Part shown: piece after piece, positions 1 through 64,000 of the stretch
Layout: the number at the start of each line of letters is the position of its first letter
Position numbering within the stretch: position 1 is the stretch's first letter
From: a virus
Taxonomy: Duplodnaviria > Caudoviricetes
Direction: 5' to 3' (one strand)
Virus record (IMG/VR): IMGVR_UViG_3300045391_005708
Coordinates: 16,759 to 80,758 of that record
Length of the DNA: 64,000 nucleotides
The notes under the pieces: generated by a model
Told to the model about the DNA's origin: nothing
What the model saw: the letters and a program-made list of their open reading frames with translations, nothing else
Databases searched by the model: none
Position numbers and translations under genes: made by a program

Positions 1-2
1 GC

Positions 3-224
3 ACGCAGCACTGCAGCCCCGCGCCCCCGCCGCACGGCAACCCGCCGCCGAAGCACCCGGCCTCGCCGGGCACGCCGACCGTGGTGGACGCCGGGCTCCC
101 TGCGGGCGGGCGGCACGACGACCGGGGCGGCCTCCTGGCCCTCCTGGGCGCGTGCCTGGGCGGCGTCCTCGCGGCCACCGGCCTCACCCTGGCGCACCAG
201 CGCCGCGTGAAGGCGGGCCGCTGA
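3..224 (+). CDS. C-terminal end (5'-truncated) of a cell-wall-sorted surface protein, class F sortase substrate
   Basis: Manual translation: Pro-rich linker, TPTVVDAG(L) motif at 72-95, hydrophobic LLALLGACLGGVLAATGLTLA, basic tail HQRRVKAGR, TGA 222-224; 1 nt before the sortase start. Confidence 0.75.
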   Translation, partial: TQHCSPAPPPHGNPPPKHPASPGTPTVVDAGLPAGGRHDDRGGLLALLGACLGGVLAATGLTLAHQRRVKAGR

Positions 225-225
225 G

Positions 226-810
226 GTGGGGCGCCTGCCCGGTCTCCTCGTCGCCCTCGGGCTGGCTGTCGCGCTGACGACCGCCCTCCCCTGGCTCGTG
301 GACGGCCCCGGGCGGGCGCCCTCCGAGGCGCCTGCGGCCGCGCCCCCGTCGCGGCCGCAGGCGCCGACCTCCCGGCCGCAGGGCGGCCCGACCATCTCCC
401 CGTCCAGCCGCCCCCCGGAGCGGCTGAGGCTGTGGCACTACGACGCCCCCGTGGTGCCCGTCCGGCCGGTCGGCGGCGTGCTCACGCCCCCGGCCGACGC
501 CTCCGTGCTGGGCTGGTGGGGCCGACCGGCCTGCGCCCGGCGCGGCGCCACGCTCCTGACCGGCCACACGGTCGCGGGGACCGGCGGCGAGTTCGGCGAC
601 CTGGCCGACGTTCCCCTCGGCGCGAGGGCCGACGTGTCCGGCTGCCCCTACCGCGTGGCCAGCGTCCGGCAGGTCCCCTTCTCGGGCTGGCGCCCGGGCC
701 TGCTGGCCCCGACCGGCCCGCCCCGCCTCGTGCTCGTCACGTGCTCCGGCTACCGGGGCGGCGGCGTGTACACGCGGAGCACCGTCGTCGTGCTCCGGCC
801 CGCCGCCTGA
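226..810 (+). CDS. class F sortase
   Basis: N-terminal TM anchor, Pro-rich linker, LTPPAD..LGWW, LLTGHT (His), RLVLVTC (Cys), then STVVV. Confidence 0.85.
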   Translation: MGRLPGLLVALGLAVALTTALPWLVDGPGRAPSEAPAAAPPSRPQAPTSRPQGGPTISPSSRPPERLRLWHYDAPVVPVRPVGGVLTPPADASVLGWWGRPACARRGATLLTGHTVAGTGGEFGDLADVPLGARADVSGCPYRVASVRQVPFSGWRPGLLAPTGPPRLVLVTCSGYRGGGVYTRSTVVVLRPAA

Positions 811-821
811 CCCGGGCGGAC

Positions 822-900
822 GGGAAAACCTCGCCAAAGACTTGCGTTTCTGACCTGGACGTGTTATGCTTCTGCCAACAGCACGACCGAGAGGAAACCG
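822..900 (+). promoter_or_regulatory. early-type promoter copy 1 plus conserved RBS
   Basis: TTGCGT 842-847, 17-nt spacer, TATGCT 865-870; ACCGAGAGGAAACCG 886-900; upstream GGAAAACCTCGCC also seen at 51863 and 62872. Confidence 0.8.
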
Positions 901-1140
901 ATGAACGAGAACCTGACCTCGCCCCGCTTCCCCCTCAAGGGGCAGCCCGTGGGCCGCAACCTGTACCCCGTCTACGACGGCGACGCCCTCCTGGGCTTCG
1001 TCGTGAGCCGCGGCCGCATGTGGACCCACGTCGCGGTTGCCGACCCGGCCGACGTGCCGCAGTCGTACGACCTCGTCTTCTCCGCGCCGACCAAGCGCGC
1101 GGCGATGACCAACCTGTCCTCCGCCACCAAGAACGCCTGA
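901..1140 (+). CDS. hypothetical protein (79 aa)
   Basis: Directly behind promoter and RBS; phage-like codon usage. Confidence 0.8.
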   Translation: MNENLTSPRFPLKGQPVGRNLYPVYDGDALLGFVVSRGRMWTHVAVADPADVPQSYDLVFSAPTKRAAMTNLSSATKNA

Positions 1141-1152
1141 GAGGAAACCGAG

Positions 1153-1962
1153 ATGCCCAGAGTCAACACCGTCGACCGAGCCCGCCAGCGCTACGCGATG
1201 GTCCCGAAGACCGACGAGGAGGGCAACGCCCTCTACACCGAGCAGACCAAGAAGGGCAAGACCTTCCGCCGCGCGCTGACCGTGCAGGACCGGACCCGGC
1301 CCCTGCCGAACCTCCGGTGCGACTTCCCCGGCTGCGCGATCGACGGCGGGGAGATCCTGGTCGGCAAGCCGTATAAGTTCATCACGGTCCGGCCCGGCGG
1401 CCGCGGCTCCGTGCAGAAGAACCGGCACCCCGAGCACCCGTCCTGGCAGCCCTGGGAGTACAGCAACAGCGTGCGCGCCGAGGCCGCCCGCCTGGTGCAC
1501 GACATGGGGGAGACGGTCAACTCGTACGAGTTCACCGCCGAGGAGGACTTCGACAGCCTGCGCGACGAGTTGGCCGAGCAGGCCCAGGCGTTCCTGGACG
1601 AGCGCGAGGAGGCCGTGGACAACATGCCCGAGGGGCTCCAGGACGGCTCCGAGGCGGCCGAGTACCGCGACTCCGCCGAGGAGTGGGTCCAGGAGATCGA
1701 GAACGCCGACAGCCCCGACGAGGAGTACCACGCCGAGTGCGAGGACTGCGAGGAGGGCAAGGTCGAGTGCGACAGCGACTTCCACGACGGCACTGACCAG
1801 GGCGAGGAGCAGTGCCCGGAGTGCGGCGGGACCGACACCAACCCCGAGGACGTGGACTGCGCGTCCTGCGACGGCACCGGCCGGACCGAGGAAGTGAACG
1901 AGGACTGGGCCGAGGCCGCCCGCGAGGCGCTGCAGGAGGCGGTCGACTCCCTCCAGATCTGA
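1153..1962 (+). CDS. hypothetical protein, acidic helical core with C-terminal DnaJ-type CxxCxGxG zinc-binding repeats
   Basis: RBS GAGGAAACCGAG; CEDCEEG, CPECGGT, CASCDGTG. Confidence 0.8.
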   Translation: MPRVNTVDRARQRYAMVPKTDEEGNALYTEQTKKGKTFRRALTVQDRTRPLPNLRCDFPGCAIDGGEILVGKPYKFITVRPGGRGSVQKNRHPEHPSWQPWEYSNSVRAEAARLVHDMGETVNSYEFTAEEDFDSLRDELAEQAQAFLDEREEAVDNMPEGLQDGSEAAEYRDSAEEWVQEIENADSPDEEYHAECEDCEEGKVECDSDFHDGTDQGEEQCPECGGTDTNPEDVDCASCDGTGRTEEVNEDWAEAAREALQEAVDSLQI

Positions 1963-1970
1963 CCCTCGAC

Positions 1971-2002
1971 GAGGCCCCCGGAGCGACCGCTCCGGGGGCC
2001 TC
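1971..2002. terminator. bidirectional hairpin terminator between convergent operons
   Basis: Perfect 14-bp stem GAGGCCCCCGGAGC / GCTCCGGGGGCCTC with GACC loop. Confidence 0.8.
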
Positions 2003-2155
2003 TAAAGTTCAGCTGTACTCACTCCGAGAGTGGCCCAGAAACGTACCGCTCTCCGACGCAGGGTCCAAACGACACCGGGGTATCGCCCCCGCCCCCGCGT
2101 CCGGGAGGGCCTAGGCCCTGCGCGACCCTGGTACCGTCCTGGCCCGGCCGTGGGC

Positions 2156-2380
2156 CTACGGTCGGCCTGTGAGCCGGAGCCGCGCCAGGGCGACCAGGAG
2201 GACGACCAGGACGGGCACCAGGACGGACAGCCACGCCTCGTGCCACCACCCCCAGGCCAGGAGCGCGCCCGCGGCCGAGCAGGCGGCCATGCCCACCCGC
2301 CAGGCGACCTCCGCCCAGCAGGTCGGGTCGGACAGGGCCTGCCTCCAGCCCTGGAACTCAGTCGAGACGCTTCGCCACAT
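2156..2380 (-). CDS. small membrane protein
   Basis: 74 aa, two hydrophobic segments, end of lysis-region operon. Confidence 0.6.
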   Translation of the reverse strand: MWRSVSTEFQGWRQALSDPTCWAEVAWRVGMAACSAAGALLAWGWWHEAWLSVLVPVLVVLLVALARLRLTGRP

Positions 2381-2696
2381 GGCCCACCACGTAGTTCCCC
2401 CCGAAGGCGGCCGCCAGGAAGCGCCACCAGTCCGCCGCGTCGCCGGGGCCGCCCGCCAGGAGCAGGAGGGCCAGCCCGGCCAGGCCGACCCAGAAGCCGA
2501 CGCAGAACGGGCACTCCAGGCCGTCGAGGTACCTGGACCACCCGGGCATGTCCTGCGGCCCGCGCCGGTACGCCCGCTTGTTGAGGGGGAGTTGGATCCA
2601 CAACTTCCCCGGGATCAGGTCCGATGTCACGAGCCTGGACACGCGCAGCGTCGCGAGGAGCCACAGGCCCGCGTCGAGCCACCACCAACCGTTCAC
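2358..2696 (-). CDS. DUF1360-like membrane protein
   Basis: GTG at 2696; LATLRVSRLVTSDLI and LECPFCVGFW signatures, hydrophobic. Confidence 0.75.
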   Translation of the reverse strand: MNGWWWLDAGLWLLATLRVSRLVTSDLIPGKLWIQLPLNKRAYRRGPQDMPGWSRYLDGLECPFCVGFWVGLAGLALLLLAGGPGDAADWWRFLAAAFGGNYVVGHVAKRLD

Positions 2697-2707
2697 TTTC
2701 CCACCTT

Positions 2708-3130
2708 TCAGTCCCGCCAGGGCGGGGTCCGCTTGTTGATCCAGAAGGGCCACTTCAGCGCGAGGACCATGCAGCCCAGGCGCACGTACACGCTCCACCA
2801 AGAGGCCCCGACCGGGCGGTCCGGGCTGGGGTCGGCGCCCGGCAGGTAGCCGGAGAGTTGGAGGCCGATGACCGCGCCGACGAGCAGGAGGGCGCACACG
2901 GCGAGCGCGAGCGCGTGGACGAGCGCGGTGCACTCCCTCCAGGTGGTCATGAGCCGGTAGACCAGGCCGCCGAGGGCGACCCCTCCGTAGGCCGACGACA
3001 CCAGGCGCGGGTCGGCCCCGGCCAGGTAGAGTTCCACGGTCAGCGCCACGCCCGCCGCGCAGAGGGCGAAGAACGACAGGCTGAGGGGGCGCCCGCGGTG
3101 CCGCTCCAGCCGCTCCAGCCACCGCGGCAC
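2708..3130 (-). CDS. multi-pass membrane protein
   Basis: 140 aa, about 4 hydrophobic segments. Confidence 0.7.
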   Translation of the reverse strand: MPRWLERLERHRGRPLSLSFFALCAAGVALTVELYLAGADPRLVSSAYGGVALGGLVYRLMTTWRECTALVHALALAVCALLLVGAVIGLQLSGYLPGADPSPDRPVGASWWSVYVRLGCMVLALKWPFWINKRTPPWRD

Positions 3131-3131
3131 G

Positions 3132-3617
3132 TCAGCAGTCCAGCCGCGGGTAGTCGCCGCTGTCGGCCAGGTGCTGGGAGCGGGCCTCGACCCTGCGCAG
3201 GTGCCTCGTCGCGGCGTCGTACGCGGTGAGCGCCTTCTCGAACTCGGGCAGCAGGGAGTCCTGGAACGCCTGGTCCTGGGGGTGCGCGATCGCCTTGACG
3301 AACACGCCGAGCACGTCGTCCACCGCGGCGTCGTGGGCCTTCTTGGCCTCGTCCAGCCTGCCGCGCTGCTCCACCCGGTCGCGGGTGACCTCGGTGAACT
3401 TCTCGGCCCACGCGTTGAGGCACGCGGCCCGGGCCGTCGTGGCGGCCGCCAGCGCCTTGGCGGTGTCCGCCGCGCCGGTCGCCTTCTTGTTCGCCTCGTG
3501 GCCCTGGAGGCCGATGATGATCACGATCACCGACGCGACGATCACGACGGAGGAGAGGAGGAGCCGGAGGCGCGCGACCTCCTGGGCCGCGTCCCTCTCA
3601 GTCTCGGTCTGGCTCAC
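3132..3617 (-). CDS. membrane-anchored helical protein
   Basis: Single N-terminal TM (LLLSSVVIVASVIVIIIGL) then Ala-rich helix. Confidence 0.75.
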   Translation of the reverse strand: MSQTETERDAAQEVARLRLLLSSVVIVASVIVIIIGLQGHEANKKATGAADTAKALAAATTARAACLNAWAEKFTEVTRDRVEQRGRLDEAKKAHDAAVDDVLGVFVKAIAHPQDQAFQDSLLPEFEKALTAYDAATRHLRRVEARSQHLADSGDYPRLDC

Positions 3618-3753
3618 TGTGCCGCCCTCCCGGTCCGCACTCCAGGACCTTCCTGTCGTGCCAGTCCCTCCAGGAGAATCCTACCCAGAGGCCCACGGGG
3701 ACGCCCACCAGGAAGCCGAGCAGGTTGAACGCGACCGACTCGAAGCACACCGC

Positions 3754-3984
3754 TCACGCACCGCCCCCTTCTCCCCGGTCGTCATCTCCGCCGCGCTTCC
3801 GCCGGAGCAGTTCGTCCACCCCGGCGTAGGCGCCCAGCAGTCCCCCCAGGATCACGCTGGTCGGGTAGCCGTCTGGCCCCACGATGACGATATTGTACCC
3901 GAGGAGGAAGAGGAGGCCGAGCACGACGACGGTCGTGACCCAGGGGTGCAGCCCGCCGCTGCCCCGGTGCCGCATCTGCACCAC
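3754..3984 (-). CDS. small two-TM membrane protein (holin-like)
   Basis: Two TM helices, charged C-terminus RRKRGGDDD. Confidence 0.65.
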   Translation of the reverse strand: MVQMRHRGSGGLHPWVTTVVVLGLLFLLGYNIVIVGPDGYPTSVILGGLLGAYAGVDELLRRKRGGDDDRGEGGGA

Positions 3985-4033
3985 GGCCCCGGCCTCCTCT
4001 CCTCGTGTGCCGCAAAGTCTACCGCCCCGGGGC

Positions 4034-4804
4034 TCAGCGGCGCCGGTGCCGGGGCGCCCTGACCTCGAAGGAGCCCTCGCACAGGAAGTGGTCGGAGGCG
4101 AGCGCGAACTCGCTGTCGTCCAGGACGTCGAAGGACGCGCCGCGCACGCGGCCGTCCCCGTTGTAGGAGGCGATCACGTCGATCGACCCGTGGCCGGTGT
4201 CCTGCCAGTCGCCGAGTTCGTCGGCGAGGCTGGTGAACGGGGCGCCCAGGAACGTGTCGAACTCCCGGTCGGGGATGTTCTGGTCGCCGCCGTAGAAGCA
4301 CAGGTCGGTGCCGCGGCCGAACTCCCGGCCGACCTCCCCGACCTTGGCCGCGATTCGCGTGTTGTCGCGGAGGAACCTCCGGTGCGCGGCGTCCCCGCCG
4401 GGTCGGCCCTCGGTCAGGTAGTGGCTCACGAGGACGGTGAGGTCGCTCTGCACGAGTGGCGAGTGGCCGGTCACGCGCAGGACGCCGCGGTCGGCGAACC
4501 GCCCGGCCACGCCGTCCACTACCTTGTACCACTCCTCCTCCACCGGGCCCTCGAACAGGTCCCGGCGGTGGCAGACCCACACGTCGCCCGCGCGGCCCTT
4601 GCGGAACCGCAGGCCGTGGTCCTGGTCGACCGTCGCGAGGGCCTTCCCGAGGACGGACTGGGGTCCCGCCTCGGTGCCGGTGAGCCACCGCCAGCCGCGC
4701 TTCTCGGCGCGGGCGGCCAGGCGCTTCGCGTCGGCGGTCTGCTGGGGCTGGGTGTCCGAGAACTGGCCGGACGAGTGGGCCACGTCCAGGCGGACGGCGG
4801 TCAC
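4034..4804 (-). CDS. endonuclease/exonuclease/phosphatase (EEP) family hydrolase
   Basis: GTG 4804 overlaps holin stop (GTGA); GTEA, SHYL, GGDQN, IDVI and SDH motifs in EEP order. Confidence 0.8.
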   Translation of the reverse strand: MTAVRLDVAHSSGQFSDTQPQQTADAKRLAARAEKRGWRWLTGTEAGPQSVLGKALATVDQDHGLRFRKGRAGDVWVCHRRDLFEGPVEEEWYKVVDGVAGRFADRGVLRVTGHSPLVQSDLTVLVSHYLTEGRPGGDAAHRRFLRDNTRIAAKVGEVGREFGRGTDLCFYGGDQNIPDREFDTFLGAPFTSLADELGDWQDTGHGSIDVIASYNGDGRVRGASFDVLDDSEFALASDHFLCEGSFEVRAPRHRRR

Positions 4805-5043
4805 CCGGCGCCCCCGACGTGCTCCAGGCCCTTGGCCTTGTTGCGGGTCAGGTGCACGGGGACGCCGACCAGGCCGGAGCCGACGATGCCCGCGACGACC
4901 CACTCGCCGAACTCCTTGAGGCTCGTGCCGCCGTCGTCAGCGATCCACGACCCGAGTACGAGGACCACGAAGGTCAGCGCCGCGGCGACGTACGCCTTGG
5001 TGCTGGTCTGCGGGGTGCCCGGGGCGGGGCTGGGTGTGCTCAT
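4801..5043 (-). CDS. putative holin
   Basis: 80 aa, two TMs, TKAYVAAAL...TRNK; RBS AGGAGG; follows last tail gene. Confidence 0.7.
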   Translation of the reverse strand: MSTPSPAPGTPQTSTKAYVAAALTFVVLVLGSWIADDGGTSLKEFGEWVVAGIVGSGLVGVPVHLTRNKAKGLEHVGGAG

Positions 5044-5082
5044 GGTTTCCTCCTGCTGGGGGCGTCTCTGTCGGGTCCCATT

Positions 5083-8004
5083 CTACGCCTTGACGATCAC
5101 GTTCACGGCCATGAAGCCGTGGTAGTTCAGGTTCGCGCCGCCGACGCCGGACGAGGCGGTGTCCCCTCCGTGCGCGTGGCTGCCCAGCACGTCCCCGCTG
5201 ATGTCGGTGACGCGGGTCGCGCTGCCGGTCGCGGCCGTGTTGGTCGCCTTGGTCTGGGACAGCGTGTTGGGGGAGATGGTGTGGGTGTGGGTGTGCTGCA
5301 GGCGGCTCGTGTCGGCTGCCCCCGAGGGGTGGCCGCCCGAGTTGCTGGTCTCGTAGGCGCCGATGGACCCGGCGGCGGTCGGGTCCCCGGTCACGACGCC
5401 GATGGGGAAGCGGCCCCGGAAGTCCGGGAGGTTGAAGGTAGTGCTGCCGTCCCCGCCGCCGAACAACTTGCCGAGCCCGACCGCGCTGAACAGTTGGGCG
5501 TACGTCGTCCTGGACACGGCCGAGCCGTCGCAGAGCAGCCACCCGCTCGGGAGCACGTTGCCGCCGTAGAACGCGAGGGTGCCGGGCGCCACCAGGCTGT
5601 CGGCCCTCGCCGCCCCGGCGCCGTCGAAGAACGTCATGGGGACGGTCGGCTCCGCCGACCGCATGGCCGTGGACTGCAGCGACGAGGGCGCCACGCCGGA
5701 GGGGAACGGCGTGCCCGCGTTCGGGCTGCCCGCCGTGAGGCCGGACAGGTCTGCGAGGGTGGCGGACCACGTGGAGGGCGAGAACAGTCGGTAGCCCGCC
5801 CACGAGGCGCCGCCCGTGGTCGAGCAGTACAGCCTCACGCTGTCGGCCTTGTCCGTGTGCCCGGGGTTGGTGTCGGTCGCGTCCGGCGGGGGCGGGACGG
5901 TCAGGACGAGGTACGTCCTCGCGGGCCAGGTGACCGCGTTGGACGGCCCGGCCGCCGTCTCGTGCTTGCCGCCCGTGGCGTTCTCGTCCGCCCAGGCGTG
6001 CTCCGCCGTCAGCGTCGCCTGCGCGGTGCTCAGGCCGTGCTTGTAGAGGCGGCCGTTCCTGGCCAGGCCCGCCATGCGCCCGTTGGTCGCGTCGAAGGCG
6101 ACGCCGCTCATGACGTTGTTGGCGGCCCGGGGGAAGTCCTGGGTGGCGTTCCGGGTCGGGTTGGTGGACGAGCCCGCGGGCAGCGACCACGCGAGGACGT
6201 TGTTGTTGCCGCTGACCTGGGTGTTCCTCAGCGCCACGTAGATCCGGCTGGTGCCCGTGCCGTCCGCGCCGATCCAGGCGCCGCCGATCCCCGTGCGGCC
6301 GCCCGGGTTCGTGATCAGGGTGCGGTCCGTGCCGGTCTGCGCGGACAGGTCCGGGAGGAACCAGCGCAGCAGGAGGTCCGTGGTGCCGACCTGCCAGAAC
6401 ATGCCGAGGCGGTTGTTCACCGTGTCGAACGCGATCCTCGGCTCGTAGCCGCTGAAGGCGGTCGGCCCGCCGATCCTCCACTCGCTCAACTTGTTGAACG
6501 ACGAGCCGCCGCCCGCCCCGTTCTGGATGCGGTAGATGTACCAGTCGCCGCCCCGGTCGTAGTCCTGGCCGAGGAGGTAGTAGCAGTTCCCGACCGGGTC
6601 CGTCGCGATGCCGCCGTGCGCCTCGAAGTTCTGCTGCCACGCCTTGCTCGCGCCGTTGCGGGCCTCGATCAGGAAGCCGGTGCCGCTCGACGCGTCCCGG
6701 TGGACGTTGAGGATGACCGAGCCGGACGCGCCGTTCGACAGGCCGGACAGGCCCCAGAGGGTGCCCGCGATGACGAACCAGTTGGCGTCGTCGATCTGGG
6801 GCGCCATGCCCGCGAAGTAGAACGAGCGGTCCGAGCCGTCCGTGTAGAGCCCGGTCTGGTAGTTCAGCCAGGTCGTGCTGATGCCCGGCTTGCTGTTCGG
6901 CGCCTGGACCCCGTTCGAGAGTTGGATCGCGCCGTAGATCGTGCCGCCGCCCTTGATGGTCAGGTTCCCGTCGACCTCCAGGGTGTTGGCCACCACGTCC
7001 GCCGTGATGGAGATGGCCGACCCGTCCGCGGGGATCCTCAGCGCGGCGCCTCCGAGGACCTGGATGCCGGTGTTCGAGTCGATGGTGATGTTGTCGCCGA
7101 CCTGGATCGACCCGAGGAGGGCGAAGCCCGCGACCAGTTGGGCCGCGACCACGGTGTCGATGTTCTCCAGGTTGAGGGCGCCGGTCACGGTCGGCGAGGG
7201 GGCGGGCGCGTAGCCCAGGGAGTTGTGCGCGTACGTCGCGACGAAGTACGTCGTGTTGGGCACGAGGGACGTGCCGTCCGGCAGGTGGTCCACGACGGTC
7301 ACCTGGCTGGACGTGTCCACGAACAGCGTGGAGGCGTCTCCGGGAGTGGGGACGTAGGTCGGGCCGTGGACGCCGCCGACCGCCGTGTCGTCCTGCCAGA
7401 CGTGGATCTCGCGCGTGGCGGCCTCGTCGATCGGGAGCGCCGCGGTCTGCACGACCAGGCTTGCGTTCGTGCCGGTGACGGAGATGATCGCCGGGCTGCC
7501 CGCGGGGACGCTGGTCGGGGTCAGGATGGTGCTGAGGTCCGGCGGCACGTAGGACGACTGGGGGATCAGCATCTCGGCCCCGGGGATGTCCTCGATGCCG
7601 GACAGGTCGTCGTACAGGTCGACGGGGATCGGGGGCTCGTACGCCCTCTCCTCCAGGAAGCCGCGGTCGTGGAACGTCACCGGGACCTCGATCGGCTCCT
7701 CCGCGTTGGGGAGCAGGACCTCCGCCCACCACTCTTGGGCGGGGGAGCCGCCCGCGTCCGGCACGAGGGGCGTGGCCACGTCGTACGCGGCCGCCAGGGT
7801 CCCGGCCAGGGTGACGACGTTCGTCGTGTAGTCCACGGCGTTGACGCCCATCGGGACGGCGCCGTCGAGCCAGATGGTGTCGCCGGGGGAGATGTCCGAG
7901 GCGTCCAGGGCCGTGACGGAGGACGCGCCGGACGGGGCCGCGGCGCTCGTCTCGGTGCCGACCCAGTGCGCCCTGACCTCGGTGAGGAGGCCGTTCTCAG
8001 CCAC
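5083..8004 (-). CDS. minor tail protein with C-terminal tail-collar domain
   Basis: PGTLAFYGG..LPSGWLLCDGSAVSRTTYAQLFSAVG..GDGSTTFNLPDFRGRFPIG collar signature. Confidence 0.85.
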   Translation of the reverse strand: MAENGLLTEVRAHWVGTETSAAAPSGASSVTALDASDISPGDTIWLDGAVPMGVNAVDYTTNVVTLAGTLAAAYDVATPLVPDAGGSPAQEWWAEVLLPNAEEPIEVPVTFHDRGFLEERAYEPPIPVDLYDDLSGIEDIPGAEMLIPQSSYVPPDLSTILTPTSVPAGSPAIISVTGTNASLVVQTAALPIDEAATREIHVWQDDTAVGGVHGPTYVPTPGDASTLFVDTSSQVTVVDHLPDGTSLVPNTTYFVATYAHNSLGYAPAPSPTVTGALNLENIDTVVAAQLVAGFALLGSIQVGDNITIDSNTGIQVLGGAALRIPADGSAISITADVVANTLEVDGNLTIKGGGTIYGAIQLSNGVQAPNSKPGISTTWLNYQTGLYTDGSDRSFYFAGMAPQIDDANWFVIAGTLWGLSGLSNGASGSVILNVHRDASSGTGFLIEARNGASKAWQQNFEAHGGIATDPVGNCYYLLGQDYDRGGDWYIYRIQNGAGGGSSFNKLSEWRIGGPTAFSGYEPRIAFDTVNNRLGMFWQVGTTDLLLRWFLPDLSAQTGTDRTLITNPGGRTGIGGAWIGADGTGTSRIYVALRNTQVSGNNNVLAWSLPAGSSTNPTRNATQDFPRAANNVMSGVAFDATNGRMAGLARNGRLYKHGLSTAQATLTAEHAWADENATGGKHETAAGPSNAVTWPARTYLVLTVPPPPDATDTNPGHTDKADSVRLYCSTTGGASWAGYRLFSPSTWSATLADLSGLTAGSPNAGTPFPSGVAPSSLQSTAMRSAEPTVPMTFFDGAGAARADSLVAPGTLAFYGGNVLPSGWLLCDGSAVSRTTYAQLFSAVGLGKLFGGGDGSTTFNLPDFRGRFPIGVVTGDPTAAGSIGAYETSNSGGHPSGAADTSRLQHTHTHTISPNTLSQTKATNTAATGSATRVTDISGDVLGSHAHGGDTASSGVGGANLNYHGFMAVNVIVKA

Positions 8005-9217
8005 GGTGGTTCCCCTTCTTCTCGTGCTTCTTCTGCTTGGGGTGCTTGACTTTGATGGTGTGCCTCAACTTGACCCTCTTGCGCCGGACGACGACGGGCC
8101 TGCTGACCCACCTGTGGGCGCCGACCGTGGCCTCCCCGCCGGTCGTCAGCGGGATCGAGCCCTCGTCCCAGGGGATCGACCCGATGTCGTTGGGCATGAC
8201 CAGGTGGTCGTGGTTGTCCAGGTGGAGCGGCGGCACGATGCTGTACGACTGGTCGTACCTGATGTCGCTCACGCTCTTGAGTTCCTGGACCACCCGGTCG
8301 TCTACCTGCTTCTTGCTCTTGAGGCTGTCGTCCTCCAGGACGAGGGGCAGGAACCGCGGCGCGCCGTTGCGCGAGAGGCTGGACGGGGAGAGGTCGTGGC
8401 GCCCGGGCAGTTGCGCGGTCCCCTCCCACGTCTCGGTGATCTTCTTCTTGGTCCGCTTCGAGGTCACCTTGACGTAGTTGCCGAACTCCGTGAAGTCCGT
8501 CTGGCCCTGGGGCAGTTCGAACAGGTCCCTCACCTGGTACCGCGCCCGGTGCGCGTGCAGGTGCTCGCCGACGATCCAGCCGTCGCTCTTGACCTCCAGG
8601 CGCCAGTTGAGTTCCTTGCGCGCGATGCGCTGGGCGACCGGCCAACTCCAGATGCTCGGGTCCTTCATCCCGACCGTGTACGCCCGCTTGAGCCTCTTGT
8701 CGCTCCTGGGGATGCGGTAGTGCCGCTCCCCCGTGTTGCGGAGGATGTCGACGAGCACGTCGGACGCCCTCGCGCCCTTCTTGTACGTCTTCTCGTGGAC
8801 GCCGTGGTTGGCCAGGAGACTCTTGTCGGCCAGTTCGAGGCCGAGTTCCGCGCCGCTCCGGGAGGCCGAGGTGGGCACGCCGACGAACGGGGTCGCGGTG
8901 ACGTGCTGGGACAGGTCCGGCACCCAGACGCGGTGCCGGACCTTCAGCAGGCGGTTGACCCAGATGACGCCCCGGTCGTCGTACGCGAACTTGTGGCCGA
9001 AGGACAGCGCCCTCTCCGGGTCGGAGAAGGTCAGCGAGGCGGTGCGGTCGGGGCCGTCGTCGTCGTGCAGGTCGACCTGGCCGTCGAGCAGGGGGATCTT
9101 GTACAGCGGGCGCTCCTCCAGGTTGCACACGTCCACCCACACGTCGAAGTCGTGGTCGCCCTGGATGAACCTGTTGTACACCGGCAACTGGCTCCGGTTG
9201 AGGTTGAGGTCCTGCAT
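7997..9217 (-). CDS. minor tail protein (baseplate hub-like)
   Basis: 406 aa, second gene after tape measure, Lys/Arg-rich. Confidence 0.75.
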   Translation of the reverse strand: MQDLNLNRSQLPVYNRFIQGDHDFDVWVDVCNLEERPLYKIPLLDGQVDLHDDDGPDRTASLTFSDPERALSFGHKFAYDDRGVIWVNRLLKVRHRVWVPDLSQHVTATPFVGVPTSASRSGAELGLELADKSLLANHGVHEKTYKKGARASDVLVDILRNTGERHYRIPRSDKRLKRAYTVGMKDPSIWSWPVAQRIARKELNWRLEVKSDGWIVGEHLHAHRARYQVRDLFELPQGQTDFTEFGNYVKVTSKRTKKKITETWEGTAQLPGRHDLSPSSLSRNGAPRFLPLVLEDDSLKSKKQVDDRVVQELKSVSDIRYDQSYSIVPPLHLDNHDHLVMPNDIGSIPWDEGSIPLTTGGEATVGAHRWVSRPVVVRRKRVKLRHTIKVKHPKQKKHEKKGNHRG

Positions 9218-9218
9218 C

Positions 9219-11039
9219 TCAGGGGTCCAGCCTCTCCCACCAGTTGAGCGTGAACTGCGTGCGCTCCTGGGACAGTTGCTCGGAGTAGAACGAGTCCTGG
9301 GGGCTGTAGTCGCCGAGGATGACCGAGTAGTTGTTGATCCCGAACACGAGGCGGTAGCGGTCCTGCTGCGCGCCCTCGACCCAGCCCTGCAGCCGGTCGG
9401 CCTCCGCGTCCAGGGCGACGCCCGTGACCGTGCCCGCCTTGGTCGTCCTGGTCAGCCTGCGCCTGACCGGCTCCACGACGAGGCCGTTGGTGACGGGCAC
9501 GTGCAGCACGCTGTTCTCGGCGACGACCTCCTCGTTCGACGGCGCGTCGCCCAGGCCCCAGACCTCGACCTTGGTGCCGTCCCGGGGGTTGAGGAGGTAG
9601 CAGCCCCCGTCGAACGGCCGGGCGGTCACGGTCCCCGCCCCGGCCGGGTTGCCGCCGACGTACGTGACGACCTTCCAGGTGTGCTGGCGCCGCAGGTCGG
9701 CCGTGTAGTCGGGGATGGTGAAGGCGCCGCCGACGAAGAACTTGGTGCCCTCCGCGCCCTTCAGCACGGGGTCGTTCTCCAGGTCCCACAGGGGGACCTT
9801 CACGCCGTCCCGGAGGAGGCTCACGGTGTCCGGCGTGCCCGCGCCGCGGGTGCCGGTGATCGTCACGACGCCGTTGACGACGTTGACGGCGAGGCCCGAG
9901 ATGCCGGACACGGCGCTGCTCTCCACCGTCTGCCAGGAGGTCTTCAGGACGACGTGCGTGGGGGCGTTGGCGCCGCCCGCCCGCGTCACGCTGTCGTCCC
10001 GGACGTAGAGCCGGTTGCTGCCGGAGCCGCCGGGCACCTTCACGCCCCTGCTGGGCGTCCAGGCCCGCGTCGCGGGCTCGTCCTGCCACCCGTTGCTGTC
10101 GTCGATCACCCTGTCGGAGGCGTTGTTTATCTCAGCCTTCCACCCGGTCTGGGACACCGGCCCGGTCACGGTCCAGGTGAGCGGCGGCGTGCCGTCGACC
10201 TGGTTGGAGCCGTCGACGGGGTTGGTGATGGTGACGACGGGCAGGGGCCGGTAGGTGTAGGAGGCCCAGTCGCTGTACGCGCTCGTGCCGGAGGGGTTGG
10301 TCACCCTGGCCCGCCAGGAGAGCGTGGTCACGCCGGACACCGGGGTCGGCGAGCCCGCGGCCTGGACGTAGTAGCCCTGCGTGGCTGCGGTCGAGCCCGT
10401 GTCGAAGGCGACCGAGGACCCGCCGTCCGTGCTGAACTGGACCTGGAAGGCGGACATGTCGTCCGGCCCGTCGAAGGTGAGGTCCGGCTTGGGGACCGAC
10501 ACCGCGCCGCCGGACGGCCGGAGGCTGCCCGGCGGGTCGGGGACGACGACGTACGTGACGACGAGGACCGGCCTGAGGTCCGCCGCGGACGAGCCGCTGA
10601 GGAAGAAGTCGGCGTTCTGGTTGACCTTCAGGGCGAGGCCGGTCGTCACCCTGGTGGCCACCCAGGCCGTGAGGCTCGCGCCAGAGATGGAGAACAGCGC
10701 GCCCGCCGCGGGGTTGACCACGGTCGCGCTGGCCAGCGTGGTGCCGGTCGGGGTCGGGCGGTTCGACCAGCGCACGCCGGAGCCCCAGTTGCCGTCGGGG
10801 TTCGCGCCAGCCGAGACGGTGACGCTGCCGACGAACGCCTTGCCCGCGTATACCCTCAACTCCGCGGACTGCACCACGGCGTCGTCGGGGATCGCCTTCA
10901 TGGAGCCCCGCACGAGCGCCCACTTCTCGTCCGAGCCGGTCGCGTCGTTCAGCGGCACCTGGGCGGGCGCCCCGAACTTCTTGTCCGGCTTGGGCTGCCG
11001 GACGCTGTACATGGTGAGGGGGATGTTCTTGACGGTCAC
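9219..11039 (-). CDS. minor tail protein (distal tail region, beta-rich)
   Basis: 606 aa immediately after tape measure; FN3/Ig-like stretches. Confidence 0.75.
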   Translation of the reverse strand: MTVKNIPLTMYSVRQPKPDKKFGAPAQVPLNDATGSDEKWALVRGSMKAIPDDAVVQSAELRVYAGKAFVGSVTVSAGANPDGNWGSGVRWSNRPTPTGTTLASATVVNPAAGALFSISGASLTAWVATRVTTGLALKVNQNADFFLSGSSAADLRPVLVVTYVVVPDPPGSLRPSGGAVSVPKPDLTFDGPDDMSAFQVQFSTDGGSSVAFDTGSTAATQGYYVQAAGSPTPVSGVTTLSWRARVTNPSGTSAYSDWASYTYRPLPVVTITNPVDGSNQVDGTPPLTWTVTGPVSQTGWKAEINNASDRVIDDSNGWQDEPATRAWTPSRGVKVPGGSGSNRLYVRDDSVTRAGGANAPTHVVLKTSWQTVESSAVSGISGLAVNVVNGVVTITGTRGAGTPDTVSLLRDGVKVPLWDLENDPVLKGAEGTKFFVGGAFTIPDYTADLRRQHTWKVVTYVGGNPAGAGTVTARPFDGGCYLLNPRDGTKVEVWGLGDAPSNEEVVAENSVLHVPVTNGLVVEPVRRRLTRTTKAGTVTGVALDAEADRLQGWVEGAQQDRYRLVFGINNYSVILGDYSPQDSFYSEQLSQERTQFTLNWWERLDP

Positions 11040-11042
11040 GGG

Positions 11043-13697
11043 TCACCCCACCAGGCTGTCGTAGGCTTCGATGCGCTCGTCCAGGTACGCGTCGAACTCG
11101 CGGCTGCCGACGCGCAGGACGAGCCGCCTCGGGCCGCGCTGCGTCTCGCGCGGCCGGTCGGCCGCCCTGGTCTTGCTGGCGTTGTCGACCCGGCTGTCGC
11201 GCGGCAGGTAGACCGTCTCGGGGCCGTGCTCCCCGACGCGGGCCACGCCGTCCCAGGGCATCTTGCCGCCGGTCGCGAACCCGGGGATCGTGAAGCCGAC
11301 GTGCTTGCCGAGGACGGAGAACGAGAAGTCGCGCGGCAGGCCGATGATGTTGTTGATCGCGCTCTTGAGTTGGGCGGCGAGGTCGCCGAGGCCGTGGCCC
11401 AGCGCCCGCACGCCCTCCTTGATGCCCTCCACGATCTTCCTGCCGAGGGTCTTCCCTACGTTGAGGAAGCGTCCCCCCAGTTGCAGGAGGTTGCCGATGA
11501 GGTTGGTCACCAGGGTCGCCACCTCGCGGGCGCCCCCGCGCACCGCGCCCACGATCGCCTTCCAGGCCCCCCTCACGGTCTTGACCACCCCGCCGAACAC
11601 GCGGCTGAAGACCGCGCGGGCGGCCTGCAGTTCGGTGCCGATGACGCTCTTGATGAACCTCGCCCCGGCGCCGACCACGGCGCGGATGACCCGGATCGCC
11701 ACCTGCACGACCTTCATGCTGGCCTTGAAGGATACCTCGAACACCTTCCGGTAGACGGCGAGGTACTTCTCGACCACCTTGGCGACGACCGTGAGGACGG
11801 GGCGGATGAAGGGCTCCAACTTGGAGAACACGAACTTGACGGCCTTCCAGATGCCGCCCGTCACCTTCTCCGCGAGCCTCAGCATGGGGCCGAACCACTT
11901 GCTGAACGCCTTGCCCGCCACCTCGCTGCCGCCGGAGATCGCCTTGCCGACCAACTTCATGGTCGGGCCGACGAACTTGCCGATCGTCTCGAAGACGGGG
12001 ATCAACTTCTGGCTGATGTACTCGGCCAGCCTGACGATGGGGGCGAGGAACTTCCCCACGAACGGGATCGCCTTGACGATCGCCCCGCCCCAGTTGGTGA
12101 AGGCGAGGATCATGAACGCGATGATCGGGGCGAACTTCTTGAGGACCGGGCCGAGGACGTTCGAGATGACGGCCACGACCGGCGTGATCACCTGGGCGAT
12201 GGTCCCGAGCATGGAGATCGACTGGGTGATGATCTGCCCGACGACGGCGAGGACGCCGCCGAGCAGGGGCTTGAGGGCCGTGAACAGCGCGGCGAACTTG
12301 GGTCCGTTCTCGGAGAAGGACTTGCCGATGTCCTTCAGCACCGGGGCGAGGGCGTCCTGGAAGACGTGGACGAGGCTGACGACGATCGGGGCGATGCCCT
12401 CGAAGACCGACAGGTAGCCGCTGGCGATGTTCGGGTTGAACAGGGGCAGCAGGACCTTGCCGATCTTGCCGAGGTCGCGGGCCAGTTGCCCGCTGACCTT
12501 GATGCCCTTCTTGGCCCACTCCGCGATCGCGTTCTTGGTCGACGCCTTGCCGGTGAAGTCCGCGAGGCGCCCGGTCAGCCGGTCGAAGACCTTCAGCAGG
12601 GCGTCGCCGGGCTTGGTCGCGGCGCCGAAGACGTTGTGCAGCACCTTGCCGAGGTTTACGACGATGTGCGCCAGGTGGGTCGCGCTCTTGAACGCCCGGT
12701 CCATGAACGCCTGGATGCCCTTCTGCCCCTTGGCGGAGGAGGCCCAGCGGCTGAAGTTCTTGGCGAGGTTGACGATCGTGCCGGACAGCCTGTTGCCCGC
12801 GGGCTGCAGGGCGTGGAGCAGGTGGAGGACCCCGTTCAGGGCGGGCACCGCGGCCTTGCTGAGCGTGCCGAGGATGCGGTTGTTGCCCTTCATGTCGGCG
12901 TTCAGGACCTTGAGGAACCGGCTGCTCTGCCCGTACCGGAGCACGCTCTTGAACAGGTCGTTGAACACGCGGCCGGTCCCGGCCAGGCGGGCCTGGAGCA
13001 CCGGCAGGACCTTGTGCGCGGTGTCGGTGATGTCCCTGTTGAGGCCCCGGAAGACGGCCTGCTGGAGGGCTCCCTTGACCTTGTTCCACGAGCCGCCGAG
13101 GGCCGTGACGGCCTTGGCCGCCGCCCGCGCGTTGGGGGAGAGGGACGCGAGGGCCTTCTCGTCCCCGCCGACCGCCTTGGTGAAGCCTGAGAAGGCCAAC
13201 TTCCCGACCAGGAGCGCGCTCTTGACCGACAGCAGGACGGGGGCGAAGGCGGCCCAGACCCCGGACGCCTGCGCGACCGCCCCGGTCAGCGCCGTGGCCG
13301 CCCCCGCGAGGGCCGAGAGCCCGCTCGTGATGAACGGGATCGCGGCGCCGATCGCGGGCAACTTGAGGCCGGACAGGCCGCCGAAGGACTCCCTGATCGA
13401 CTTGCCCACGTCGCCGAACGACGTGCTGCTCATCTTCTTGCGGAAGTTGCCGATGAAGCCGCTGGCCGCCCTGGTCCCCTCGGCCTTGAAGGCGGAGAGG
13501 AACGAGTCGCCCCTGCCGATCCGCTTGCGGAAGCCCTTGACGAACCCGCCCCCGGCCTTGTCGCCGGACCTGTCGCCCAGGCGCTCGGACTCCTTCTCCG
13601 CCTTGGGCGACGCGCCCTTGATCGCCTCCGTCGTCTCCGGCTCGATGTTGTCGCCGTTGACGTGGAGGTCGACGTAGGCGTCGGCGATGCTAGGCAC
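11043..13697 (-). CDS. tape measure protein
   Basis: 884 aa Ala/Gly/Lys helical repeats, MPSIADAYVDL start, GFATGG..VGEHGPE C-terminal motif. Confidence 0.92.
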   Translation of the reverse strand: MPSIADAYVDLHVNGDNIEPETTEAIKGASPKAEKESERLGDRSGDKAGGGFVKGFRKRIGRGDSFLSAFKAEGTRAASGFIGNFRKKMSSTSFGDVGKSIRESFGGLSGLKLPAIGAAIPFITSGLSALAGAATALTGAVAQASGVWAAFAPVLLSVKSALLVGKLAFSGFTKAVGGDEKALASLSPNARAAAKAVTALGGSWNKVKGALQQAVFRGLNRDITDTAHKVLPVLQARLAGTGRVFNDLFKSVLRYGQSSRFLKVLNADMKGNNRILGTLSKAAVPALNGVLHLLHALQPAGNRLSGTIVNLAKNFSRWASSAKGQKGIQAFMDRAFKSATHLAHIVVNLGKVLHNVFGAATKPGDALLKVFDRLTGRLADFTGKASTKNAIAEWAKKGIKVSGQLARDLGKIGKVLLPLFNPNIASGYLSVFEGIAPIVVSLVHVFQDALAPVLKDIGKSFSENGPKFAALFTALKPLLGGVLAVVGQIITQSISMLGTIAQVITPVVAVISNVLGPVLKKFAPIIAFMILAFTNWGGAIVKAIPFVGKFLAPIVRLAEYISQKLIPVFETIGKFVGPTMKLVGKAISGGSEVAGKAFSKWFGPMLRLAEKVTGGIWKAVKFVFSKLEPFIRPVLTVVAKVVEKYLAVYRKVFEVSFKASMKVVQVAIRVIRAVVGAGARFIKSVIGTELQAARAVFSRVFGGVVKTVRGAWKAIVGAVRGGAREVATLVTNLIGNLLQLGGRFLNVGKTLGRKIVEGIKEGVRALGHGLGDLAAQLKSAINNIIGLPRDFSFSVLGKHVGFTIPGFATGGKMPWDGVARVGEHGPETVYLPRDSRVDNASKTRAADRPRETQRGPRRLVLRVGSREFDAYLDERIEAYDSLVG

Positions 13698-13935
13698 CGG
13701 GCACCGCCGCGTCGCCCTTCAACTGCGCCGCGAACAGCGCGAGGGACCTCTCCTCGTTGTCCTTGGACCACGGGCTGTCGGGCCGCGCCGCCTGCCGGAG
13801 CCTCTTGCCGGGGCGGGAGTCGGGCAGGTTCAACTTGGTGTCGAACTTGCGCCGGTCCTTGTCCTCCGCGTTCTCCGTGGCCCAGAAGTACAGCAGGTTG
13901 AGGAAGCGGTCGATGGGGAGCCTCATCGGGTCCAC
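13690..13935 (-). CDS. tail assembly chaperone, C-terminal (T) part, probably made as a frameshift fusion
   Basis: GVDPMRLPIDRFLNLLYFW; frame stays open upstream to overlap the end of the 14004-14315 ORF in the -1 frame. Confidence 0.7.
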   Translation of the reverse strand: MDPMRLPIDRFLNLLYFWATENAEDKDRRKFDTKLNLPDSRPGKRLRQAARPDSPWSKDNEERSLALFAAQLKGDAAVPGA

Positions 13936-14003
13936 TCCTCTCGCCGCGGCCCAGCCGTCATAGTCGGTCCAGTTGTTCCTAGCGAGCGAGACTAGCCTGC
14001 TCG

Positions 14004-14315
14004 CTACGTGGTAGGGCGTCCGCTGACTTCCTCCACGATCCCCTCTACGATGTCCTCCAGGTCCTCGAAGTCCAGGTCGTCCTCGTCGTCCCTGAGGCGG
14101 GCGAGCAGGTGCTCACGGTCCTCCTCGGACAGGCCCTCGTCCAGCCACCCGAAGAACGCCTTGGCGGCGTCGAGGTCGTTGTCGCTGTCCAGCATGGGGA
14201 CGACCATCTTGGCCGTCTTCGGGGGCTTGAACTCGTACGTGTGCTTGTCGCCCTCGATGTCGAACGACACCGGGGAGCGGTCGCGCTTGCGCGCCTTGAA
14301 GGAGAGGTCAGACAC
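14004..14315 (-). CDS. tail assembly chaperone (G)
   Basis: GTG 14315; acidic 103 aa ending EEVSGRPTT; position before tape measure. Confidence 0.8.
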   Translation of the reverse strand: MSDLSFKARKRDRSPVSFDIEGDKHTYEFKPPKTAKMVVPMLDSDNDLDAAKAFFGWLDEGLSEEDREHLLARLRDDEDDLDFEDLEDIVEGIVEEVSGRPTT

Positions 14316-14484
14316 CTGCGCCCTCGCTCTCGCGCTGGGCGGCCGCCCAGCCCTCGTCCGGCATCGGCGCCGGTGTCGGCTCGGGGGACCCCACGCCGTC
14401 CTGGAAGAACCCCCTCGCCTGCTGTTGCTCGACCGTCTCCGCGGGCCGCTGCCGCGCGGTGTTGGACCCACCACAGTTGCACAT
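14308..14484 (-). CDS. small MCNCG-type protein (58 aa, not in ORF track)
   Basis: RBS AAGGAGG, ATG TGC AAC TGT GGT; own -10 at 14510; stop overlaps chaperone start. Confidence 0.65.
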   Translation of the reverse strand: MCNCGGSNTARQRPAETVEQQQARGFFQDGVGSPEPTPAPMPDEGWAAAQRESEGAGV

Positions 14485-14520
14485 GGCAACCTCCTTCTCG
14501 TCGCGCTCGATTCTACCGTC

Positions 14521-14925
14521 TCAGGGCAGGAAGTCGGCGGCCGTGACCTCCGCTATCGCGTTGCCGAGGAAGTGCACGGCGGGCACCCCGCGCGTGCTGT
14601 AGGTCGCGACCCAGCGGCCACCCTTGGTCCTGAAGACCAGGAGCGGGGCGCGCCGGGCGTAGATCGGGCCGGTGCCGAGTTCCTGGTAGATCGCGTAGAA
14701 CACCTTCGAGCCGATCCTGAACACGAGCCGGTAGGGCCCGTCCGCGGTCTGCTCCTCGCTGACGACGCTGTTCCGCATGAGGCCCTTGTCGACGGTCGCG
14801 CCCTTCTTGGCCCGGTCGCGCACGCGCCCGGCGGCCCGCGCCGACGCCCGGTGGATCTGCCCCTCGGGGGCCATCATCCTCGCCAGTTCGGCCCGGTGGA
14901 AGACGACGCGCCTGATCCCGGGCAC
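14521..14925 (-). CDS. HK97 gp10-like neck/tail completion protein
   Basis: VDKGLMRNSV, YAIYQELGT, TRGVPAVHFL..A motifs. Confidence 0.75.
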   Translation of the reverse strand: MPGIRRVVFHRAELARMMAPEGQIHRASARAAGRVRDRAKKGATVDKGLMRNSVVSEEQTADGPYRLVFRIGSKVFYAIYQELGTGPIYARRAPLLVFRTKGGRWVATYSTRGVPAVHFLGNAIAEVTAADFLP

Positions 14926-14928
14926 GGC

Positions 14929-15411
14929 TCAGGCCAGCATCAGGACGTTGCCGCTGAACGTCCACTCGAAGCCCGCGCAGCCGCCCTCCGGCCCCTGCGG
15001 GGCGCCCTGCTCCAGGCGGAGCGAGCGGCTGAAGAAGTGCGTCCCGTCCCACCCGTGCGCCACGAGGGCGTCGAAGGCGGCCTGGGCGTCGCCCGTGATC
15101 TGGAGCGTGTCGGAGGTCTGCTCCTCGGCGGTCGGCGGGTCGCCGTCCCCCTCCAGCACGTGCACACACTTGACCCACCCCACGGCCGCCCGGATCTGGA
15201 CGTGGGTGAGGCAGGGCACCTTGTCCTTGCTGTACTTGGGGACCAGGCTCACCAGGCGCGCCCAGAGGGTGCCGCCGCTCTCGCAGCAGTTGTCCCAGAC
15301 GGCCGTGTTGCCGGGCTGGAGGCTGACCTGCCCGGCCCCGGGGTCGATGCCCACGGCCGGGGCGACGGCGGCCAGCGCGGACTGGAGGACGGGCCCCACC
15401 CGGTCAGCCAC
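14929..15411 (-). CDS. putative tail terminator / head-tail protein
   Basis: 160 aa, PG...WDNCCE..G.LW, GPEGGCAG; position in neck module. Confidence 0.65.
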   Translation of the reverse strand: MADRVGPVLQSALAAVAPAVGIDPGAGQVSLQPGNTAVWDNCCESGGTLWARLVSLVPKYSKDKVPCLTHVQIRAAVGWVKCVHVLEGDGDPPTAEEQTSDTLQITGDAQAAFDALVAHGWDGTHFFSRSLRLEQGAPQGPEGGCAGFEWTFSGNVLMLA

Positions 15412-16489
15412 GGGGGACCCTCGTGGTGCGGAGGTCCGGGCTGGCGACGCTGAAGCCGATGTCGGGCTTGTTGACGCTGGCCACCCAGGCGTCCACGACC
15501 CAGACCCCGGTCTTGCCCTTGTCGAGGTCGTCGAAGGTGTCGAGCATCATGGAGATCGACACGCCAGCCCTGGTGACGGACTGCACGCGGGTCGGCAGTT
15601 CGCAGCCCTTGGAACCGGTGAACGCCTTGGCGAGTTCGAGAGCCAACTTCCCGGCGGCGAGTTGCCCGCCCGCGGGCACGGGGTCGCCGACGCGGATGGT
15701 CACGCCCCACGTCCCGGCCGCGCCCAGGCGCTTGCTCATGTCCTGGCACGTCGGCCAGGTGCCGCCGTCCGTGCGGGTGAGGTACCGGGAGTTGAACAGT
15801 TGGTAGGCGGAGGGGTCGAGGACCACCCCGTCGACCTGGACCTCCGCGACCTCCCACACGGGCTTCTCGAACGCGAGCGACTGGTTGGCCTCGCACCCGC
15901 ACTGGTCGCCGCAGCCCCCGCCGCAGCCGATGTTGAACCACTGGCCCCTCACCAGGGCCGGGTAGAACGGGCGGCCGACCGGCCAGGGCGGCGAGCCCGA
16001 GGTGCCGTAGTAGGTGCTCACCCAGCCCGTGCAGTCCTGGCGGCACGGGCGGATCGTGGCCTCGCACAGGCCGAAGCGGCGCCCGGTCCAGCGCCACAGC
16101 AACTCCGCCGCCATGTCCTCGTATACGGCCATGCCGGACGGGGCGACCGGGAACTCGGCGTCCTCGGGGTAGACCACGGGCCACTCGCACGCGGAGAGCG
16201 CGCCGGAGGGCTCCTCGTCCCGGATCACCAGTTCGAGGAACGCGTCCTCCTGGCGGCCCTGGTCGGTCGTCACGTGGTTGGTGACGGTGTAGGTCCTGGA
16301 GTCGGTGCCGCCGCCGAGGAAGACGGTGACCACGGTGTCCGTGCTGGACTGCGACGTGACGGCGAGGGTGCCGTCGTCCGGGGCGACCGCGACCGTGAAG
16401 GACGTGATCTTCTCGCCCGGCTGGAGGAAGCCCGCCGCCCAGTCGAACTTGTAGTCGAGGACCGCCTGCGGGTCCTTGCTCATCTTCAT
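15404..16489 (-). CDS. head-to-tail adaptor fused to an N-terminal fibre-adaptor-like domain
   Basis: N-terminal KDPQAVLDYKFDW..FL.PGEKI..; then CEWPV..LLWRWTGRRFGLC..IRPC..LPTRVQSVTRAGVS. Confidence 0.7.
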   Translation of the reverse strand: MKMSKDPQAVLDYKFDWAAGFLQPGEKITSFTVAVAPDDGTLAVTSQSSTDTVVTVFLGGGTDSRTYTVTNHVTTDQGRQEDAFLELVIRDEEPSGALSACEWPVVYPEDAEFPVAPSGMAVYEDMAAELLWRWTGRRFGLCEATIRPCRQDCTGWVSTYYGTSGSPPWPVGRPFYPALVRGQWFNIGCGGGCGDQCGCEANQSLAFEKPVWEVAEVQVDGVVLDPSAYQLFNSRYLTRTDGGTWPTCQDMSKRLGAAGTWGVTIRVGDPVPAGGQLAAGKLALELAKAFTGSKGCELPTRVQSVTRAGVSISMMLDTFDDLDKGKTGVWVVDAWVASVNKPDIGFSVASPDLRTTRVPRG

Positions 16490-16497
16490 GGCGCTTC

Positions 16498-18018
16498 CTA
16501 TTCTACCGGCACGGCGCGGTCGTCGCGGCCCACGCGGACCGTCCTGTCGGCCCCCAGGACGGCCACCAGGCGGGCCGCGGCGGGCTCGGTGGACCCCGGG
16601 GCCACGGTCCTGTCGTCCGGCCCCACGCGGACCACCCTGGGGCCGACCAGGGGCGTCACCACGCGGCCCGGCGGGGTGACCGGGGCCACGGTCCCGGCGG
16701 TGTCCAGGGCGGGGGCGCTGTCGGCCTGGTGGCGCGTCAGGGCCAGCAGGCGGGCCAGCAGGTCGGTCCCCCCGGCCGCGTCCACCTGCGCCCTGGCCCG
16801 GGCGGCCGCCCAGGCGGCCGAGTCCGCGGCGGGCGCGGCGTCGCCGGACGCCCGCGACCGGCCGACCGCCCTGGCCCCGGAGTCGGCCGCGGGGGCGCTC
16901 TCCGCGGCCGACCTGGCCCTGGCCGTGCCCCGGGCCTGGCCGTCCGCCGCTGGGGCGCCGTCGGCCGTGCCCCGGGCCTTGGCCGCCTGCCTGGCGGTGG
17001 AGTCGCTGGCCGGGGCGCTGTCGGACGTGCTCCGGGAGAGCACGTGCCCCGTGCTGGACGCGTCGCTGTCCGCCGCGGGGGCGCTGTCGGAGGCGGACCT
17101 GGCGAGGGACTGCGCGCCCCTGGCGGCCACGTCGGACGCGGGGGCGCTGTCGGACAGGGGCCGCGGGTGGGCGGCGCTCCGGGCGGAGGCGTCCGCGCCG
17201 CCGGACGCGTCGCTCCCCAGGCGGCCGAGGCCCTTGACCCAGGTGGGCGAGGTCTCGGTGGCGGGCGCGCTGTCGGACTGCGCGCGGGCCTTGGCGGCCT
17301 GCCTGGCGGGGGAGTCCGCCGCCGGGGCGGACTCGGACGTGCTCCTGGCGAGCGGCTGGGCGGCCCTGGCCGTCGCGTCGAACGCGGGGGCGCCGTCGGA
17401 CTGCAGCCTGCCTTGGCCCTTGAGGTACGCGTTCGAGTCCGCCGCCGGGGCGCTCTCGCTCCCCGGCCTCGGGTGGCCCGCGGCCCGGGCGTCGGCGTCG
17501 GACGCCGGGGCGCTGTCGGCCGCCGACCTGGACCGGCTGCCCGCGGCCGCGGTGCCGTCGGCCGCCGGGGCGCTGTCGGAGGCCGACCTGGCGAGGGCCT
17601 GCGCGGCCCGCGCGGTCGCGTCGGAGGCCGGGGCGCTGTCGGACTGCGACCGCCCGACGCCCCGCTGGTACGCGAGGGCGTCGGAGGCGGGCGCGCTGTC
17701 CGACCCCGCCCGTGGGTGCCCGGCCGCCCTGGCCTGGCTGTCGGACGCGGGCGCGCTGTCGGACTGGCTTCTGGCGAGGGGCTGGGCGGCCCGCGCCGTC
17801 GCGTCGGAGGCGGGCGCGCTGTCGCCCTCCGCCCTCGGGTGCCCGGCCGCGCGGGCGTCGGCGTCGGAGGCCGGGGCGCCGTCGGAGGTCGCTCTGGCGA
17901 GGGCCTGGGCCAGCCTGGCCACGGCGTCCGAGGCCCCCGCCGAGTCGGACGTGCCCCTGGACAGGCTGGTCCCTCCCGCGACGCGCGGCGGGTTCCCGGC
18001 GGAGTAGAGGTACGACAT
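16498..18018 (-). CDS. Ser/Ala-rich tandem-repeat virion protein
   Basis: About 21 repeats of 20-22 aa (SDSAPASDA.ARAA...R), C-terminal RVVRVGPDDRTV motif twice. Confidence 0.8.
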   Translation of the reverse strand: MSYLYSAGNPPRVAGGTSLSRGTSDSAGASDAVARLAQALARATSDGAPASDADARAAGHPRAEGDSAPASDATARAAQPLARSQSDSAPASDSQARAAGHPRAGSDSAPASDALAYQRGVGRSQSDSAPASDATARAAQALARSASDSAPAADGTAAAGSRSRSAADSAPASDADARAAGHPRPGSESAPAADSNAYLKGQGRLQSDGAPAFDATARAAQPLARSTSESAPAADSPARQAAKARAQSDSAPATETSPTWVKGLGRLGSDASGGADASARSAAHPRPLSDSAPASDVAARGAQSLARSASDSAPAADSDASSTGHVLSRSTSDSAPASDSTARQAAKARGTADGAPAADGQARGTARARSAAESAPAADSGARAVGRSRASGDAAPAADSAAWAAARARAQVDAAGGTDLLARLLALTRHQADSAPALDTAGTVAPVTPPGRVVTPLVGPRVVRVGPDDRTVAPGSTEPAAARLVAVLGADRTVRVGRDDRAVPVE

Positions 18019-18024
18019 CGGCCT

Positions 18025-18357
18025 TTAGTCCAGGCTCTGGACGGCCCAGTCGAGGTTCCGCGTCGACCCGGCGGTCTGCTTGATCTGGAACTGCACCCCC
18101 TGGGCCGACGCGATCGGGATGCTCAGGAAGTACGGGTCGGACTGCGGCCCCGCGAACGTGAGGCTGTAGACGTTCTTGAACGAGGAGGTCGAGAGCACCT
18201 TGCTCTGGAGGAACACGTCGAGCACGTCGCCCGCCGCCAGGTTGGTCAGGTCGAGGTAGAGGACGTACGTCTTCCCGGTCGCCGTCGGGGTGGCGAGGGT
18301 GTGGGTGGTCCCGACCGTGGTGGTCTGCGTGCCGGAGTTGGTCTGGGCTACGGTCAT
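18025..18357 (-). CDS. hypothetical virion protein (110 aa, beta-rich)
   Basis: In structural operon, RBS present. Confidence 0.7.
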   Translation of the reverse strand: MTVAQTNSGTQTTTVGTTHTLATPTATGKTYVLYLDLTNLAAGDVLDVFLQSKVLSTSSFKNVYSLTFAGPQSDPYFLSIPIASAQGVQFQIKQTAGSTRNLDWAVQSLD

Positions 18358-18367
18358 CCTGGGCTCC

Positions 18368-19168
18368 TCATGCGAAGGCGTACGCGGCGACCTGCGGGAC
18401 GGACGCAGCGGCGGTGGAGGTCGAGTCGAACCGGGCCGCGATCCTGGTCCCGGCGGGGAGGTTGCAGGGCACGGGGAACATGCACGGGTTGATGTTCTCC
18501 GTGCCCAACTGCTCCCACCGGGCGTTCGCGACGAGGGGCTGCTCCTGGCCCGACGGGCCGTAGCCGATGTCGACCCCGCCCTTCGCGGCGGCGATGTTGG
18601 AGCCGAGGGTCCCCATCGCCCAGCAGATGACCGAGGTGTCCCTCGTCAGCCCGGCGGACAACTGCACCCACCCGGTCTTGGTCCCGGCCACGGAGGGCGT
18701 CGGCAGGGTCGTGCCGCCCGAGGTCGCGGTGCTCACGCCCAGGGCCTCGCACCACTGGCAGGCGTCGGCCTGGACCGCGCACGGCAGGAGGTTCACCTTG
18801 ACGGGGAACGCCTTCGAGGCGACCGCCGACTGGATGCGGACCGCCACCCGGCTCCCGGCCGGGACGAACATCGGGCACATGAACATGCTGCCGTGCTGCC
18901 AGGCGCCCATCACGATGTTCGGGACGACCACCTGCTCCGCCCCGGCCGCCCCGACCCCCACGTCCATGAGGGTGCCGGTGTTGGTGGCCGAGACGAACAC
19001 GTCGTCGGGCTGCACGACCAGCCACCCGGAGTCGGTCACCGTCGAGGCGAACACCTGCGACCAGGCGCCCTTGGTGTTGGCCGCGGCGTTCGCGGTGACC
19101 GTGACCGACCCCGTGGTCACCGAGTCCCCCGCCAGGTTGGCGCCGCGCTGGACGTTCTGGATCGGCAC
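18368..19168 (-). CDS. hypothetical virion protein with an internally duplicated domain
   Basis: Two halves share TK.W.Q, D.G.G..G.EQ..V.N and P...PAG.R.A.R. Confidence 0.75.
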   Translation of the reverse strand: MPIQNVQRGANLAGDSVTTGSVTVTANAAANTKGAWSQVFASTVTDSGWLVVQPDDVFVSATNTGTLMDVGVGAAGAEQVVVPNIVMGAWQHGSMFMCPMFVPAGSRVAVRIQSAVASKAFPVKVNLLPCAVQADACQWCEALGVSTATSGGTTLPTPSVAGTKTGWVQLSAGLTRDTSVICWAMGTLGSNIAAAKGGVDIGYGPSGQEQPLVANARWEQLGTENINPCMFPVPCNLPAGTRIAARFDSTSTAAASVPQVAAYAFA

Positions 19169-19181
19169 GGCGGGTCCCTCC

Positions 19182-20156
19182 TCAGTTGGCTACGGTGAAG
19201 GGTACCACCTGGACGGAGGAGTGCGTGGACAGGTTGTTGGTGCCGCCCTCGGGCTTGGTCCCGCAGTTGTTCCCCGCCGTCCCGTCGCACGGCGAGTCGG
19301 ACCGGAGGAACAACTTGTGCGGGCCGTTGGACAGGGTGGTGGTGTCGATGGTGACCGTGCCCTTGTACGGCCCCGCCCGGTCGAGCAGCACCGTCCCCTG
19401 GTCGACCGGGACCGCGTGGAAGTGCGGGTCGAGGGAGGCGAAGACGCGCGTCACGTCCGTGCCGCCCGCCCCGGGGTGGAGGTTCACGGTCGGCGTCCAC
19501 ACGCCGGAGACGGTGGCCGGGAGCGGCGACAGGAACTCGGCCTCCTCGTACAGCGACCCCTGGTACCACGACGACCCGGCTATCCGCAGCGGGCTGATCG
19601 CGTTCTTGACCGGGCGCCCGCCGCCGTTGGCGAGTTGCAGCGGCCACGCCGCGCCCGCGAACTGCTTGGTGCCGCCGTCGCCGGGGTGGGTGACGATCGC
19701 GGCGGGCCGGTAGTTCACGAACCCGTCCGTGGTGGAGACGGTGGTGTTCAGGTCGACCGGGATCGTCCACGTGCACTGGTCCGGGCTGGCCGGGCAGTGC
19801 TGGGCGGCGGTCTGGCCGACCTTGACCGAGACGACCTGGTGGTTCTGGCCGTTGCCGTCGAGGAGGTGGATCCGGACGTTCTGGAGCAGGCCGGGGTTCT
19901 CGTGGAGTTGGACCACGAAGTCGAAGTGGACCGTCCCGCCCACCGGCTGGCCGAGCGGGAAGCAGATGCCCATGTGGACGTGGCCGAAGTCCTCGGTGCC
20001 GGAGACGGTGGGGCGCCACCAGTCCTGCGCCTCCAGGAACACGCGCGGCTGGGCGTAGCCCGCGCACGTGAGAGGGTCCGGGGCCGCCTGGGCCGGGACC
20101 GGGATCGCGAGGACCCCGGCCAGCAGGGCGAGGGCGGCGAGGGCGCGCCGGTTCAC
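19182..20156 (-). CDS. secreted protein with Sec signal peptide and C-terminal Ig-like motif
   Basis: GTG 20156 (GTGA overlap); NRRALAALALLAGVLAIPVPAQA|AP; VTIDTTTLSNGPHKLFL. Confidence 0.75.
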   Translation of the reverse strand: MNRRALAALALLAGVLAIPVPAQAAPDPLTCAGYAQPRVFLEAQDWWRPTVSGTEDFGHVHMGICFPLGQPVGGTVHFDFVVQLHENPGLLQNVRIHLLDGNGQNHQVVSVKVGQTAAQHCPASPDQCTWTIPVDLNTTVSTTDGFVNYRPAAIVTHPGDGGTKQFAGAAWPLQLANGGGRPVKNAISPLRIAGSSWYQGSLYEEAEFLSPLPATVSGVWTPTVNLHPGAGGTDVTRVFASLDPHFHAVPVDQGTVLLDRAGPYKGTVTIDTTTLSNGPHKLFLRSDSPCDGTAGNNCGTKPEGGTNNLSTHSSVQVVPFTVAN

Positions 20157-21061
20157 ATCGTCACCGTGTCGGTCAGCGTCAAGTTGTCGCCGGACGCCGA
20201 GAGGGTGGCGGTCGGGCTGACCAGGGTCTCGAAGACCATGTTGCCCACCGAGGCCGCGTCGAAGATCCCGCGCTTGCCGATGGTCACGGGCAGGCTGTCG
20301 GAGCCGTTGGCGGTGAAGACGGTCGTGATGGTGTACGAGGCCGCGCCGGTCGTGTGAGCCGGGGTGCCCGCCTTGCGGACCAGGCCGCCGCCGCCTGTGA
20401 CGATCTCGCCGGTCAGGGTGGTGTCTCCCGCGGCCGGGGCGGTGACGTTGGCCGTGAGGGCGACCCACTTGCCGACCGCCGTCGCGCTGGCGGACCCCGC
20501 CATCTGGTTGTACTGGAAGTCGTTGCCCGCGTTGGTCTTCAGGAGCAGCATCGCCAGTCGGCAGAGGGCCGGGACCAGGAGCATGAAGGCCAGGAGGGTC
20601 GGGAGGAACGTCGCGGGGTTGTCCGAGCCGCCGCCGCCGCCGCCGCCGCCGCCCTTGGCCTCCTCGGGCCGGTACCCGTAGTGGGCCTCCTTGGGCCACT
20701 CGACCGCGGGGTGCCCCTCGGGCTCCTCCAGGTCGCGGACCTCGATGCCGCCGAACGCCTCGGCCAGGACCGCGGCCAGGGCCTCGGAGTCGCTGGCCAC
20801 CCAGGCGGGCTTGGCCGTCTTGTGGATCGCCTCGCGGACGACGGTGCTGCCGTCCGGCGCCACCTGCTCGCCCTCCACGCCGACCGCGTGGTAGGCCCAG
20901 ACGCCCTGGGGGTCCAGGACGGTCTTGATCATGTCGGTCAGGGGCGTGCCCGGCGGGAAGTCGACCACCGTGGCGCGCTTCCCCTTGGGCAGCGCCTCGT
21001 ACGTCGCGCCGTGGTCGACGCTGTGGATCGCGTGGCGGTTGCCCAGCACCACTCGGGTCAT
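20153..21061 (-). CDS. two-domain virion protein; C-terminal half resembles phage fibre/baseplate N-terminal modules
   Basis: TNAGNDF..WVALT...PAAGDTTLTGE...GLVRKA..RGIFDAAS.GNMVFET; poly-Gly linker. Confidence 0.65.
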   Translation of the reverse strand: MTRVVLGNRHAIHSVDHGATYEALPKGKRATVVDFPPGTPLTDMIKTVLDPQGVWAYHAVGVEGEQVAPDGSTVVREAIHKTAKPAWVASDSEALAAVLAEAFGGIEVRDLEEPEGHPAVEWPKEAHYGYRPEEAKGGGGGGGGGSDNPATFLPTLLAFMLLVPALCRLAMLLLKTNAGNDFQYNQMAGSASATAVGKWVALTANVTAPAAGDTTLTGEIVTGGGGLVRKAGTPAHTTGAASYTITTVFTANGSDSLPVTIGKRGIFDAASVGNMVFETLVSPTATLSASGDNLTLTDTVTM

Positions 21062-21138
21062 GGCTGGATCTCCTCTGTCTCGTTACTCTGTTCCAGGCCC
21101 GGGTCCCCAAGGTGGGTAGGGGACCCGGGCGAGGTCTG

Positions 21139-21831
21139 TCATGGGGCGAACGCCCGGCACCCGCACGCCGCGGCGGGCGGCGCCACCCCGGTCTGGAGGA
21201 TCAGCAGGGGCTCGGTCGGCAAGATCGCCTCGGGCAACTTGACCGCCGTCCCGGCCGCGTTGTTCCAGACGTTGTGGACGCCGAAGCCCCAGGCGTTGCC
21301 GGACACGGTGTAGGCGCCGGTCATCGAGAACGACACGGCGTTCTCGCTGTCGACCGTGAGGTCGCCCAGCACGCCCGCGTTGACGCACGGGAGGGTGAGC
21401 AGGCCGCTGGCCTCGACCCAGCCCAGGCCGGTCGGCGCCGCGCTGGCGATGCCGGTCCAGACCTCCAGGCCGAATCGGTTGGTCACGGTGCCCTCGTAGG
21501 CCGTGGCCCCGATGACGTTGCCGAGCCCGTCGCCGAACGCCGTCATGTTGGTCATGAAGGACAGCAGGTCGGGGTCGACGCCGCAGAACTCCATCTCCAG
21601 CGTGAACCGCTTGAAGGAGTCCGGCGCCTTCACGTTGACGCACAGGGCGCCCGACGCCTTCTTGACGATGACCTCGACGCCGTCCTCTACCTCGCTGGAC
21701 AGCGACAGGCTGATGAACCCGTCCGTGACGATCTCGGCGCAGGACCCACCCGTGACGGGGCGGCACAGCGAGTCCATCTGGGACACGCGGATGCGCTTGC
21801 CGAAGATCGGCGTGAAGCACTGCGTAGCCAT
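21139..21831 (-). CDS. major tail protein
   Basis: FTPIFGKRIRVSQMDSLCRP..ASGALCVNVKAPDSFKRFTLEMEFCGVDP; actinophage MTP type. Confidence 0.85.
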   Translation of the reverse strand: MATQCFTPIFGKRIRVSQMDSLCRPVTGGSCAEIVTDGFISLSLSSEVEDGVEVIVKKASGALCVNVKAPDSFKRFTLEMEFCGVDPDLLSFMTNMTAFGDGLGNVIGATAYEGTVTNRFGLEVWTGIASAAPTGLGWVEASGLLTLPCVNAGVLGDLTVDSENAVSFSMTGAYTVSGNAWGFGVHNVWNNAAGTAVKLPEAILPTEPLLILQTGVAPPAAACGCRAFAP

Positions 21832-21850
21832 TCCTACTTCCTCTCCTCGG

Positions 21851-22678
21851 TCATGCGATCTTCATCCTGACGGCCGCGACCCCACACGGGTCGAAGGCGA
21901 CCACGTAGTCGCGGTTCGCGACTGCGTACAGGTCGTTGTGGCTGTAGTCGAAGCCCCCGGCGGAGACCTCGTTCTGCGCCGACCCGGTGTAGACCTCGCC
22001 CCGGTAGCCGAACATGGCCGGGGACGCGAAGGCCCACGTCTCGCCCGGGGTCGGCTGGGCGCCGCCCGGCGAGGTCTTGGGGTAGCCGCCGCCCGCCGAG
22101 ACGGGGGTGCCGATGTTGGTGAACAGGCGCGCGCCCCTGGCCTCGATCGCCCCGTTGGAGGACGAGAGGCTGGCCGCGCCGCGGTCCAGGTGGAGGACGC
22201 CGAGGCTGCCGTAGTTCCGGCCGAGCCAGTCCTCCAGGGCGGCCAGCGCGTAGGCCGGGGCCAGGGAACCCGACGCGGGGGTGATGTCGGTCGCCTGGGC
22301 GGCCATGCGCTGCCAGGCCATGTACTCCGCCTGGCCCTGCTCGCGGCCGAGCAGGTGGGCGACGGCCCTCTCCTGGCCCATCGCCAGGCGCTGCCCGCCC
22401 GCGGGGGTGCCGCAGCGGTACGCGCCCTGGACCGTGAACCGCTCCGCCGAGCCGGTGCCCGGGGGAGCGGCGTACTTCTGCTGGAAGCCCTGCATCTTGA
22501 CGCAGTCGGGGTCGTCGATCGCCGAGGCGGGCTGGCACGTGACCGGCTCCCACTCGACCCCGTTCGCCCAGTGCGGGTCGGTGCTGTCCCGCCAGTCGAC
22601 CACGGTGAACAGCCCGAAGGGGAGGGGCTGGCGCGGCGCGCCCTCGACCACCAACGGGGGCCCGTACCCACCTGCCAT
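21851..22678 (-). CDS. second capsid protein (putative pentamer-type, as in cluster-B-like actinophages)
   Basis: PLPFGLFTVV..PHWANGVEWEP.TC; directly downstream of major capsid. Confidence 0.65.
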   Translation of the reverse strand: MAGGYGPPLVVEGAPRQPLPFGLFTVVDWRDSTDPHWANGVEWEPVTCQPASAIDDPDCVKMQGFQQKYAAPPGTGSAERFTVQGAYRCGTPAGGQRLAMGQERAVAHLLGREQGQAEYMAWQRMAAQATDITPASGSLAPAYALAALEDWLGRNYGSLGVLHLDRGAASLSSSNGAIEARGARLFTNIGTPVSAGGGYPKTSPGGAQPTPGETWAFASPAMFGYRGEVYTGSAQNEVSAGGFDYSHNDLYAVANRDYVVAFDPCGVAAVRMKIA

Positions 22679-22769
22679 GTCCTCTGCCCTCTCGCTCTCT
22701 AGTGCCTTGGTCGGCGTGCCCCGGGGCGGGGGCGGGAAGGCTCACACCCTCCCCGCCCCGGGGTCCGGC

Positions 22770-24533
22770 TCAGGAACCGGCGCCGGTCGCGGTGCCGTTC
22801 CGGAGGATGTCGACGCCGATGTGCGTCGAGCCGTCCGGGTTGAGGCCCACGTTGACGACACGGGAGTCGTTCATCCGCTTGGCCACGAGGAACGGGTCCT
22901 CGGTGAACAGCGCGGTGAAGTCGTTCGTGCCGAGGAGGACCGAGTCGTAGATGTTCTCGAACATGATGCTGTCCGTGACACCCTGGACGAAGGTCCCGGC
23001 CGCGTAGAGCAGGAAGGACACGCCGGTCGGCGCGGCGGTGAAGCCGGACGCCGGGGTGGTGGCGATGTCCTGCCAGTCGACCACGTACTGCGGGTTGACG
23101 TTGCGCTGGGCGAACCAGCCGCTGATGCGGGCGTCGGACACGTCGAGGAGGTCGACGCCGGACCGGCGGGCGAGGTCCATGCGGAGGACGCCCTTCACCC
23201 AGTTCGGCAGCACGATCTCCAGCGTCTTGTCGTCCGCGGTGCGGTTGATCGCCCGGTAGTGCATGGCCTGCAGGTCGATTGCGCTGAGGAGCGGCGCGAC
23301 GGCCCCGGCCTGGGCGGCGGGCATGGTCACGGCGGTGGACTGGGTGACCATGCTGTTGATCACCGACGCGCTCTTGCGGTGCGCGTGGGCGTTCAGCGTC
23401 TTGGCCACGTAGTCCTCGATGACCTCCGGGTAGCCCCTCTGCTGGAGCAGGCCCGCGCCGATCGCGACGCCGCAGTAGCCCAGCCGGACCTCCTGGAAGC
23501 CCGGGCAGGGGACGCGGGTCACGGGCTTGGTGCCGCCGCCCGCGCCGTTGTAGTTGCCCGCCTGGTCCTGGGCCTCGGTGTAGCAGAAGCCGGTCGAGGC
23601 GAAGACCGCCGAGTAGTCCGGGCCGATGGTGAACCGGATGCCGCCGCGGTTGATCTGGATCTCGGGGATCGAGACCAGGTTCTCCGCCTCGGTGATGTTC
23701 ACCAGGTCGTACACGGTCTGGGACGGGGCGCACCAGCCGCCGGAGGCCACGAGGCTCCCGCCGGGCAGGTTCCTCTCGTCCGTCGCGTACTTCATGGCGT
23801 CGGCCGGGTCCTCGTCCTTGACGACGGCGCGCTCGTCGAACTCGCGCGGGATGCGGGCGATGGTGAACCGCTCCGACTCCCGCACGCCGCGGGCGCGGGC
23901 GCCCTCGTACGAGGAGGCGTTGAAGCCGTTCAGGCGGCTGTTGATCGCCTTGGCCATGTCCATCGTCGTCATCTTGTCGCCGACGTTGTAGCCCATCGCG
24001 CCCTGGGCCGCGAGGGCGACCGACGTGGGCCTGTCGCCCTCGTCCTCCGCCTCCGGCGCGGGGCGCTGGCTGGCCAGCGCGCCCAGGTCGATCTGGATCG
24101 GCGCGCGCCGCTTCGACAGCGAGGACGTGTCCGCCGCGTCGGCGTCGCCGCCCTCCTTGTCGGGCTCCACGCCCTCGGCCTGGGGCTCGTCGCCGTCCGG
24201 CTCCGAGTCGGCGCCGTCGCCGTCGCCGGTCGGGTCGTCCTCGGTCCCGGTCTGGGCCGAGAGCACCTTGTCGGCGATCTCCTTGGCGCGGTTGCTGCGG
24301 GACAGGGCGGCCGCGTCGCGGTTCCCGGCCTCGCCGCGGAGGGCGTCGATCCCCTCCGCCAGGGCGGCCATCGCGTCCAGGGCCTCGTCGGACGGCGCGG
24401 AGCCGTCCTCCGGCTGCATCGCCTGGAAGGCGGTGACGGCCTGGTCGTGGAGGGCCTGCAGGTCCTCGTCGGAGAGCCCGGTCAGGTCCTCCGGGATCTC
24501 GATCTTGTTGTCCTTGGTCTGCGAGCGAGGCAT
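22770..24533 (-). CDS. major capsid protein (hexamer type) with N-terminal scaffold region
   Basis: 587 aa; acidic helical N-terminus; SLVASGGWCAPSQTVYDL, RGGIRF, FTEDPFLVAKR. Confidence 0.9.
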   Translation of the reverse strand: MPRSQTKDNKIEIPEDLTGLSDEDLQALHDQAVTAFQAMQPEDGSAPSDEALDAMAALAEGIDALRGEAGNRDAAALSRSNRAKEIADKVLSAQTGTEDDPTGDGDGADSEPDGDEPQAEGVEPDKEGGDADAADTSSLSKRRAPIQIDLGALASQRPAPEAEDEGDRPTSVALAAQGAMGYNVGDKMTTMDMAKAINSRLNGFNASSYEGARARGVRESERFTIARIPREFDERAVVKDEDPADAMKYATDERNLPGGSLVASGGWCAPSQTVYDLVNITEAENLVSIPEIQINRGGIRFTIGPDYSAVFASTGFCYTEAQDQAGNYNGAGGGTKPVTRVPCPGFQEVRLGYCGVAIGAGLLQQRGYPEVIEDYVAKTLNAHAHRKSASVINSMVTQSTAVTMPAAQAGAVAPLLSAIDLQAMHYRAINRTADDKTLEIVLPNWVKGVLRMDLARRSGVDLLDVSDARISGWFAQRNVNPQYVVDWQDIATTPASGFTAAPTGVSFLLYAAGTFVQGVTDSIMFENIYDSVLLGTNDFTALFTEDPFLVAKRMNDSRVVNVGLNPDGSTHIGVDILRNGTATGAGS

Positions 24534-24568
24534 CGCTGGTGTCCTCTCGAAGTCAGCCTCACGTGGCA

Positions 24569-24614
24569 GCCCGGCACATACACCAGCGGCTCTGTCTGTT
24601 CCGTATCATACCCC
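24569..24614 (-). promoter_or_regulatory. late promoter and conserved 23-bp leader upstream of major capsid
   Basis: GGGG-TATGAT (24605-24614) then AGCCGCTGGTGTATGTGCCGGGC (24569-24591), identical to 28210-28232. Confidence 0.7.
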
Positions 24615-27600
24615 GGCCGCGGCCGAGGCCCTGCGCGCGAACCTGCCGGTCCGCAGCCCGCGCCGCCCGAGCCACTGCCGCACGTACATGCGGGTGGCGA
24701 ACGGCGGGGGCTCGGTGGAGCCCTGGAGGCTCTGCTCCAGCGCCCCCAGGTGGTTGAACATGTCGTCCAGCGCCGTGCCGACCGCGTTGGCCGCCTCGTC
24801 GCTGAACTCGCCGTTGTCGGCGGCCGCCATGAGAGTGCCCTCCAGGTTGGTGAGCCCGCTCTTGGCGGAGTCCAGGTCCCGCTTGTCGTAGTTGCCCTCG
24901 TCGACCCCGGAGGTCAGGGCGTCCAGGGCGTCCCTGAAGTTGCCCAGGTCCTGCCCGATCTTGTCGGAGGTCGTCGGGTCGACCTCGCCCTCCGTCGCGT
25001 CCATGAGCGTCTGCTCCAACTTGGACGCGGTGTCGGAGGACTGCCTGGCCAGCCTCTGCTGCTGGCTTCCCTCGCCCGGCGGGTTGGCGTCGACCGGGGG
25101 CGGCCCGGGCCTGCTCGGGGGAGACTCCCCGGCCGCGGGCGGCAGGCCCCCGCCCTGGCCGCGGGCGTCGGCCACGGCCCTCGACGCGGGGGTGCCCTTG
25201 GAGATCGCGGACGACGCCGCCTTCCTCTCCTCGGGGCTCATGCTCTCCCACTCCGCCTGGCTCACGCCGTCCGGCGCCTTCCCGGCGTCGGCCGCCCCGC
25301 CGCCGCCGGGCGCCGCCTCGGCCGGGGCGTCGCCGACGCCCTTGACGTAGATGTCGTTGTCGCCCCCGCCGAGCATCGTCTCCGGGTCGTCCAGGCCGTC
25401 GCCGACCTTGTAGGGGAACGTGTTCTCGTCCAGGCCGGGGCCGATCTCGGTGATGCGCCACCCGCCCTCGGCCGACGAGTCCTTGACGAAGTTGACGTTC
25501 AGGGGTTCCTGGCCGGTGACGACCTCCGTGCCCTCGGGCAGCGCGTTCAGGACCGCCTGGGCCTGGTCGTCGTGGTTCTGACTGTCGCCCGCCATCTCGT
25601 TGGGGTCCTGGACCCATCCGGTCTTGACCACGTGGTCCGCCACGGCGGGGTCGAGCCCCGCCTTCCCCAGCGCGTCCGCCAGGCCCGGGCCCGAGTCGGG
25701 GGTCTTGGGCGCGTCGCCGCCGGAGATGCCGTGCTCCAGAGCGTCGATGAGTCCCTGGGCCGCCTCCCGGTCCTTCGGGTTGGTGAGGTACCCGGCCGCG
25801 TTCTTGAGTCGGCTGACGGCCTCCTGGCGCACCTGGTCCGAGGTCTTGCCTCCTTCGGGGCCGAGGGCGCGCTCGTTGGACACGTCGGCCAGGATGTCCT
25901 CGAACGGCTGGGGGTCCACGCTCGGGGAGAGGTCGTCGTCGATGAGCGTCTGGAGCCCGCCCTCGACCTCCCCGACCCCCATGTCGTACTGGTTCTCGTC
26001 CTCCCCCGTGCCCTTGGGCGCGTCGCCGACGACGCCCTTGTCGCCGCCGCCCACGTCCCCGGCGTCCTTGCCCGCCGGTCCCTCCGCGTCGGCGCCGGGC
26101 AGGTCGCCGCCCGGGCCGCCGATGTCCCCCTGGCCCAGGAGGGACAGGTCGCTGTTCTTCACGGTGTCGACGGCGCCCCGCGCGGAGTCCAACTTGGCCC
26201 CGATGTCCGAGGCCGTCTTCTCGTCCAGGGCGCCGCTGTCGGCGAGGTCCTGGAGTTGGGCCTCGGTCTTCGACAGGGCCTCGTCGGCCGCGTTGGCGGC
26301 CGCCTTGGCGGCGTTTCCGTCGCCCCCGCGGAGCGAGTCGGAGGCGTCCTCTGCGGCCGTGACCGCGTCCTCGACGGACGACCCGATCGCGGACGCCTTG
26401 TCGCTGTCGACGCTGGCCGAGTCGAACGCGCTCATGAGGGCGGACTCCAGGTCCTTGACCCCCGAGTCGGGCATGTCGACCCACTGCCCGGCGTCGGGGT
26501 TGCCCTTCGGCACGCGCCACTGGTCGGGGTTGTAGGCGAGGGTCCCGAGGCCCCTCACGTACTCCCGGGTGCGGCGGACCTTGGCCCACGCCGCGGCCCG
26601 CTCCACCCGCGCCGCCAGGGCGGCCGCAGCCTCGCGGCGGTCCATCTCGCGGAAGCGCTCGCGCAGGGCGAGCAGGGAGTCCTCGTCCGAGAGGTCGACG
26701 GTCGTCCTGACCGGCGCCATGACCATGCCGCTGGCCACCAGGCTCTCGATCCCGCCGGACGCGACCAGGGCGCGGGTGCGGGGCACGGGGAAGCCCGGCA
26801 CGTTGACGCACAGGGCGCCGACGAGTTCGAGGCGGCCCTGGACCTTGCGCCAGTCGCCCGAGACGGGGGCGGCCCGGAGCGCCACCAGGTCGGCGTCCGG
26901 CCGGGCCGCCCCCGCGACCCAGATGCCGTGGGAGTCCTCACCGGCCACCACGTCGGCCCCGGCCAGGCCGGTGTGCTCGTAGTGGTAGATCGCGTCGGTG
27001 CTCGACAGCCGCTGGCCCGCGTGCAGGGTGTTCATGGTGATCTTGCCGGTCGCGACCTCGCCCTTGTCGGTGCGGGTCAGGCCGGTGCGGAAGTACGCGT
27101 AGTTGCTGGGCGAGGACGGCGGGCTCGTGCAGACGCCGTGGCCCTCCGGGCTGGCGATGTGGCACGTGCCCCAGAGGGCGATGTGGCCGTACACCCGGCC
27201 GTCGTCCTCCACGGTGAGGCCGGTCGGCTCGCCCAGGCCCGGGTTGGCGAACCACTCCCTGCGGGGGAGCGCCGGGGCGGCGCTGGCCGTCAGGCCGAAG
27301 TCCTCGGACTCCGCGGCGGTCGCGTGGGCGCGGGCCTTCTTCTCCTCCCACTCGGCCACGTCGGAGCACGCCTGGGCGCGGCTGGCCGCGTTGACCTGCT
27401 GGACCCCGGGGAAGTTCACGTCGCCGGTCGCGCACATCTTCTTGACGACGTTGACGGAGGTCGCGATCGCGTGGCTCTCGTCCATGCCCTTCTCCATCAG
27501 GTGCTTGTGGATGCGCTTGATGTAGCCGGGCAGGCCGCCCACGTCCTCGACCCAGTTGAACTCGTCGCTGGCCAGCGTGTCCACGTCATAGAGGTCCAGG

Positions 27601-28184
27601 TCGAACTGCTCCGGCTGGCTCGTGGCGATGCGGGCTCCCTCGAACGCCGGGATCGCGACCTGGGTGGCGGCGCGGACGCGGCCCTCCAGGATCTTCATGC
27701 TCATGTTGCCGGGCTCGTCCGGCTCCTCGACGAGGATGTCGTCCAGGTCCATCGACACGCCGGGGGTCAGGTCCTCGTCCACCTGGCGGTACGCCTCGCG
27801 GCCGTACTCGCTGCCCAGGTCGCTGGAGCCGGAGCCCCAGATGACCGTGGCGTCCTTGAACGACTCGGGCATCGGGTCCTTGCCGTTCCTGGCCAGGCGC
27901 TCGTTGGCCTCGTCGTAGTCGATGCGCTCGATGTCCTCGACCTTGCCGACGACGACGGCGCCGTCGTGGGCGCCCACGTCCTTCTCGACCCAGCGCAGCG
28001 GGATCGGCAGGGAGTCCCAGCGCAGCGCGCCCTTCTCGATGTACCGGCCGTCGCCGGTCGCCATGCCCTCCAGGCCGATCGGCCCCTCCCAGTGCGCCTT
28101 CTGGGTGCCGGTCGTCTCGGGCACCACGTCGGCGTCCGCCGCCGCGAGGCGGCCGTGCTGGCAGGGCAGGCACTCCGTGGTCAT
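24606..28184 (-). CDS. capsid maturation protease with inserted domain and long C-terminal extension (about 1192 aa)
   Basis: ATG 28184; GLEGMATGDGR..LPIPLRW..HDGA.VVG; GRVYGHIALWGTCH; SGDWR; LCVNVPGFPV. Confidence 0.85.
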   Translation of the reverse strand: MTTECLPCQHGRLAAADADVVPETTGTQKAHWEGPIGLEGMATGDGRYIEKGALRWDSLPIPLRWVEKDVGAHDGAVVVGKVEDIERIDYDEANERLARNGKDPMPESFKDATVIWGSGSSDLGSEYGREAYRQVDEDLTPGVSMDLDDILVEEPDEPGNMSMKILEGRVRAATQVAIPAFEGARIATSQPEQFDLDLYDVDTLASDEFNWVEDVGGLPGYIKRIHKHLMEKGMDESHAIATSVNVVKKMCATGDVNFPGVQQVNAASRAQACSDVAEWEEKKARAHATAAESEDFGLTASAAPALPRREWFANPGLGEPTGLTVEDDGRVYGHIALWGTCHIASPEGHGVCTSPPSSPSNYAYFRTGLTRTDKGEVATGKITMNTLHAGQRLSSTDAIYHYEHTGLAGADVVAGEDSHGIWVAGAARPDADLVALRAAPVSGDWRKVQGRLELVGALCVNVPGFPVPRTRALVASGGIESLVASGMVMAPVRTTVDLSDEDSLLALRERFREMDRREAAAALAARVERAAAWAKVRRTREYVRGLGTLAYNPDQWRVPKGNPDAGQWVDMPDSGVKDLESALMSAFDSASVDSDKASAIGSSVEDAVTAAEDASDSLRGGDGNAAKAAANAADEALSKTEAQLQDLADSGALDEKTASDIGAKLDSARGAVDTVKNSDLSLLGQGDIGGPGGDLPGADAEGPAGKDAGDVGGGDKGVVGDAPKGTGEDENQYDMGVGEVEGGLQTLIDDDLSPSVDPQPFEDILADVSNERALGPEGGKTSDQVRQEAVSRLKNAAGYLTNPKDREAAQGLIDALEHGISGGDAPKTPDSGPGLADALGKAGLDPAVADHVVKTGWVQDPNEMAGDSQNHDDQAQAVLNALPEGTEVVTGQEPLNVNFVKDSSAEGGWRITEIGPGLDENTFPYKVGDGLDDPETMLGGGDNDIYVKGVGDAPAEAAPGGGGAADAGKAPDGVSQAEWESMSPEERKAASSAISKGTPASRAVADARGQGGGLPPAAGESPPSRPGPPPVDANPPGEGSQQQRLARQSSDTASKLEQTLMDATEGEVDPTTSDKIGQDLGNFRDALDALTSGVDEGNYDKRDLDSAKSGLTNLEGTLMAAADNGEFSDEAANAVGTALDDMFNHLGALEQSLQGSTEPPPFATRMYVRQWLGRRGLRTGRFARRASAAAGV

Positions 28185-28209
28185 GTGCGGGGTCCTCTCG
28201 TCGCAGGAG

Positions 28210-28250
28210 GCCCGGCACATACACCAGCGGCTACGCGCCCATCATACCCC
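28210..28250 (-). promoter_or_regulatory. late promoter and conserved 23-bp leader upstream of protease
   Basis: GGGG-TATGAT at 28241-28250, second copy of the 23-mer at 28210-28232. Confidence 0.7.
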
Positions 28251-28264
28251 TCGGGGGCTTCCGG

Positions 28265-28495
28265 TCAGGAGCCGACGTCCTCTGTCTGGTACAGGTGCTG
28301 CAGGAAGTCGCTCGGCGTACCGGCGTCGTCCCACTGAAGGTCCACCTGCCCCCCGCGGTCCGCGATGTCCCGCATCTCCTGGACCAGGGTGTCGTAGAGG
28401 GCGCCCTCCTCGTCGCCCTGGACGACGGCCTCCTTGGGCTTGCCGAGTGAGGCCGCCCGGGCCAGCGCGTCCACCCTGTCGGTCGCCACGGTCAC
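28265..28495 (-). CDS. small acidic protein (76 aa), candidate antitoxin/immunity for the zeta-like domain
   Basis: GTG 28495 overlaps the stop of the zeta-domain gene (GTGA); acidic helical sequence. Confidence 0.6.
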   Translation of the reverse strand: MTVATDRVDALARAASLGKPKEAVVQGDEEGALYDTLVQEMRDIADRGGQVDLQWDDAGTPSDFLQHLYQTEDVGS

Positions 28496-31251
28496 TTCCC
28501 TCTCCCTTCCCCCAGCGCCCTGAAGGCGTCGTACTTGGCCTGGTCCGCCACGACCAGCCTCCCCCCGACGTTTCGCGCGAGGAGCGTCGGCGGCTTGGTC
28601 GTGGTGTCGTACAGTTCGAAGCCGTCGAAGCGCGGCGCGAGGTCCGGCACGATGCTGGCCACCGACCTGTGCGTCTCCTCCAGGTAGGCGGGCGGGATGA
28701 ACCTCCCCGTCTTCTCGCCCCTGGCCTGCGCCCTGGCGAGCGCCTCCTCGATCGGCACGGTCGCGTAGATCCCGCGCGTCGTGTAGCCAGCCTCCCGCGC
28801 CTCGTCCAACTTCCCGCCCATCTTCTCGGCCGAGTGGTCCCCGGTCCCGTCCAGCACCACGTCCAGGCCTCGCGCGATCGCGGCCTGCCGGAGCCGCATC
28901 GCGATCATGGACGACTCCTCGTGCACGTAGGCCGCCGCGCCCGGGTCCTTGCGGGCCAGGCCCTCCTGGTACTCGGGGATGTCGCCCTTGATGTCGTCGG
29001 CGTTGATGAAGACGGCGCTCTCCGGCGAGGGGAAGTTCCCCGGGTCGGAGTTGACGATCGTGCTCTTCCCGGCCGCCGGGCCGCCGCCCATGAAGGTGAA
29101 GGTCTTCTCGCCGGAGGGGTTGGGGCGCACGTCCCCGAGGTACTTGGCGACGATCCTGTCGTGCAGGGCCTGTCGCTCCGGGGAGAGGTGGCCGTCCGGG
29201 GTGATGTACTTGGCGACGGACCAGGCCGGGTCGACCTCGCCCAGGTGGACCCGCGACCCGACGTCCCCCTCGCCCCCGGCGCCCACGTCCCCGCGCGAGT
29301 CCGCGCCCGGGTCGTACAGGGTCCAGTCGGCGTCGGCCAGGCTCTCCAGGTCGTCCGCGGCCTGGGTGCCGCGCAGGGCGTCGGCGGCCGCGCGGAGCGG
29401 CGCCGGGTCGTCGCCGGGCTCCCACGATGCCGCGGCGTCGGCCACGTCCTCGGGCAGGTCCAGGCCGCCGACGATCTTGCCCGGGCTGTCGACCCAGCGG
29501 CCGGACAGGCCGCCGTTGCCCTTGGGGACGCGGAGTTCGCCCTCCCACGGCGCGCCGGAGGCCGCCACGGAGTCCGGCTGTCCGGTCAAGGGGAACTCGT
29601 GGCGCTCGTCGCCCCACCACAGCGCGACCGCGTCGAACGGGATGGCCACCACGTCCTGCGCGGCCTCCAGGTCCTCGTCGGCCAGGCCGGGCTCTTCGTC
29701 GCTGCCCCGGTAGCCGACCGTCACGTGGGGCGTGTACTCGGGGTACTTCGTGGCGCCGGAGTCCTGGTACATGCTGTCCAGTTCGCTGTCCACGCTGTCG
29801 CCCCCGCCCAGGGCCTCGAACAGGGCCTGGAGTTCCGGGCTGTCCAGCATCCAGACCTGCGCGCCGGAGTCGCCCAGGGGCTCGACGCCCCTGACGGTCG
29901 CCGCGAACGGCGGGGTGGACCCGGCCACGACCCTGGCGCAGTCGAGGAACAGCGCCTTGCTGGACAGCATCCGCTGGCCGTCCTCGCTGGCGGACGGCTC
30001 GCCGAAGTACGCCAGGGTCGCGTGCTTCTCCTCGGGTCCGATGTAGTGGACCACGGCGTCGTCGTGGGGGATCGCCGCGAACATGATCGAGGGGTCCTCC
30101 GGGTCCGCGCTCGCCCCGCTGGCCAGCGTCTCCGTCCCGGCGGCCGCGTTCTCCAGGCCCTTGATCGCGTCCTGCAGTTGCCTCCTCTGCCCGGGCTCCA
30201 TCTTGTCGGCCCAGCCGTCCAGGAGCCCCTTGACGCTGTTGATGACGCTCTTGACGAGGGCCGCGTCTCCCCCGCCCCCGCCGCCCCCGCCGGGCTGCCC
30301 GGCCCCGGCCGGGGACGACGGGGAGCCCCTGCCCGGCGCGGCCTTCTTGGCCGCCGGGCCGCCCTGCTTGCCTCCCCCGCTGCCGCCCTTGTGTCCCCCG
30401 CCGCCGTGGTGCGGCGCCGCGGCCTGGCCGTTGATGAACGCCTCGGCGTTCTTCTTGATCTTCTCCATGAGGGCCTGGACCTGCGGGCCGGAGAGGTCGG
30501 CCATGAGCGGCCCGAGCGCCTTGAGGATGCCCTCCATGAGCCGCTGCACGCGCTGGGCCTTGCTCAACTTCGGGGGCTTCTTCGCGGGGGCCGCCGGGGC
30601 CTTCTTGGCCGGTGCCTTCTTGCCCGCTCCGCCGCCCGAGCCCTTGGGGATGAATCGCCCGCCCTTCGGCGTCCCGGCGTCGCCGCGCGGGTGGGCGCTC
30701 TCGTCCCAGTTCGGGTCGCCGGTCTTGGTCGGCTTCATCCTGGTCGGGTAGCCCGGCCCCCGGCCCTTCTTGGCCGGGGGGCTGGCCTCGGGGGCCGGGG
30801 GTCGGGCCGTCTCGGGGTCGCCGGGCCGCGAGACGAGCGCCTCGGGGGCGAACAGCCGGAGGAGCGCGTCCTCCTCGCTACCGGCGAAGATGTCGACCAG
30901 GGCGGCCAGGTCCTCCTCGTCGTCCGCCTGGTCGTCCAGGTCCGCGTCGCTGCCGGGGAACCTCGCCCCGACGTACTCGTCCGCCAGCGGGCCGTCCGGC
31001 ACCGCCCAGGGGTCCTCCCCCTCGCGGACGGCCAGGGCGTTGCCCCTGATGTCGGGGGCCGCGTCGTCCGTGTACCACACGAGCCAGATCCCCAGGAACG
31101 TGTTGGGGACCAGGCTCGACGCCTGGACCGTCAGGCCCTCCGTGCCGCGCTGCCCGTCCAGCCACCCCTGGGCCTTCGCGACCGCGGCCTCGGGCGCCAT
31201 GAGCGGCGCCTGCTGGGCCGGGTCGTCCACCATGAGTTCGTCGAGGTCCAT
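28492..31251 (-). CDS. multidomain protein: Imm35/YrhB-like N-terminus, Lys/Ala-rich linker, 2H phosphoesterase, zeta-toxin-type P-loop kinase (919 aa)
   Basis: ATG 31251 overlaps MuF stop; HATL (about 30022) and HVTV (about 29725) 2H motifs; MGGGPAAGKST, INADDIK, VHEESS, VVLDGT zeta motifs. Confidence 0.85.
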   Translation of the reverse strand: MDLDELMVDDPAQQAPLMAPEAAVAKAQGWLDGQRGTEGLTVQASSLVPNTFLGIWLVWYTDDAAPDIRGNALAVREGEDPWAVPDGPLADEYVGARFPGSDADLDDQADDEEDLAALVDIFAGSEEDALLRLFAPEALVSRPGDPETARPPAPEASPPAKKGRGPGYPTRMKPTKTGDPNWDESAHPRGDAGTPKGGRFIPKGSGGGAGKKAPAKKAPAAPAKKPPKLSKAQRVQRLMEGILKALGPLMADLSGPQVQALMEKIKKNAEAFINGQAAAPHHGGGGHKGGSGGGKQGGPAAKKAAPGRGSPSSPAGAGQPGGGGGGGGDAALVKSVINSVKGLLDGWADKMEPGQRRQLQDAIKGLENAAAGTETLASGASADPEDPSIMFAAIPHDDAVVHYIGPEEKHATLAYFGEPSASEDGQRMLSSKALFLDCARVVAGSTPPFAATVRGVEPLGDSGAQVWMLDSPELQALFEALGGGDSVDSELDSMYQDSGATKYPEYTPHVTVGYRGSDEEPGLADEDLEAAQDVVAIPFDAVALWWGDERHEFPLTGQPDSVAASGAPWEGELRVPKGNGGLSGRWVDSPGKIVGGLDLPEDVADAAASWEPGDDPAPLRAAADALRGTQAADDLESLADADWTLYDPGADSRGDVGAGGEGDVGSRVHLGEVDPAWSVAKYITPDGHLSPERQALHDRIVAKYLGDVRPNPSGEKTFTFMGGGPAAGKSTIVNSDPGNFPSPESAVFINADDIKGDIPEYQEGLARKDPGAAAYVHEESSMIAMRLRQAAIARGLDVVLDGTGDHSAEKMGGKLDEAREAGYTTRGIYATVPIEEALARAQARGEKTGRFIPPAYLEETHRSVASIVPDLAPRFDGFELYDTTTKPPTLLARNVGGRLVVADQAKYDAFRALGEGRGK

Positions 31252-34200
31252 CACTTCAGCCTGTTCTCGTCCCGGGGCAGGACCGGCGCGCTCGTCCCGA
31301 CCTGCCTGAACTTCTCCCACTCCGGGTGCGTCTTCAGGTGGGTCAGCGCCTTGGCGGCCTCGGTGTACTCCGCCGACGCCGCGGCCCGGGCCTCGCTTAG
31401 CCGCACCCACTCCGGGTCGTCGGTCCGCGGGGTGAGGGGCTCCCCGGGCAGGCGGCTGTTGTACAGCGCCGTCTCTCGCTTCCTCATCGCCTCGTACAGT
31501 TTGTTGCTCCTGACGGCCGCCTCGCGGCGGCGCGCCTTGGCGGCCGCCAGGGCCTTGCCGAAGTCCGGGTCCAGGCCGTTCACGTCCTGGGTGAACGACG
31601 GCGGGGACAGCATGGCCTCCACGTCCTTGGCCAGCGGCTTGTCGTCGAGGCGCATCAACTCGACGCTCCGCCACCCCATGTCGCCCCAGTAGTCGCCCTC
31701 CGGCGGGGGCTGGACGACGGCGCCGGTCTGGGCGTCGTAGAAGGTGACCGAGCCGTCCTCGTTCCGCTCCCAGTTCCAGATGTGGCCGCTGCTCCGGCCG
31801 GTCCAGTCGGCGTCGATCGTGCCGCGGCTGCCCGGCGGGTAGCGGTCGACGGTCGGGGTCGTCCGGCCGTCGTCAGGGCCGAAGTCCTTCTGCGTCAGCG
31901 CGGCGACGACCCGCTCGTACTTCCCCTTGGCCCTCGTGCCCTTGGGGATCTCGACGCGCTCGCTGCTCGTCCAGGTGACCCCGCGGAACCAGACGCCGTA
32001 CGCGCCGCGCGGGTTGCGGCCGTGGTCGGCGCGCTTGGGGTGCACGTCGAGGCCCCGGCGGCGCAGTTCGTACGCGGCGCTGGCCAGCACGCAGTTGTGG
32101 TTCTTCTGCCCGGCCTGCTCGCGCACGGTGTAGAACTGGCCGACAGCCGCGATCACCTCCTCGGGGTGGGTGGACTCCGGCGGCAGCCCGCCGTACCGGC
32201 CCGCCAGGTCGGCGTGCACGTCGGACTCCGCCTGCATCGTCAGGCGCTGCATCACGGCGTCCAACTCGTCCTTCTTGGCCATGAGGGCGCGGCCGACCGG
32301 GGTCTGCTCGGCGCCCGTGAACCGCAGGCTGCGGAGGGCGGAGCCCCACTTGTTGAGGTCGGAGTTCATCGCCGCGGCCGACATGTCCATGAGGAGCGGG
32401 GCCTGGCTGTAGACCCAGCCCTCGCCGACTGTCTCCCGGCCGGGGTGGTACCGCTGCCAGATCGCCAGGTCCGTGATCGCCGCGGACAGGTCCTCCGGCC
32501 TCTTCGCGGACAGCGCCCGGTTCAGGTGCCGCTCCCCCTCGCCGTCCAGTTGCCACTCGTCCGGCTTGAAGAGGCTGTCCTCCCACGCCTGCCGCACGTC
32601 GATCAGGGCCTCGCTGGTGTCCGGCCAGGGCTTCGGCATCAACTTCGCCGCCACCTTGGCCTTCATCATCGCGTCGTGGAACTTGCCCTCGTCGTTGTAC
32701 TTCAGGCCGAGGAGCGCGCTGTTCAGCAGGCCGGGCATGACGCGGTACTGCTCCTCCTGCTCCGGCGTCAGCGTGGCCTGGTTGCCCTCCGTGGAGTAGT
32801 ACGTCCGCTCGGCGTGGACGCGCTCGACCAACTGCCTCAGCGCCGCCCGCGCCGCCTCCCGCCGGGCCGCCCCGGGCTGCCCCTCCGTCGACGGCAGGAC
32901 GGCGTTCAGCGCGTCGACGTAGCGCGCGTGGGGGCCGGGCGGGGCCTTCGGGGGCAGGGTGGCCCCGGCGTACTTAACGGCGTACGCGGGCACGTCCTCC
33001 TGGGCCAGGTAAGGCGGCCAGTAGCCCAGGCCGTCCTTGAAGTGGTAGGCGCCCCCGACGCTGTTGCAGTAGAGGCCCAGGCTCTCCACGTCCATCGGGC
33101 TGTCGAGGAGGATCACGGGGTCGATCTCGACGTTGCCCGTGTCCTCGTTGCGGAACACGCCCAGGTGGAACTTCTGGTACGGCAGGACCTCGGCGAAGTC
33201 GGCCTTGGCCTTGTCCATCGCGTTGGCGACCTCCACGTCCGAGGACCCGATGGGCACGGTGACCGTCTCGACGCCGGGGCTCTTGGCCGTGATCGCGTAC
33301 TTCAGGGCGTACTCGTCGCTCTCGGGGTCGACGACCTCGCCCGTGTGCGCGTCGATGGTGACGCCGCCCCACTCCTCCTTGACGGCCCTGGCGGCCTTGG
33401 CCTTCAGCAGGCCCCAGCCGCCGCCCTCCAGGCCGGTCGCCGGGGACTGGTTGTCCATGAGGTCCTGGAACTGCGCGGCCCCCTGCCGGTACAGGTCCTC
33501 GTACGTCGCCAGGTCCACCGCGCGGGTGCGCGGCGTGTCGGGGTTGCTCAGCCGGTCGCGCGTCATGGGGACCGGCGGGAAGTCGACCTCGGGCGGCACG
33601 TCCGGCATGGTGTCCGGCGTCGGCGTCTCGTCGATGTCCGGGTTGTCTTCTCCCAGGGGCGGCGGGTCCTCGCCTCCGGGCTCCTCCAGGGCGGCCTTCA
33701 AGCCGTCCACGTCCCACCCGTAGAAGGCGCTCCCCAGCCCCTCGGGGTCCTCGACGATCCCCTTGCGCCGCGTCCACCACGGCGCCGAGGCCGGGGTGGG
33801 CTCCACGTACAGGGCGACCCCGTCGCCCAGGGCCTTGCGCTGCGCCGCCTCCAGGAGCCTGGCCCCGGCCCCCTTCTGGAGGGACCCCAGGTAGTCCAGC
33901 ACGTAGTAGGCGGGGTTCCCGTCCTCGTCGGTCTCGTGCTTGACCAGCCCGGCGGCCCCGCGGAGGTTCCCGCCGTCGTCCAGGTCGGCGACGACCGTGG
34001 CGGCGTCCCCGAAGTCCCTGGCGGCCTCCAGGGCGCGGCGGGTGAACTCCGCGCGGTCGTCCTCGCCCTCGACCGTGGCGGCGAGGCGGGCCGCCTCCGC
34101 CGCGTCGACCTCCCGGGGGCCGGGACCGGCGTTCGACGGGTCGTCCTCGGGCGCGTCCGGCGCGACCTGCTTCAGGGTCCCGTCCTTCTCGAAGCCGTGC

Positions 34201-36392
34201 ACGTCCAGGTCGACCTCGGCGTTCTTCTGGGCCTGCACGTTCACCCAGTCCGCGAACTCCTGGTTGCTGATGCCGGGCACGGGCTGGTAGACGGTCTGCC
34301 GGTCGTGGGCGCCCGGCCCCTTGGTCGCGTAGCCGAGTTCGACGGCGTAGTCCAGGGCGTTGGTCTGGGCGTCCTCCACGATCAGCGCGGGGGTCTTCCC
34401 GTCCTCGCCCTGCGTCCTGGTGTCGTCCCCCAGCCCTCCCAGGTACTCCTCCGCGGCCTGCGCCTCGTCGGCCGTGGGTGCCCTGAAGCCCTCGGGACCC
34501 CTGCCCGGCTCGTCGGGGTGCCGGTCGAGCTCCGAGGGGGCGTCCGCGGGCGCCTTGCGCTGGAAGATCCTGAGGCTCTTGGCCGAGTACGCGGCGTTGG
34601 TCTTCCCGCCGCCGGGCTGGCGGCCCAGGCTGTACGTCCACTCCCCCGCGCCGTCCGGGCTCGCGGCGGTGACGTACCACCACGTCCGCGCCTGCCCCTT
34701 GCCCACGATGTCCCCGACCTGGAGGGGAGGCTCGCCGTCCGCCGGGCGGGCGGGGCTGTAGCGCACGTCCATGCCGGGTTCGAGCCCGGTGGTGTGCGCG
34801 TCCAGGCCCTCGTTCCACGCCTGCTTCTTGGTGAGGTCGGACTCCTGCTCCTGCGTGAGGTCCAGCCCGGCGTCGCGGTCGGACCGGGCCTGGAGTTCCG
34901 CCAGGTACGCGGCCCGCCTGCGGCGCATGGTCGGGGACGGCGCGGTGTGGTGGGAGTTGATCGCCTCGACGGCCTTCAGCAGTTCGCCGGAGGGCCCCTG
35001 CACCAGGGGGTCCTCGCCGACGGGGATGTCTCCGGGGAGGGCGCCGTCCCAGCGGTTCTTCCGCACGCGGCCCGCGGGCGCCGCCCCCACGTCGCTGGAG
35101 CCGTCGAACAGCGTCCAGTCCGTGTCGGCGTACTCGTGGATGCCGTCCGCCGCCTCGCGCAGGGCGTCGGCCACGCTGGGGTCCGCCGACGACGCCGCGT
35201 CCAGGGCCTCGGCGGCCGCGCGGAAGGCGGGAGTCTCTCCCTCGTACGCCTCGCGGTCGTCGGGGTCGATGCCGTCCAGGGCGTCCCGCGCCTCCGCCAC
35301 CGCCGCCTTGGCCGGGTCCTCGCCAGGCAGGCCAGCGAGCAGTTGGTCGAGGTCGTCCAGGTGCTTCCAGGGGGTGAAGGTCCACCGGCCGGAGCGGTCG
35401 CCGTTCCCCCTGGGGATGCGCAGTTGGTCGCGCCACGACTCGCTGGCGAAGGCCGTCGCGGCCGCCGCCAGGGCGTTGTAGTCGGACTCGCGCGCCCCGA
35501 CCACGGTGCACCGGCAGTTGACCGTCTCCCAGGGCGGCGCGGACGGGTCGCCGGGCATCATCAGGAGGGACTGGCCGACCTTGAACGGCCGACCCAGCGG
35601 CACGACCTGGCCGTCCGCGTGCCGGTGCGTCTCGCGGGTCCTGGGGTCCTCGGTGGCCACCCACTCCTTGTAGGCCACGCCCTCCTGCGCGAGCGCCGCG
35701 AGCGCGCCGCTGTTCCAGGCGGCCGTCGACTCAGTGCGGGCGATGCGCGTGGCCCGGGCCTTCCAGTAGCCCTCGTCCGCCCTGATCCTGTCGACCGCCT
35801 CGGCCCGCAGGGCCTGCCAGACCTTGACCTCCGGGTCGTGCCTGTGCGCGTGCGTCCTGGCCGGGGTGCCGGTCGGCCCGAGCGGGTCCAGGATCCTGTC
35901 GATCTGGTCCTCGGCGTACCGCCTCTGCCGCTCCCAGTACCGCTTGCTGGGCTCCCACCTCAGGCGCTCCGCGATGTCCCGCGCGGCCTGCTCCGTGGAC
36001 CAGCCGCCGAGGGCCGCGTGGCTCTGGGAGGTCCGCACCTGGTCGAACGCCTCCTGGGGGATCTCGGGCAGCGCGTCGCGGCTCAGGCGGTCGCGGACGG
36101 CCGCCAGGTGGAAGGCCATCGCGTCGGCGCGCGGGCTGACCTTCCTCTCCCCTCCCCAGGTGGTCGAGAACGCGTCCTCCCAGGTGCGGCGGATCTCCTC
36201 GACCACGCTGTCCCTGGTGGAGTCGGTCCACCAGCCCAGCATGACGCCGAGGGCCAGGACCGGCTGCGCCTGGTCGGCGCGCCCGGCGCGGACCGCCGCG
36301 AGCACGGCGTCCAGGACCTTCCTCAGGAAGGACCGCGTGTCCTCCTCGACGACCCTCGCCAGGGCCGCCTCGGCGGCGTCACGCCCGTCCAC
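31251..36392 (-). CDS. MuF-like minor capsid protein with polyvalent extension (GNAT, unknown domains, C-terminal papain-fold toxin)
   Basis: RIARTESTAAWN..KEWVATEDPRTRETH..DGQ..PGDP..ETVNCRC (MuF); YLGSLQKGAGARLL (GNAT); NCVLASAAYELRRRG..GHIWNW..FYDAQTG (papain fold). Confidence 0.88.
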   Translation of the reverse strand: MDGRDAAEAALARVVEEDTRSFLRKVLDAVLAAVRAGRADQAQPVLALGVMLGWWTDSTRDSVVEEIRRTWEDAFSTTWGGERKVSPRADAMAFHLAAVRDRLSRDALPEIPQEAFDQVRTSQSHAALGGWSTEQAARDIAERLRWEPSKRYWERQRRYAEDQIDRILDPLGPTGTPARTHAHRHDPEVKVWQALRAEAVDRIRADEGYWKARATRIARTESTAAWNSGALAALAQEGVAYKEWVATEDPRTRETHRHADGQVVPLGRPFKVGQSLLMMPGDPSAPPWETVNCRCTVVGARESDYNALAAAATAFASESWRDQLRIPRGNGDRSGRWTFTPWKHLDDLDQLLAGLPGEDPAKAAVAEARDALDGIDPDDREAYEGETPAFRAAAEALDAASSADPSVADALREAADGIHEYADTDWTLFDGSSDVGAAPAGRVRKNRWDGALPGDIPVGEDPLVQGPSGELLKAVEAINSHHTAPSPTMRRRRAAYLAELQARSDRDAGLDLTQEQESDLTKKQAWNEGLDAHTTGLEPGMDVRYSPARPADGEPPLQVGDIVGKGQARTWWYVTAASPDGAGEWTYSLGRQPGGGKTNAAYSAKSLRIFQRKAPADAPSELDRHPDEPGRGPEGFRAPTADEAQAAEEYLGGLGDDTRTQGEDGKTPALIVEDAQTNALDYAVELGYATKGPGAHDRQTVYQPVPGISNQEFADWVNVQAQKNAEVDLDVHGFEKDGTLKQVAPDAPEDDPSNAGPGPREVDAAEAARLAATVEGEDDRAEFTRRALEAARDFGDAATVVADLDDGGNLRGAAGLVKHETDEDGNPAYYVLDYLGSLQKGAGARLLEAAQRKALGDGVALYVEPTPASAPWWTRRKGIVEDPEGLGSAFYGWDVDGLKAALEEPGGEDPPPLGEDNPDIDETPTPDTMPDVPPEVDFPPVPMTRDRLSNPDTPRTRAVDLATYEDLYRQGAAQFQDLMDNQSPATGLEGGGWGLLKAKAARAVKEEWGGVTIDAHTGEVVDPESDEYALKYAITAKSPGVETVTVPIGSSDVEVANAMDKAKADFAEVLPYQKFHLGVFRNEDTGNVEIDPVILLDSPMDVESLGLYCNSVGGAYHFKDGLGYWPPYLAQEDVPAYAVKYAGATLPPKAPPGPHARYVDALNAVLPSTEGQPGAARREAARAALRQLVERVHAERTYYSTEGNQATLTPEQEEQYRVMPGLLNSALLGLKYNDEGKFHDAMMKAKVAAKLMPKPWPDTSEALIDVRQAWEDSLFKPDEWQLDGEGERHLNRALSAKRPEDLSAAITDLAIWQRYHPGRETVGEGWVYSQAPLLMDMSAAAMNSDLNKWGSALRSLRFTGAEQTPVGRALMAKKDELDAVMQRLTMQAESDVHADLAGRYGGLPPESTHPEEVIAAVGQFYTVREQAGQKNHNCVLASAAYELRRRGLDVHPKRADHGRNPRGAYGVWFRGVTWTSSERVEIPKGTRAKGKYERVVAALTQKDFGPDDGRTTPTVDRYPPGSRGTIDADWTGRSSGHIWNWERNEDGSVTFYDAQTGAVVQPPPEGDYWGDMGWRSVELMRLDDKPLAKDVEAMLSPPSFTQDVNGLDPDFGKALAAAKARRREAAVRSNKLYEAMRKRETALYNSRLPGEPLTPRTDDPEWVRLSEARAAASAEYTEAAKALTHLKTHPEWEKFRQVGTSAPVLPRDENRLK

Positions 36393-36783
36393 TGGCCTGC
36401 TCCGCGAGCCGGGCGGCCAGGACCTCGAACTCGTGCGGCTTGGCCGCGCGCACGACCTCGCGGACGTAGGAGTCCAGCGTCGCCGCGAGGTCGTGGTCCG
36501 CGACGCTGCAGCACCCGTGGTCGGACACGAGCCGCGGCAGCGTGGCCCACGCCCCGGCCAGCGCCGCGTCCAGGGCGGCCGCCGCCTCCTGGGGGAAGAC
36601 CTCGTGCGCCTCGTGGTACCCCTTGCCGGACGCGCGCAGTTGCCCGAAGTACCTGCCGTTGGCCCGCGCCACGCGCTTGCCGACGAGTTCGAGGGCCCGG
36701 ATCACGGCGATGTCGCACGCGGCCGCGAGCACCCGCATGTCCGCCCCGCCCTGGGCCTCGGCCTTCTCCCTGACGGTGCTCAC
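36379..36783 (-). CDS. portal-associated hypothetical protein (134 aa)
   Basis: GTG 36783 overlaps portal stop; VIRALELVGKRV motif. Confidence 0.7.
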   Translation of the reverse strand: MSTVREKAEAQGGADMRVLAAACDIAVIRALELVGKRVARANGRYFGQLRASGKGYHEAHEVFPQEAAAALDAALAGAWATLPRLVSDHGCCSVADHDLAATLDSYVREVVRAAKPHEFEVLAARLAEQASGRA

Positions 36784-38462
36784 ACGGGGCTCCCCGCCTG
36801 GGGCGCGCCCTCCCCGGCCGCGGACGCGGCGGGCGGGGACGCCCCGTTGGTGGACGGCGGGGCGGGCGTCGGGCTGAAGCCGCGGGCGGGCTCCAGCGTG
36901 CCGGGCTCCCGGGCGGACTGCAGCGGCCCGCCCGGGCCGGTCTGCGGGGTCTTGTCGAACAGGGCCAGGACGTAGGACACGATCTCCGGCATGTTGTCGA
37001 TGAGTTGCGGGTTGGCCGACGCGATCTGGAGGGCCGTCTTGACCGCGACCTCGCGAGCGTCCGGCGCGTCCTCCTCGTCGAAGTTCCCCGCCCCGCGCAG
37101 GGCCGCGTCGGAGATGGCCCCGACCTGGTGGAGGGCCGACGCGTCCTCCAGCCGGTTCGGGCGCTGCACCAGGCCGGACGTGTCGAACTTGACCTCGTAG
37201 GACTCCCAGTCCTTGTCGCCCATCTGCCGCTTGATCGGCCGGTAGAAGCCGGTCGTCAGCGCGTCGGCCAGCAGGCCCAGGCGGGGGTCGATGTGGGCGG
37301 ACACCACCTCGTCCCGGACCAGCCACATGCCCCAGTGGTTCGCGTCGCCCATGCCGGACAGGAGTTCCGGCGGCGCGTCCAGGCCGAGGCCCAGGCGCCT
37401 GACGTTGCCCTCCAGGAGTTCGGCGCTGTGCTCGTCGAACGGGGTGCTGAAGGAGTCGAAGCGGATCTTGGAGATCGCGTCCCCGGGGGCGCCCATCAGC
37501 AGGGGCACGAACGCGGCCGCGTTCGAGCGGTCCTCCATCGGGAGGATCATCGCCGCCATGATCGCGTTGAGGACCGGGTTGTCGGAGAACTGCTGCTCCG
37601 CCTGGTTGCCGGGGACCTTGGCCGAGTTGAGGATGTCGTTCGGGAGCCAGTAGACGCCCGCCCCGGCCAGGCGGCTGTCGATCTGCGAGGACTGGTGCTC
37701 GGTCAGGCCGACCAGGGTGCGCAGCACCGGCAGGGCGCGGCGGACGGGGCTGTCCGCGCGCTCCCAGCGGGCCGGGTGCGGGTCCCAGACCTTCTCCACG
37801 TACACCTCGTCGGTGTCGTACTCCTCGCCCGCGACCTCGGTCTTCTTCTTCTTGCGCCTGACCTCCAGCGACGAGTAGACCTGCCAGCGCGTGTTCCCGC
37901 CGGTCGTGCCGCCGTCCGCCTCGTCCTCGTCCGGCTCCTCGCCGTGCGGGCTCAGGCCCTCCAGGGACGGCGCCGCCAACTGGAGCCGGTCGCTCGTCCG
38001 GTCGCTCGGGCGCCTGACCGGCAGGCCGCACAGGAAGCACGCGCCCGCGACGTACACGTTGAGGAACATGCGCTCGACCATCTGCCCCGTGACCAGGGCC
38101 AGGATCGGGTCCTCGTCCTCCGAGTTGTCGACCCGCTCGCCGTCCCGCTCGACGTACATCACGGCCTGGGCCGCGCGGCCGGAGAGCGCGTTGGCGACGT
38201 AGGCCATCTCCGGCACCTGGTCGTACATGGCCCAGCACTCCTCCTGCCAGGCCAGGTCGCCGTCGTCGTCCCGGCGCCGGTCGCGGCGCCTGTCCTCGCG
38301 GCTCGTGACGCGGGTCGCGGCCGCGGTCAGCACGCGCACCCCGACGCCCTCCTGCCAGTCCCCCGCCTCGCGGTCCGCGCTCGTCGGCCCGCCGTACGAC
38401 CAGGCCGAGGGCTGGGCGACGGTCACGCGGGCGCCGCGGCGGCGCTCGAACCAGGTGGGCAC
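36780..38462 (-). CDS. portal protein
   Basis: WQEECWAMYDQVPEM.YVAN; VWDPHP..ADSPVRRALPVL; SRLAGAG; RLGLGLDAPPELL.G..ANHW; follows terminase. Confidence 0.92.
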   Translation of the reverse strand: MPTWFERRRGARVTVAQPSAWSYGGPTSADREAGDWQEGVGVRVLTAAATRVTSREDRRRDRRRDDDGDLAWQEECWAMYDQVPEMAYVANALSGRAAQAVMYVERDGERVDNSEDEDPILALVTGQMVERMFLNVYVAGACFLCGLPVRRPSDRTSDRLQLAAPSLEGLSPHGEEPDEDEADGGTTGGNTRWQVYSSLEVRRKKKKTEVAGEEYDTDEVYVEKVWDPHPARWERADSPVRRALPVLRTLVGLTEHQSSQIDSRLAGAGVYWLPNDILNSAKVPGNQAEQQFSDNPVLNAIMAAMILPMEDRSNAAAFVPLLMGAPGDAISKIRFDSFSTPFDEHSAELLEGNVRRLGLGLDAPPELLSGMGDANHWGMWLVRDEVVSAHIDPRLGLLADALTTGFYRPIKRQMGDKDWESYEVKFDTSGLVQRPNRLEDASALHQVGAISDAALRGAGNFDEEDAPDAREVAVKTALQIASANPQLIDNMPEIVSYVLALFDKTPQTGPGGPLQSAREPGTLEPARGFSPTPAPPSTNGASPPAASAAGEGAPQAGSPV

Positions 38463-38467
38463 GGGCC

Positions 38468-38623
38468 CTATTCTAGGCCCTCGGTCAGCGCGTGGGCGAG
38501 CGCCTGATCGACGTCCGCGGGTTCCGTCTCGACCCCGTGGACGGGGCAGATCATGTCCTCTTCGACGCGCGCCATGTGGCCACGGGGGCAGACCCCGACG
38601 CGGAGGGTGGCTGAGCCGAACAC
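38468..38623 (-). CDS. small zinc-binding protein (51 aa, not in ORF track)
   Basis: FGSATLRVGVCPRGH..MICPVHG; GTG 6 nt after a TAGAAT -10. Confidence 0.5.
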   Translation of the reverse strand: MFGSATLRVGVCPRGHMARVEEDMICPVHGVETEPADVDQALAHALTEGLE

Positions 38624-38679
38624 CCTCTGATTCTACCTAGACCTCGGTCCAGACCCCGCGCGCTCGACGTAGCCGTACG

Positions 38680-40290
38680 TCACCGCCGCCCCCGCCCCGC
38701 GTAGTCCCGGCGCCGCCCGGCCGTCGCCTGGCGCCCGCCCGTGTACGCCGCCCGGGCCACGGTGAGCCCCGTCGGGCTCAGGACCGTGGTCGGCCCGCTG
38801 GCCAGCAGGCGCCGGAGGGCCTGGGTGGTCGCGTCCACCTGGTCGTCGTGGGCGGCCGAGGGGAAGCCCTTGTGCTCCGCGAGGAAGTCGGCGACCCACT
38901 CGGCCGACGCGGGGACGGCGACGTTCCCGGCCTCCACGGTAGGCGCGACGGACCGCGCCCGGGCCTCCTTGCTCTCGGTCGGGTTGACCGGGATCACGCC
39001 GGGGATCTCCGAGGTCAGCACGTCGACGACGGCGGTGCCGTTCGCCTTGTCCTCGACCAGGTGCTCGTGCACCCCGTCCGGCACCCACTCCTGGCAGGTG
39101 GCCACGAACCGCTTGAACTCGGCCAGCGTCTCCGTGAACGTCATGCGCCGCCTGACCTGCCGGAGCAGGTACCGCGACGACCCGGACGCGCCCCACAGTT
39201 GGCCGACCACGTAGTCGCTGTCGTCGGTCTTCTTGAAGGCCATGTCCCAACTGGTCAGCACGCGCTCGAAGGACTCCGGCAGCCGCACGAGGTTCGGCGG
39301 CGCGCCCTCCGGCAGGGGCTCGCGGGTCCAGAACCGCCACCAGTCGTTCGAGAAGACCGCTCCGCTCGCGGGCTGCGGGTCCTGCTGGTACTGGGCGGCC
39401 CACTGGTACGAGCCGACCGCCTGCCTGATGTCGGCCCAGCGCTCCAGCGCCCCCGCGGCGTCCTCGACCACGATCGGGCTCAGCAGGGGCTCGCCGGGCG
39501 AGCGGCCGAGGCTGTCGACCGGCCCCTCCTCGTCCGGCCCGCGGTCCACCGCGACCGCCGGGAACGAGATGACCTCGAACTGCGCCGGGTCGCCGTCGTA
39601 CTCCGGGCTCAGCAGGCGGCCGATGAAGTCGTCCTCGTGCCAGCGCGTGCCGATCGCCAGGACCAGGCTCGGGGGGTGCAGCCGGTTGCGCGCGTCGCCG
39701 GTCCACCAGTCCCACACGAAGTCGCGCATCGCCTTGCTGTGCGCGTCGGCGAAGCCCTTCACCACGTCGTCGAGGATCATGACCTTCGCGCCCCGGCCGA
39801 CGATCGACTCCCGGATGGACCGGGACAGGAACACGCCGCCCTCGGTCGTCTCCCACTCCTTCGCCGCCCCCGCGTCGCGCGCGATCTCGACGCCGAGGCC
39901 TTCCCCGCGGTCCTCCACCAGGCGCCGCACGGCCCGGCCCCAGCCGGAGGCCAGGGACGGGTCGTGGGACAGGTTCATGAACTCCCAGCCCGGGTGCCGG
40001 TGCAGGCACCAGGTCGGGAAGTAGACCGTCCCGAGGGTGCTCTTGCCGGTCCGGGGCGGCATCGACACCGTGACCCAGGCGGACCGCCCGGACTCCACCC
40101 GCGCGACGGCCGCCGCCAGCCGGTCGGACAGGTACCTCAGGTGGTCCCGGACGACGTAGCCCGGCTCCAGGTGCAGGGCCAGGTCGGCGGGGGTCCGCCA
40201 CGTCTGGGAGTCGCCGAGGCGCCGGAACACGTCGGCCTGCAGGTCCGCGATCCAGTCGGCCCCGCCGGTCCAGGGGAGGGCGGCGCTCAC
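38680..40290 (-). CDS. terminase large subunit
   Basis: GTG 40290; SMPPRTGKST, ILDDVVKG, GTRWHEDD, SWDMAFK, EDKANG, HDDQVDA. Confidence 0.95.
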   Translation of the reverse strand: MSAALPWTGGADWIADLQADVFRRLGDSQTWRTPADLALHLEPGYVVRDHLRYLSDRLAAAVARVESGRSAWVTVSMPPRTGKSTLGTVYFPTWCLHRHPGWEFMNLSHDPSLASGWGRAVRRLVEDRGEGLGVEIARDAGAAKEWETTEGGVFLSRSIRESIVGRGAKVMILDDVVKGFADAHSKAMRDFVWDWWTGDARNRLHPPSLVLAIGTRWHEDDFIGRLLSPEYDGDPAQFEVISFPAVAVDRGPDEEGPVDSLGRSPGEPLLSPIVVEDAAGALERWADIRQAVGSYQWAAQYQQDPQPASGAVFSNDWWRFWTREPLPEGAPPNLVRLPESFERVLTSWDMAFKKTDDSDYVVGQLWGASGSSRYLLRQVRRRMTFTETLAEFKRFVATCQEWVPDGVHEHLVEDKANGTAVVDVLTSEIPGVIPVNPTESKEARARSVAPTVEAGNVAVPASAEWVADFLAEHKGFPSAAHDDQVDATTQALRRLLASGPTTVLSPTGLTVARAAYTGGRQATAGRRRDYAGRGRR

Positions 40291-40733
40291 GCCACCTCGT
40301 CCCCGACCCAGCGCAGGACCCCGCGGCGGCGGACCCACCGGCCGCCGGTCAGGGCGTGCGGCGCCCCGGGGCGCCTGCCCCCGCGCCGCCTCGACAGGCC
40401 CAGCCTCCTGGCCTGGTAGGACACCGACCCCGGGTGCCGGAAGCCGTGCAGGGCGGCCATCTCCGCCAGCGTGACGCCCGCGGCCCAGTCGGCCTCGAAC
40501 GCCGCGACCTGCTCGGGGGTCGCCAGGACCGGCGGCCGCCCGCCCCGGGGCAGCACGCGGGCGCGCCGCGGCTCCAGCCCCAGGCGCCGGGCGGCCTTGG
40601 CGGGCCCGCTCTCGCCCGCCCAGCCGAACCAGGCGGCCAGGTCCCGCAGGGACACCCCGGCCTCCCAGTGCCGCCTGAAGGAGTCCTCGTCCTCCCGGGT
40701 CCGCAGCACCCACGACGCGCCCACGGCCGTCAC
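40287..40733 (-). CDS. DNA-binding protein with two tandem HTH repeats
   Basis: FRRHWEAGVSLRDLAAWFG..AARRLGL repeated as FEADWAAGVTLAEMAALHG..ARRLGL. Confidence 0.75.
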   Translation of the reverse strand: MTAVGASWVLRTREDEDSFRRHWEAGVSLRDLAAWFGWAGESGPAKAARRLGLEPRRARVLPRGGRPPVLATPEQVAAFEADWAAGVTLAEMAALHGFRHPGSVSYQARRLGLSRRRGGRRPGAPHALTGGRWVRRRGVLRWVGDEVA

Positions 40734-40960
40734 CCCTCCCCGCCGTCGTCCCGGTCGGCCTCCCAGTACTCCAGGCCGCGGTAGGTCTGCGCTGGCCTCC
40801 GCCGCCTGGCCGTCAGCGCGGCCGGGGGCCGCGGCCCGACGCGCAGGGCCTCGAAGTGGACCTCCGTGTCGGCGTCGTCGAGTTCCACCTCCAGGCCCTC
40901 GACCAGGGCCGGGAGGGCGTACCTCCGCGCCCGGGGGGCGGCCGCGACGAAGACCCTCAC
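40730..40960 (-). CDS. hypothetical protein
   Basis: GTG 40960, 7 nt after GAGAAT; GTGA overlap with next gene. Confidence 0.55.
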   Translation of the reverse strand: MRVFVAAAPRARRYALPALVEGLEVELDDADTEVHFEALRVGPRPPAALTARRRRPAQTYRGLEYWEADRDDGGEG

Positions 40961-41141
40961 GGACCCCATTCTCACGCGCCGCCGTCGGCCCGGGGACCCG
41001 GCGCCGGGTCCCCGGCGGCCGCCGCGGGGCGGTTCCACACCTCGTCGCCACCGTCTTGCGAGGTCCACGAGCCGACGCACGCGCCGGTCAGGTGGGGGCC
41101 GTGCGCGGACACCCCCCAGGTCGGCGGGTCACCCTCGCCGG

Positions 41142-41537
41142 TCACGGCCGCGTGTCCCGCTCGACGGCCGCGACGACGGCCAGGCCCAGCGCCAGGAGGA
41201 AGAACACCCCGCCCGCCCACGACCAGCCCCCGTCCAGGCCCAGCAGGCACAGGAACACCACGAGGAAGCACGCGGCCGCGCCGCCCAGCCCCTCGTCGAG
41301 GTCCCGGCGCGCCCGCGGCCGGACGACCGGCCGCGCGCCCGGCGGCGGGTCGCCCCGGTGCCACGAGGCGCCGCAGGGCTCGCAGATCCAGGCGACGACC
41401 TCCCCGGTCGCGCGCAGTTCGACGGCCGTCGCGTCGCGACCGCAGTGCGCGGGCGCCCGGGGGTCGCGCCCCGGGGGCGGGCCGTCCGCGGGCCACCCGC
41501 GCAACTCCCGGAGCCGGGCGCGCGACGCGGCGCTCAC
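41142..41537 (-). CDS. membrane protein with N-terminal Cys/His motif
   Basis: HCG..ICEPC then two TM segments; GTGA overlap. Confidence 0.6.
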   Translation of the reverse strand: MSAASRARLRELRGWPADGPPPGRDPRAPAHCGRDATAVELRATGEVVAWICEPCGASWHRGDPPPGARPVVRPRARRDLDEGLGGAAACFLVVFLCLLGLDGGWSWAGGVFFLLALGLAVVAAVERDTRP

Positions 41538-41803
41538 GGCCGGGCCTCCCCGCACCACGAGCACCGGCCGGGCTCCGCGACGCTGGCCACGTGCGCCCGC
41601 TCCAGGCCGACGACCCCGCCGCGCACGGCGCAGCGCCCCGAGGACCGCGGTGAACGTGTGCTCGAAGCGGGTCTGCACCGCCTGCGGCTGGCCCGGTCCG
41701 GCCGCCCGGACGGCGGGCGCGGCAGGAGCCCCAGCAGGGCCGCAGTGCCCAGGACAGCAAGGGAAGCCAGTGCCGGGGTCAGGGCCGTGAGCGCGGGCCA
41801 CAC
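41534..41803 (-). CDS. hypothetical protein, N-terminal TM
   Basis: Fits tight gene packing; CSWC near C-terminus. Confidence 0.5.
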   Translation of the reverse strand: MWPALTALTPALASLAVLGTAALLGLLPRPPSGRPDRASRRRCRPASSTRSPRSSGRCAVRGGVVGLERAHVASVAEPGRCSWCGEARP

Positions 41804-41804
41804 C

Positions 41805-42194
41805 TCAGTCCGCCGGGACCCAGGCCGAGACGACGCGGCGCACGGGGCGCGCCTCCGTGCCGTCCCGGCGGCCGTTGACGATGCCGCTCAGCGTCCGCGC
41901 GTCCTCCAGCGTCTCGCAGGGCTGGACGCCCTCCGCCCACTCGCCGGGCTTGCCCGCGACCGGCGCCCGCAGGCCCGCCGCGACCTCCTGGCCCAGCGGG
42001 ACGCCCGCGTGCAGCAACTCCGCCGCCGCGCGCGCCGCGCCGTGGTCCGCCGCGCCGGAGACGTGGGCCACGGCCGACGCCCAGGTGTCGGCGTCCACCA
42101 GGAAGTCGCCCTCGTCCGGCCCCAGGTCGACACGCACGCCGCCGTCCGCGGCCCGCTCGAACGACAGCCCGTCCCTCGCCTTGAATCCGCCCAT
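41805..42194 (-). CDS. hypothetical protein (129 aa)
   Basis: RBS GAGAGG; phage codon usage. Confidence 0.7.
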   Translation of the reverse strand: MGGFKARDGLSFERAADGGVRVDLGPDEGDFLVDADTWASAVAHVSGAADHGAARAAAELLHAGVPLGQEVAAGLRAPVAGKPGEWAEGVQPCETLEDARTLSGIVNGRRDGTEARPVRRVVSAWVPAD

Positions 42195-42210
42195 CGTCTC
42201 TCCGCCTCTC

Positions 42211-42783
42211 TCACAGGAGGGCCGCGTCCTCGGTGGACAGGCCCTCGTCGAACCGCTCGCCCCCCGGCGGCAGCGCCGCGGGGGTCCGCGCCGCGGAGGA
42301 CCGCAGCGCCTCGAAGAACGCCGCCGCGATCTCCCTCTTGTCGTCCGGCCCCAGGCCGGGCCGGTCCAGCGCCGCGACCAGGGCCGAGCCCATCAGCGCG
42401 ACCTTGGACCGCTCGACCTCGACCAACTGGCCGGAGATCATGTCGGCGAAGTCCAGGCCGAGCAGGCGCGCCCGGCGCTCCAGCACCTTCAGCGCGACCT
42501 CGACCGCCCGGGCGTCGCCCGCCAGGGCCCTGTCCCAGATCCCGTCCTGCAGGGTGTCCAGGCGCTCCTCCTCGACGCGGATCGCCTCCGCGCGGAGGAA
42601 GCCCGCGTTCTCGTCCTTGGCGACCGCGCGCCGCCAGATCCGGTCGGCGTTGCGGAAGCCGAACTCCCGCTCGATCCGCCGGAACGACCAGCCGCGGATC
42701 TTGTGCTCGCAGACGATCTGCTCCTTGCGCAGCGCCTCGGCCTCCTCGGCGGCCGACAGGATGCGGGCGGGCCGGTCGGTCAC
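42211..42783 (-). CDS. terminase small subunit
   Basis: GTG 42783; N-terminal HTH GWSFRRIEREFG; EEERLDTLQDGIWDRALAGD..LERRARLLGLD. Confidence 0.75.
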   Translation of the reverse strand: MTDRPARILSAAEEAEALRKEQIVCEHKIRGWSFRRIEREFGFRNADRIWRRAVAKDENAGFLRAEAIRVEEERLDTLQDGIWDRALAGDARAVEVALKVLERRARLLGLDFADMISGQLVEVERSKVALMGSALVAALDRPGLGPDDKREIAAAFFEALRSSAARTPAALPPGGERFDEGLSTEDAALL

Positions 42784-43139
42784 TCCCCCTCCGCGGCCGC
42801 GAGCAGCGCCGTGTGCCAGCGGACGAACTCGGCCCCGCCGTCCGCGCCGGGGTTCTCCAGGCGCGTCCGGTGGGTCAGGACCAGGTGGAGCCACGTCGCG
42901 CGCCCGATCCGGTCGGACGGCATGCCCGGGTCGCCCGGGCAGGGGAAGCCGTCCCGCCAGCCGCGGCAGCGCTCGGGCGCCGCCGTCCCGCCGTGGAGCG
43001 GGCACCAGTCAGCCCGGGCGCCGTCGCCGTGCAGGGCGTGCGAGAACGGGTTCCGCCAGGCCCGGCCCGCCCGGAGGCGGTCGAACTCGTCCGCCACCCG
43101 GGACAGGGCCCGGTCCCCTGACCGCGCGTCCTGGCTCAC
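42780..43139 (-). CDS. hypothetical protein
   Basis: GTG 43139, GTGA overlaps on both sides. Confidence 0.6.
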   Translation of the reverse strand: MSQDARSGDRALSRVADEFDRLRAGRAWRNPFSHALHGDGARADWCPLHGGTAAPERCRGWRDGFPCPGDPGMPSDRIGRATWLHLVLTHRTRLENPGADGGAEFVRWHTALLAAAEGE

Positions 43140-43396
43140 TCCGCGGCCGCCTTCACCGCGCCGATCAGCCCGGCCACGCCGTTCCGCGGGATCCACAGGT
43201 CGGGGTGCGTCTCCCAGTCCTGGGCGACCTCCAGCACGCGGGCCAGCGCCAGGGCGTCCGGGTCCTCCCCGGCCGCGACCGTCTCCGCGACCGTCGTGTC
43301 GGGGTTCTCGGCCGCGTACGCCGCCGACACCACCCGGCCGGTGACGGCCGAGCGGAACAGGGTCCGCGCCCCGTCAGACGAGGGCGTCGTCGTCAC
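43136..43396 (-). CDS. hypothetical protein with RSAVTGR..NPDTTV motif
   Basis: Short motif recurrent in small phage/bacterial proteins; start uncertain. Confidence 0.55.
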   Translation of the reverse strand: MTTTPSSDGARTLFRSAVTGRVVSAAYAAENPDTTVAETVAAGEDPDALALARVLEVAQDWETHPDLWIPRNGVAGLIGAVKAAAE

Positions 43397-43676
43397 TGGT
43401 GTCGACCTTCTCGCGCAGCGCGGCCGCGCGCCGCGCCCGCTCCGCCTCGTCCTCGTCCGCGCCGTGGACCGTCGCGTCGATCCCCTGGTTGTTCTGCTCC
43501 AGGTACGGGCTCTCCGACGCGAAGACGTGGCGCCGCTGGGCGTCGGCCAGCGCCAGGCGCGCCCTGTCCGCGTCCTTGGCCGTCTTCTCGGCGCGGGCCC
43601 TGGCCTTCTCCAGGACCCGGACCGCCAGGTCCAACTCCTCCGCCGCCAACTGCTCCTTGCTCTTGCGCTCCGCCAC
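43374..43676 (-). CDS. coiled-coil hypothetical protein
   Basis: RBS GGAGGTG, GTG 43676, -10 TAGGAT at 43729. Confidence 0.7.
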   Translation of the reverse strand: MAERKSKEQLAAEELDLAVRVLEKARARAEKTAKDADRARLALADAQRRHVFASESPYLEQNNQGIDATVHGADEDEAERARRAAALREKVDTSDDDALV

Positions 43677-43919
43677 GCTCGTCCCACCTCCGGGTCGCGC
43701 CGCGGCCGTGCGCCGCGGGGTCCCGCCCATCCTACCGCGCCGCGGCCCGCCGGGCGGCGCCGTGCTGTACCGCCGTCCGGCGCGCCCGCGACCCGCGCCG
43801 ACCCGGGGCGAGGGTCTGTCTGCAGCCCGGCCGGGCGGCGGCGCCGCCTGGCGGCGAGGGCACCCGCGCAGGCCCGGCCGCCGGGCGGTGCAGTCTCGGT
43901 CTGCACCGGCCGGGCCCCG

Positions 43920-44110
43920 GGGTGGAGAAGTTGAAGTTTCGGCCCTATTTGTTGGCCCCCCAAGTTTTCCCCCCTCCCCGACCCCACCCCGACCCACCTC
44001 AGACCTTCCTCCGACGAATCTTCAACTTCTTCAACCCAGAGGTCGAAAAGTACCCCTGACCTGGGCCTTTGTAGGTTGAAGTTTCGCCCGGAGAACCTCA
44101 ACCTGGGTGG
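43920..44110. repeat. GTTGAAG repeats in a non-coding, relatively AT-rich gap; candidate replication origin
   Basis: GTTGAAGTTTCG at about 43930 and 44075, inverted CTTCAAC twice at 44020-44035, variant CCTCAAC at about 44097. Confidence 0.5.
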
Positions 44111-44246
44111 CCCGGGTGGCCCTTCCCGCCCCCTGCCGCGCGGCGCCCCCGGCGAAACCGCCGCCCGGCGGCCCCGGCCCGCCCCCGCCGGTTCCGCCAC
44201 CCGAAACTCCACCCGCCGCGCGGCGTTTCCGGGCCGCCGCCGCGCG

Positions 44247-44474
44247 TCACGTCAGGCGCCTGTCCCGGCGCCCCATCCGGGGCCACCCGCCGTCGTCGGC
44301 GTGCTCCCGGCGGCACCGCAGGCAGACGCCGACCAGGTGCGTCGCCGGGGCGCCGCAGCCGGGGCACCTGTGCTCGTCGGCGTCGCACCGCGGGCAGCAC
44401 CGCGGGCAGCCGTGCGCCGGGGACTCCCGGCAGGGCTCGTCCGGCGCGTCCGGCCGGTCGGGGACCGGCCTCAC
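44247..44474 (-). CDS. small Cys-rich protein
   Basis: CPRCCPRC..CPGC..CLRC; GTGA overlap with primase-helicase stop. Confidence 0.5.
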   Translation of the reverse strand: MRPVPDRPDAPDEPCRESPAHGCPRCCPRCDADEHRCPGCGAPATHLVGVCLRCRREHADDGGWPRMGRRDRRLT

Positions 44475-46744
44475 TCGTCCTCCCACTCCCGCAGCCGCAG
44501 CCCGCGGAAGCCGTCGACCCCCTTGCGCCGCGCGCGCACGAGGCCGCCGACCTGGGCGAGCCGGGCGAAGAACTTGTGCTTCCCGAGTTTCGACTCGCCG
44601 TCCTCGGCCAGCAGGTACGCCGTCCACAGCGCCGAGTTGCGCGTCCAGGCGTCGGCGTCGAACTCGGCGTGGTCGGCCAGCCAGCGCCGCACGCTGTCGC
44701 CGCTCCGGCCCATCTCGACGCGGGCCTGGAGCACGCTCTCCGGCTCCTCGAACCGGCCGCGGGCCATGAGCACCCGCAGGGCCTCGACCGCCCGGGCGAG
44801 CACGCCGCGCACCTCCGCGGGGTCCAGCAGGCGGTCCGTCAGGCCCGCGTCCTCCCGGCCGTAGAACGAGTGCGGGAACGGGACGACGATCCACCGCGAG
44901 AAGAACGCCTCCGAGGAGTCGTTGACGCCGAACAGGGCGTTCGCCGAGAACACCGGCACCGCCCAGGGCGTGAACGAGAACGGCTGGCCGTACTTCCGGT
45001 CGGCCGACAGCCGGTCGCCGCCGGTCAGGCCCTTGACCAGCGCCGGGCGCTCCATGAACGAGGCGTCGATGTCGCCCGCGATGTTGGCCTGGGCGCCGTA
45101 GACCTCCGCCGTCTTGAACTTGTCCTCCGCGAGGGCGTGCAGGTCGACGTTCGAGACGTTCGCGTCGCCGAGCAGCGCCTGGACCACCCGGAGCAGCGTC
45201 CCCTTGCCGTTCCGGCCCTTCTCGCCCCAGAGCAAGACCGACTTGTGCAGCGGGTTGCCCATCAGCACGAGGTACCCCAGGACCTCCCAGACGAACCCCA
45301 CCGCGTCGTCGGGCAGGACCTCCTGGAGGAACCTGTCGAACCGCGGGCACCGCGCGCCGGGGTCGTACTCGTGGGGCAACTGCACCGTGGACAGGAACGA
45401 CGGGTCGTGGGGCTCCACGAGGCCGGTCCGCCAGCGGACCATCCCGTTGAGGCAGTTGACGTACTCGGGGTGCGTCGGCTCCCGGGTCAGCCGCGGCGTG
45501 TCCGGGCTGTCCCTCAGGAACTCGGTCGTCGTGTTCCTCTTGGCCTGCGTCCAGGCGTCGCCGAAGATCACCGTGACCGCCCCGGCCACGTCGGCCTCGC
45601 CGTCGCGCCAGACGCCGCCGCGGTACGTCAGCAGGCGCCGGTCCAGGGCGTCCACGCCGACCGGCATCGCGGCGGCCAGGTGGCGGGCCAGGGGCTCGAC
45701 GGACAGGCCCCCGCCCTGGCGCGTCCACCGCGCGGGGGAGTAGGAGAACAGGTCCCGCACGTCCGCCGACGCCGGGGGCGGGGCCAGGGGCAGCGGGGCG
45801 AAGTCGTCGGCCGCCTCCGCCTCCAGGGCGACGCTGGGCCAGCCGCCGCCGTCCTCCTCGGCGTACTCCAGCGCGTGCCTGCTGACCTCCTCGTGCTCCC
45901 GGCGCGTCCACGGGTCCGGCCCGGGCGCGGCGCAGGCCGCCTCCCAGGTCAGGTCGTGGACCTCGGCCTCGTCCAGGCAGCCGCCGAGGGCCAGGCGGAA
46001 CAGCGTCGGCAGCCAGGCCATGAGGGCGTTGTTCCGGCCGCCGTAGCCCTCGGAGTTCTCCGCGACCTCCCGGCACGCCTTCTTCAGGATCGAGAACGCC
46101 TTGTCCCTCTGCCGGTCGGACGGCTCGCCGTCGACCGGCTCCAGGTCCGTCCTGTCCTCCCGGGCCGCCCGCACCCTGGCCGTGACGCCCAGGTCGTCGG
46201 CCCGCGCCAGCCACTCGTCGGCGGGGAGCGGCCGCCGGGAGTCCGTCTCGCCCCACCTGTACGGCGTCCCGTCCGCGGGCTCGCTTGCCAGGAACATCAT
46301 CCGCGAGGGCTGGGCGCAGGTCCGGTCGAACTGCCCCGGCCCCAGGGCCTCCACCAGCGCCAGCGTGACCCGCTGGGCCTCCTCGCCGGTCACGTCCCGG
46401 TCCAGGGGCAGGTGGACCCGGTACCGCGGCTCCGCCCCCGTGTGGCTGTTCGTCGTGTGCCAGCACAGCGCGTGGTCGCCCAGGAGCACCTCCAGGTCTT
46501 CCGGGAACCACGGGTCGGCCCTGTCCGCGTCCAGGTAGACGACCGACCGGCTCCTGACGAACTCGTCCGCCTTGCGCGTGCCCTCCAGCAGGCCGCCGAA
46601 GACGCCGCCGCAGTCCTTGCGCTGCCCCGGCGTGGTCAGCCGCACCGCGGCCTTGTACTCCGCCCAGGACAGGCCCTTCGGCAGCCACTCCTCGCTCGTC
46701 CGCGCGGGCGCCTTGGCCAGGCAGACGTGCAGCCGCCTGCTCAC
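44471..46744 (-). CDS. DNA primase-helicase (AEP-type primase plus P4/D5 SF3 helicase)
   Basis: GTG 46744; VYLDAD, HTTNSH..PRYRV; GEKGRNGKGT, KGLTGGD..ADRKY, PVFSAN, RWIVVPF. Confidence 0.92.
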   Translation of the reverse strand: MSRRLHVCLAKAPARTSEEWLPKGLSWAEYKAAVRLTTPGQRKDCGGVFGGLLEGTRKADEFVRSRSVVYLDADRADPWFPEDLEVLLGDHALCWHTTNSHTGAEPRYRVHLPLDRDVTGEEAQRVTLALVEALGPGQFDRTCAQPSRMMFLASEPADGTPYRWGETDSRRPLPADEWLARADDLGVTARVRAAREDRTDLEPVDGEPSDRQRDKAFSILKKACREVAENSEGYGGRNNALMAWLPTLFRLALGGCLDEAEVHDLTWEAACAAPGPDPWTRREHEEVSRHALEYAEEDGGGWPSVALEAEAADDFAPLPLAPPPASADVRDLFSYSPARWTRQGGGLSVEPLARHLAAAMPVGVDALDRRLLTYRGGVWRDGEADVAGAVTVIFGDAWTQAKRNTTTEFLRDSPDTPRLTREPTHPEYVNCLNGMVRWRTGLVEPHDPSFLSTVQLPHEYDPGARCPRFDRFLQEVLPDDAVGFVWEVLGYLVLMGNPLHKSVLLWGEKGRNGKGTLLRVVQALLGDANVSNVDLHALAEDKFKTAEVYGAQANIAGDIDASFMERPALVKGLTGGDRLSADRKYGQPFSFTPWAVPVFSANALFGVNDSSEAFFSRWIVVPFPHSFYGREDAGLTDRLLDPAEVRGVLARAVEALRVLMARGRFEEPESVLQARVEMGRSGDSVRRWLADHAEFDADAWTRNSALWTAYLLAEDGESKLGKHKFFARLAQVGGLVRARRKGVDGFRGLRLREWEDE

Positions 46745-47043
46745 GCGACGGCCTGGAGGTCGTTGGTGGCCTTGTCCCAGGCGGCGCGGTCCCACGACTC
46801 GACCGGCGACAGGCCGACGTGCAGCGTGCCGTCCAGCAGGTAGGCCCGCCGGAGGTCCGGCACCACGGTCACGAAGAACGTGCCGCCCTCCAGCACCAGG
46901 AAGGTCGGATCGCCGCCCCCGCGCGGGTCGTACACGGCCTCCCACCCCGCGTGGTGGAAGAACGCGGCCCACTTCGCTTCGAGCCTGCTCCTGTACTTGA
47001 CGCCGCGGTAGCGCACGGTCGTCTCCGCCTGTGGGGTCGGCAA
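46741..47043 (-). CDS. short PD-(D/E)XK-like nuclease protein
   Basis: YRGVKYRSRLEAKWAAFF..W..YDP motif; appears truncated. Confidence 0.6.
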   Translation of the reverse strand: MPTPQAETTVRYRGVKYRSRLEAKWAAFFHHAGWEAVYDPRGGGDPTFLVLEGGTFFVTVVPDLRRAYLLDGTLHVGLSPVESWDRAAWDKATNDLQAVA

Positions 47044-47172
47044 GGCCGGTCATCCTCTCCGAGGTCGTGTCGCCGCGCGTCTCCCGGTCGTCGGGGTCGG
47101 CCGCGGGCCGGACCGCCCGATCCTACCGCCGCCGGGCGCCGGGCGGGGCGGCTTGCTGGTTCCCCCTGCGGG

Positions 47173-47234
47173 TTGCTTCCGCACCCGGCAGGGGGTATGA
47201 TGGGTCCCGACCGGGCACCACCGAGAGGAAACCG
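47173..47234 (+). promoter_or_regulatory. early-type promoter copy 2 plus RBS
   Basis: TTGCTT 47173-47178, 17 nt, TATGAT 47196-47201; CCGAGAGGAAACCG-ATG. Confidence 0.8.
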
Positions 47235-48233
47235 ATGACGGACCACAGGGACGCGCTGACCTACCACCGGCGCCACACGGACGACGGCCTCCGCTGGGCC
47301 GAGGGGTGCGCGCTGTGCCCCGGCGCGCCCCCGGGCGCCGACCCGCTCACCGACATCTGCCAGCCGCCGCGCCGCGTGCGGCTCAAGGTGGGCGACCGGG
47401 AGTTCGACGCGACCGTGGAGGACCACGGCGCCGCGGAGCCCGGCGGCCTGGAGGACCTGCTCCGGCTGCACATGGGCGGCCGCGCGCCGCTCGTGCGCTA
47501 CGCCGACGACCCGCCCCTGCCGCCGGGCGCGACCTGCCCGGGCGGCGTGCTCACGCTGCCCTCCAACCGGCCGCTGTCGGCCGCGGAGAAGGGGTCGATG
47601 GCCGCCTACGCCTCGGAGGGCCTGGCGGACGGCGGGGCCCCCGAGCCCCGGATGCGGCGCCTCTACGTCGCGGGCGTGATCTCCGGCGACCCGCGGCCGT
47701 TCGAGGAGAAGCGGGACGCGTTCTACGAGGCGGCCGACCGCCTGCGCGCCGCGGGCTACGACCCCGTGGTCCCGCTGGACATCGGCAACGACCTGTGCGA
47801 GGAGGGGGACTCCTGCAAGGCGTCCTCGGCCAAGGTCCTGGCGGGCTCCGACCAGGGCGCCGGGCACTCCTGGGAGTGCTACCTCCGGCACGACCTGATC
47901 GAGGCCCTGCGGTGCGACGGCGCGGCGCTGATCCCGAACTGGCACCTGTCCCCCGGCGCGCGGCTGGAGTTCGCCACGCTGACCGCCGTGGGCCTGCCGT
48001 GCCTGCCCGTCGAGGAGTGGCTGGACCTGGTGGGGTACGACCCGCCGCCGGACGGCCTGGCCGACCGCGCGCTGGTCCGGATAAAGCAGGTCCACTGCTC
48101 CCTCTGCCGCCGCCCGCTCCACTGGGCGGACGGCAGGTGGTGGGACGACGGCCTGGACGAGGAGAGGGCCGACGTCTGCCGCGGCGCGACCGCGCCCGAC
48201 GTGGCGCACGAGCCCGAGAGGAACCCCCGGTGA
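47235..48233 (+). CDS. DUF4406 (nucleoside 2-deoxyribosyltransferase-like) domain protein
   Basis: LYVAGVISG..F.EAADRLRAAGY..W..YLRHDL..L.CDG..IPNWHLSPGARLE. Confidence 0.8.
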   Translation: MTDHRDALTYHRRHTDDGLRWAEGCALCPGAPPGADPLTDICQPPRRVRLKVGDREFDATVEDHGAAEPGGLEDLLRLHMGGRAPLVRYADDPPLPPGATCPGGVLTLPSNRPLSAAEKGSMAAYASEGLADGGAPEPRMRRLYVAGVISGDPRPFEEKRDAFYEAADRLRAAGYDPVVPLDIGNDLCEEGDSCKASSAKVLAGSDQGAGHSWECYLRHDLIEALRCDGAALIPNWHLSPGARLEFATLTAVGLPCLPVEEWLDLVGYDPPPDGLADRALVRIKQVHCSLCRRPLHWADGRWWDDGLDEERADVCRGATAPDVAHEPERNPR

Positions 48234-48856
48234 CCGAGGGCAAGGAGATCCCCCTGGCGATCGAGGGCCAGCCGCCGGGCAGGGACGACCCGCGCGTCAT
48301 CGAGCCCGGCGCCCTGCGCTGGACCGACAAGCCGATTCCCGTGACCTGGTACGACCCGAAGGACCCCGGCGCCAGCAAGGTCGTCGGCATGGTCACCGGC
48401 CTGCGCCGCGAGGGTGACACCATCTACGGCACCGTGTCGACCGTCGAGGGCTTCGACCTGACCGACGACCTGGCGCCGTCCATCGAGGTCTCCGAGATCA
48501 AGGCCCGCGACGGCGAGGGGATGAACCCCTGGCCGCTCCGGGGCGGGCGCCTGAGGGGCGTGCACCTGCTGAACGGCTTCCGCGACGCGCCGTGGGCCGA
48601 CCGCCTGCGCCGCGGGAAGCCGCCCGCCGAGCCCCGCCGGGAGAGCGCCGTCCAGCCCTGGATGGGCGGGTACCGGCTGGACTCGTTCGACTACGACGGC
48701 ACCGTGATCCTCATGCACGGCGGGCACGAGGTCCTGCGGGACGACGGCCTCCCGCCGCAGGACGACAACCTGACGACGTGGCACGACCACGCCGATCTGG
48801 CCGAGGTCGTGGCCCGCGCCCAGGAGCACGATGCGACCTGCGAGGACCGGCCGTGA
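48230..48856 (+). CDS. stand-alone paralogue of the capsid protease N-terminal domain
   Basis: IEPGALRWTDKPIPVTW vs IEKGALRWDSLPIPLRW in 24606-28184; VVGMV..RR vs VVGKV..ER. Confidence 0.7.
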   Translation: MTEGKEIPLAIEGQPPGRDDPRVIEPGALRWTDKPIPVTWYDPKDPGASKVVGMVTGLRREGDTIYGTVSTVEGFDLTDDLAPSIEVSEIKARDGEGMNPWPLRGGRLRGVHLLNGFRDAPWADRLRRGKPPAEPRRESAVQPWMGGYRLDSFDYDGTVILMHGGHEVLRDDGLPPQDDNLTTWHDHADLAEVVARAQEHDATCEDRP

Positions 48857-49113
48857 GCGGACTCGACTTCTTGCTGACCTCGCCGGGGCCGCGCGGTCCG
48901 TCGCCCCGCGAGGAGGCCCTGTTCCGCGCGGCCTTCGTGGCTGAGTTGGAGGACGACCCCGACCGGCCGCCGCGCCCCGCCACGCTGGCGAGGGCGGTGG
49001 GCCACAGCGGCCCGCAGTTGACCGGGCGCCTGTCTCGCCTGCGGCGCCAGATGCTCAGGGACGCGGGCTTCGTGCAGCCCGGCGGTGCTGGCGCCCGATG
49101 GCGGAAGGCGTGA
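48853..49113 (+). CDS. hypothetical protein
   Basis: GTGA overlap, 86 aa. Confidence 0.65.
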   Translation: MSGLDFLLTSPGPRGPSPREEALFRAAFVAELEDDPDRPPRPATLARAVGHSGPQLTGRLSRLRRQMLRDAGFVQPGGAGARWRKA

Positions 49114-49349
49114 TCCCGGTGCCCGACCTCTGCCGCGTGGAGCGCCAGCGCGACGACGGCTCCTGGGGCGTCCTGCACCGCGGCTTCGGCCTGGCCGACC
49201 CCCGGCGGTACGTCGGCAGGGCCGCCGCCCGCGGGAGCCGCCTCCGGGCCACCGTCCTGGACGCCGAACTGCGGCCGACCGGCCCGACGTACACCGGCCC
49301 GTGCCCCGCCTGCGGCGGCCCGGACCACAACTGCAGGGAGTTGCTGTGA
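49098..49349 (+). CDS. hypothetical protein with CPAC..HNC
   Basis: Tight packing; start may be GTG 49110. Confidence 0.6.
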   Translation: MAEGVIPVPDLCRVERQRDDGSWGVLHRGFGLADPRRYVGRAAARGSRLRATVLDAELRPTGPTYTGPCPACGGPDHNCRELL

Positions 49350-49693
49350 GCCTGAAGACCCTCCGCGAGGACCTGTGCCGCCACCAGGTCGGCCCGCTGC
49401 CGGACGACGTGCGGGGCGAGGTCGAGATGCTGATCGCGGTCGTCGACCGGCACCGCCCCCTCGGCCCGGACGGGGAGCACGGCGACCGCCACACGCCGAC
49501 GTGCGGCTGCGAGGGCCGCGGGCCGACGTGCTCGCGGTGCGGCCGGAGGCGCACCGTGGGCGACCCCGAGCACCCGATGGACGCCTACGACTACTCGCCC
49601 CTCCAGGCGGTCACCGGGCGGCCGCTGGGGTGGTACAGCGCCGACGACGGGGAGGTCTGCCCCGAGGACATGGAGAGGACGGTGCGGGGGTGA
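49346..49693 (+). CDS. hypothetical protein
   Basis: GTGA overlaps; HRP....H..C.C motif. Confidence 0.6.
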   Translation: MSLKTLREDLCRHQVGPLPDDVRGEVEMLIAVVDRHRPLGPDGEHGDRHTPTCGCEGRGPTCSRCGRRRTVGDPEHPMDAYDYSPLQAVTGRPLGWYSADDGEVCPEDMERTVRG

Positions 49694-50079
49694 CCCGGCC
49701 GCGCGAGCCCATGACCGCCGACCGCCTCCTGGGCCCGGAGACGGTGCTGCACGCCTTCCGCGCCGACGTGGACGTGGTGACGCCCGAGAGGGCCGAGGCG
49801 TGGTGGCGGGAGAGGTTCGTCTGGAGCGAGGAGCACCGCGCCTGGGTCGACAAGTCCGGCCACTTCGACGAGGCCGAGAACGTCTACCGCGGCCTGATGT
49901 TCGCCAGCCCGGACGGCAGCCCGCCGGACTTCAGCGTGACGGCCCTGACGGCCGAGCAGGGGCAGGGCGAGCCCGCCTGCCGGTGCTACCGCTGCGGCGA
50001 ACTGCTGACCGCCGACCTCGTGACCGTGGACGACGGCCCCCTCGGCCCGCGGCCGCGCTGCGGGGGGTGCCCGTCGTGA
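49690..50079 (+). CDS. hypothetical protein with C-terminal Cys motif
   Basis: GTGA overlaps; CYRC..CGGC. Confidence 0.6.
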   Translation: MTRPREPMTADRLLGPETVLHAFRADVDVVTPERAEAWWRERFVWSEEHRAWVDKSGHFDEAENVYRGLMFASPDGSPPDFSVTALTAEQGQGEPACRCYRCGELLTADLVTVDDGPLGPRPRCGGCPS

Positions 50080-50528
50080 GCGCCGTGCTGATCGGCCAGG
50101 CGCCGAGCCGCGAGTGCCCGCGGCCGTTCCGCTGCGCCGCCGGGCGCAGGCTGGCCGCGTACGCGGGCACGGACCTCGACCACCTGCTCAGCGTCTTCAG
50201 CGCGCGCAACCTCCTCGACCGCCACCCCGGCCGCCAGCCCGGCGGCAAGTGGGACGCCTTCCCGGTCCGCGAGGCCCGGGAGCGCGGCACCCACCTGCGC
50301 CGGTACGTGCTGCCGCGCCGCGACGTGGCGCTCGTCTGCGGCGTGGCGACGGCCCGGGCCCTCGGCCTCCAGACCCCCCTGTCCATCACCAGGGTCGGGA
50401 GGTGCGACGTGTACGTCGTCCCGCACCCCGCGGGCACGTCGATGTGGTGGAACGACCCCGGGCGCCGCCGGGCGGGCGCCACGCTCGCCCGCGCCGCCCT
50501 CAGAGCAGCGGAGGAGAGCGAGAGATGA
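50076..50528 (+). CDS. uracil-DNA glycosylase superfamily protein (minimal)
   Basis: LIGQAPS..PF..AGRRL (motif A), RNLL, VVPHPAGTSMWWN (motif B). Confidence 0.7.
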   Translation: MSAVLIGQAPSRECPRPFRCAAGRRLAAYAGTDLDHLLSVFSARNLLDRHPGRQPGGKWDAFPVREARERGTHLRRYVLPRRDVALVCGVATARALGLQTPLSITRVGRCDVYVVPHPAGTSMWWNDPGRRRAGATLARAALRAAEESER

Positions 50529-50740
50529 GCGAAGACGCCGTGCAGGCCGCGGTCGGCAGGCTGGCGGCGGCGCAGAGGCACGGGCACTCCCCCGAGCGCA
50601 TCGCCGAGTGCCGGAACGACCTGCTGGCCGCCAAGACCGAGCGGGCGATCCGCGAGGCGCTGAGCCCGGCCAAGCCCTACGCCCCGCTCCGGCGCGGCGA
50701 CCGTACCCGCCTCGCGCTGATCCTCATGGAGGACAGGTGA
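50525..50740 (+). CDS. small helical hypothetical protein
   Basis: RBS GGAG; AKTERAIREAL..PL..DRTRLALIL resembles common actinophage small proteins. Confidence 0.65.
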   Translation: MSEDAVQAAVGRLAAAQRHGHSPERIAECRNDLLAAKTERAIREALSPAKPYAPLRRGDRTRLALILMEDR

Positions 50741-50787
50741 GGCGCCCCCGCCGAGAGGGCGCGGGGACCACAGGAAGGAAGGGAACC

Positions 50788-51258
50788 ATGAAGAGGACAC
50801 TCGCAGGCGCGGCCGCGGCCGTCGCCCTCGCCGCCGGAGGGGTGGCCGCCGCGCCGCCCGCCCAGGCGGCGTACGACTGGGGGCCGATCGTCACCCACAG
50901 CGACTTCGCCGGGAACGGCCAGTTGCAGGTCAACTACCGCATCCGGCAGGGGTACAGCGTCGGGTTCTACGTCGAGTCCGTGCGGATCTGCGCGGCCAGC
51001 GGCGGCCTCGCCTACCAGGGCATCGCGGGCAAGGGCCTGTGGGTCCGCAACGAGGACGGCGTGACCAAGTTCTCGACGAACAACGACAGCCTGGACAAGG
51101 GCCAGTGCCGGGCGTGGGACCTGGAGATCGGGATGCCCGACGCCTCGACGCTGAGGTCGGGCTGGCTGTTCGACGACATCTTCGTCCCGGGCAGCGACGT
51201 GCAGCAGTGCGCGAGGCTCACGATCCACCACAACGACTGGTCGTCCGGCGGATGCTGA
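50788..51258 (+). CDS. secreted protein
   Basis: RBS AAGGAAGG; MKRTLAGAAAAVALAAGGVAAAPPAQA|AY signal peptide; four Cys. Confidence 0.8.
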   Translation: MKRTLAGAAAAVALAAGGVAAAPPAQAAYDWGPIVTHSDFAGNGQLQVNYRIRQGYSVGFYVESVRICAASGGLAYQGIAGKGLWVRNEDGVTKFSTNNDSLDKGQCRAWDLEIGMPDASTLRSGWLFDDIFVPGSDVQQCARLTIHHNDWSSGGC

Positions 51259-51308
51259 CGACGACGACGCCATCAGCGGCTGAAGAGGCCGGGACAGGAG
51301 AGAGCGGC

Positions 51309-51638
51309 ATGTACGAGACGGAGACCCGCCGACAGGCGGACGCCCACTGGGCGGAGCAGCAGGCGCGCGTCGGGCCGGACCTGGGCCCGGGCAACCTGGC
51401 CGTCCACCAGGCGACGGCCAACCTCCAGCGGGCGCTGGAGGTCGTGGGCAACCGCGTCGACGACATGGAGCAACGCCTCCAGCCGGTCCTCGGGCCGGAC
51501 TACTCGACCACCGAGGCGAGCCCGGGAGAGCCGAGGCGGGAGACGTCCCCGGTCGCGGAGACGGTCGGCCTCGCCGCCGACCAGGCCGAGCGGCTCGCCG
51601 TGCGGCTCCAGACGCTCCTGGACCGGCTGGAGGTCTGA
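51309..51638 (+). CDS. coiled-coil hypothetical protein
   Basis: RBS AGGAGAG before ATG 51309. Confidence 0.65.
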   Translation: MYETETRRQADAHWAEQQARVGPDLGPGNLAVHQATANLQRALEVVGNRVDDMEQRLQPVLGPDYSTTEASPGEPRRETSPVAETVGLAADQAERLAVRLQTLLDRLEV

Positions 51639-51639
51639 C

Positions 51640-51813
51640 GTGGCGCTCGCGACGCTCACCAGCGCCGACACGGGCGAGCCCCTGTTCGTCAACCCCGGGC
51701 GCGTCTCGTGCTTCCGGGGGCACGAGGACGGCACCGAGTTGATCTTCGACGGGGGCGGCATGGTCGTCTCCGAGGACCCCGGGGAGGTCGCCCAGGCCCT
51801 GTCCGGGGCCTGA
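51640..51813 (+). CDS. FlbD-like small protein (57 aa, not in ORF track)
   Basis: LATLT..GEPLFVNP..V..DGTELIF..VVSEDPGEV pattern. Confidence 0.55.
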   Translation: MALATLTSADTGEPLFVNPGRVSCFRGHEDGTELIFDGGGMVVSEDPGEVAQALSGA

Positions 51814-51827
51814 CGGCGCGCCGAGGC

Positions 51828-51853
51828 CCCCGGCCCGCTCGGGAGGGCCGGGG
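51828..51853 (+). terminator. GC-rich hairpin before promoter copy 3
   Basis: CCCCGGCCC / GGGCCGGGG 9-bp stem. Confidence 0.45.
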
Positions 51854-51862
51854 CCGCCGCGC

Positions 51863-51943
51863 GGAAAAACCTCGCCGAAAAGGTTGCATTTCGCAACTGC
51901 ACGTGTTATGATGGTCCCCCAGGAACCACCGAGAGGAAACCGA
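51863..51943 (+). promoter_or_regulatory. early-type promoter copy 3 plus RBS
   Basis: TTGCAT 51884-51889, 17 nt, TATGAT 51907-51912; ACCGAGAGGAAACCGA. Confidence 0.85.
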
Positions 51944-51948
51944 CCGCC

Positions 51949-52563
51949 ATGACCGCCACCACCCGCCGCTCCACCCCCGGCCAGCACTCCTTCCTGAAGG
52001 ACCTGATCGAGGGCCGCGACCTCACCCCCGGCGCCCGGGCCGCCGTCGACCAGGCCCGCGCCGCGGCCCTCAGCCCGGAGGGGCTGGCCTTCGCCGTGGC
52101 CAGCAGCCTGATCGACCTGCTCAAGACCATGCCCCGCAAGGGCGCCGACGCCCCGGCCGAGCAGGCCGAGCCCGGCTTCTACGTCCTGGTCGACGGCACC
52201 GCCGTCCAGGTCAAGCACAACCGCGAGAAGACCCACACCTACGCGAGCGTCTGGGGCGGCTCGTCCTGGGACTACGCCCCGGGCCTCGGCCGCCGCCTCG
52301 CGGGCATGGCCCCGATGACCGCCGAGCAGGCCGCCCACCTGGGCCTGGCCTCCGGCCGGTGCGTCGCCTGCTGCAAGCCCCTGGGCGGCGACACCGTGAC
52401 CGCCAAGGTGAGCGCCCTGATCGGCTACGGCGAGATCTGCGCCGGGCACCACGGGTGGGCCTACCCCAAGGGCGCGGCCGCCCAGCGCGAGTACCTGGCC
52501 GCCCGCGCCGTCGCCGCCGCCGATGAGGCCTGTTCCTGCACCGACCCGTACTGCCAGGTCTGA
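51949..52563 (+). CDS. DUF6011-like zinc-finger protein
   Basis: GRCVACCKPL..SALIGYGEICA. Confidence 0.75.
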   Translation: MTATTRRSTPGQHSFLKDLIEGRDLTPGARAAVDQARAAALSPEGLAFAVASSLIDLLKTMPRKGADAPAEQAEPGFYVLVDGTAVQVKHNREKTHTYASVWGGSSWDYAPGLGRRLAGMAPMTAEQAAHLGLASGRCVACCKPLGGDTVTAKVSALIGYGEICAGHHGWAYPKGAAAQREYLAARAVAAADEACSCTDPYCQV

Positions 52564-52570
52564 CAACCCC

Positions 52571-52596
52571 GGGCGGGGGCCGCCGAGCCCCCGCCC
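52571..52596 (+). terminator. 10-bp hairpin before a conserved RBS
   Basis: GGGCGGGGGC-CGCCGA-GCCCCCGCCC. Confidence 0.55.
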
Positions 52597-52617
52597 ACCA
52601 CCCGAGAGGAAACCGAG

Positions 52618-52689
52618 ATGAGCCGCTCTGCCTGCACCGGCTGCTGGACCGTCCTGCCCGCCACGGGCGTCTGCGACAACTGCTCATGA
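52618..52689 (+). CDS. 23-aa micro zinc-ribbon protein
   Basis: Full conserved RBS CCGAGAGGAAACCGAG; MSRSACTGCWTVLPATGVCDNCS; ATGA overlap with next gene. Confidence 0.65.
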   Translation: MSRSACTGCWTVLPATGVCDNCS

Positions 52690-52937
52690 GGCAGGAGTGG
52701 CAGATCGCGAACGGGTCGTCGACGGCGCACCTCGTCGACCTGGACAAGCCGCAGTGGAGGAACCCCGACGGCTCGCGGCGGCGGACCGGCCCTCGTGCTG
52801 CGTGTGGCCGGTCGCCGCAGCGGAACGCCGACGGCATCTGGTGGTCGTGGCCCGCTGACGAGCCGTTCCCCTGGCCCACCCTGCATCCCCAGAAGCGTTG
52901 CCCCGACTGCCTCGACAAACAAGGAGAAAACCGATGA
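52686..52937 (+). CDS. hypothetical protein (83 aa, Cys-containing)
   Basis: ATGA overlaps on both sides. Confidence 0.65.
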   Translation: MRQEWQIANGSSTAHLVDLDKPQWRNPDGSRRRTGPRAACGRSPQRNADGIWWSWPADEPFPWPTLHPQKRCPDCLDKQGENR

Positions 52938-53857
52938 GGGAAGCGTTCGTGGGCCAGAACTTCCGGCAGGAACGCCTGGACACCATCGCCCTGGTCAACC
53001 AGGTCTGCGAGGAGTACGCCGCGCAGGGCTACAACCTGACCCTGCGGCAGGTGTACTACCAGTTCGTCGCCCGCGGCTGGGGCGAGAACGGCCAGAAGGC
53101 GTACAAGCGCCTGGGCGACACGATCTCGGAGGGCCGCATGGCGGGCCTCATCGACTGGTCGCACATCGAGGACCGGGCGCGCAACGTCGCCGGGTCGTTC
53201 GCGGGCTGGGACGACCCGGGCCAGTTCATCGAGGGCGTCAAGGACGGGTACTACGAGGCGCTGTGGGAGGGCCAGGTCTACCGACCCGAGGTCTGGGTCG
53301 AGAAGGAGTCCCTGGTCGACATCGTGGCCCGGGCGTGCGGGCGGCGGCGCGTGCCGCACCTGGCCTGCAAGGGCTACATGAGCCAGTCGGAGATGTACTC
53401 CGCCGCCAAGAGGATGCGCCGCCGCTGGCTGGACGGCCTGCAGCCGCTCGTGATCCACCTGGGCGACCACGACCCGTCCGGCGTCGACATGACCCGCGAC
53501 ATCGAGGACCGCCTGTCCCTCATGGCGGGGTTCCGCGTCGACGTGCGCCGGGTGGCCCTCAACATGGACCAGATCGAGGAGTACCAGCCCCCGCCGTTCT
53601 GGGCCAAGGTCACCGACAGCCGGGCGCGGGGCTACATCGCCGAGTACGGCGAGGACTCCTGGGAACTCGACGCCCTGGACCCGCCGGTCCTGGACGCCGT
53701 GATCCAGGGCGCGGTCGAGCCCCTGGTGGACGGGACGGCCTGGGACGAGGCCGAGGCGCGGCAGCGGGAGAACCAGGACCGGATCAACACCATCGCCGAC
53801 CGCTGGGGCGACCTGGAGGACCGCTGGGACGACGTGCTCGCGGTGCTGGACCGATGA
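52934..53857 (+). CDS. TopoVI-A/Spo11-like TOPRIM domain protein
   Basis: LTLRQVYYQ, EVWVEKES, GYMSQS, LGDHDPSG, RVALN..QI, SWELDAL. Confidence 0.85.
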   Translation: MREAFVGQNFRQERLDTIALVNQVCEEYAAQGYNLTLRQVYYQFVARGWGENGQKAYKRLGDTISEGRMAGLIDWSHIEDRARNVAGSFAGWDDPGQFIEGVKDGYYEALWEGQVYRPEVWVEKESLVDIVARACGRRRVPHLACKGYMSQSEMYSAAKRMRRRWLDGLQPLVIHLGDHDPSGVDMTRDIEDRLSLMAGFRVDVRRVALNMDQIEEYQPPPFWAKVTDSRARGYIAEYGEDSWELDALDPPVLDAVIQGAVEPLVDGTAWDEAEARQRENQDRINTIADRWGDLEDRWDDVLAVLDR

Positions 53858-54078
53858 GCGCCGCCTGGCACGCCACGCTGGCCGTCCTGTGGGTCTTCTG
53901 GCCCTGGCTGGCCGCCGGGCTCACCGCGACCCTGGTCGTGTCCCTGGTGGACAGGGACGACCAGGTGGGGGTGCCGGAGGACCTGCGCGCGGCCCGTGGC
54001 TGCGTGCTGGGCCTGCTGATCTCCCTGGCCCTGGCCCTCGTCGTCTTCGGCGGGCTGTGGCTCACCTGGAGAACCTGA
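53854..54078 (+). CDS. small membrane protein
   Basis: Two TM segments; ATGA overlap. Confidence 0.65.
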   Translation: MSAAWHATLAVLWVFWPWLAAGLTATLVVSLVDRDDQVGVPEDLRAARGCVLGLLISLALALVVFGGLWLTWRT

Positions 54079-54087
54079 CCGAGGGGG

Positions 54088-54162
54088 TTGCATTCTGCGA
54101 CTGCACGTGTTATGATGGACCCGACGCCGCCGACCGGCGGCCCGCACCGAGAGGAAACCGAG
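54088..54162 (+). promoter_or_regulatory. early-type promoter copy 4 plus RBS
   Basis: TTGCAT 54088-54093, 17 nt, TATGAT 54111-54116; 6-bp hairpin; ACCGAGAGGAAACCGAG. Confidence 0.85.
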
Positions 54163-54735
54163 ATGTCACCGAGCAAGGGCACCACCTGGGCACCCGAGGA
54201 CGCGACCGCGTTCCTCCGCTGGGTACCCGCCGAGCAGCACCGCCAGTCGTCCGACCCGGACGGCGCGTCGCTCCACTACCTCGTCCACGTCGACGACGAC
54301 CTGATCGACCTGTTCCTGGCGGAGGTCGGCGACCCGGGCACCGGCCGACCGGCCGACGGCTTCTACCTCGTGCACGTCGGCGGCGCGGGCCAGGTCGACG
54401 CCGAGTTCTTCGGCGAGGACGAGGACGCCGCCACGCGCGCCACGTGGCCCTGGGTGGCCGACTACCTGGAGGGCGACGACGGCCACGACGGCGACCTGCC
54501 GACCATGCACGTCGAGAGCGTCCACAAGCCCGCCCAGGCCGCCGCCCGCGCCTCCGCGGTCGTCGTGACCGAGGACGAGCACACGTACGACGAGATCCTG
54601 GACCACGGCCTCGCGGCCCTGGGCGAGACGCGCCGGGGCCTGTTCGGCTACGGCGTCGAGGGGCACCGCGGGTTCGACAAGCCCGGGCGCACCCTGCACC
54701 CGGGCACGTACACCGTCTACGCGGACCGGGACTGA
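54163..54735 (+). CDS. acidic hypothetical protein
   Basis: First gene after promoter and RBS. Confidence 0.75.
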   Translation: MSPSKGTTWAPEDATAFLRWVPAEQHRQSSDPDGASLHYLVHVDDDLIDLFLAEVGDPGTGRPADGFYLVHVGGAGQVDAEFFGEDEDAATRATWPWVADYLEGDDGHDGDLPTMHVESVHKPAQAAARASAVVVTEDEHTYDEILDHGLAALGETRRGLFGYGVEGHRGFDKPGRTLHPGTYTVYADRD

Positions 54736-54738
54736 GCC

Positions 54739-55008
54739 GTGAAGGTCAGCGACGCGCACCTGGAGCAGATGCGCGAGAAGATCCGGTCGACCGGCCTGGA
54801 CAACGACTCCAACCGGGCCATCTACCGCGACCGGCGGATACCCCGCGGCGACGCCGTGCGGGACATCGACAGGAGGTACCGCTGGGACCTCTACTGGGCC
54901 GCCGCGCGGCTGACCGGCGGGATGCCGGGCAGCGAGGAAGGGTACGACGACGCGCACGTCGACACTGCGCTGCGGTCCATCGTGGCGCCCCTGGAGGAGA
55001 GGCCATGA
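54739..55008 (+). CDS. hypothetical protein (RYRWDL..HVDTALRSI family)
   Basis: 89 aa; recurrent phage motif RWD..D.H.DTAL. Confidence 0.7.
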   Translation: MKVSDAHLEQMREKIRSTGLDNDSNRAIYRDRRIPRGDAVRDIDRRYRWDLYWAAARLTGGMPGSEEGYDDAHVDTALRSIVAPLEERP

Positions 55009-55478
55009 CCGAGCACCCGTTCGTCCCCGAGCACTGGGAGAACCCGACCCACCTGACGCACGACCCGCTGAACCCGGGCACCATCTGCCCGCACGGGTAC
55101 AAGCACCCGTCGCCGCACCCCTGCCCGGAGTGCGGCTTCGCCCCGGCCAGCCCGATGGAGATGGTCACGTACCAGATCGAGGGCGAGGCGTACCGCATCG
55201 CGTCTAGGTCCCTGCATCCGGGCGCGCTGTTCGCCTGGGAGTGGCTGGACGCGGACGGGGCCTGGCAGCCCCTGGGCTGCGTGTGCCACACCCTGCCGAC
55301 GAACAGGGCGCCGCAGGAGTCCCCGCGCCTGCCGCGCATCGAGGTCACCCGCAACGACGCCGGGAACGTCGTGGTCGAGGCCCTGCAGGGCGACGGCCGG
55401 ACGGCGGGCGTGTTCGTCTACCGGCGCCGGTCCGACGTGGAGCGGGCGCTGTTCGAGGCGATCGAGAAGGTCCTGTGA
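55005..55478 (+). CDS. hypothetical protein
   Basis: RBS GAGGAG; ATGA overlap. Confidence 0.65.
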   Translation: MTEHPFVPEHWENPTHLTHDPLNPGTICPHGYKHPSPHPCPECGFAPASPMEMVTYQIEGEAYRIASRSLHPGALFAWEWLDADGAWQPLGCVCHTLPTNRAPQESPRLPRIEVTRNDAGNVVVEALQGDGRTAGVFVYRRRSDVERALFEAIEKVL

Positions 55479-55870
55479 GCGGCGTCATCCGGGCGGCCGT
55501 CCCGGACATCGTTCCCTGGGATGCGGTCGCGTCCAGGTACGCGTCGCCGGTCCCCGGCCTGGCCGACGCCGTGGCCCACCAGGTCGCGGAGGCGGCCGTT
55601 CCGGTCGACGTGCTCCTGCGCTACGACGCCGCGGGCGACCTCGCCGGGGTGCTGCACCACTACCCCGAGGGCTTCCCGCTGACGGCGCGCCCCGGCGCCG
55701 TCGAGGTCTGGGTCCGGCCGGACGCCCGCGGCCTGGGCCACGCCCGGCTCCTCTGGGTCGAGGCCAAGCGACGCTGGGGCATCGACTGGCGGGACAGCGA
55801 GTACACGCCGGAGGGCGCGCGGGCCGTCGCCCACCACGAGGGCCTGGAGGTCGGCGATGGGCAGGAGTAG
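55475..55870 (+). CDS. GNAT-family acetyltransferase
   Basis: VWVRPDARGLGHARLL acetyl-CoA motif A; TPEG. Confidence 0.7.
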   Translation: MSGVIRAAVPDIVPWDAVASRYASPVPGLADAVAHQVAEAAVPVDVLLRYDAAGDLAGVLHHYPEGFPLTARPGAVEVWVRPDARGLGHARLLWVEAKRRWGIDWRDSEYTPEGARAVAHHEGLEVGDGQE

Positions 55871-56084
55871 CGGGCAGAAGTGGGACCGCCGGGTCCTGAA
55901 GGCCGTGCGCCACCTGGAGAGGCAGGGCTGCACCGTCCGCGTGCTGGACGGCCACCACATGATCCTCCGGCCGCCGGACTGCGGGGGCTGCACGCTCAAG
56001 GTGTCCGCCAGCCGACCGGCCGAGGACACCCTGGTCTTCCTGCGCCGCCAGTTCGCGGCCCCGAACGGGCTGAGCCTGCCGTGA
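55857..56084 (+). CDS. HicA-like mRNA interferase (putative)
   Basis: 75 aa; LERQGCTV..DGHHMIL..P..LKVSAS pattern. Confidence 0.55.
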   Translation: MGRSSGQKWDRRVLKAVRHLERQGCTVRVLDGHHMILRPPDCGGCTLKVSASRPAEDTLVFLRRQFAAPNGLSLP

Positions 56085-56416
56085 GCGCGCTGGACTACGC
56101 GGGCCTGGTCGGCAGGTACGTCCGCATGGAGCGGCCGCTAGTCGAGGTCGAGTACCTGGAGCGCCGGGCCGAGGGCCTGGAACCCGGCGCGCCCTGGGTG
56201 ATCGAGGGCACCGTGGCCTACGTCTACGACAACCCGGCCGGGCGCTCCGGCGGGCCGTGCGTCGAGGTCGTCATGGACTACGGCATGGGCACGCCCGTCT
56301 TCCCGGACGAGGAGTGGACGCTGCACGTCTGGGCCAGCGAGCGCGTCGCCGCGATCTTCGAGCCGACCGTCCGCGACGCGATCCGGCGCCGCCGGGCGTA
56401 CCAGGAGGGGCGTTGA
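56081..56416 (+). CDS. hypothetical protein
   Basis: GTGA overlap. Confidence 0.65.
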   Translation: MSALDYAGLVGRYVRMERPLVEVEYLERRAEGLEPGAPWVIEGTVAYVYDNPAGRSGGPCVEVVMDYGMGTPVFPDEEWTLHVWASERVAAIFEPTVRDAIRRRRAYQEGR

Positions 56417-57810
56417 ACTACGACCCGCGGCTGCACCCCTACCAACTGACGGCGATCGGGCACCTGCACGGGACCGGCGAGCGCGGCGCGGGCCTGTTCA
56501 TGGACATGGGCCTGGGCAAGACCGCCGTGTGCCTCCAGGCGCTCACGCCCGAGCACCTGCCCGCCCTGGTCGTGGCGCCGCTGCGCGTGGCCCGGGAGGT
56601 CTGGGAGGTCGAGCGCGACCTGTGGCGGCCGGACCTCTCCATGCAGGTCCTGGCCGACCTGGGGCCGACCAAGGAACTCAGGCAGGGCGAGCGGCGCCGG
56701 AGGCTGCTCCAGAGGCCGCCGACCGACGTGACCGTCGTAAGCCGCGGGCAGGTCGACGTGCTCTACAACAGGGTGCACCCGTACAAGACCCTCATCGTAG
56801 ACGAGTTGTCCGGCTACAAGACGTACGGCGCCGTCCGGTCGAGGAACACCCGGCACGTCGCGTTCCGCACCGAGCACACCTGGGGCCTGACCGGCACGCC
56901 CGCCCCGAACGGCCTGCTGGACCTGTGGCACGAGGTCTACCTGCTGGACAGGGGGAGGCGCCTCGGCGACACCTTCGGGGGCTACCGGCAGCGGTACTTC
57001 GAGGTCACCAGGCGGCACAAGAGGACCGACGAGGCGATCGAGTGGGGCCCGAAGCCCGGCGCCGAGCAGGCGATCCACGACGCCGTGTACGACCTCTGCC
57101 TGTCCATGAAGAAGGAGGACTACCTGCCGGACCTGCCGGAACTCCTGGTCAACCCGGTGAACGTCACGATGACCCCGGACTGCAAGAGGGCGTACCGCGA
57201 CATGGAGCGCGACCTCGTGGCCGACCTCCGGCTCCTGGGCGGGGGCGTCCACTCCGCGGCGAACGCGGCCGCGCTCTCCATGAAGTTGAGGCAACTCACG
57301 GCGGGCTTCATCTACGCCGACCAGGACACGACGCGGTTCACCCGCCTGATGGACGCGAAGACCGACGCCCTGCTGGAGATCTGGGACGGCACGAGCGACA
57401 ACCTCCTGGTCTTCTACCAGTTCGTCGAGGAGAAGGACAACCTGCTCCGGCGCCTGGACGGCCGCGGCGGCCGCCCGAGGGCGCGGTTCATCGACGAGCC
57501 CGGCGCGATCAAGGCGTGGAACCGCCGCGAGGTCGAGGTCATGGTGGCCCACCCGCGGTCGGCCGGGCACGGCCTCAACCTGCAGCACGGCGGCCACACC
57601 CAGGTCTGGACCTCCCTGACCTGGGAACTGGAGGCGTGGCTGCAGGGCATCGACCGCATGCACCGCCAGGGCCAGCGTGACAACGTGGTCGCCCACGTGC
57701 TGTGCGTGCCCGGCACGCTGGACCGGCACATCCTCCGGCGCCTCGCCGCCAAGGAGCAGACCCAGGACGCCCTGCTGGACTACTGCCGGGAGGCGGGGCT
57801 CTTCCTCTGA
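56413..57810 (+). CDS. SNF2-family DNA helicase
   Basis: TTG start; FMDMGLGKT, IVDELS, LTGTP, HPRSAGHGLNLQHGG, RMHRQGQ. Confidence 0.92.
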   Translation: MNYDPRLHPYQLTAIGHLHGTGERGAGLFMDMGLGKTAVCLQALTPEHLPALVVAPLRVAREVWEVERDLWRPDLSMQVLADLGPTKELRQGERRRRLLQRPPTDVTVVSRGQVDVLYNRVHPYKTLIVDELSGYKTYGAVRSRNTRHVAFRTEHTWGLTGTPAPNGLLDLWHEVYLLDRGRRLGDTFGGYRQRYFEVTRRHKRTDEAIEWGPKPGAEQAIHDAVYDLCLSMKKEDYLPDLPELLVNPVNVTMTPDCKRAYRDMERDLVADLRLLGGGVHSAANAAALSMKLRQLTAGFIYADQDTTRFTRLMDAKTDALLEIWDGTSDNLLVFYQFVEEKDNLLRRLDGRGGRPRARFIDEPGAIKAWNRREVEVMVAHPRSAGHGLNLQHGGHTQVWTSLTWELEAWLQGIDRMHRQGQRDNVVAHVLCVPGTLDRHILRRLAAKEQTQDALLDYCREAGLFL

Positions 57811-57818
57811 GCGGGGAC

Positions 57819-57895
57819 TTGCATTTCTCGTCTGCACGTGTTATGATGGCCCCTCGGGCGCCGCGAGGGCGCCGACAGACCGAGAGGAAACCGAC
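57819..57895 (+). promoter_or_regulatory. early-type promoter copy 5 plus RBS
   Basis: TTGCAT 57819-57824, 17 nt, TATGAT 57842-57847; ACCGAGAGGAAACCGAC. Confidence 0.85.
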
Positions 57896-58636
57896 ATGAC
57901 CCGCACCGCACTGGCCGCCTTGGCGGCCGCCGCCGCGGTCTTCGCCGCGCCCGCCGCGGCCCGGGCCGCCGACCCCGCCGACGCCGCCGTCCAGGCCTGC
58001 GTCGACTCCCACCCGGGCGCCGTGACCGAGAAGGCCGTGGAGGACAGCCTCGACGGCATGTCCGGCGACGGCGGCGCCCTGGCCGCCCAGGACAACCTCG
58101 TGTGCGTCGGCCGGTACGTCGTCGGCTCGCCCGGAGACGACACCTACCTCGTCGTGCCCGGCACCGCGGGCATCACCGTGCCCCACGTGGACAACGAGTC
58201 GCCCGACCTGGGCAAGGCCGACCCCGGCACCGACACGCTGTCCCTCGCCGACTGGACCGAGCCCTACTCGGGCAGCGGCCCGGTGAACATGCTGTCCCTC
58301 CTGGACACGCCCGAGGTCCAGGTGCTCACCCCGCTGGGCGACGTGATCAACCCCGCCGACGAGGGCCGGACGTGCAACGACCTGACGGCCAGCGACGCCG
58401 CGATCCGCACCGGGGCCGGGAGCGACGCCGTGTACTGCGTGGCCGTCGCGACCGTCTCGACCGGGACCGGCGCCGACGAGGTGACCGGGACCGGCGGCAG
58501 CCAGGTCGTCCGCCTCGGCCCGGGCGCCGACCAGGCGACCGTCACCGGGGGCGGCGCCGACACCGTGCGCGGCGGCGCGGGCAGCGACACCGTGGCCCGC
58601 TCCGGCAACGACACGGTGTACTCCGCGCACCGCTGA
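57896..58636 (+). CDS. secreted protein with C-terminal RTX-like Gly-rich repeats
   Basis: Ala-rich signal peptide ..AARA|AD; TGTGADEV, LGPGADQA, GGGADTV, GGAGSDTV, SGNDTV. Confidence 0.8.
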   Translation: MTRTALAALAAAAAVFAAPAAARAADPADAAVQACVDSHPGAVTEKAVEDSLDGMSGDGGALAAQDNLVCVGRYVVGSPGDDTYLVVPGTAGITVPHVDNESPDLGKADPGTDTLSLADWTEPYSGSGPVNMLSLLDTPEVQVLTPLGDVINPADEGRTCNDLTASDAAIRTGAGSDAVYCVAVATVSTGTGADEVTGTGGSQVVRLGPGADQATVTGGGADTVRGGAGSDTVARSGNDTVYSAHR

Positions 58637-58655
58637 AACTCTTCCCCGGAAGGGG

Positions 58656-58720
58656 TTGCATTTTCGGTCTGCACGCGGTATGATGGGCGGACCGAAGCCG
58701 AAACCGAGAGGAAACCGACC
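58656..58720 (+). promoter_or_regulatory. early-type promoter copy 6 plus RBS
   Basis: TTGCAT 58656-58661, 17 nt, TATGAT 58679-58684; ACCGAGAGGAAACCGAC. Confidence 0.85.
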
Positions 58721-58864
58721 ATGTACCAGTTCCGAGCCTACGGGAGCCTCTGGCCCGACACCCCCGCCGCGGTGGGCGTCGTCGGCACCGAGAGCGAGGC
58801 CGTCGTGGCCCGCCTCGCCGAGTCCCGCCCCGAGACGATCTACTTCCGGGTGGAGGGGTCGTGA
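58721..58864 (+). CDS. small hypothetical protein (47 aa, not in ORF track)
   Basis: Directly behind conserved RBS; GTGA overlap with next gene. Confidence 0.65.
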   Translation: MYQFRAYGSLWPDTPAAVGVVGTESEAVVARLAESRPETIYFRVEGS

Positions 58865-59100
58865 GCACCTTCGAGGAGAGGCACGGCGCGATCGACGCCG
58901 TGCAGAGCGGCCCCGCGACCCTGGTCCAGGGCGACCCCGACCTGACCGGCTACGAGGACGAGGCCCTGCTGCGGGCCTTCGCCGCCCTGACCCACCAGAT
59001 GCACGGCTCGCCCGAGGGCGAGCGCAGGGCCCACCACCGCGCCCAGCGCGACCTGGTGGAGGCCGAGGTCCTGCGCAGGATGGGGTCGTACCGTGTCTAG
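58861..59100 (+). CDS. hypothetical protein
   Basis: 79 aa, tight packing. Confidence 0.65.
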   Translation: MSTFEERHGAIDAVQSGPATLVQGDPDLTGYEDEALLRAFAALTHQMHGSPEGERRAHHRAQRDLVEAEVLRRMGSYRV

Positions 59101-59278
59101 GCAGCGGCGCCACGTCGCGCACGACCTCGGGTCGATCCTCGTCGCCCTGGTCCTGCTGGCGATGGCCGTCGCCTCGCTGGTGACGGGCATGGCCTACCAC
59201 GACCCCTTCTATCTGGAGGTCGGGGCCGTCTCGGCGCTGTCCTCGGTCGCGACCTCCCTCCTGGCGAGGCTGCCGTGA
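59093..59278 (+). CDS. small membrane protein
   Basis: Two hydrophobic segments. Confidence 0.6.
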   Translation: MSRQRRHVAHDLGSILVALVLLAMAVASLVTGMAYHDPFYLEVGAVSALSSVATSLLARLP

Positions 59279-59523
59279 GCGGGATGCCGTGGGACCAGGA
59301 GGCCGAGAGCCCGCGCGAGCGGGAGTGCTTCGACCTCATGATGGACGCCGCCTTCGGCGACGACGAGCCCGACACGGAGACGGTCGACTACTGGCGCGAC
59401 GAGGGTCTGAAGGCCCGCCAGGCCCGCCTGTTCGCCGAGCCGGTCGTGATCCCGCCGCCCCCGCGCCGGAGGCGCAAGGTCAGGACCGTGCGGCTGAGCC
59501 CGGAAGACGAGGCCCTGCTGTGA
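59275..59523 (+). CDS. hypothetical protein
   Basis: 82 aa, GTGA overlaps. Confidence 0.55.
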   Translation: MSGMPWDQEAESPRERECFDLMMDAAFGDDEPDTETVDYWRDEGLKARQARLFAEPVVIPPPPRRRRKVRTVRLSPEDEALL

Positions 59524-60230
59524 GCCGCGTGGGCGTCGACCGGCGCTACTCCGACGAGGACGTGCGGCGCAACCCGGGCGTGGCCTTCGCCGCGGCGGAG
59601 CGCTACCTGGAGGGCTACACTGGCGAGTTCGACTTCCTCCTGGGCATGCAGATGCGCGTGTCCGAAGGGCTGGACCTGACGACCGGCATGGTGCGCGGCG
59701 TGCTGAACTGCATGCGCAACGACCCGCGCTGCGGCGCCCTGCCGGACCTGGAGGCGACGAGCGAGGACGAGGACCCTCCCGAGGCGCCGGTCCTGGCGCT
59801 CGTGCCGGACCCGTTGCCCTGCCCGTACGAGGGTACCGAGCACTCGATCCACTGGTACGAGGACGGCAGGTCGAACAACAGCCAGACGCACTGCGCGGGC
59901 TGGCACGCGATCAACCGGCGCCTGACCGAGAGGCGCGTGAGGTTCCACAGGGACTACGTGAGGGGCGCCAACAGCAACGTCATCCACCGCTGCACGCACG
60001 AGGGCTTCATCACCTGGTTCCCGCCGTTCCACTCGTGGGGCATGGCGAGGGCGTCGATCTGGACGGTCGGCCGGGGCTGCACCCCGAACGCCTTCCCGCT
60101 GAAGCGGGCGACCACCCTGACGGCCGCCGAGGTCCGCGAGCAGGAGCCGTACGACGGCGCGCCGGGCGACGCGGTCCGGCTGTGCAGGCAGTGCTTCCCA
60201 GGGACAAACGACGAGAGGGTAGGACGATGA
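59520..60230 (+). CDS. hypothetical protein with Cys/His motifs
   Basis: YL..YTGEFDFL..M..L..G.VRGVLNCM; CPY..H..HC; LCRQC. Confidence 0.7.
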   Translation: MSRVGVDRRYSDEDVRRNPGVAFAAAERYLEGYTGEFDFLLGMQMRVSEGLDLTTGMVRGVLNCMRNDPRCGALPDLEATSEDEDPPEAPVLALVPDPLPCPYEGTEHSIHWYEDGRSNNSQTHCAGWHAINRRLTERRVRFHRDYVRGANSNVIHRCTHEGFITWFPPFHSWGMARASIWTVGRGCTPNAFPLKRATTLTAAEVREQEPYDGAPGDAVRLCRQCFPGTNDERVGR

Positions 60231-60448
60231 GCATCACGCCCGAGCAGGCCACCGAGGAGATCAAGGACGCGCTGCGGAGCCCGGACGGCTCCATCAAGGT
60301 CGTGCAGACGTTCACGCACGGCAAGGCCGTCCAGGTCATGCGCAAGACGAGGAAGATCGGCCCGCTGATCATCCCTAACCGCGAGGGCGGGCAGTCGCTG
60401 GGCGACGTGCTCTCCATGCTGGGCGAGTGGGCGGAGGGCGAGTCGTGA
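60227..60448 (+). CDS. hypothetical protein
   Basis: RBS GAGGG; ATGA overlap. Confidence 0.6.
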   Translation: MSITPEQATEEIKDALRSPDGSIKVVQTFTHGKAVQVMRKTRKIGPLIIPNREGGQSLGDVLSMLGEWAEGES

Positions 60449-60912
60449 CGTGCAGGCCGGAGGTCGACGAGGACGGCATGGTGTGCGGCGACCACGGCGG
60501 CCCCTGGGACTGGCACCGCGGCTGCCCGACCCAGGCCGTGCTGCGGGACGTGGCCGACCACCGGGCCTGGCAGTTCCAGAACTACGGGACCAACCGCGAC
60601 GTGCCGGACGGCACCGGGGGAGGCGTGGAGTGGCTGCGGCCCGTCGTGGACGCGGCGCAGAGCGCGTACACGGGCGACTTCGGTGCCAACGTGATCACCG
60701 AGATCTTCCGCGCCGAGTGGGACTACCCCAAGGACGGCTCGCACGAGGCCCAGGCCGCCGCCAGGGCGCAGTGCACGTGGCTGCGCATGCTCCGCGAGGA
60801 GGTCGCCGAGGCGTTCGAGCAGTCCGACCCCGAGAGGCTGTACGAGGAGTTGGTCCAGGTGTCGGCGCTGTCGGCGTCCTGGGCCGAGCGCGTGAGGGAG
60901 AGGATGAAGTGA
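60445..60912 (+). CDS. MazG-like nucleotide pyrophosphohydrolase domain protein
   Basis: WLRMLREEVAEAF..D..L.EELVQVSAL..SW all-alpha NTP-PPase motif. Confidence 0.7.
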   Translation: MTCRPEVDEDGMVCGDHGGPWDWHRGCPTQAVLRDVADHRAWQFQNYGTNRDVPDGTGGGVEWLRPVVDAAQSAYTGDFGANVITEIFRAEWDYPKDGSHEAQAAARAQCTWLRMLREEVAEAFEQSDPERLYEELVQVSALSASWAERVRERMK

Positions 60913-61448
60913 GCGAGGGAGAGATGGGCGACGTGAGCAAGTACTACCGCGCGCTGGCGAGGCCGGACTGGGCGCGCACCGTCCCGGGCCGACTGGTCCT
61001 GGGCGCACCACGGCTGCCCACGGTCACCGTGGACGGCAACACCATGACCCGGGGCCTGCGGGCCGCAGCCGAGGCGGTCGCGGAGGCGATGCGGGGCATG
61101 AGGAGGGTGATGCGGTCCGTCGGGTCCTCGTTCAGCCGGGCGGCCAACGCCGAGGAGGTCGTGCAGGGCTACATGACCGTGATGCGCGTCCGCGGCGGCC
61201 TGGTCGAGTGGCAGGGCGCGGGGATCGGCGACCTCGTGCACACGCTCATGGTCGAGCCGTCCGCGCAGGCGCTGGAGCCCGGCGAGGGTCCGTGGATGGA
61301 CCTGCTGACCCCGGCCAACCGCGCGAGGGTCGCGGCGGCCGCGCTGGAGGGCTACGTGCTGCACCACGACGGGCCAGCGCCGGAGGTCCTGGCCTGGCAC
61401 CGCCACTGGCCGACCGGCCGGGTGTCCGTGGGGAGGGAGAGCAAGTGA
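60909..61448 (+). CDS. hypothetical protein
   Basis: GTGA overlaps. Confidence 0.6.
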   Translation: MSEGEMGDVSKYYRALARPDWARTVPGRLVLGAPRLPTVTVDGNTMTRGLRAAAEAVAEAMRGMRRVMRSVGSSFSRAANAEEVVQGYMTVMRVRGGLVEWQGAGIGDLVHTLMVEPSAQALEPGEGPWMDLLTPANRARVAAAALEGYVLHHDGPAPEVLAWHRHWPTGRVSVGRESK

Positions 61449-61648
61449 GCAACAACATCAGGAAGGTCACCATCGCGATCGAGACGGAGTCCGGCGAGGG
61501 GCACATGCTCGTCGTGGAGGACCCGAACCCCTGGGGCAGCAACCCGGCGTTCATGAGCCAGCAGTTCGAGGCCGCCCTGGCCGACCTGGGCGAGCGCGGC
61601 CACGCGCTGATCCAGGCCGTCTACGGCAACCAGATCCGGGTAGAGTAG
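61445..61648 (+). CDS. hypothetical protein
   Basis: RBS GGAGAG; 67 aa. Confidence 0.6.
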   Translation: MSNNIRKVTIAIETESGEGHMLVVEDPNPWGSNPAFMSQQFEAALADLGERGHALIQAVYGNQIRVE

Positions 61649-61658
61649 GGGGATGGGG

Positions 61659-61829
61659 ATGAAGCGGCGGCTCGGACTGTTCCTGCGGGGCCTGGCCCCG
61701 GTCCGGCAGTGCCGGATCTGCGGCATCGCCTTCCGCAGGCGGCGGTGCCGGTACCCCTCCCTCGTCGGGTGGGCGTACTGCAGCGAGGCGTGCGAGAAGG
61801 CGGCCTGGCGCGAGTGGGTGCACGGGTGA
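61659..61829 (+). CDS. small zinc-finger protein (56 aa, not in ORF track)
   Basis: CRICG..AYCSEAC; GTGA overlap with sigma gene. Confidence 0.55.
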   Translation: MKRRLGLFLRGLAPVRQCRICGIAFRRRRCRYPSLVGWAYCSEACEKAAWREWVHG

Positions 61830-62383
61830 TCGAGGACCCGGACGGCGTGCTGGCGGACTACCACCGCTGGCTCTACAAGGTCGCGCACGCCTACGCGCGG
61901 AACCCCGGCGACGTGGACGACATCGCGCAGGAGGGCCGCGTCGCCATGTGGCGCGCGATGGAGACGTTCGACGGCGACCGGGGCAGCCTGCCCTCGTGGC
62001 TGACGACCGCGGCCAAGGCGCGCATGAGGGACGTGGCCTTCCGGGGCAGGCCCGCCACCGGCCACCGGGCCGCCCGGCACCACGCCGAGGCCCGGCCCGC
62101 CGTGAGCCTGGACGCGTTCGAGCAGGAGGAGGCCGAGCGCGTGTTCGACCTCGTGGACACGCTCGACCTCGTGGAGAGGGCGTACATGTGCGGCGTCGTC
62201 GCGAAGGCCCTGGAGTCCCTGACGCCGCGGCAACGCGAGTACGTGTTCCTCCGGTTCTTCGCGGGCCTGGAGACGACCTCCGCCCTGCCGTCGACCGTGG
62301 CGCTGCGCAGGCGGTACCCCGTGCTGCAGGACCGCCGCGTCTGGGCCGAGGCCCGGCGCGCGCTGGAGGGGGCGCTGTCGTGA
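61826..62383 (+). CDS. sigma-70 family (ECF-like) RNA polymerase sigma factor
   Basis: DVDDIAQEGRVAMWRA..FD..RGSLPSWL (region 2); LESLTPRQREYVFLRFFAG (region 4). Confidence 0.85.
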   Translation: MIEDPDGVLADYHRWLYKVAHAYARNPGDVDDIAQEGRVAMWRAMETFDGDRGSLPSWLTTAAKARMRDVAFRGRPATGHRAARHHAEARPAVSLDAFEQEEAERVFDLVDTLDLVERAYMCGVVAKALESLTPRQREYVFLRFFAGLETTSALPSTVALRRRYPVLQDRRVWAEARRALEGALS

Positions 62384-62889
62384 CGATGATGCACGGCTGC
62401 GCGCCCGAGGAAGCCGCGGGCGCCTGGCCGGGGGGCTACCCGGAGCCGCGGGCGCCGCACAGGCGACCCGGGTGGGACGAGTACTTCCTGGGCATCGCCC
62501 GCGCCGTCGCGGCCCGCGGGGAGTGCACCAGGAGCCAGGTGGGGGCCGTCCTGGTCCAGGCCCGGCGCATCGTGTCGACCGGCTACAACGGGGTCGCCGC
62601 GGGCGAGAGGTCGTGCCTGGACGGCGCCTGCCCGCGCGGCCGGAGCGGCCTGCCGCGGTCCAGCGAGGGCGGCCCGGGCTACGCCTCGAACCCGTGCATC
62701 GCGACCCACGCCGAGGTAAACGCGATCAACGACGCCGTGGACCGCGGCCACGCGGCCGACATCAACCTGGGCACGATCTATCTCACCAAGGAACCGTGCG
62801 AGCGGTGCGCCCCGGTGCTGAGGGCGTGGCGCCTGAGGGTCGTCTGGGAGGACGACACGCGAGGGGCGCGCGGGGAAACCTCGCCTTGA
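62380..62889 (+). CDS. deoxycytidylate (dCMP) deaminase
   Basis: RPGWDEYFLGIA..C.RSQVGAVLV..STGYNG..HAEVNAI..PCERC. Confidence 0.92.
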   Translation: MTMMHGCAPEEAAGAWPGGYPEPRAPHRRPGWDEYFLGIARAVAARGECTRSQVGAVLVQARRIVSTGYNGVAAGERSCLDGACPRGRSGLPRSSEGGPGYASNPCIATHAEVNAINDAVDRGHAADINLGTIYLTKEPCERCAPVLRAWRLRVVWEDDTRGARGETSP

Positions 62890-62920
62890 CCTGGGCGAAC
62901 GAAAAATTCCGAGGAAAGGG

Positions 62921-62996
62921 TTGCATTTTACGTCCGCAGGGGGTATAGTTGGACCCAGCGGCGCGAAGAGGCGCCGAAACCGAGAGGAAACCGACA
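62921..62996 (+). promoter_or_regulatory. early-type promoter copy 7 plus RBS
   Basis: TTGCAT 62921-62926, 17 nt, TATAGT 62944-62949; ACCGAGAGGAAACCGAC. Confidence 0.85.
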
Positions 62997-64000
62997 ATGA
63001 CCCACAACATCACCGCCACCGACCGGGTGGGGAGCGTCCGCGACGCGGGCTGGCACAGCCTGGCCGACGTCTGGGACGACCACAAGACCCCCGAGGAGGC
63101 CCGCAAGGCCACCCTCGACTGGGAGCCCGTCACCGAGACGCTGTACCGCGTGGTCGGCATCGACGAGCGCGGCGGCCCGGTCTACGAGCCCGTCCCGGAC
63201 ATGGGCGTCTCCCGCTCCGACACCGGCGAGTACTTCCGCGCCGTGTCCGCCGAGGTCGCGGAGAGCCTGGAGCACGCCAACAACAAGGCCCTGACCGAGG
63301 TCGCCGAGGCCGTCGAGGGCATCGCCGCGGGCGAGGTCAAGGTCGAGACGGCGGGCAGCCTCCAGGGCGGCCGCAAGGTCTGGATGCTCCTGCGGCTGCA
63401 GGAGCCCATCGCCGTCCTGGGCGACCCGAACGGCGAGACGATCCCCTACTTCGCCCTCCAGACCAACCACGACGGCCGGGGCTCGTTCCGCGGGCAGGCG
63501 CTGTTCACCCGGATCATCTGCGACAACACCGCGCAGGCCGCCGACCTGGAGGCCAAGAGGCGGGGCACGGAGTTCACGTTCCACCACACGTCCGGCCTGA
63601 AGGACCGGATCGAGCAGGCCAAGGGCGCCGTCGCCCTGTGGCGCGAGGACCTGCAGTTCTGGCAGGCCCTCATGGCCGACCTGGTGAACATCAAGGTCAC
63701 CAAGAAGCAGAAGGCGCTGTTCGTGGACGCCTGGGGGCCGACCCGGTACCCGAAGCAGGGCGTCGAGATCTCGGACCGCGTGCGCCAGAACATCGAGAAC
63801 GCCCGCGACGAGTTCTCCGGCATCCTCAACGGCCCGACCAGCGAGGGCGTCGCCGACACCGCCTACGGCCTCTTCCAGGCCACCGTCGAGTTCCAGCAGC
63901 ACGTCAAGGGCCTGCGCGGCGCGACCGACCTGGCCAAGGCCGAGTCCAAGTTCAACCGCGCGTACCTGCAGCGCGACGACCTGATCCAGGGCGCAGTCGC
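62997..64000 (+). CDS. DUF932 family protein (3'-truncated by window, absent from ORF track)
   Basis: Manual translation: AGWHSL, ETAGSLQGGRKVW, NHDGRGS, RIICDNT, FHHTSG. Confidence 0.85.
   Translation, partial: MTHNITATDRVGSVRDAGWHSLADVWDDHKTPEEARKATLDWEPVTETLYRVVGIDERGGPVYEPVPDMGVSRSDTGEYFRAVSAEVAESLEHANNKALTEVAEAVEGIAAGEVKVETAGSLQGGRKVWMLLRLQEPIAVLGDPNGETIPYFALQTNHDGRGSFRGQALFTRIICDNTAQAADLEAKRRGTEFTFHHTSGLKDRIEQAKGAVALWREDLQFWQALMADLVNIKVTKKQKALFVDAWGPTRYPKQGVEISDRVRQNIENARDEFSGILNGPTSEGVADTAYGLFQATVEFQQHVKGLRGATDLAKAESKFNRAYLQRDDLIQGAV

Follow-up and report, generated by a model that had tools for sequence, protein, structure and literature searches.

The left end of the 64,000 nt stretch of viral DNA analysed here (the window; positions 16,759 to 80,758 of IMG/VR record IMGVR_UViG_3300045391_005708) is likely to carry a self-contained surface-display cassette, borne by a phage and derived from hosts of the Nocardioidaceae/Kribbellaceae type, in which a sortase-like enzyme would anchor the secreted product of the gene immediately upstream to the host cell wall. 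We give this reading, with wall anchoring of the passenger as set out below, a probability of about two in three.

In the mechanism that we propose, the pair would be transcribed early, from a copy of the phage early sigma-70-like promoter, with coupled translation of the two genes. The 354 aa passenger would be exported by the Sec pathway. In the phage of the window its C-terminal helix and basic tail would keep it in the membrane, where a membrane-anchored sortase would recognise V/P-T-x-V-D-A-G-L and probably cut between the alanine and glycine residues, by analogy with the T/G cut in LPXTG signals. A thioacyl intermediate on Cys173 would follow, from which the passenger, with its Ig-like domains and proline stalk, would pass to the peptidoglycan precursor of the host, and the infected cell would then show a covalently bound phage protein. 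Covalent wall anchoring of the passenger early in infection is the most likely outcome predicted from these features, and the most plausible main role would be the masking or altering of the wall that other phages or released progeny encounter. The points against this proposal include profile scores that fall under the curated Pfam, NF033748 and NF058571 cut-offs, the replacement of the canonical catalytic arginine, the substrates of one phage branch that lack a membrane anchor, the lack of any homologue among 50,697 deposited phage genomes, and a quadruple class F knockout in Actinoplanes that showed no phenotype (PMC13251363).

The substrate gene and its sorting signal

The substrate gene lies on the plus strand at genome positions 15918–16982 (window −840 to 224) and encodes a protein of 354 aa, as indicated by its ORF and by GC3. 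Its 3′ end falls within the window, where frame 3 contains no stop between base 3 and the TGA at 222–224. An earlier, sequence-only reading of the window had noticed here an ORF end with a PTVVDAG motif, a hydrophobic helix and a basic tail, 1 nt in front of a sortase, and this description is confirmed, although that reading was blind to the start of the gene (genome 15918) and to the promoter-like box before it (genome 15830–15858) because both lie upstream of the window. The motif PTVVDAGL (75–98, plus strand), which is conserved both in the phage substrates and in the bacterial neighbours described below, is preceded by a proline-rich stretch and followed by nine mostly charged spacer residues, a hydrophobic helix of 23 residues read from the sequence (126–194) and the basic tail HQRRVKAGR (195–221). 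[quoted passage not shown] Between the two ends lie three beta-sandwich domains and then a stalk, disordered and rich in proline, that contains H/N-N-P-P repeats and leads into the sorting signal; the AF2 model (pLDDT 81.6) places a helix at residues 324–353. A Foldseek search with this model gave no match below an E-value of 0.001, and VIA-align returned generic Ig/FnIII sandwiches alone (Z ≤ 7.8); since the structural matches are of this generic kind, the function of the passenger is not readable from its fold.

The sorting motif of the substrate is the only one of its kind in the whole phage genome, and PHROGs contains no family for either the substrate or the sortase. The NCBI model for the GVDTG sorting domain, NF058571 (cut-off 29 bits), does not match the window substrate at E ≤ 10; the substrates of two related phage contigs score 18 bits (L008, over the helix and not the motif) and 12.8 bits (L017), and the two bacterial partner proteins tested give no match. 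NF058571 thus does not capture these tails.

The first module of the passenger has the pattern W-x-W-S-P-N ... G-G-P ... W-F-H-R-E and belongs to a family of 438 representative proteins at E ≤ 0.001, of which 154 were inspected at their C-termini. Almost half of these (72 of the 154) end in a classical LxxTG signal (LAxTG or LPxTG) with helix and basic tail, while eight have PTxVDAGL with helix and tail, seven end exactly at ...AGL and a few end in ...ETGL, ...EEGL, ...EEGM or ...EEGF. One close homologue carries LPNAGL, and variants with ...SETGL and ...EEGL also exist. The passenger is therefore a common type of wall-protein module in actinobacteria, with an address tag that is exchanged to fit the local sortase, and the variants at the end suggest a cut at [A/T/E]/G, which would correspond to the T/G cut of LPXTG.

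The sortase-like enzyme

The sortase gene (226–810, plus strand) begins with a GTG codon one base after the substrate stop and encodes 194 aa, laid out as an N-terminal membrane helix (residues 4–25), a proline-rich linker and a catalytic domain (residues 64–194). GC3 is 0.95–0.99 in exactly the substrate and sortase frames, as in the neighbouring genes, and both frames are considered to be coding for this reason. The window protein matches Pfam PF04203 with 24.3 bits (E-value 2.8e-5), a score under the gathering cut-off of 26.6, and its relatives bear PF04203 in precomputed annotation. When the PDB was searched with a profile of 22 relatives, only sortases were found, with the TGH and TC motifs aligned to the catalytic histidine and cysteine. 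The AF2 model of the enzyme (pLDDT 85) has 98 PDB matches in Foldseek at E ≤ 0.001, the top ones all being sortases (classes A, C and E) with a probability of 1.0, and on this model the enzyme has the sortase fold with its eight-stranded beta-barrel.

The GHT and LVTC motifs that had been taken as catalytic correspond to His114 (in LLTGHT; codon at 565–567) and Cys173 (in LVLVTC; codon at 742–744), both of which are invariant in 108 of 108 sequences; the first aligns with the sortase histidine in PDB structures and the second with Cys184 of SrtA. The third catalytic position is different. Ser185 of the window protein (codon AGC at 778–780) aligns with the catalytic Arg197 of Staphylococcus aureus SrtA, and at this column of the HMMER alignment 107 of the 108 sequences have asparagine, the window protein being the single exception. 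The canonical beta8 catalytic arginine is absent at the aligned column in all 108 sequences, and an arginine one residue before (Arg184) is found in the window protein only. Another arginine of the enzyme, Arg167, is invariant. All sortases are said to have a His-Cys-Arg triad (PMC8225981), and the branch with asparagine or serine departs from that rule.

The assignment of the enzyme to class F, made from the window alone, holds in so far as this is the best-matching class: NF033748 is the top-scoring NCBIfam sortase model for the window protein and for every relative tested, and class E profile scores are lower or absent. The NF033748 scores, however, are only 18.4 bits for the window protein, 33–47 for its phage relatives and 72–81 for the bacterial ones against a cut-off of 166, and the catalytic arginine is missing. 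The enzyme is best described as belonging to a divergent class F-like branch, with class F meant as the closest class at scores far below the cut-off.

Motif–enzyme pairing in bacteria

Relatives of the sortase number 459 in species-representative genomes, the best 80 of them coming from Nocardioides, Kribbella, Marmoricola and uncultured Actinomycetota. At 75 of these best 80 loci there is a co-oriented neighbouring ORF that bears the tag, usually ending 60–300 bases before the sortase. The composition of the tag at the 75 loci is V(64)-P(75)-T(66)-x-V/I(75)-D(59)-A(74)-G(75), and beyond it the protein continues with a spacer, a hydrophobic segment and a basic tail and ends 35–58 residues past the glycine. 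As a control, the tag pattern was counted in the ORF bodies of these loci, whose 342,397 residues contain it only three times. The residue after the glycine is varied in bacteria (L, E, Q and others), whereas it is leucine in all phage copies. A link of class F sortases with P-x-x-V-x-AG substrates had been given as established knowledge; it is indeed seen at the 75 bacterial loci, but the reviews consulted name only LPXTG, for the one characterised class F enzyme. A dedicated neighbouring cargo with a non-LPXTG signal is found in the window, in nine phage contigs and at 75 of the 80 bacterial loci, and the pairing of motif and enzyme is, in these comparisons, near universal in bacteria and phages alike.

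The cassette in other phages

The nearest homologues of the window sortase are metagenome proteins (44–60 % identity, E-values 1e-28 to 1e-58), with bacterial class F sortases coming next and only from an E-value of 1e-15. In a maximum-likelihood tree of 108 sequences, a branch with SH-aLRT 100 separates the 21 phage-context sortases, as a single clade, from the 87 bacterial ones; nine of the 21 were verified by gene context and the other 12 are on short contigs for which a phage origin is assumed. On this tree the cassette has been inherited in phages as one clade.

The two-gene cassette is present in at least nine other phage contigs, as verified by gene context. One of these, L010, is an 18-kb contig from another sample that is syntenic with the window phage over the polymerase, the glycan cluster, the cassette and the lysis and tail genes; the neighbouring genes are 50–94 % identical between the two, the substrate and sortase only 54–58 %. 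The pair is located among early genes in L008/L009 (56.8 kb) and L017/L018 and beside tail and tape-measure genes in L012 (56.3 kb) and L014/L015, and it is also carried by the IMG/VR contigs L021/L022 (55.7 kb), L023 (82.7 kb) and L024. A further viral contig, L025, has a degenerate copy that is truncated and in which the histidine is changed to tyrosine. Every intact phage cassette has a secreted protein directly upstream of the sortase with a gap of one base or an overlap, an arrangement kept in L010, L008, L017 and L012, and in an alignment of four phage substrates, which are 33–50 % identical overall, P-T-x-V-D-A-G-L is the sole invariant run. A search of phage databases for this synteny, as had been recommended, gave a divided result: an alignment-based scan of IMG/VR found five contigs (a single-protein scan found none), but tblastn searches of 50,697 deposited phage genomes with the window, phage-relative and bacterial-relative sortases found no match, and there is consequently no cultured system at hand. 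The central idea of the sequence-only reading, that a phage encodes a sortase together with its own substrate, is supported by the context of the record, by the synteny with L010 and by the pairing of motif and enzyme.

The phage cassettes follow two designs. In the anchored one (the window phage, L010, L008 and L017/L018) the substrate has motif, spacer, helix and basic tail, and a plain membrane helix forms the N-terminus of the sortase. In the anchor-less one (L012, L014, L021, L023 and L024) the motif is the very end of the substrate, the C-termini being ...PTVVDAGL, ...PVAVNAGL, ...PTIVKAGL, ...PTEVVGGL and ...PTVIDAGL, and the sortase starts with a lipoprotein box, L-x-[GS]-C. We note that the textbook mechanism neither needs nor explains substrates without a membrane anchor. 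The two designs form two sub-clades, so that the correlation between substrate design and sortase type may reflect a single evolutionary event and not repeated co-variation.

The anchor-less design bears on what the enzyme does with its substrate. It could be a processing or shedding enzyme that cuts the tail off and frees the passenger to the wall zone or the medium, with water as the nucleophile and no covalent anchoring. Sortases can hydrolyse substrates in vitro, and the canonical arginine is missing here. Class F knockouts have also given no wall phenotype, a quadruple class F deletion in Actinoplanes being without phenotype (PMC13251363). We nevertheless regard shedding as unlikely, since the branch with substrates ending at ...AGL still strictly keeps both motif and sortase, which would be senseless if release were the sole purpose, and the proline-rich stalk is typical of anchored proteins that span the wall. 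A substrate that ends at the motif while the sortase is kept argues for an enzyme that transfers its substrate, with a leaving group as short as Gly-Leu, and does not merely free it from the membrane.

The substitution at residue 185 raises a different question, namely whether the cassette works in the relatives while the window copy is decaying cargo, inactivated by serine in place of Asn185. This serine is the lone exception among 108 at its column and its codon, AGC, is one base from AAC (Asn), and the degenerate copy in L025 illustrates that such decay occurs among viral contigs; the window enzyme may, on this comparison, be weakened. Outright inactivity, however, strikes us as distinctly unlikely: both ORFs are intact with the GC3 values given above, the motif, histidine, cysteine, coupling, promoter box and ribosome-binding tag are all kept, and serine is still able to donate a hydrogen bond.

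Promoter-like boxes and expression of the pair

The sequence-only reading had described a repeated, phage-specific promoter element that starts 12 nt past the sortase stop. This element is real and is present in nine copies, all on the plus-strand early arm of the genome, including copies with −35 boxes at window positions 51884 and 62921 (the positions 51863 and 62872 reported for these earlier are their upstream edges). The general layout is TTGCAT-N17-TATGAT, then 25–50 bases, then a leader and the start tag CCGAGAGGAAACCG, and the sequence GCACGTG is often found just before the −10 box. At the 3′ end of the cassette the element and its leader occupy 822–900 (plus strand), with an A-rich block from about 822, a −35 box TTGCGT at 842–847, a 17-base spacer, a −10 box TATGCT at 865–870 and the start tag GAGAGGAAAC at 889–898 before an ATG at 901, and would serve the next gene (901–1140). 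A divergent copy, CTGCGT-N17-TACGAT with GCACGTG intact, is located upstream of the substrate gene (genome 15830–15858, outside the window), and is followed by a small hairpin and then by the tag GAGAGGAAACC (genome 15901–15910) directly before the substrate ATG. The same promoter-like layout stands in front of the substrate gene in the relative L010. The boxes were found by direct pattern search; a simple sigma-70 scanner, whose thresholds the TTGCAT/TATGAT boxes do not reach, detected no promoter around the pair. Since phage promoter-like elements bound the pair and the two genes are only one base apart, the pair appears to be a separate, translationally coupled transcription unit.

Genome context

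The IMG/VR record, 80,758 bp in length, has a terminal repeat of 64 bp and a completeness rating of 100 %; its source is an uncultured phage of about 81 kb that infects high-GC soil bacteria. When the genes of the whole record were called by GC3, two arms were recognised, a plus arm from about 63993 across the record ends to 18720 and a minus arm from 18914 to 63774. The plus arm encodes a DUF2800 PD-(D/E)XK nuclease (E-value 2e-89), an Enc34-type ssDNA-binding protein (E-value 2.5e-44), a family A DNA polymerase, an NAD-dependent sugar epimerase/dehydratase, a WhiB protein, GT1-like and GT2 glycosyltransferases, a 2OG-Fe(II) oxygenase and two methyltransferases, and it also holds the substrate gene (genome 15918–16982) and the sortase gene (genome 16984–17568), with replication genes upstream of the pair and lysis and tail genes downstream. 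The minus arm encodes tail fibre, tape measure, portal, large terminase, primase and a major head protein of phrog_777 (E-value 1.6e-151) that is 37–45 % identical to its counterparts in Microbacterium, Gordonia and Mycobacterium phages. In agreement with the earlier statement that no integrase lies between the sortase stop and the promoter element, profile searches detected no tyrosine or serine recombinase in the phage genome, a negative that is moderately strong only, because the PF04203 search of the same genome with the same tool missed the sortase gene.

A cluster of seven glycan enzymes is located just upstream of the cassette in the window phage, and this would fit an acceptor other than peptidoglycan, either a wall glycopolymer or another protein in a pilus-like polymer. 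Class C sortases join proteins in such a way, and the passenger consists of Ig-like domains, as pilins do. We consider such an acceptor very unlikely, however, as the glycan cluster is unlinked to the cassette in L008, L012, L014 and L017, the passenger has only four lysines, and one motif-bearing protein is encoded and no more. A pilin in particular was rejected because a pilin-type YPK motif is missing from the passenger.

It had been pointed out that sequence upstream of the window could reveal the pair to be host genes flanking a prophage. That sequence is 16.7 kb of the same phage record and not bacterial chromosome. The pair belongs to the phage: it lies about 16 kb inside a complete genome, has phage genes on both sides and is common to independent relatives, and the scenario of a host chromosome with an att site therefore fails. 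Although the record is a metagenome assembly and the closest cellular relatives are bacterial, a non-phage origin, whether by mis-assembly of host sequence into a chimera or as a host or prophage flank, is hardly credible and was rejected, given the position of the pair 16 kb from the record ends between phage genes, the same gene order in the independent contig L010 from another sample, the phage-type promoter box and start tag of the pair, the phage-only sortase clade and the lack of a detected integrase.

Relationship to known systems

Phage-encoded pairs of sortase and substrate had been considered little described, and this needs qualification: 24 sortase B genes, each with a PXTG substrate upstream, have been reported from gut huge phages (bioRxiv 10.64898/2026.10.24.761521, 24 October 2026), the first report of sortases encoded by phages, although no mention of a phage class F sortase was found in the literature searched. 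The huge-phage modules resemble the pair described here in that a phage sortase has its putative substrate in the gene immediately upstream, and in both cases the proposed use is to present phage proteins at the surface of the host. They differ in that the huge-phage enzymes are of class B with a His-Cys-Arg triad and PXTG signals, in phages of over 200 kb that infect gut Bacillota, whereas the phages here are of 56–83 kb with high-GC soil Actinomycetota hosts and have class F-like His-Cys-Asn/Ser enzymes and the signal V/P-T-x-V-D-A-G-L; the sister branch with anchor-less substrates and lipoprotein sortases is likewise found here, unlike in the huge-phage modules. What is new relative to the known phage sortases is the enzyme class, the host phylum, the uncatalogued tag, the missing arginine and the anchor-less sister design.

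Among cellular systems, class F sortases (NF033748, IPR042001) and their GVDTG neighbours (NF058571) share with the phage pair the combination of one enzyme with one neighbouring cargo and a non-LPXTG signal that contains V-D-[T/A]-G. The subgroup described here differs from them in its NF033748 scores (18–81 bits against the cut-off of 166) and in its motif, V-P-T-x-V-D-A-G as opposed to the glycine-rich GVDTG of the NF058571 proteins. Class F sortases occur widely among Actinomycetota, but their physiological roles and natural substrates were described as unknown as of 2026 (PMC13251363). The only characterised class F enzyme is SrtF of Cutibacterium (Propionibacterium) acnes, for which LPXTG was reported (Di Girolamo et al. 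2019, as cited in PMC8225981 and PMC13251363). As portrayed there, it is, like the phage enzyme, a membrane-anchored transpeptidase of class F, from an actinobacterium of the order Propionibacteriales, but it is a housekeeping enzyme for LPXTG whereas the phage enzyme would be dedicated to one neighbour with another motif. Class E sortases and their LAxTG signals (Streptomyces SrtE1/E2 and the Thermobifida SrtE structures) are related to the system through the passenger module, which is mostly found on LAxTG/LPxTG proteins, and the similarity of the enzyme fold is comparable, but the class E profile scores lower or not at all and the motif is another one.

A functional analogy, and no more than that, is offered by phage T5, in which the early lipoprotein Llp blocks the phage's own receptor in a Gram-negative host. 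In both cases a virulent phage would alter the surface of the infected cell with an early, envelope-anchored protein, although Llp is not covalently linked to the wall, has no dedicated enzyme and shares neither sequence nor fold with the phage passenger.

A broader interpretation, which we put forward tentatively and at somewhat less than even odds, is that an uncatalogued, class F-like branch of sortases with His-Cys-Asn has V-P-T-x-V-D-A-G(-L) as its natural signal, and that phages captured a copy of such an enzyme and have long kept it. In one phage branch a lipoprotein sortase might then anchor a freely secreted protein without retention in the membrane, with Gly-Leu as the leaving group, and virulent phages might in this way re-dress the wall of the infected cell.

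The strict pairing of one enzyme with one cargo and the conserved eight-residue tag, which hold for 75 of the 80 bacterial loci and for all intact phage cassettes examined, provide a directly testable substrate for class F, and so short an orthogonal pair of tag and enzyme could serve protein ligation. The anchor-less branch and the missing arginine challenge textbook rules on sortase substrates and catalysis. Phage sortases are extended by these findings from the class B enzymes of gut huge phages to another class, to soil actinophages of ordinary size and to another host phylum, and phages may thus have made repeated use of covalent wall decoration as a strategy.

Genomic context of the sortase cassette

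The cassette, in which a secreted substrate gene (genome positions 15918-16982) adjoins a class F-like sortase gene, faces the end of the late arm, where a run of small membrane protein genes on the minus strand (window 2156-5043) converges on it. One member of this run has a weak match to an Rz-like spanin and the run is probably the lysis module, with a 255-aa protein in it falling into no family. In the phage contigs L010, L012 and L014 the cassette likewise lies at this convergent junction.

Directly upstream of the cassette, and ending 947 bases short of the window, is a cluster of sugar-modifying enzymes (L007:8755-15811, genome coordinates), whose members are an NAD epimerase/dehydratase, WhiB, a GT1-like protein, a 2OG-Fe(II) oxygenase, two methyltransferases, a phrog_16701 'peptidase' and a GT2. 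Its synteny is retained in L010, and the remaining phages have no linkage between such a cluster and the cassette. In L012 and L014, where the substrate stops right after its sorting motif, the cassette is adjoined by minus-strand genes for 219-aa proteins (L012:10870-11529 and L014:2786-3445), which are 40-42 % identical to the product of a window-phage gene located within the glycan cluster (genome 10148-11017); Pfam and PHROG have no family for this gene.

Close to the end of the record, a promoter box and start tag (window 62921-63000; genome 79679-79752) point to a plus-strand gene starting at approximately genome position 79752, although a GC3-based caller places two minus-strand ORFs slightly beyond the box (window 63182-63859; genome 79940-80617). 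Gene calls in this region should be regarded as provisional.

The sortase gene and substrate relatives

The public gene call for the window sortase (P0002) is just 119 aa, 61 % of the ORF at window 226-810, and it starts at an internal codon, so that the membrane helix and linker are missing from it. Residue 185, encoded by AGC at window 778-780, is serine, and the corresponding residue is asparagine in all 107 other phage and bacterial relatives; this column is that of the canonical sortase arginine. The serine and asparagine codons are one base apart, and the substitution could be either a genuine weakening mutation or an assembly error. A degenerate phage sortase copy is present on a 29 kb IMG/VR contig (L025:5980-6324), with a truncated N-terminus and GYT in place of GHT, and there is no motif-bearing gene upstream of it.

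The substrate passenger has short secreted homologues (P0066, P0071, P0072, P0076 and P0079) that end in EEGL, ETGL, EEGM or EEGF with neither helix nor tail; they may be additional anchor-less sortase substrates.

Follow-up and report, generated by a model that had tools for sequence, protein, structure and literature searches.

Three coupled genes on the minus strand lie within the head-assembly module of a phage genome, between the portal gene and the gene of the head-maturation protease (Table 1). Coordinates refer to the window, the whole stretch of 64,000 nucleotides that was analysed, which is part of an 80,758-bp record. The record is a complete genome of 80.7 kb with high GC content, direct terminal repeats and a completeness of 100% (CheckV). 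No match to a tyrosine (PF00589) or serine (PF00239) integrase was found across its full length. The phage is probably virulent, and its host is probably a high-GC bacterium.

A GC3 frame plot places all real genes between 22.7 and 40.7 kb on the minus strand. The stop of gene 1 and the start of gene 2 overlap as TGATG, and the stop of gene 2 and the start of gene 3 overlap as GTGA, which is preceded by a purine-rich ribosome-binding site. The frame plot, the translations and these overlaps confirm the three coupled head genes described in an earlier note on this DNA. The locus is flanked by genes for the terminase, the portal (phrog_776), a head-protease fusion (phrog_18402) and the major head protein (phrog_777). 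Its position between portal and protease is as that note had it, except that a 128-aa gene separates the portal gene from gene 1; the match of this gene corresponds to the C-terminal end of the portal family phrog_776. The true start of the protease fusion is likely near 28184.

Table 1 Features of the three-gene locus and its neighbors, in window coordinates
Feature	Position	Strand	Remarks
Upstream portal gene	36780..38462	-	560 aa; phrog_776, 2e-95
128-aa gene between portal gene and gene 1	36379..36765	-	phrog_776 match 1e-8, profile positions 518-618
Gene 1	31251..36392	-	1713 aa; MuF-type head protein, Tox-PL1 toward C-terminus; GC3 frame plot, Pfam, PHROG head-morphogenesis matches
MuF domain (Phage_Mu_F, PF04233)	35502..35789	-	Gene 1 residues 202-297; E 4e-13, 50.5 bits (cut-off 29.6)
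Junction motif LRIPRGNGDRSGRW	35364..35420	-	Just after MuF domain, gene 1 around residue 325; regex scan
Tox-PL1 / Gln_amidase ("Papain fold toxin 1", PF15644)	31722..32096	-	Gene 1 residues 1433-1557; 27.6 bits (cut-off 24.1)
Tail after papain domain	31254..31721	-	About 155 aa, conserved; alignment A7 with L002-L009
Gene 2	28492..31251	-	919 aa; N-domain, 2H phosphoesterase, zeta-like kinase; start overlaps gene 1 stop
Imm35-like alpha+beta domain, putative Tox-PL1 inhibitor	30922..31212	-	Gene 2 residues about 14-110
Gly/Lys/Ala-rich and helical linker	30127..30864	-	Gene 2 residues about 130-375; contains variant motif HPRGDAGTPKGGRF
2H phosphoesterase (2_5_RNA_ligase2, PF13563)	29605..30024	-	Gene 2 residues 410-549; 37.4 bits (cut-off 27)
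Junction motif LRVPKGNGGLSGRW	29476..29532	-	Between 2H and kinase modules, gene 2 around residue 574
Zeta/AvrRxo1-like P-loop kinase domain	28495..29229	-	Gene 2 residues 675-919; Walker A GGGPAAGKS, catalytic Asp in INADD
Gene 3, putative kinase inhibitor	28265..28495	-	76 aa, acidic, helical; D+E 16, K+R 6
Downstream head-maturation protease fusion	24606..28220	-	Up to 1204 aa; phrog_18402 and phrog_21470

Gene 1 encodes a giant MuF-type protein whose middle region of about 1100 aa carries no domain assignment. Its PF15644 match falls inside the interval of about 31560-32160 that had been proposed for a papain domain, and the corresponding domains of relatives score 25.5-34.3 bits with the same model. 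The signature NC...H...DxQ, which is catalytic in Tox-PL1 (PMC3482391), is complete and reads NHNC, GHIWNW and YDAQ. In alignment A7, whose members are about 50% identical, the His, Asp and Gln never vary, and all sequences that cover the NC pair contain it. The papain-fold assignment stands above the Pfam cut-off, but the domain is not strictly C-terminal as claimed, since the conserved tail follows it; the end of this tail carries the motif G-x-S-[YA]-P-V-L...R-L common to L002-L009. An N-terminal MuF domain combined with a C-terminal toxin domain in the packaging module is the architecture by which MuF polymorphic toxins are recognized (PMC5576092).

Gene 2 combines an N-terminal domain, a linker, a 2H phosphoesterase and a P-loop kinase. 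In L009, a phage syntenic with this one, the last 170 aa of the 285-aa protein P0008 look similar to the linker by eye. The 2H domain has both of its HxT motifs intact (HATL and HVTV). In L009 this domain is located in gene 1 instead of gene 2, and few of the 108 kinase relatives combine it with the kinase. The kinase ends the protein, as had been noted, with a Zeta_toxin match (PF06414) at residues 712-873 (E 3e-25, 89.1 bits) and with both Walker A and the catalytic Asp in place. GGGPAAGKS and Asp78 of the kinase are invariant in 32 relatives, and Asp78 aligns with the second Asp of the IDNDTFK segment of zeta, which we take to be the catalytic Asp of zeta. Against the PDB, the kinase profile matches zeta (1GVN, 1.3e-13), AvrRxo1-ORF1 (4Z8Q, 6.7e-10, end to end over profile positions 2-227) and Pnkp1 (2.7e-6). 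The segment aligned to EGTGRTT of zeta reads DGTGDHS; with this replacement in the sequence, specificity for UDP-GlcNAc is uncertain, and, given the likeness to AvrRxo1, the substrates may be of NAD type. IMG/VR holds 242 relatives of the kinase, the nearest of which carry MuF, portal or head-protease domains in the same protein. A protein with 2H and kinase modules next to one with MuF and Tox-PL1 domains, both amid late virion genes, has the architecture of polyvalent or head-packaged effectors as presented in PMC5512222.

The N-terminal domain of gene 2 had been likened to Imm35/YrhB. The residue strings on which this likeness was based do occur in the translation, and Imm35 is indeed described as the specific partner of Tox-PL1 (Zhang et al. 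2012, PMC3482391). The Pfam model of Imm35 (PF15567, cut-off 27.5 bits) gave no match at E<=10 in residues 1-130, in six homologues of the domain or across the complete genome translated in all six frames, and no Pfam family of any kind matched this N-terminus even at E<=10. What remains of the likeness is remote. An hhalign comparison (A9 against 13 actinobacterial Imm35 domains) gave a borderline probability of 51% with E 1.5e-4 over 39 columns, and the look-alikes among Atlas predicted structures include two Imm35 clusters with TM 0.58 and 0.50/0.59. The AF2 model consists of one helix and four strands (pLDDT 75.5), and Foldseek found no match to it in the PDB at E<=0.001. Trp56 of the domain is invariant.

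The gene neighborhoods point in the same direction as the published association. A HMMER search with residues 1-130 among 1.8 billion representative proteins returned five clusters of small proteins besides gene 2 itself, and one short match inside a long protein. The homologues, 32-38% identical, are free proteins of 109-127 aa or form the N-terminus of proteins of 274-285 aa. In all five lineages (L003, L004, L005, L006 and L009/L010) the homologue lies directly 3' of a gene ending in Tox-PL1, an association expected of Imm35; it starts within a few bases of the upstream stop, and the upstream C-terminus scores above the Pfam cut-off for Gln_amidase. The order is MuF, Tox-PL1 and a 127-aa partner in L004, and MuF-2H-Tox-PL1 followed by the 285-aa partner in L009. 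Because the five lineages form one phage clade with Tox-PL1 domains about 50% identical, shared ancestry contributes to this conserved order. The pairing of the papain domain with the N-domain, as suggested previously, is borne out by adjacency in these lineages but not in two distant Corynebacterium Tox-PL1 loci, whose downstream small ORFs have no detectable likeness to the N-domain. Judging from sequence and gene order, the N-domain probably keeps the Tox-PL1 domain switched off.

Gene 3 is the small acidic protein that had been described, coupled to gene 2 through the GTGA overlap. It matches a 76-aa ORF of L014 (BLASTP, E 3e-7), and its family has a core of about 60 residues for which no Pfam family, PHROG function or PDB relative was found. 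With an iterative HMM seeded by gene 3, a small ORF of the family was detected in 61 of 85 viral kinase loci, sampled from the pool of 242 with the kinase, and was not detected in the other 24. All 61 lie at the 3' end of the kinase gene, and none was found elsewhere among 4811 small ORFs. These loci span 40-75% GC, and in them the kinase is free-standing or joined to MuF, to the XkdF protease or to members of three portal families. L009 possesses neither the kinase nor the partner. The gene 3 family is widespread, was previously unannotated and travels with virion-linked zeta-like kinases.

The earlier note had proposed gene 3 as a small antitoxin and pointed to the epsilon proteins that neutralise zeta toxins. 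The family profile gave no match to epsilon or PezA at E<=10 against PDB sequences, and Foldseek gave none. Sequence searches, fold searches and the downstream position of the gene all rule against an epsilon-type antitoxin. No chain of Arc1 (AvrRxo1-ORF2) appears among the PDB matches of gene 3 by profile or fold, a weak negative because small helical proteins are hard to match. The structure prediction of the complex of kinase and gene 3, which had been suggested as a check, scored 0.80 in three runs, and the best of three controls scored 0.22. Of 80 solved complexes 58 attain the mark set for this score, as do 2 of 110 mismatched pairs; these counts apply here only approximately, since own alignments were used for the prediction. 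The partner is modelled with a pLDDT of at least 76, and contacts agree by at least 86% between runs. In the model gene 3 contacts the P-loop, the catalytic Asp78, the VHEESS and DGTGD segments and the TGRF loop. The model gives a placement and not an affinity, and its kinase side may lean on remembered zeta-epsilon structures. On this model, gene 3 probably holds the kinase off by covering the active site.

The reading that we favor, with moderate confidence, is a head-cargo operon in which each enzyme has its cognate inhibitory partner downstream and the first partner is fused to the second cargo. The Tox-PL1 domain in the C-terminal part of the giant MuF protein and the zeta/AvrRxo1-like small-molecule kinase behind the 2H domain would ride on head-assembly proteins, and both enzymes would most likely be packed in the capsid and delivered with the DNA. 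The Imm35-like domain would be the cognate binding partner of Tox-PL1 and the 76-aa helical protein that of the kinase. Most likely, the partners would keep the enzymes inactive in the producing cell, in the case of the kinase through occlusion of the nucleotide site. Inhibition, packaging, injection and the substrates of the enzymes are what we infer.

In the present lineage, the second cargo protein would have gained the first partner at its N-terminus through a domain shuffle. The two-tier arrangement proposed before survives in so far as an immunity-like domain is fused to the carrier of the kinase; the fusion is limited to this phage and a single close relative, so a functional dependency between the tiers is hypothetical. 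It counts against the favored reading that, unless cleaved off, a partner that is part of a packaged protein would enter the capsid with it. Protection of the producer cell fits better than lysogen immunity because the complete genome has no integrase, and on the same ground "immunity" in the polymorphic-toxin sense, as protection of lysogens, does not fit. Of the broader toxin-immunity interpretation, we retain the two enzyme-partner gene pairs, both of which are conserved elsewhere. The identity of gene 3 as epsilon is not retained, and that of the N-domain as Imm35 is reduced to an Imm35-like domain with remote signals.

A possible variant of this reading involves proteolysis. The pattern R-[VIM]-P-[KR]-G-N...G-[RQ]-W is conserved at the junctions listed in Table 1 for genes 1 and 2 and in the protease gene, where a regex scan found WRVPKGNPDAGQW at residue 569 of the fusion, after the protease domain. 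In L004 the MuF gene is split off, and the separate Tox-PL1 gene, of 1137 aa, also begins with a motif of the LRIPRGNGDRSGRW type. In this variant both inhibitors, the Imm35-like domain and the 76-aa protein, would be carried into the prohead on their enzymes. Cuts at the junctions, made either by the head protease or by Tox-PL1 itself, would release the inhibitors, and the mature virion would inject enzymes that are already armed; the gene 3 family would then be a general and portable off-switch of virion-borne zeta-like kinases in many phage lineages. We regard this protease-armed cargo as unlikely.

We hold it quite unlikely that the locus is a classical MuF polymorphic toxin, in which the virion delivers growth-inhibiting toxins to competitors and the downstream genes protect sibling lysogens. 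A family of MuF toxins with small ORFs behind them has been described (PMC5576092), as has the fusion of Tox-PL1 to MuF with Imm35 as specific partner (PMC3482391), and the catalytic motifs of both enzyme domains are intact. Nevertheless, MuF toxins are reported almost only in temperate phages (PMC5576092) and the present genome is complete without either integrase type, while partners coupled within a late head operon suit stoichiometric neutralisation during assembly and not expression from a prophage. The same low probability applies to Tox-PL1 as a releasing peptidase for the multi-module head proteins, with the junction motifs as possible cutting sites and the Imm35-like domain as timing inhibitor or docking site. 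Such a role for MuF-linked Tox-PL1, with Imm35 as a possible protease inhibitor, was proposed by Zhang et al. (PMC3482391) and the motif at the module junctions agrees with it, but the neighboring gene already encodes a protease dedicated to head maturation and the Pfam name for the Tox-PL1 family is glutamine deamidase. A role of gene 2 in RNA end-healing or as an anti-signal enzyme (2H cyclic phosphodiesterase plus polynucleotide kinase, cf. Trl1 and Pnkp), with gene 3 as a cofactor or an unrelated small head protein, is very improbable: the intact HxT motifs, weak Acb1 matches (0.043 here, 0.0037 in L009) and the Pnkp1 match stand against a kinase profile far better on zeta and AvrRxo1, a 2H domain that rarely accompanies the kinase and sits in gene 1 of L009, and a partner that follows the kinase and not the 2H domain, with a modelled position over the active site of the kinase.

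Head-packaged phage effectors are known mainly from domain architectures, and how poisoning of the producer cell is avoided is rarely addressed. The locus offers two testable pairs of an enzyme and a putative inhibitor, and it shows that an inhibitor-like module can become part of the cargo protein encoded next. The gene 3 family provides a route to annotate hundreds of "hypothetical" small genes beside head genes. If the modelled occlusion of the active site is true, gene 3 would be a compact natural inhibitor of the zeta-like kinase class.

Like the MuF toxins (Jamet et al. 2017, PMC5576092; Zhang et al. 2012, PMC3482391), gene 1 has an N-terminal MuF domain and a C-terminal Tox-PL1 domain with the NC-H-DxQ residues, a cognate module follows immediately downstream, and the locus lies between portal and capsid genes. 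The MuF toxins have a free downstream immunity ORF of less than 150 aa (PMC5576092), whereas here this module is the first 110 or so residues of a 919-aa enzyme-bearing protein and falls below the Pfam model of the Imm35 partner (PMC3482391). They are carried by temperate phages or prophages (PMC5576092), whereas the present genome gave neither a PF00589 nor a PF00239 integrase match, and gene 1 is far longer owing to its unassigned middle region. Fusions of Tox-PL1, 2H and zeta-like kinases to MuF are documented (PMC3482391, PMC5512222), and the latter (Iyer et al. 2017) regards 2H and zeta-like kinase fusions to MuF as likely injected effectors. The polyvalent and MuF- or portal-fused effectors presented there resemble our locus in carrying several unrelated enzyme modules on head-module proteins; that paper appears to describe neither dedicated small partner genes of the kinase nor an inhibitor-like domain fused into cargo, both of which are proposed here.

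Epsilon-zeta and PezAT (1GVN and 2P5T) share with gene 2 the kinase fold, Walker A and the catalytic Asp, and gene 3 is modelled to cover the nucleotide site, as epsilon does. Unlike their antitoxins, gene 3 lies downstream and not upstream, shows no sequence relationship to them and lacks a DNA-binding domain, and the GTGRTT segment of zeta differs from DGTGDHS in the gene 2 kinase. In AvrRxo1:Arc1 of Xanthomonas and relatives (4Z8Q; PMC4938570) a zeta-like kinase is likewise followed by a small neutralising protein (81-98 aa there), and the phage kinase aligns end to end with AvrRxo1-ORF1, with PERxxLH and VHxESS common to both. That pair is a type III effector locus, whereas the present one belongs to a phage head operon, and the gene 3 family has no detectable sequence or fold likeness to Arc1. 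The order with the kinase first and the partner downstream is that of AvrRxo1:Arc1 rather than that of epsilon-zeta.

The head genes of the window lie in one run on the minus strand, which carries every real gene between about 22.7 and 40.7 kb; as spurious ORFs are plentiful at the ~73% G+C of the window, the reading frames were judged from a GC3 frame plot. The order is large terminase, portal, a 128-aa gene, gene 1, gene 2, gene 3, head-protease fusion and major head protein. Gene 1 overlaps gene 2 by TGATG and gene 2 overlaps gene 3 by GTGA, therefore genes 1–3 are translationally coupled. Translations, Pfam matches and overlaps thus bear out the coupled MuF-papain, 2H-zeta and small acidic genes described in the earlier note, whereas its layout of the locus is corrected in three respects: the strand is minus, an additional small gene follows the portal, and a conserved tail of ~155 aa lies behind the papain domain. 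Intact catalytic motifs are present in all three enzyme domains: NC, H and DxQ in Tox-PL1, two HxT in the 2H domain, and Walker A with the catalytic Asp in the kinase.

Features of the head-gene region (window coordinates unless residues are given)
Feature	Position	Strand	Match or remark
Large terminase		-	phrog_38
Portal, 560 aa		-	phrog_776, 2e-95, profile positions 22-515
128-aa gene	36379-36765	-	matches only the last ~100 positions of portal family phrog_776
Gene 1	31251..36392	-	1713 aa
MuF domain	gene 1 residues 202-297		Pfam
Junction motif, gene 1	35364-35420	-	after MuF domain
Possible GNAT-type region	gene 1 residues ~800-870; about 33790-34000	-	sub-threshold ESM Atlas feature hits
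Gln_amidase ('Papain fold toxin 1' = Tox-PL1)	gene 1 residues 1433-1557		Pfam, above curated cut-off
Conserved tail, ~155 aa	31254-31721	-	3' of Tox-PL1 domain
Gene 2	28492..31251	-	919 aa
Variant motif	30690-30730; gene 2 ~residue 187	-	after Imm35-like domain
2H phosphoesterase	gene 2 residues 410-549		Pfam
Junction motif, gene 2	29476-29532	-	after 2H domain
Zeta_toxin	gene 2 residues 712-873		Pfam
Gene 3	28265..28495	-	76 aa; D+E 16, K+R 6
Head-protease fusion, up to 1204 aa	24606-28220	-	phrog_18402, phrog_21470
Junction motif, protease gene	about 26470-26510	-	after protease domain
Major head protein		-	phrog_777

The portal appears to be divided into two genes of 560 and 128 aa, and a 130-aa counterpart of the latter is found in L009, a syntenic phage that has no kinase. 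The longest-ORF start of the protease gene (28220) is probably not the real one, because a better ribosome-binding site precedes the ATG at about 28184. After its protease domain this gene encodes ~650 acidic, Ala/Asp/Gly-rich residues, which may be a fused scaffold. In the sister phage L001 an additional gene of 464 aa (3106-4500), which matches BNR_4 (sialidase-like repeat), is inserted between the gene 3 homologue and the protease gene. The tail of gene 1 also occurs in L002-L009 and shares a G-x-S-[YA]-P-[VI]-L-x(4-5)-R-L motif at the extreme C-terminus, just before the start of the coupled partner. About 1100 residues of gene 1 carry no domain assignment; four slices of gene 1, searched together with gene 3 against Pfam at E ≤ 10, gave nothing useful, and phmmer with whole gene 1 and whole gene 2 found no match among PDB sequences. 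The middle of gene 1 may hold a GNAT-type acetyltransferase, with ESM Atlas feature scores of 0.82-0.84 (below the lead threshold of 0.9) and no Pfam match for the region. A junction motif, [WL]-R-[VIM]-P-[KR]-G-N-x(2-4)-G-[RQ]-W, is conserved in the window and in L001, L002, L004, L009 and L010; it lies at the split between MuF gene and Tox-PL1 gene in L004 and occurs twice in the protease gene of L009. Possibly the motif serves as a signal for cleavage or docking, or marks recombination junctions.

We propose that cognate inhibitors would hold these presumably virion-destined enzymes silent within the producing cell. Two pairs are considered: Tox-PL1 of gene 1 with the N-terminal domain of gene 2 (residues 1–130, N-domain), and the kinase of gene 2 with gene 3. 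The source record (80,758 bp, with direct terminal repeats), of which the window spans bases 16759-80758, is 100% complete according to CheckV and encodes no tyrosine or serine integrase. As the genome lacks integrases and both partners are coupled inside a late head operon, we favor inhibition in the producer cell over lysogen immunity of the kind described by Jamet et al. 2017. The classical arrangement of a MuF toxin with an immunity protein that protects the lysogen, as in that study, remains a rival.

The N-domain has no Pfam match even at E ≤ 10. HMMER, run exhaustively on 1.8 billion representative proteins, detected homologs in five small-protein clusters at 32-38% identity and one short match within a long protein. 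Three of the homologs are free proteins of 109, 111 and 127 aa, whereas the other two have lengths of 274 and 285 aa. In five of five lineages (L003, L004, L005, L006 and L009/L010), which represent a single phage clade, the homolog starts no more than a few bases from the stop of a gene whose C-terminus exceeds the Pfam cut-off for Gln_amidase. L004 has the order MuF (844 aa), a 1137-aa Tox-PL1 protein and the 127-aa partner. L009 shows full synteny with the window, in the order portal, 130-aa gene, 1821-aa MuF-2H-Tox-PL1 protein, 285-aa partner (P0008), 44-aa ORF, protease fusion and capsid gene. By eye, P0008 corresponds to gene 2 residues 1-375; therefore gene 2 would be a P0008-type protein with added 2H and kinase modules. 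The 2H module has thus changed place between gene 1 and gene 2. Identity among lineages is about 50% for the Tox-PL1 domains and about 30% for the partners; a cognate binder is expected to diverge faster. Small ORFs also lie downstream of Tox-PL1 at two distant Corynebacterium loci, but hhalign detected no relation of these to the N-domain (probabilities of 1.7% and 4.6%), and they were rejected as the same partner. The variant motif that follows the Imm35-like domain of gene 2 reads W-D-E-S-A-H-P-R-G-D-A-G-T-P-K-G-G-R-F, its counterpart in P0008 is D-P-N-Q-K-R-D-K-T-G-K-W, and the Gly/Lys/Ala-rich stretch after it in gene 2 looks like a basic low-complexity linker.

Imm35 (PF15567) is an alpha+beta domain with a conserved W, specifically associated with Tox-PL1, possibly a peptidase inhibitor and at times fused to enzymes (Zhang et al. 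2012, PMC3482391). The earlier note gave this association correctly; its by-eye likening of the gene 2 N-terminus to Imm35 receives remote profile and fold signals, but the Pfam Imm35 model has no match in the whole genome or in the six N-domain homologs. Profile-profile comparison of the N-domain family with 13 actinobacterial Imm35 domains gave a probability of 51% and an E-value of 1.5e-4 over 39 columns, comprising the N-terminal helix and the Trp strand. In the ESM Atlas structure search with the N-domain, two Imm35-bearing clusters were among the nearest models, with TM of 0.58 and 0.50/0.59. In an AF2 model of the N-domain (pLDDT 75.5), one helix precedes four strands. In the PDB, Foldseek with this model retrieved nothing at E ≤ 0.001 and the family profile hit only low-complexity or repeat artefacts. 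We thus call the N-domain Imm35-like, membership of Imm35 not being established. Tox-PL1 could also be a releasing peptidase with the Imm35-like domain as its regulator, a role proposed for MuF contexts in PMC3482391, and this reading remains as a less probable rival.

The second pair consists of the kinase and gene 3. Gene 3 has a single close homolog among 5.8 billion proteins, in the sister phage with the same gene 2; tblastn with gene 3 found nothing in 50,697 phage records, and whole gene 2 found no relative in viral contigs. The kinase domain has many relatives of 35-50% identity, nearly all fused to MuF, portal, XkdF-protease, NUDIX or 2H modules, and is encoded on 242 IMG/VR contigs. 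In the 85 kinase loci that we compared, the kinase domain nearly always stands last in its protein, and a small ORF begins at or across the stop of the kinase gene or, if convergent, ends there. An HMM seeded solely with gene 3 and its close homolog converged in four rounds and matched small ORFs in 61 of the 85 loci, all 61 at the 3' end of the kinase gene (53 classed as same-strand neighbors, one further neighbor with a longer start call, seven convergent on the opposite strand), and none of the remaining ~4,750 small ORFs of these loci. The convergent partners (L056, L070, L072, L073, L083, L085, L091) overlap the kinase stop and score 47-58 bits on the family HMM, so that the arrangement is inverted yet adjacent. 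Gene 3 also matches the L014 partner by BLASTP (E 3e-7), where the kinases are 50% identical. In Cyanophage P-SS2 the partner gp033 lies two genes after the kinase-bearing gp030. Partner-positive loci range from 40 to 75% G+C, and their kinases sit on three portal families, MuF or XkdF protease, or stand alone (~300 aa). The family is absent from L009. Since the family goes with the kinase on different carriers and at different GC contents, and is missing from this kinase-less relative, we rejected the view of a mere conserved small head gene of one phage lineage.

We modeled the kinase domain with gene 3 using a 32-row alignment for each. In three runs the complex scored 0.80, whereas the best of three controls reached 0.22, so this pair passed a complex prediction of the kind suggested in the earlier note. 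Of 80 solved complexes 58 attain the score mark, as do 2 of 110 mismatched pairs; these counts are rough here since the alignments were our own. Partner pLDDT was at least 76 and contact agreement between runs at least 86%. The confident interface joins the active-site face of the kinase (P-loop, catalytic Asp78, VHEESS and DGTGD segments, TGRF loop), a side on which the model may lean on known zeta-epsilon structures, to helix 2 and the conserved G-x-x-[VI]-[DE]-[LI]-P-x-[DE] stretch of gene 3. The model supports a putative binding by occlusion. A third rival, in which 2H and kinase together form an RNA-healing or anti-signal enzyme, is weakened, because 2H is seldom found with the kinase and the presence of the partner depends on the kinase alone.

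The gene 3 family has no Pfam family, PHROG function, named database entry or solved relative; against the PDB, Foldseek with the gene 3 model yielded nothing at E ≤ 0.001 and the family profile only low-complexity or repeat artefacts. Neither search detected a relation of the family to epsilon, PezA or Arc1. Among solved structures the kinase family profile finds zeta (1GVN; 1.3e-13, a partial-length match), AvrRxo1-ORF1 (4Z8Q; 6.7e-10, an end-to-end alignment with common PERxxLH and VHxESS motifs), PezT (6e-9) and Pnkp1 (2.7e-6). Candidate substrates are UDP-GlcNAc, NAD or another compound. AvrRxo1:Arc1 provides the precedent of a small neutralizer encoded downstream of a zeta-like kinase (PMC4938570), the same arrangement as kinase and gene 3. 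MuF toxins, polyvalent head effectors, the Tox-PL1-Imm35 pairing, MuF-fused zeta-like kinases and the AvrRxo1:Arc1 module are already known. New, as far as the searchable literature shows, are the widespread small-partner family of head-linked zeta-like kinases and the fusion of an inhibitor-like module to the cargo protein that follows, which joins both pairs within one operon.

Follow-up and report, generated by a model that had tools for sequence, protein, structure and literature searches.

The window analysed here, a stretch of 64,000 nucleotides, comes from an uncultured phage of 81 kb whose record is complete with direct terminal repeats. On its minus strand a single open frame runs from 28492 to 31674, as read from the ORFs of the window, and translation probably begins at the ATG at 31251, where start codon and upstream TGA share letters (TGATG); the product then has 919 aa. 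The gene lies among head genes in the order terminase, portal-position gene, MuF, 919-aa gene, protease-scaffold and capsid, so that it is flanked by a MuF-toxin gene and a prohead protease gene. The upstream 1713-aa product carries Phage_Mu_F (aa 202-297) and a papain-fold toxin domain of the Gln_amidase type (aa 1433-1557), and the PHROG matches of the downstream product are head maturation protease and virion structural protein. In the Pfam scan, PF04233 (MuF) matched the upstream gene and gave no match in the 919-aa protein.

Within the 919-aa protein the modules follow each other as N-terminal domain, tag, helical module, 2H phosphoesterase domain, tag and zeta-type kinase (Table 1). The sequence-only reading had reported intact HATL and HVTV motifs and a P-loop kinase on one polypeptide, and this is real: both lie in one ORF, and Pfam and AlphaFold2 agree on them. 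Furthermore, because an orthologue from another sample (P0003), which is 78% identical, keeps the same domain architecture, the fusion of 2H domain and kinase is no assembly artefact. The 2H domain does come first in the chain, but not directly upstream of the kinase as had been described, since about 210 residues holding a conserved tag motif and a linker stand between them. Likewise, the span first given to the pair (28492-30100) holds both domains, but the polypeptide runs about 1150 nt past its 5' limit, with the N-terminal domain, a tag and the helical module.

Table 1 Genes, domains and motifs at the head-gene locus (positions in the window).
Feature	Positions	Strand	Evidence
Upstream MuF polyvalent toxin, 1713 aa	31251..36392	-	Pfam, PHROG, NCBIfam matches
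919-aa polyvalent head-module protein	28492..31251	-	ORF and start, Pfam and PHROG domains, orthologue P0003
N-terminal domain, aa 1-135, candidate Imm35/YrhB-like immunity domain	30847..31251	-	Atlas structural neighbours
Tag-like motif variant PRGDAGTPKGGRF, aa 188-200, at module boundary	30652..30690	-	regex scan
Helical "mid" module, aa 236-385	30097..30546	-	Gly/Lys-rich low-complexity linkers on both sides
2H phosphoesterase domain, aa 385-560	29572..30099	-	PF13563, AF2 model, VIA
HATL, aa 410-413	30013..30024	-	
HVTV, aa 509-512	29716..29727	-	
Inter-module tag PKGNGGLSGRW, aa 576-586, within W..LRVPKGN..GRW	29494..29526	-	motif scan
Zeta/AvrRxo1-type P-loop kinase domain, aa 655-919	28495..29289	-	PF06414, AF2, VIA, residue mapping to zeta
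Walker A GGGPAAGKST, aa 722-731	29059..29088	-	
Catalytic Asp752	28996..28998	-	
76-aa acidic protein, candidate immunity protein/antitoxin of the kinase	28265..28495	-	overlap, conservation, co-fold
Downstream prohead protease/scaffold fusion, tag at aa 571	24606..28220	-	PHROG, motif scan

The MuF protein (aa 327), the 919-aa protein (aa 576) and the protease-scaffold protein have a single copy each of the W..LRVPKGN..GRW tag, every copy just past a globular domain. A motif of the PRGDAGTPKGGRF kind is also present in P0012, P0013 and P0016, and the helical module was found again before or after a 2H domain in P0013, P0024, P0028-P0031 and P0042. The N-terminal domain and four of its relatives belong to no family in Pfam, NCBIfam or PHROG scans, and the Atlas feature search gave no usable match for it; the Atlas structure search returned weak neighbours, including Imm35/YrhB clusters (TM 0.55 and 0.47). 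The domain recurs at the N-terminus of four 2H proteins (P0027, P0032, P0024 and P0035), and at two loci (L001 and L008) it comes after a Gln_amidase-type C-terminus. From this arrangement we infer that it is probably an immunity module for the papain-fold deamidase that closes the upstream MuF protein; the Imm35-like assignment is drawn solely from the Atlas structural neighbours at TM of about 0.5, and it is confounded by the 2H domain that is found with it in every case.

The 2H domain and cyclic-oligonucleotide signals

The Pfam family PF13563 (2_5_RNA_ligase2) matches aa 410-549 with an E-value of 3e-9 (37-39.8 bits, cut-off 27), and the two H-x-T/S motifs of the 2H superfamily are present as H410-A-T412 and H509-V-T511, the His and Thr of both being invariant or nearly so in alignments of 31 and 71 members. 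The AlphaFold2 model (pLDDT 93.9) has the expected fold (Foldseek probability 1.0), and in VIA comparisons it reached Z scores of 14.2 to TT0787 (1iuh), 13.1 to Arabidopsis CPDase, about 12 to LigT and 9.6 to Acb1 (7t26, 119 aa aligned). Judged by these motifs and the model, we class the domain as LigT/CPDase-like and catalytically intact.

The domain shares with the anti-CBASS nuclease Acb1 (Hobbs et al. 2022, PMC9117128) a phage-encoded 2H fold with two HxT motifs, but it is larger, LigT/CPDase-like and part of a head-module protein of 919 aa; Acb1, in contrast, forms free chains of about 137-177 aa among the solved and predicted structures listed. The Acb1 family PF23474 scored 18.9 bits, below its cut-off of 27, with an alignment confined to the surroundings of the second HxT motif (residues 113-134 of the domain); the same model is touched by five of the 71 nearest 2H relatives. 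In BFVD, the nearest viral structures are actinophage capsid-morphogenesis/head proteins (E 3e-13), and Acb1 entries appear from rank 25 on (E 8.5e-5). Single-sequence phmmer searches with either domain, 2H or kinase, against PDB sequences gave nothing significant, a penguinpox cGAMP PDE standing at E 1.4.

An anti-signal role of the 2H domain, one of the two functions offered by the sequence-only reading, is a plausible conjecture, and the idea is already in print for head-fused 2H domains (PMC5512222, PMC9503650). It can be widened to a two-pronged attack on signalling, in which Acb1-like cleavage of cyclic oligonucleotides by the 2H domain would be joined by a kinase that inactivates signals or the NAD/NTP from which they are made, with the small protein encoded downstream serving as a packaging chaperone. 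The intact motifs, the published prediction for MuF- and portal-fused 2H domains and the Acb1 matches among relatives speak for this scheme, while the sub-threshold, locally aligned Acb1 match and the position of Acb1 structures behind those of LigT and CPDase, both in Z score and in BFVD rank, speak against it. The kinase and its neighbour bear on it as well.

The C-terminal kinase and its small downstream partner

The Pfam family PF06414 (Zeta_toxin) matches aa 712-873 (E 3e-25, 89-92 bits, cut-off 22.3), and the AlphaFold2 model of the kinase (pLDDT 91.2) has the expected fold. Its VIA Z scores are highest to AvrRxo1 (19.8, 238 aa aligned, 20% identity), zeta (19.0) and PezT (18.0), against 13.7 to the best polynucleotide kinase (PNK), and the aligned length is 220-238 residues for zeta/AvrRxo1 versus about 158 for PNKs; by structural modelling the kinase thus belongs to the zeta/AvrRxo1 group and not to the polynucleotide kinases. 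K729 is the Walker A lysine and the catalytic D752 aligns to zeta D67; together with R844, R850 and H861 they are unvarying in those of about 60 aligned clade members that have a residue there, so that the lysine, the aspartate and conserved arginines are shared with zeta/PezT and AvrRxo1 in addition to the fold.

The likeness to zeta does not extend to the GTXR motif, defined as UNAG-binding (PMC6362051). The corresponding position (zeta G117-T121) reads G802-T803-G804-D805, and the UNAG-binding arginine (zeta R120) is absent; in the clade the residue is D in 46 members, N in 13, G in three and R in none. Zeta E100 is replaced by M785 here and by K in most clade members. On these residues, canonical UNAG specificity of the kinase is doubtful. 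The clade motif VHEESS is closer to VHSESS of AvrRxo1 than to the zeta sequence (shared form VH(S/E)ESS), and the NCBIfam model for XopAJ/AvrRxo1 (NF041405) scored 14 bits on the kinase, below its cut-off of 300.

Directly after the kinase lies a gene for a 76-aa protein. Its GTG start overlaps the TGA of the kinase, and a purine-rich, Shine-Dalgarno-like stretch lies ahead of this start. Its GC3 is 0.95, and 20 synonymous versus 16 non-synonymous codon differences separate it from its orthologue. That this ORF is an artefact of a high-GC alternative frame was considered and ruled out by the codon bias, the pattern of synonymous and non-synonymous differences, the Shine-Dalgarno-like stretch and conservation across phyla. 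Members of the small family (57-97 aa) were found downstream of the kinase in all seven of the first loci and in 56 of 80 IMG/VR loci (E<=1e-3), 40 of these 56 with a -4 or -1 overlap. A member was not recognised in the other 24 viral loci and in 15 of 20 genomic kinase loci, most of which have some other small ORF, and at one locus (L010) a 2H gene without the kinase also lacks the small partner. The 76-aa ORF belongs to no family in Pfam, NCBIfam or PHROG scans, and the profile of the small family matched PDB entries at chance level only (RNase H, ammonia lyases), with no epsilon, PezA or Arc1 among them.

Co-folding of the kinase with the 76-aa protein gave ipSAE values of 0.80, 0.79 and 0.81, compared with 0.00 for the best control, a pLDDT of 76-78 for the partner, and at least 70% of contacts shared between runs. 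Of 80 solved complexes 58 attain the tool's mark, as do two of 110 mismatched pairs; the pass seen here may partly reflect a learned binding mode, because the zeta-epsilon, PezAT and AvrRxo1-Arc1 complexes have been solved. The predicted interface comprises D752, K755, H777-S781, G802 and T848-R850 and lies over the catalytic cleft. Since a coupled and conserved small partner is predicted to cover this cleft, the kinase probably behaves as a toxin with an immunity protein, and the 76-aa family looks like a new, so far unannotated candidate inhibitor family of the kinase. The arrangement recalls AvrRxo1-Arc1, in which the small partner likewise lies downstream of the toxin, and a small helical partner over the active cleft is a feature of epsilon, PezA and Arc1 alike; in contrast to epsilon and PezA, the present partner is downstream rather than upstream, and it has no sequence similarity to any of the three.

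For the two-pronged attack on signalling, these results cut both ways. The best structural match of the kinase, AvrRxo1, phosphorylates the 3'-OH of NAD (PMC5087710), and Arc1, its partner, also works as a chaperone (PMC4938570); the placement of the 76-aa protein on the catalytic residues, however, is the behaviour of an inhibitor, and 2H and zeta domains occur together too rarely for an obligate team. We regard this scheme as rather unlikely, if still worth weighing.

The toxin-then-partner layout, which resembles the AvrRxo1-Arc1 toxin-antitoxin modules, could also mean that kinase and small ORF are an ordinary toxin-antitoxin or exclusion module that lies in the head operon by chance and acts, unpackaged, inside the producing or infected cell, all the more as packaging of the kinase is deduced from context. 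Against this stands the distribution of the clade, which is spread over many phyla on 316 or more viral contigs and is far commoner there than in 185,579 species genomes (20 loci). Unlike zeta, PezT and AvrRxo1, which are free toxins, the kinase is never free-standing here: at most of the about 100 loci examined it forms the C-terminus of MuF, portal or other large head-module proteins, and in the IMG/VR loci the domain ends a median of three residues before the stop. In addition, the 919-aa protein has its inter-module tag in common with the MuF and protease proteins. An unpackaged module placed there by chance is, in our judgement, improbable.

The unlikely reading of the two enzymes as one RNA-healing pathway

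In fungal and plant tRNA ligases the healing steps fall to a 2H domain and a P-loop kinase, and the same pair of domains is present here. The sequence-only reading had accordingly offered RNA end-healing as the second function, with the corollary that the zeta-like domain would not be a toxin. In such a Trl1/Pnkp-like pathway, the 2H domain would open the 2',3'-cyclic phosphate and the kinase would phosphorylate the 5'-OH of a tRNA cut by a host anticodon nuclease, before a ligase seals the ends. PNKs are indeed detectable as structural relatives of the kinase (Z 11-13.7), and a short lid segment is like that of Pnkp1, but at an E-value of 0.28. As in Trl1, plant tRNA ligase and CNPase, P-loop kinase and 2H domain share one chain; the domain order is, however, reversed.

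The two domains almost never occur together. None of the 71 nearest 2H relatives has a zeta domain and none of 80 viral zeta ORFs has a 2H domain, and among about 150 2H-family representatives searched locally by HMM, zeta was confined to P0002, P0003 and P0016, with a weak and hence only possible match in P0171. P0016 is a distant portal fusion, and at three related loci (L021, L022 and L024) adjacent genes carry 2H and zeta, a recurrence that makes some functional link between the two possible. An obligate partnership was looked for and dropped, as co-occurrence is rare, and going by domain content we treat 2H and kinase as independent modules. Moreover, no Rnl2-type ligase (PF09414) and no RtcB were found in the complete phage genome, with positive controls matched; the Rnl1 profile PF09511 gave no match in the control genomes, so the absence of a ligase covers the Rnl2 type and RtcB only. 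The independence of the modules and the lack of these ligases make Trl1-like healing unlikely, and according to Iyer et al. (PMC5512222) head-associated 2H domains never occur with RNA ligases. A cleft-covering partner, finally, would be needless for a repair enzyme. With a kinase of the zeta/AvrRxo1 and not the PNK type, an inhibitor-like partner, rare co-occurrence and no Rnl2-type or RtcB ligase, coupled RNA healing is very hard to sustain, and the same four grounds, including the dedicated downstream partner, argue against the corollary that the kinase is no toxin.

A proposed head-module effector with a guarded kinase

We favour, as a reasonably probable explanation, that the 919-aa protein is a head-module polyvalent effector of independent modules, which is probably loaded into the capsid and ejected together with the DNA, and whose kinase is guarded by the 76-aa product. 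Delivery at infection had been supposed before and is borne out as probable by genomic context, the protein being made with the head genes, and by relatives, where 2H as well as kinase domains are attached to proteins of the MuF, portal or "capsid morphogenesis" kind. After ejection, the C-terminal module would be active as a small-molecule kinase and poison a nucleotide-type metabolite, its acceptor being most likely NAD-like or a UDP-sugar. In the producing cell, the small protein from the translationally coupled gene would cap the catalytic cleft and silence the kinase, as would be needed there because the gene is, in our proposal, expressed late. The 2H module would act apart from the kinase, as a LigT/CPDase-like phosphodiesterase to which no inhibitor of its own can be assigned, and its substrate, either cyclic or 2'-5'-linked nucleotide signals or 2',3'-cyclic-phosphate ends, would most likely appear only in the attacked cell. 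The N-terminal domain would guard against the upstream papain-fold deamidase, resulting in a chain of toxin, immunity-effector-toxin and immunity.

A more specific version has the capsid-delivered, AvrRxo1-like kinase phosphorylate the adenosine 3'-OH of NAD or related nucleotides right at the onset of infection and so starve TIR/Thoeris-type and other NAD-consuming defences of substrate or signal precursor, while the 2H domain destroys cyclic-oligonucleotide alarms and a new family of inhibitors of 60-75 aa protects the producer. It draws on the resemblance of the kinase structure to AvrRxo1, on the missing UNAG-binding arginine and on what has been conjectured in print for head-fused 2H domains, and we give it a slim chance.

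Polyvalent proteins, which combine several unrelated effector enzymes per polypeptide and are encoded with portal, MuF and head genes, have been described before (PMC5512222, PMC9503650). Among the fusions listed in the survey of Iyer, Burroughs, Anand, de Souza and Aravind (2017, PMC5512222) are 2H domains on MuF or portal proteins and zeta-toxin-like kinases on MuF. The present protein, whose single ORF lies between the MuF and protease genes and encodes 2H, zeta kinase and further modules, is of this kind, but has no MuF or portal domain of its own and joins 2H and zeta in a rare combination. The same authors propose cell-wall weakening by UNAG phosphorylation, whereas the present clade is without the UNAG-binding arginine, and the term "immunity protein" does not occur in the main text of their paper. 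A head protein that ends in a toxin and has a small immunity-like gene immediately behind it is also the layout of the MuF polymorphic toxins of temperate phages (Jamet et al. 2017, PMC5576092), in a paper that does not mention zeta or kinase toxins. In contrast to those, the toxin domain here sits on a protein other than MuF, the complete genome yielded no tyrosine integrase, and candidate immunity modules may form the N-terminus of the effector encoded next. Head-packaged polyvalent effectors are thus a known kind, and what is new here is the putative kinase-immunity cassette.

Such effectors are widely predicted and almost untested, and the present locus makes one experimentally concrete, as a phage-borne zeta/AvrRxo1-type clade with a clear active site and a predicted inhibitor family lends itself to a simple toxicity-and-rescue assay. 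The RNA-repair reading becomes very unlikely, and the anti-signal reading of the 2H domain is left as a testable, already published conjecture. If the chain from toxin through immunity-effector-toxin to immunity is true, it would show how phages carry several self-dangerous enzymes per late operon, and further packaged toxins would be recognisable by gene order alone.

The 2H-kinase protein and its head block

The 919-aa 2H-kinase protein is a real, well-formed member of the known head-associated polyvalent phage effectors, a class in which several unrelated effectors are joined in one head-module polypeptide (Iyer et al., PMC5512222). Its frame is open on the minus strand from 31674 to 28492, and translation probably starts at the ATG at 31251, whose bases overlap the stop codon of the upstream MuF gene (TGATG). 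Pfam recognized 2_5_RNA_ligase2 at aa 410-549 and Zeta_toxin at aa 712-873, each exceeding its curated cut-off, and a 78%-identical protein from an unrelated sample (P0003) showed an unchanged architecture. With all motifs present, both domains recognized and this orthologue at hand, we could confirm the sequence-only reading that HATL, HVTV and a GGGPAAGKST kinase belong to one polypeptide.

The window belongs to an IMG/VR virus record of 80,758 bp that is complete and carries direct terminal repeats. The G+C content of the window is ~72%, with two 2-kb stretches (16001-18000 and 40001-42000) at 79% compared with ~72% elsewhere. A tyrosine integrase was looked for in the complete genome and not found, and the phage may therefore be lytic. 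The MuF protein upstream of the 2H-kinase gene is itself polyvalent, comprising a MuF domain (aa 202-297), a shared tag, a linker module, a long middle part lacking a Pfam match and a Gln_amidase papain-fold toxin domain (aa 1433-1557); the linker module, which ends in DWTLFD, is common to the MuF protein and the 2H-kinase protein. Past its protease core and tag, the C-terminal half of the protease-scaffold fusion is very long, acidic, of low complexity and helical.

The tag, W..LR[IV]P[KR]GN..G[RQ]W, is present as a single copy in each of these three consecutive head-module proteins, always just past a globular domain. Relatives carry similar boundary motifs ([HQ]PR..G[RK][FW] or G.KGMKWG), the latter following the 2H domain in 45 of 153 2H-family proteins. 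The tag may act as a signal for loading into the capsid or for protease cleavage.

Positions of the features in the window and, where a locus is named, in related loci
Feature	Position	Strand	Remark
SNF2-type helicase	56257-57810	+	replication gene
D5_N/DUF5906 primase-helicase	44471-47053	-	replication gene
Terminase	38680-40713	-	Terminase_6N/6C
619-aa gene		-	portal position
MuF protein, 1713 aa	31251-36392	-	Phage_Mu_F and C-terminal Gln_amidase papain-fold toxin domain
Tag, MuF protein	35414	-	aa 327
2H-kinase gene	28492-31251	-	between MuF gene and protease-scaffold gene
N-domain	30847-31251	-	135 residues, no sequence family
Tag variant PRG...GGRF, 2H-kinase protein	30690	-	aa 188
HATL	30013-30024	-	2H-kinase ORF
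HVTV	29716-29727	-	2H-kinase ORF
Tag, 2H-kinase protein	29526	-	aa 576
GGGPAAGKST	29059-29088	-	2H-kinase ORF
76-aa acidic ORF	28265-28495	-	candidate immunity protein, directly after kinase gene
Protease-scaffold fusion, 1204 aa	24606-28220	-	PHROG head maturation protease
Tag, protease-scaffold fusion	26510	-	aa 571
Gene in capsid position	22770-24533	-
N-domain, L008	713-1012
N-domain, L010	20-319
N-domain, L011	153-545
2H gene after kinase gene, L021, L022, L024	about 4630-8270		2H at about aa 137-309

A toxin-type kinase with a candidate immunity protein

The AlphaFold2 model of the kinase domain at aa 655-919 (pLDDT 91.2) matched AvrRxo1-ORF1 (Z 19.8, 238 residues aligned), zeta (Z 19.0, 220 residues) and PezT (Z 18.0, 210 residues) ahead of the best polynucleotide kinases (PNKs; Z 13.7, about 158 residues), and Foldseek produced an identical ranking (AvrRxo1, E 1.6e-10, versus PNKs, 5e-5). 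By its modelled fold, the domain is a zeta/AvrRxo1-type toxin kinase and not a polynucleotide kinase. Aligning the clade profile to zeta (E 1.3e-7) paired zeta D67 with D752 and E116-G-T-G-R120 with D801-G-T-G-D805. Across ~60 aligned viral relatives K729, D752, K755, R844, R850 and H861 are invariant, the zeta E100 position is M or K, and the arginine position of the GTXR motif is occupied by D (46), N (13) or G (3) and never by R (0). Considering that GTXR is the reported UNAG-binding signature (PMC6362051), its missing arginine makes canonical UNAG specificity of the kinase clade doubtful. AvrRxo1, which phosphorylates the 3'-OH of NAD (PMC5087710), has VHSESS aligned to the clade motif VHEESS. 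In isolated phages, the kinase domain was found in a minor head protein of Cyanophage PSS2.

The 76-aa ORF that follows starts with a GTG overlapping the kinase TGA, just behind a purine-rich Shine-Dalgarno-like stretch; its GC3 is 0.95, and it differs from its orthologue by 20 synonymous and 16 non-synonymous codon changes. All seven loci examined first, among them MuF-kinase and portal-2H-kinase fusions, have an ORF of 57-97 aa behind the kinase, and these small ORFs align as a single, weakly conserved two-helix family. Among 80 loci fetched out of the 316 IMG/VR contigs encoding the kinase clade, the first downstream ORF matched the family HMM (E<=1e-3) in 56, overlapping the kinase gene by -4 or -1 in 40 of these 56; over the 80 loci, a median of 3 residues separated the end of the kinase domain from the stop. 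Cellular genomes of many phyla contributed 20 more distant loci, 5 of which matched the family as well. At L010, a related locus with N-domain and 2H but without the kinase, the small ORF is absent and the next gene encodes a protease.

When kinase domain and small protein were co-folded, ipSAE values were 0.80, 0.79 and 0.81 versus 0.00 for the best control (partner pLDDT 76-78, at least 70% of contacts agreeing between runs), and the predicted interface is the catalytic cleft (D752, K755, H777-S781, G802, T848-R850). Of 80 solved complexes, 58 pass the mark applied here, as do 2 of 110 mismatched pairs, a rough calibration since own alignments were used, and the pass may partly reflect learned likeness, the zeta-epsilon, PezAT and AvrRxo1-Arc1 complexes having been solved. 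The small partner showed no detectable sequence similarity to the solved antitoxins and matched no family in Pfam or PHROG. Its position after the kinase gene corresponds to the gene order of AvrRxo1-Arc1 (PMC4938570), and kinase and small ORF together are arranged like a C-terminal toxin and a candidate immunity gene. This arrangement, comprising the gene order and a conserved partner predicted to cover the catalytic cleft, contradicts the view of the kinase as a harmless repair enzyme, under which, as suggested earlier, the zeta-like domain would not be a toxin.

The 2H domain as an independent module

The model of the 2H domain (pLDDT 93.9) is LigT/CPDase-like, with matches to TT0787 (Z 14.2), the CPDases of Arabidopsis (Z 13.1) and D. 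radiodurans (Z 13.0), E. coli LigT (Z about 12) and rotavirus VP3 (Z 11.3), followed by Acb1 (Z 9.6) and the penguinpox cGAMP PDE (Z 8.9); the Pfam Acb1 model reached 18.9 bits, under its cut-off of 27. An exhaustive search yielded 230 cluster representatives of the 2H clade, nearly all within proteins of 300-1400 aa, and both HxT motifs are kept across the family. MuF accompanies the domain in 20 of its 71 nearest relatives and DUF7211 (PF23847) in 17, while the Acb1 model touched 5. Among viral structures, the domain best matched actinophage proteins labelled "capsid morphogenesis" or structural (E 3e-13), with Acb1 entries from rank 25 onward. Isolated phages of Arthrobacter and Microbacterium encode it in genes whose annotation is capsid maturation protease; Arthrobacter phage MellowYellow and Microbacterium phage OneinaGillian are cultured relatives with respect to this domain. 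The domain belongs to a head-associated 2H clade known from Iyer et al., who noted that it never occurs together with RNA ligases (PMC5512222). For such domains, action as an RNase or breakdown of nucleotide signals has been proposed (PMC5512222; PMC9503650), the anti-signal role thus being a published conjecture.

2H domain and kinase are independent modules. A chain with both was seen only for the 2H-kinase protein, its close relative P0003 and P0016, a distant portal fusion, with P0171 as a weak case; none of the 71 nearest 2H relatives has a zeta domain, and at three related viral loci (L021, L022, L024) the gene that follows the kinase gene encodes the 2H domain. Healing of RNA ends, which had been considered as a role for the fusion, is made unlikely by this rare pairing, by the zeta/AvrRxo1-type kinase and by the complete phage genome, in which neither an Rnl2-type ligase nor RtcB was found by searches with positive controls. 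We reject the Trl1-like model because a PNK-type kinase, an Rnl2-type or RtcB ligase and a consistent domain partnership are all missing.

A proposed chain of toxins and immunity proteins

The N-domain (~100-135 aa, invariant PN..G.W.V) matched no sequence family; its structural neighbours in the Atlas include Imm35/YrhB immunity-protein clusters, with weak TM values of 0.55 and 0.47. It stands at the start of four related 2H proteins, always opening the 2H-bearing gene, and wherever the gene directly ahead is visible (the window, L001, L008) that gene ends in a Gln_amidase-type domain. We infer that the N-domain is a candidate immunity domain for the Gln_amidase toxin, an assignment confounded by its constant association with 2H. 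The simplest reading is a chain of toxin, immunity-effector-toxin and immunity: the MuF protein would end in a papain-fold toxin, the next effector protein (2H...kinase toxin) would open with a fused immunity-like domain, and the small immunity protein would follow the kinase. The small partner shows the same habit: in 7 of the 80 fetched IMG/VR loci, a longer downstream protein begins with it. At L022, the gene after the kinase begins with a small-family match (E 1e-4) followed by the 2H domain; the N-termini of the downstream 2H genes at L021 and L024 did not pass the small-family HMM. These three loci would reverse the gene order of the window while keeping the design of an immunity-like head plus 2H.

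Overall, what is new is the kinase-immunity cassette. Its kinase, of a phage-specific zeta/AvrRxo1-type clade that lacks the UNAG arginine, always forms the C-terminus of the carrier protein; it is predicted to be guarded by an unannotated small protein family and stands in what may be a daisy-chained toxin/immunity gene order.
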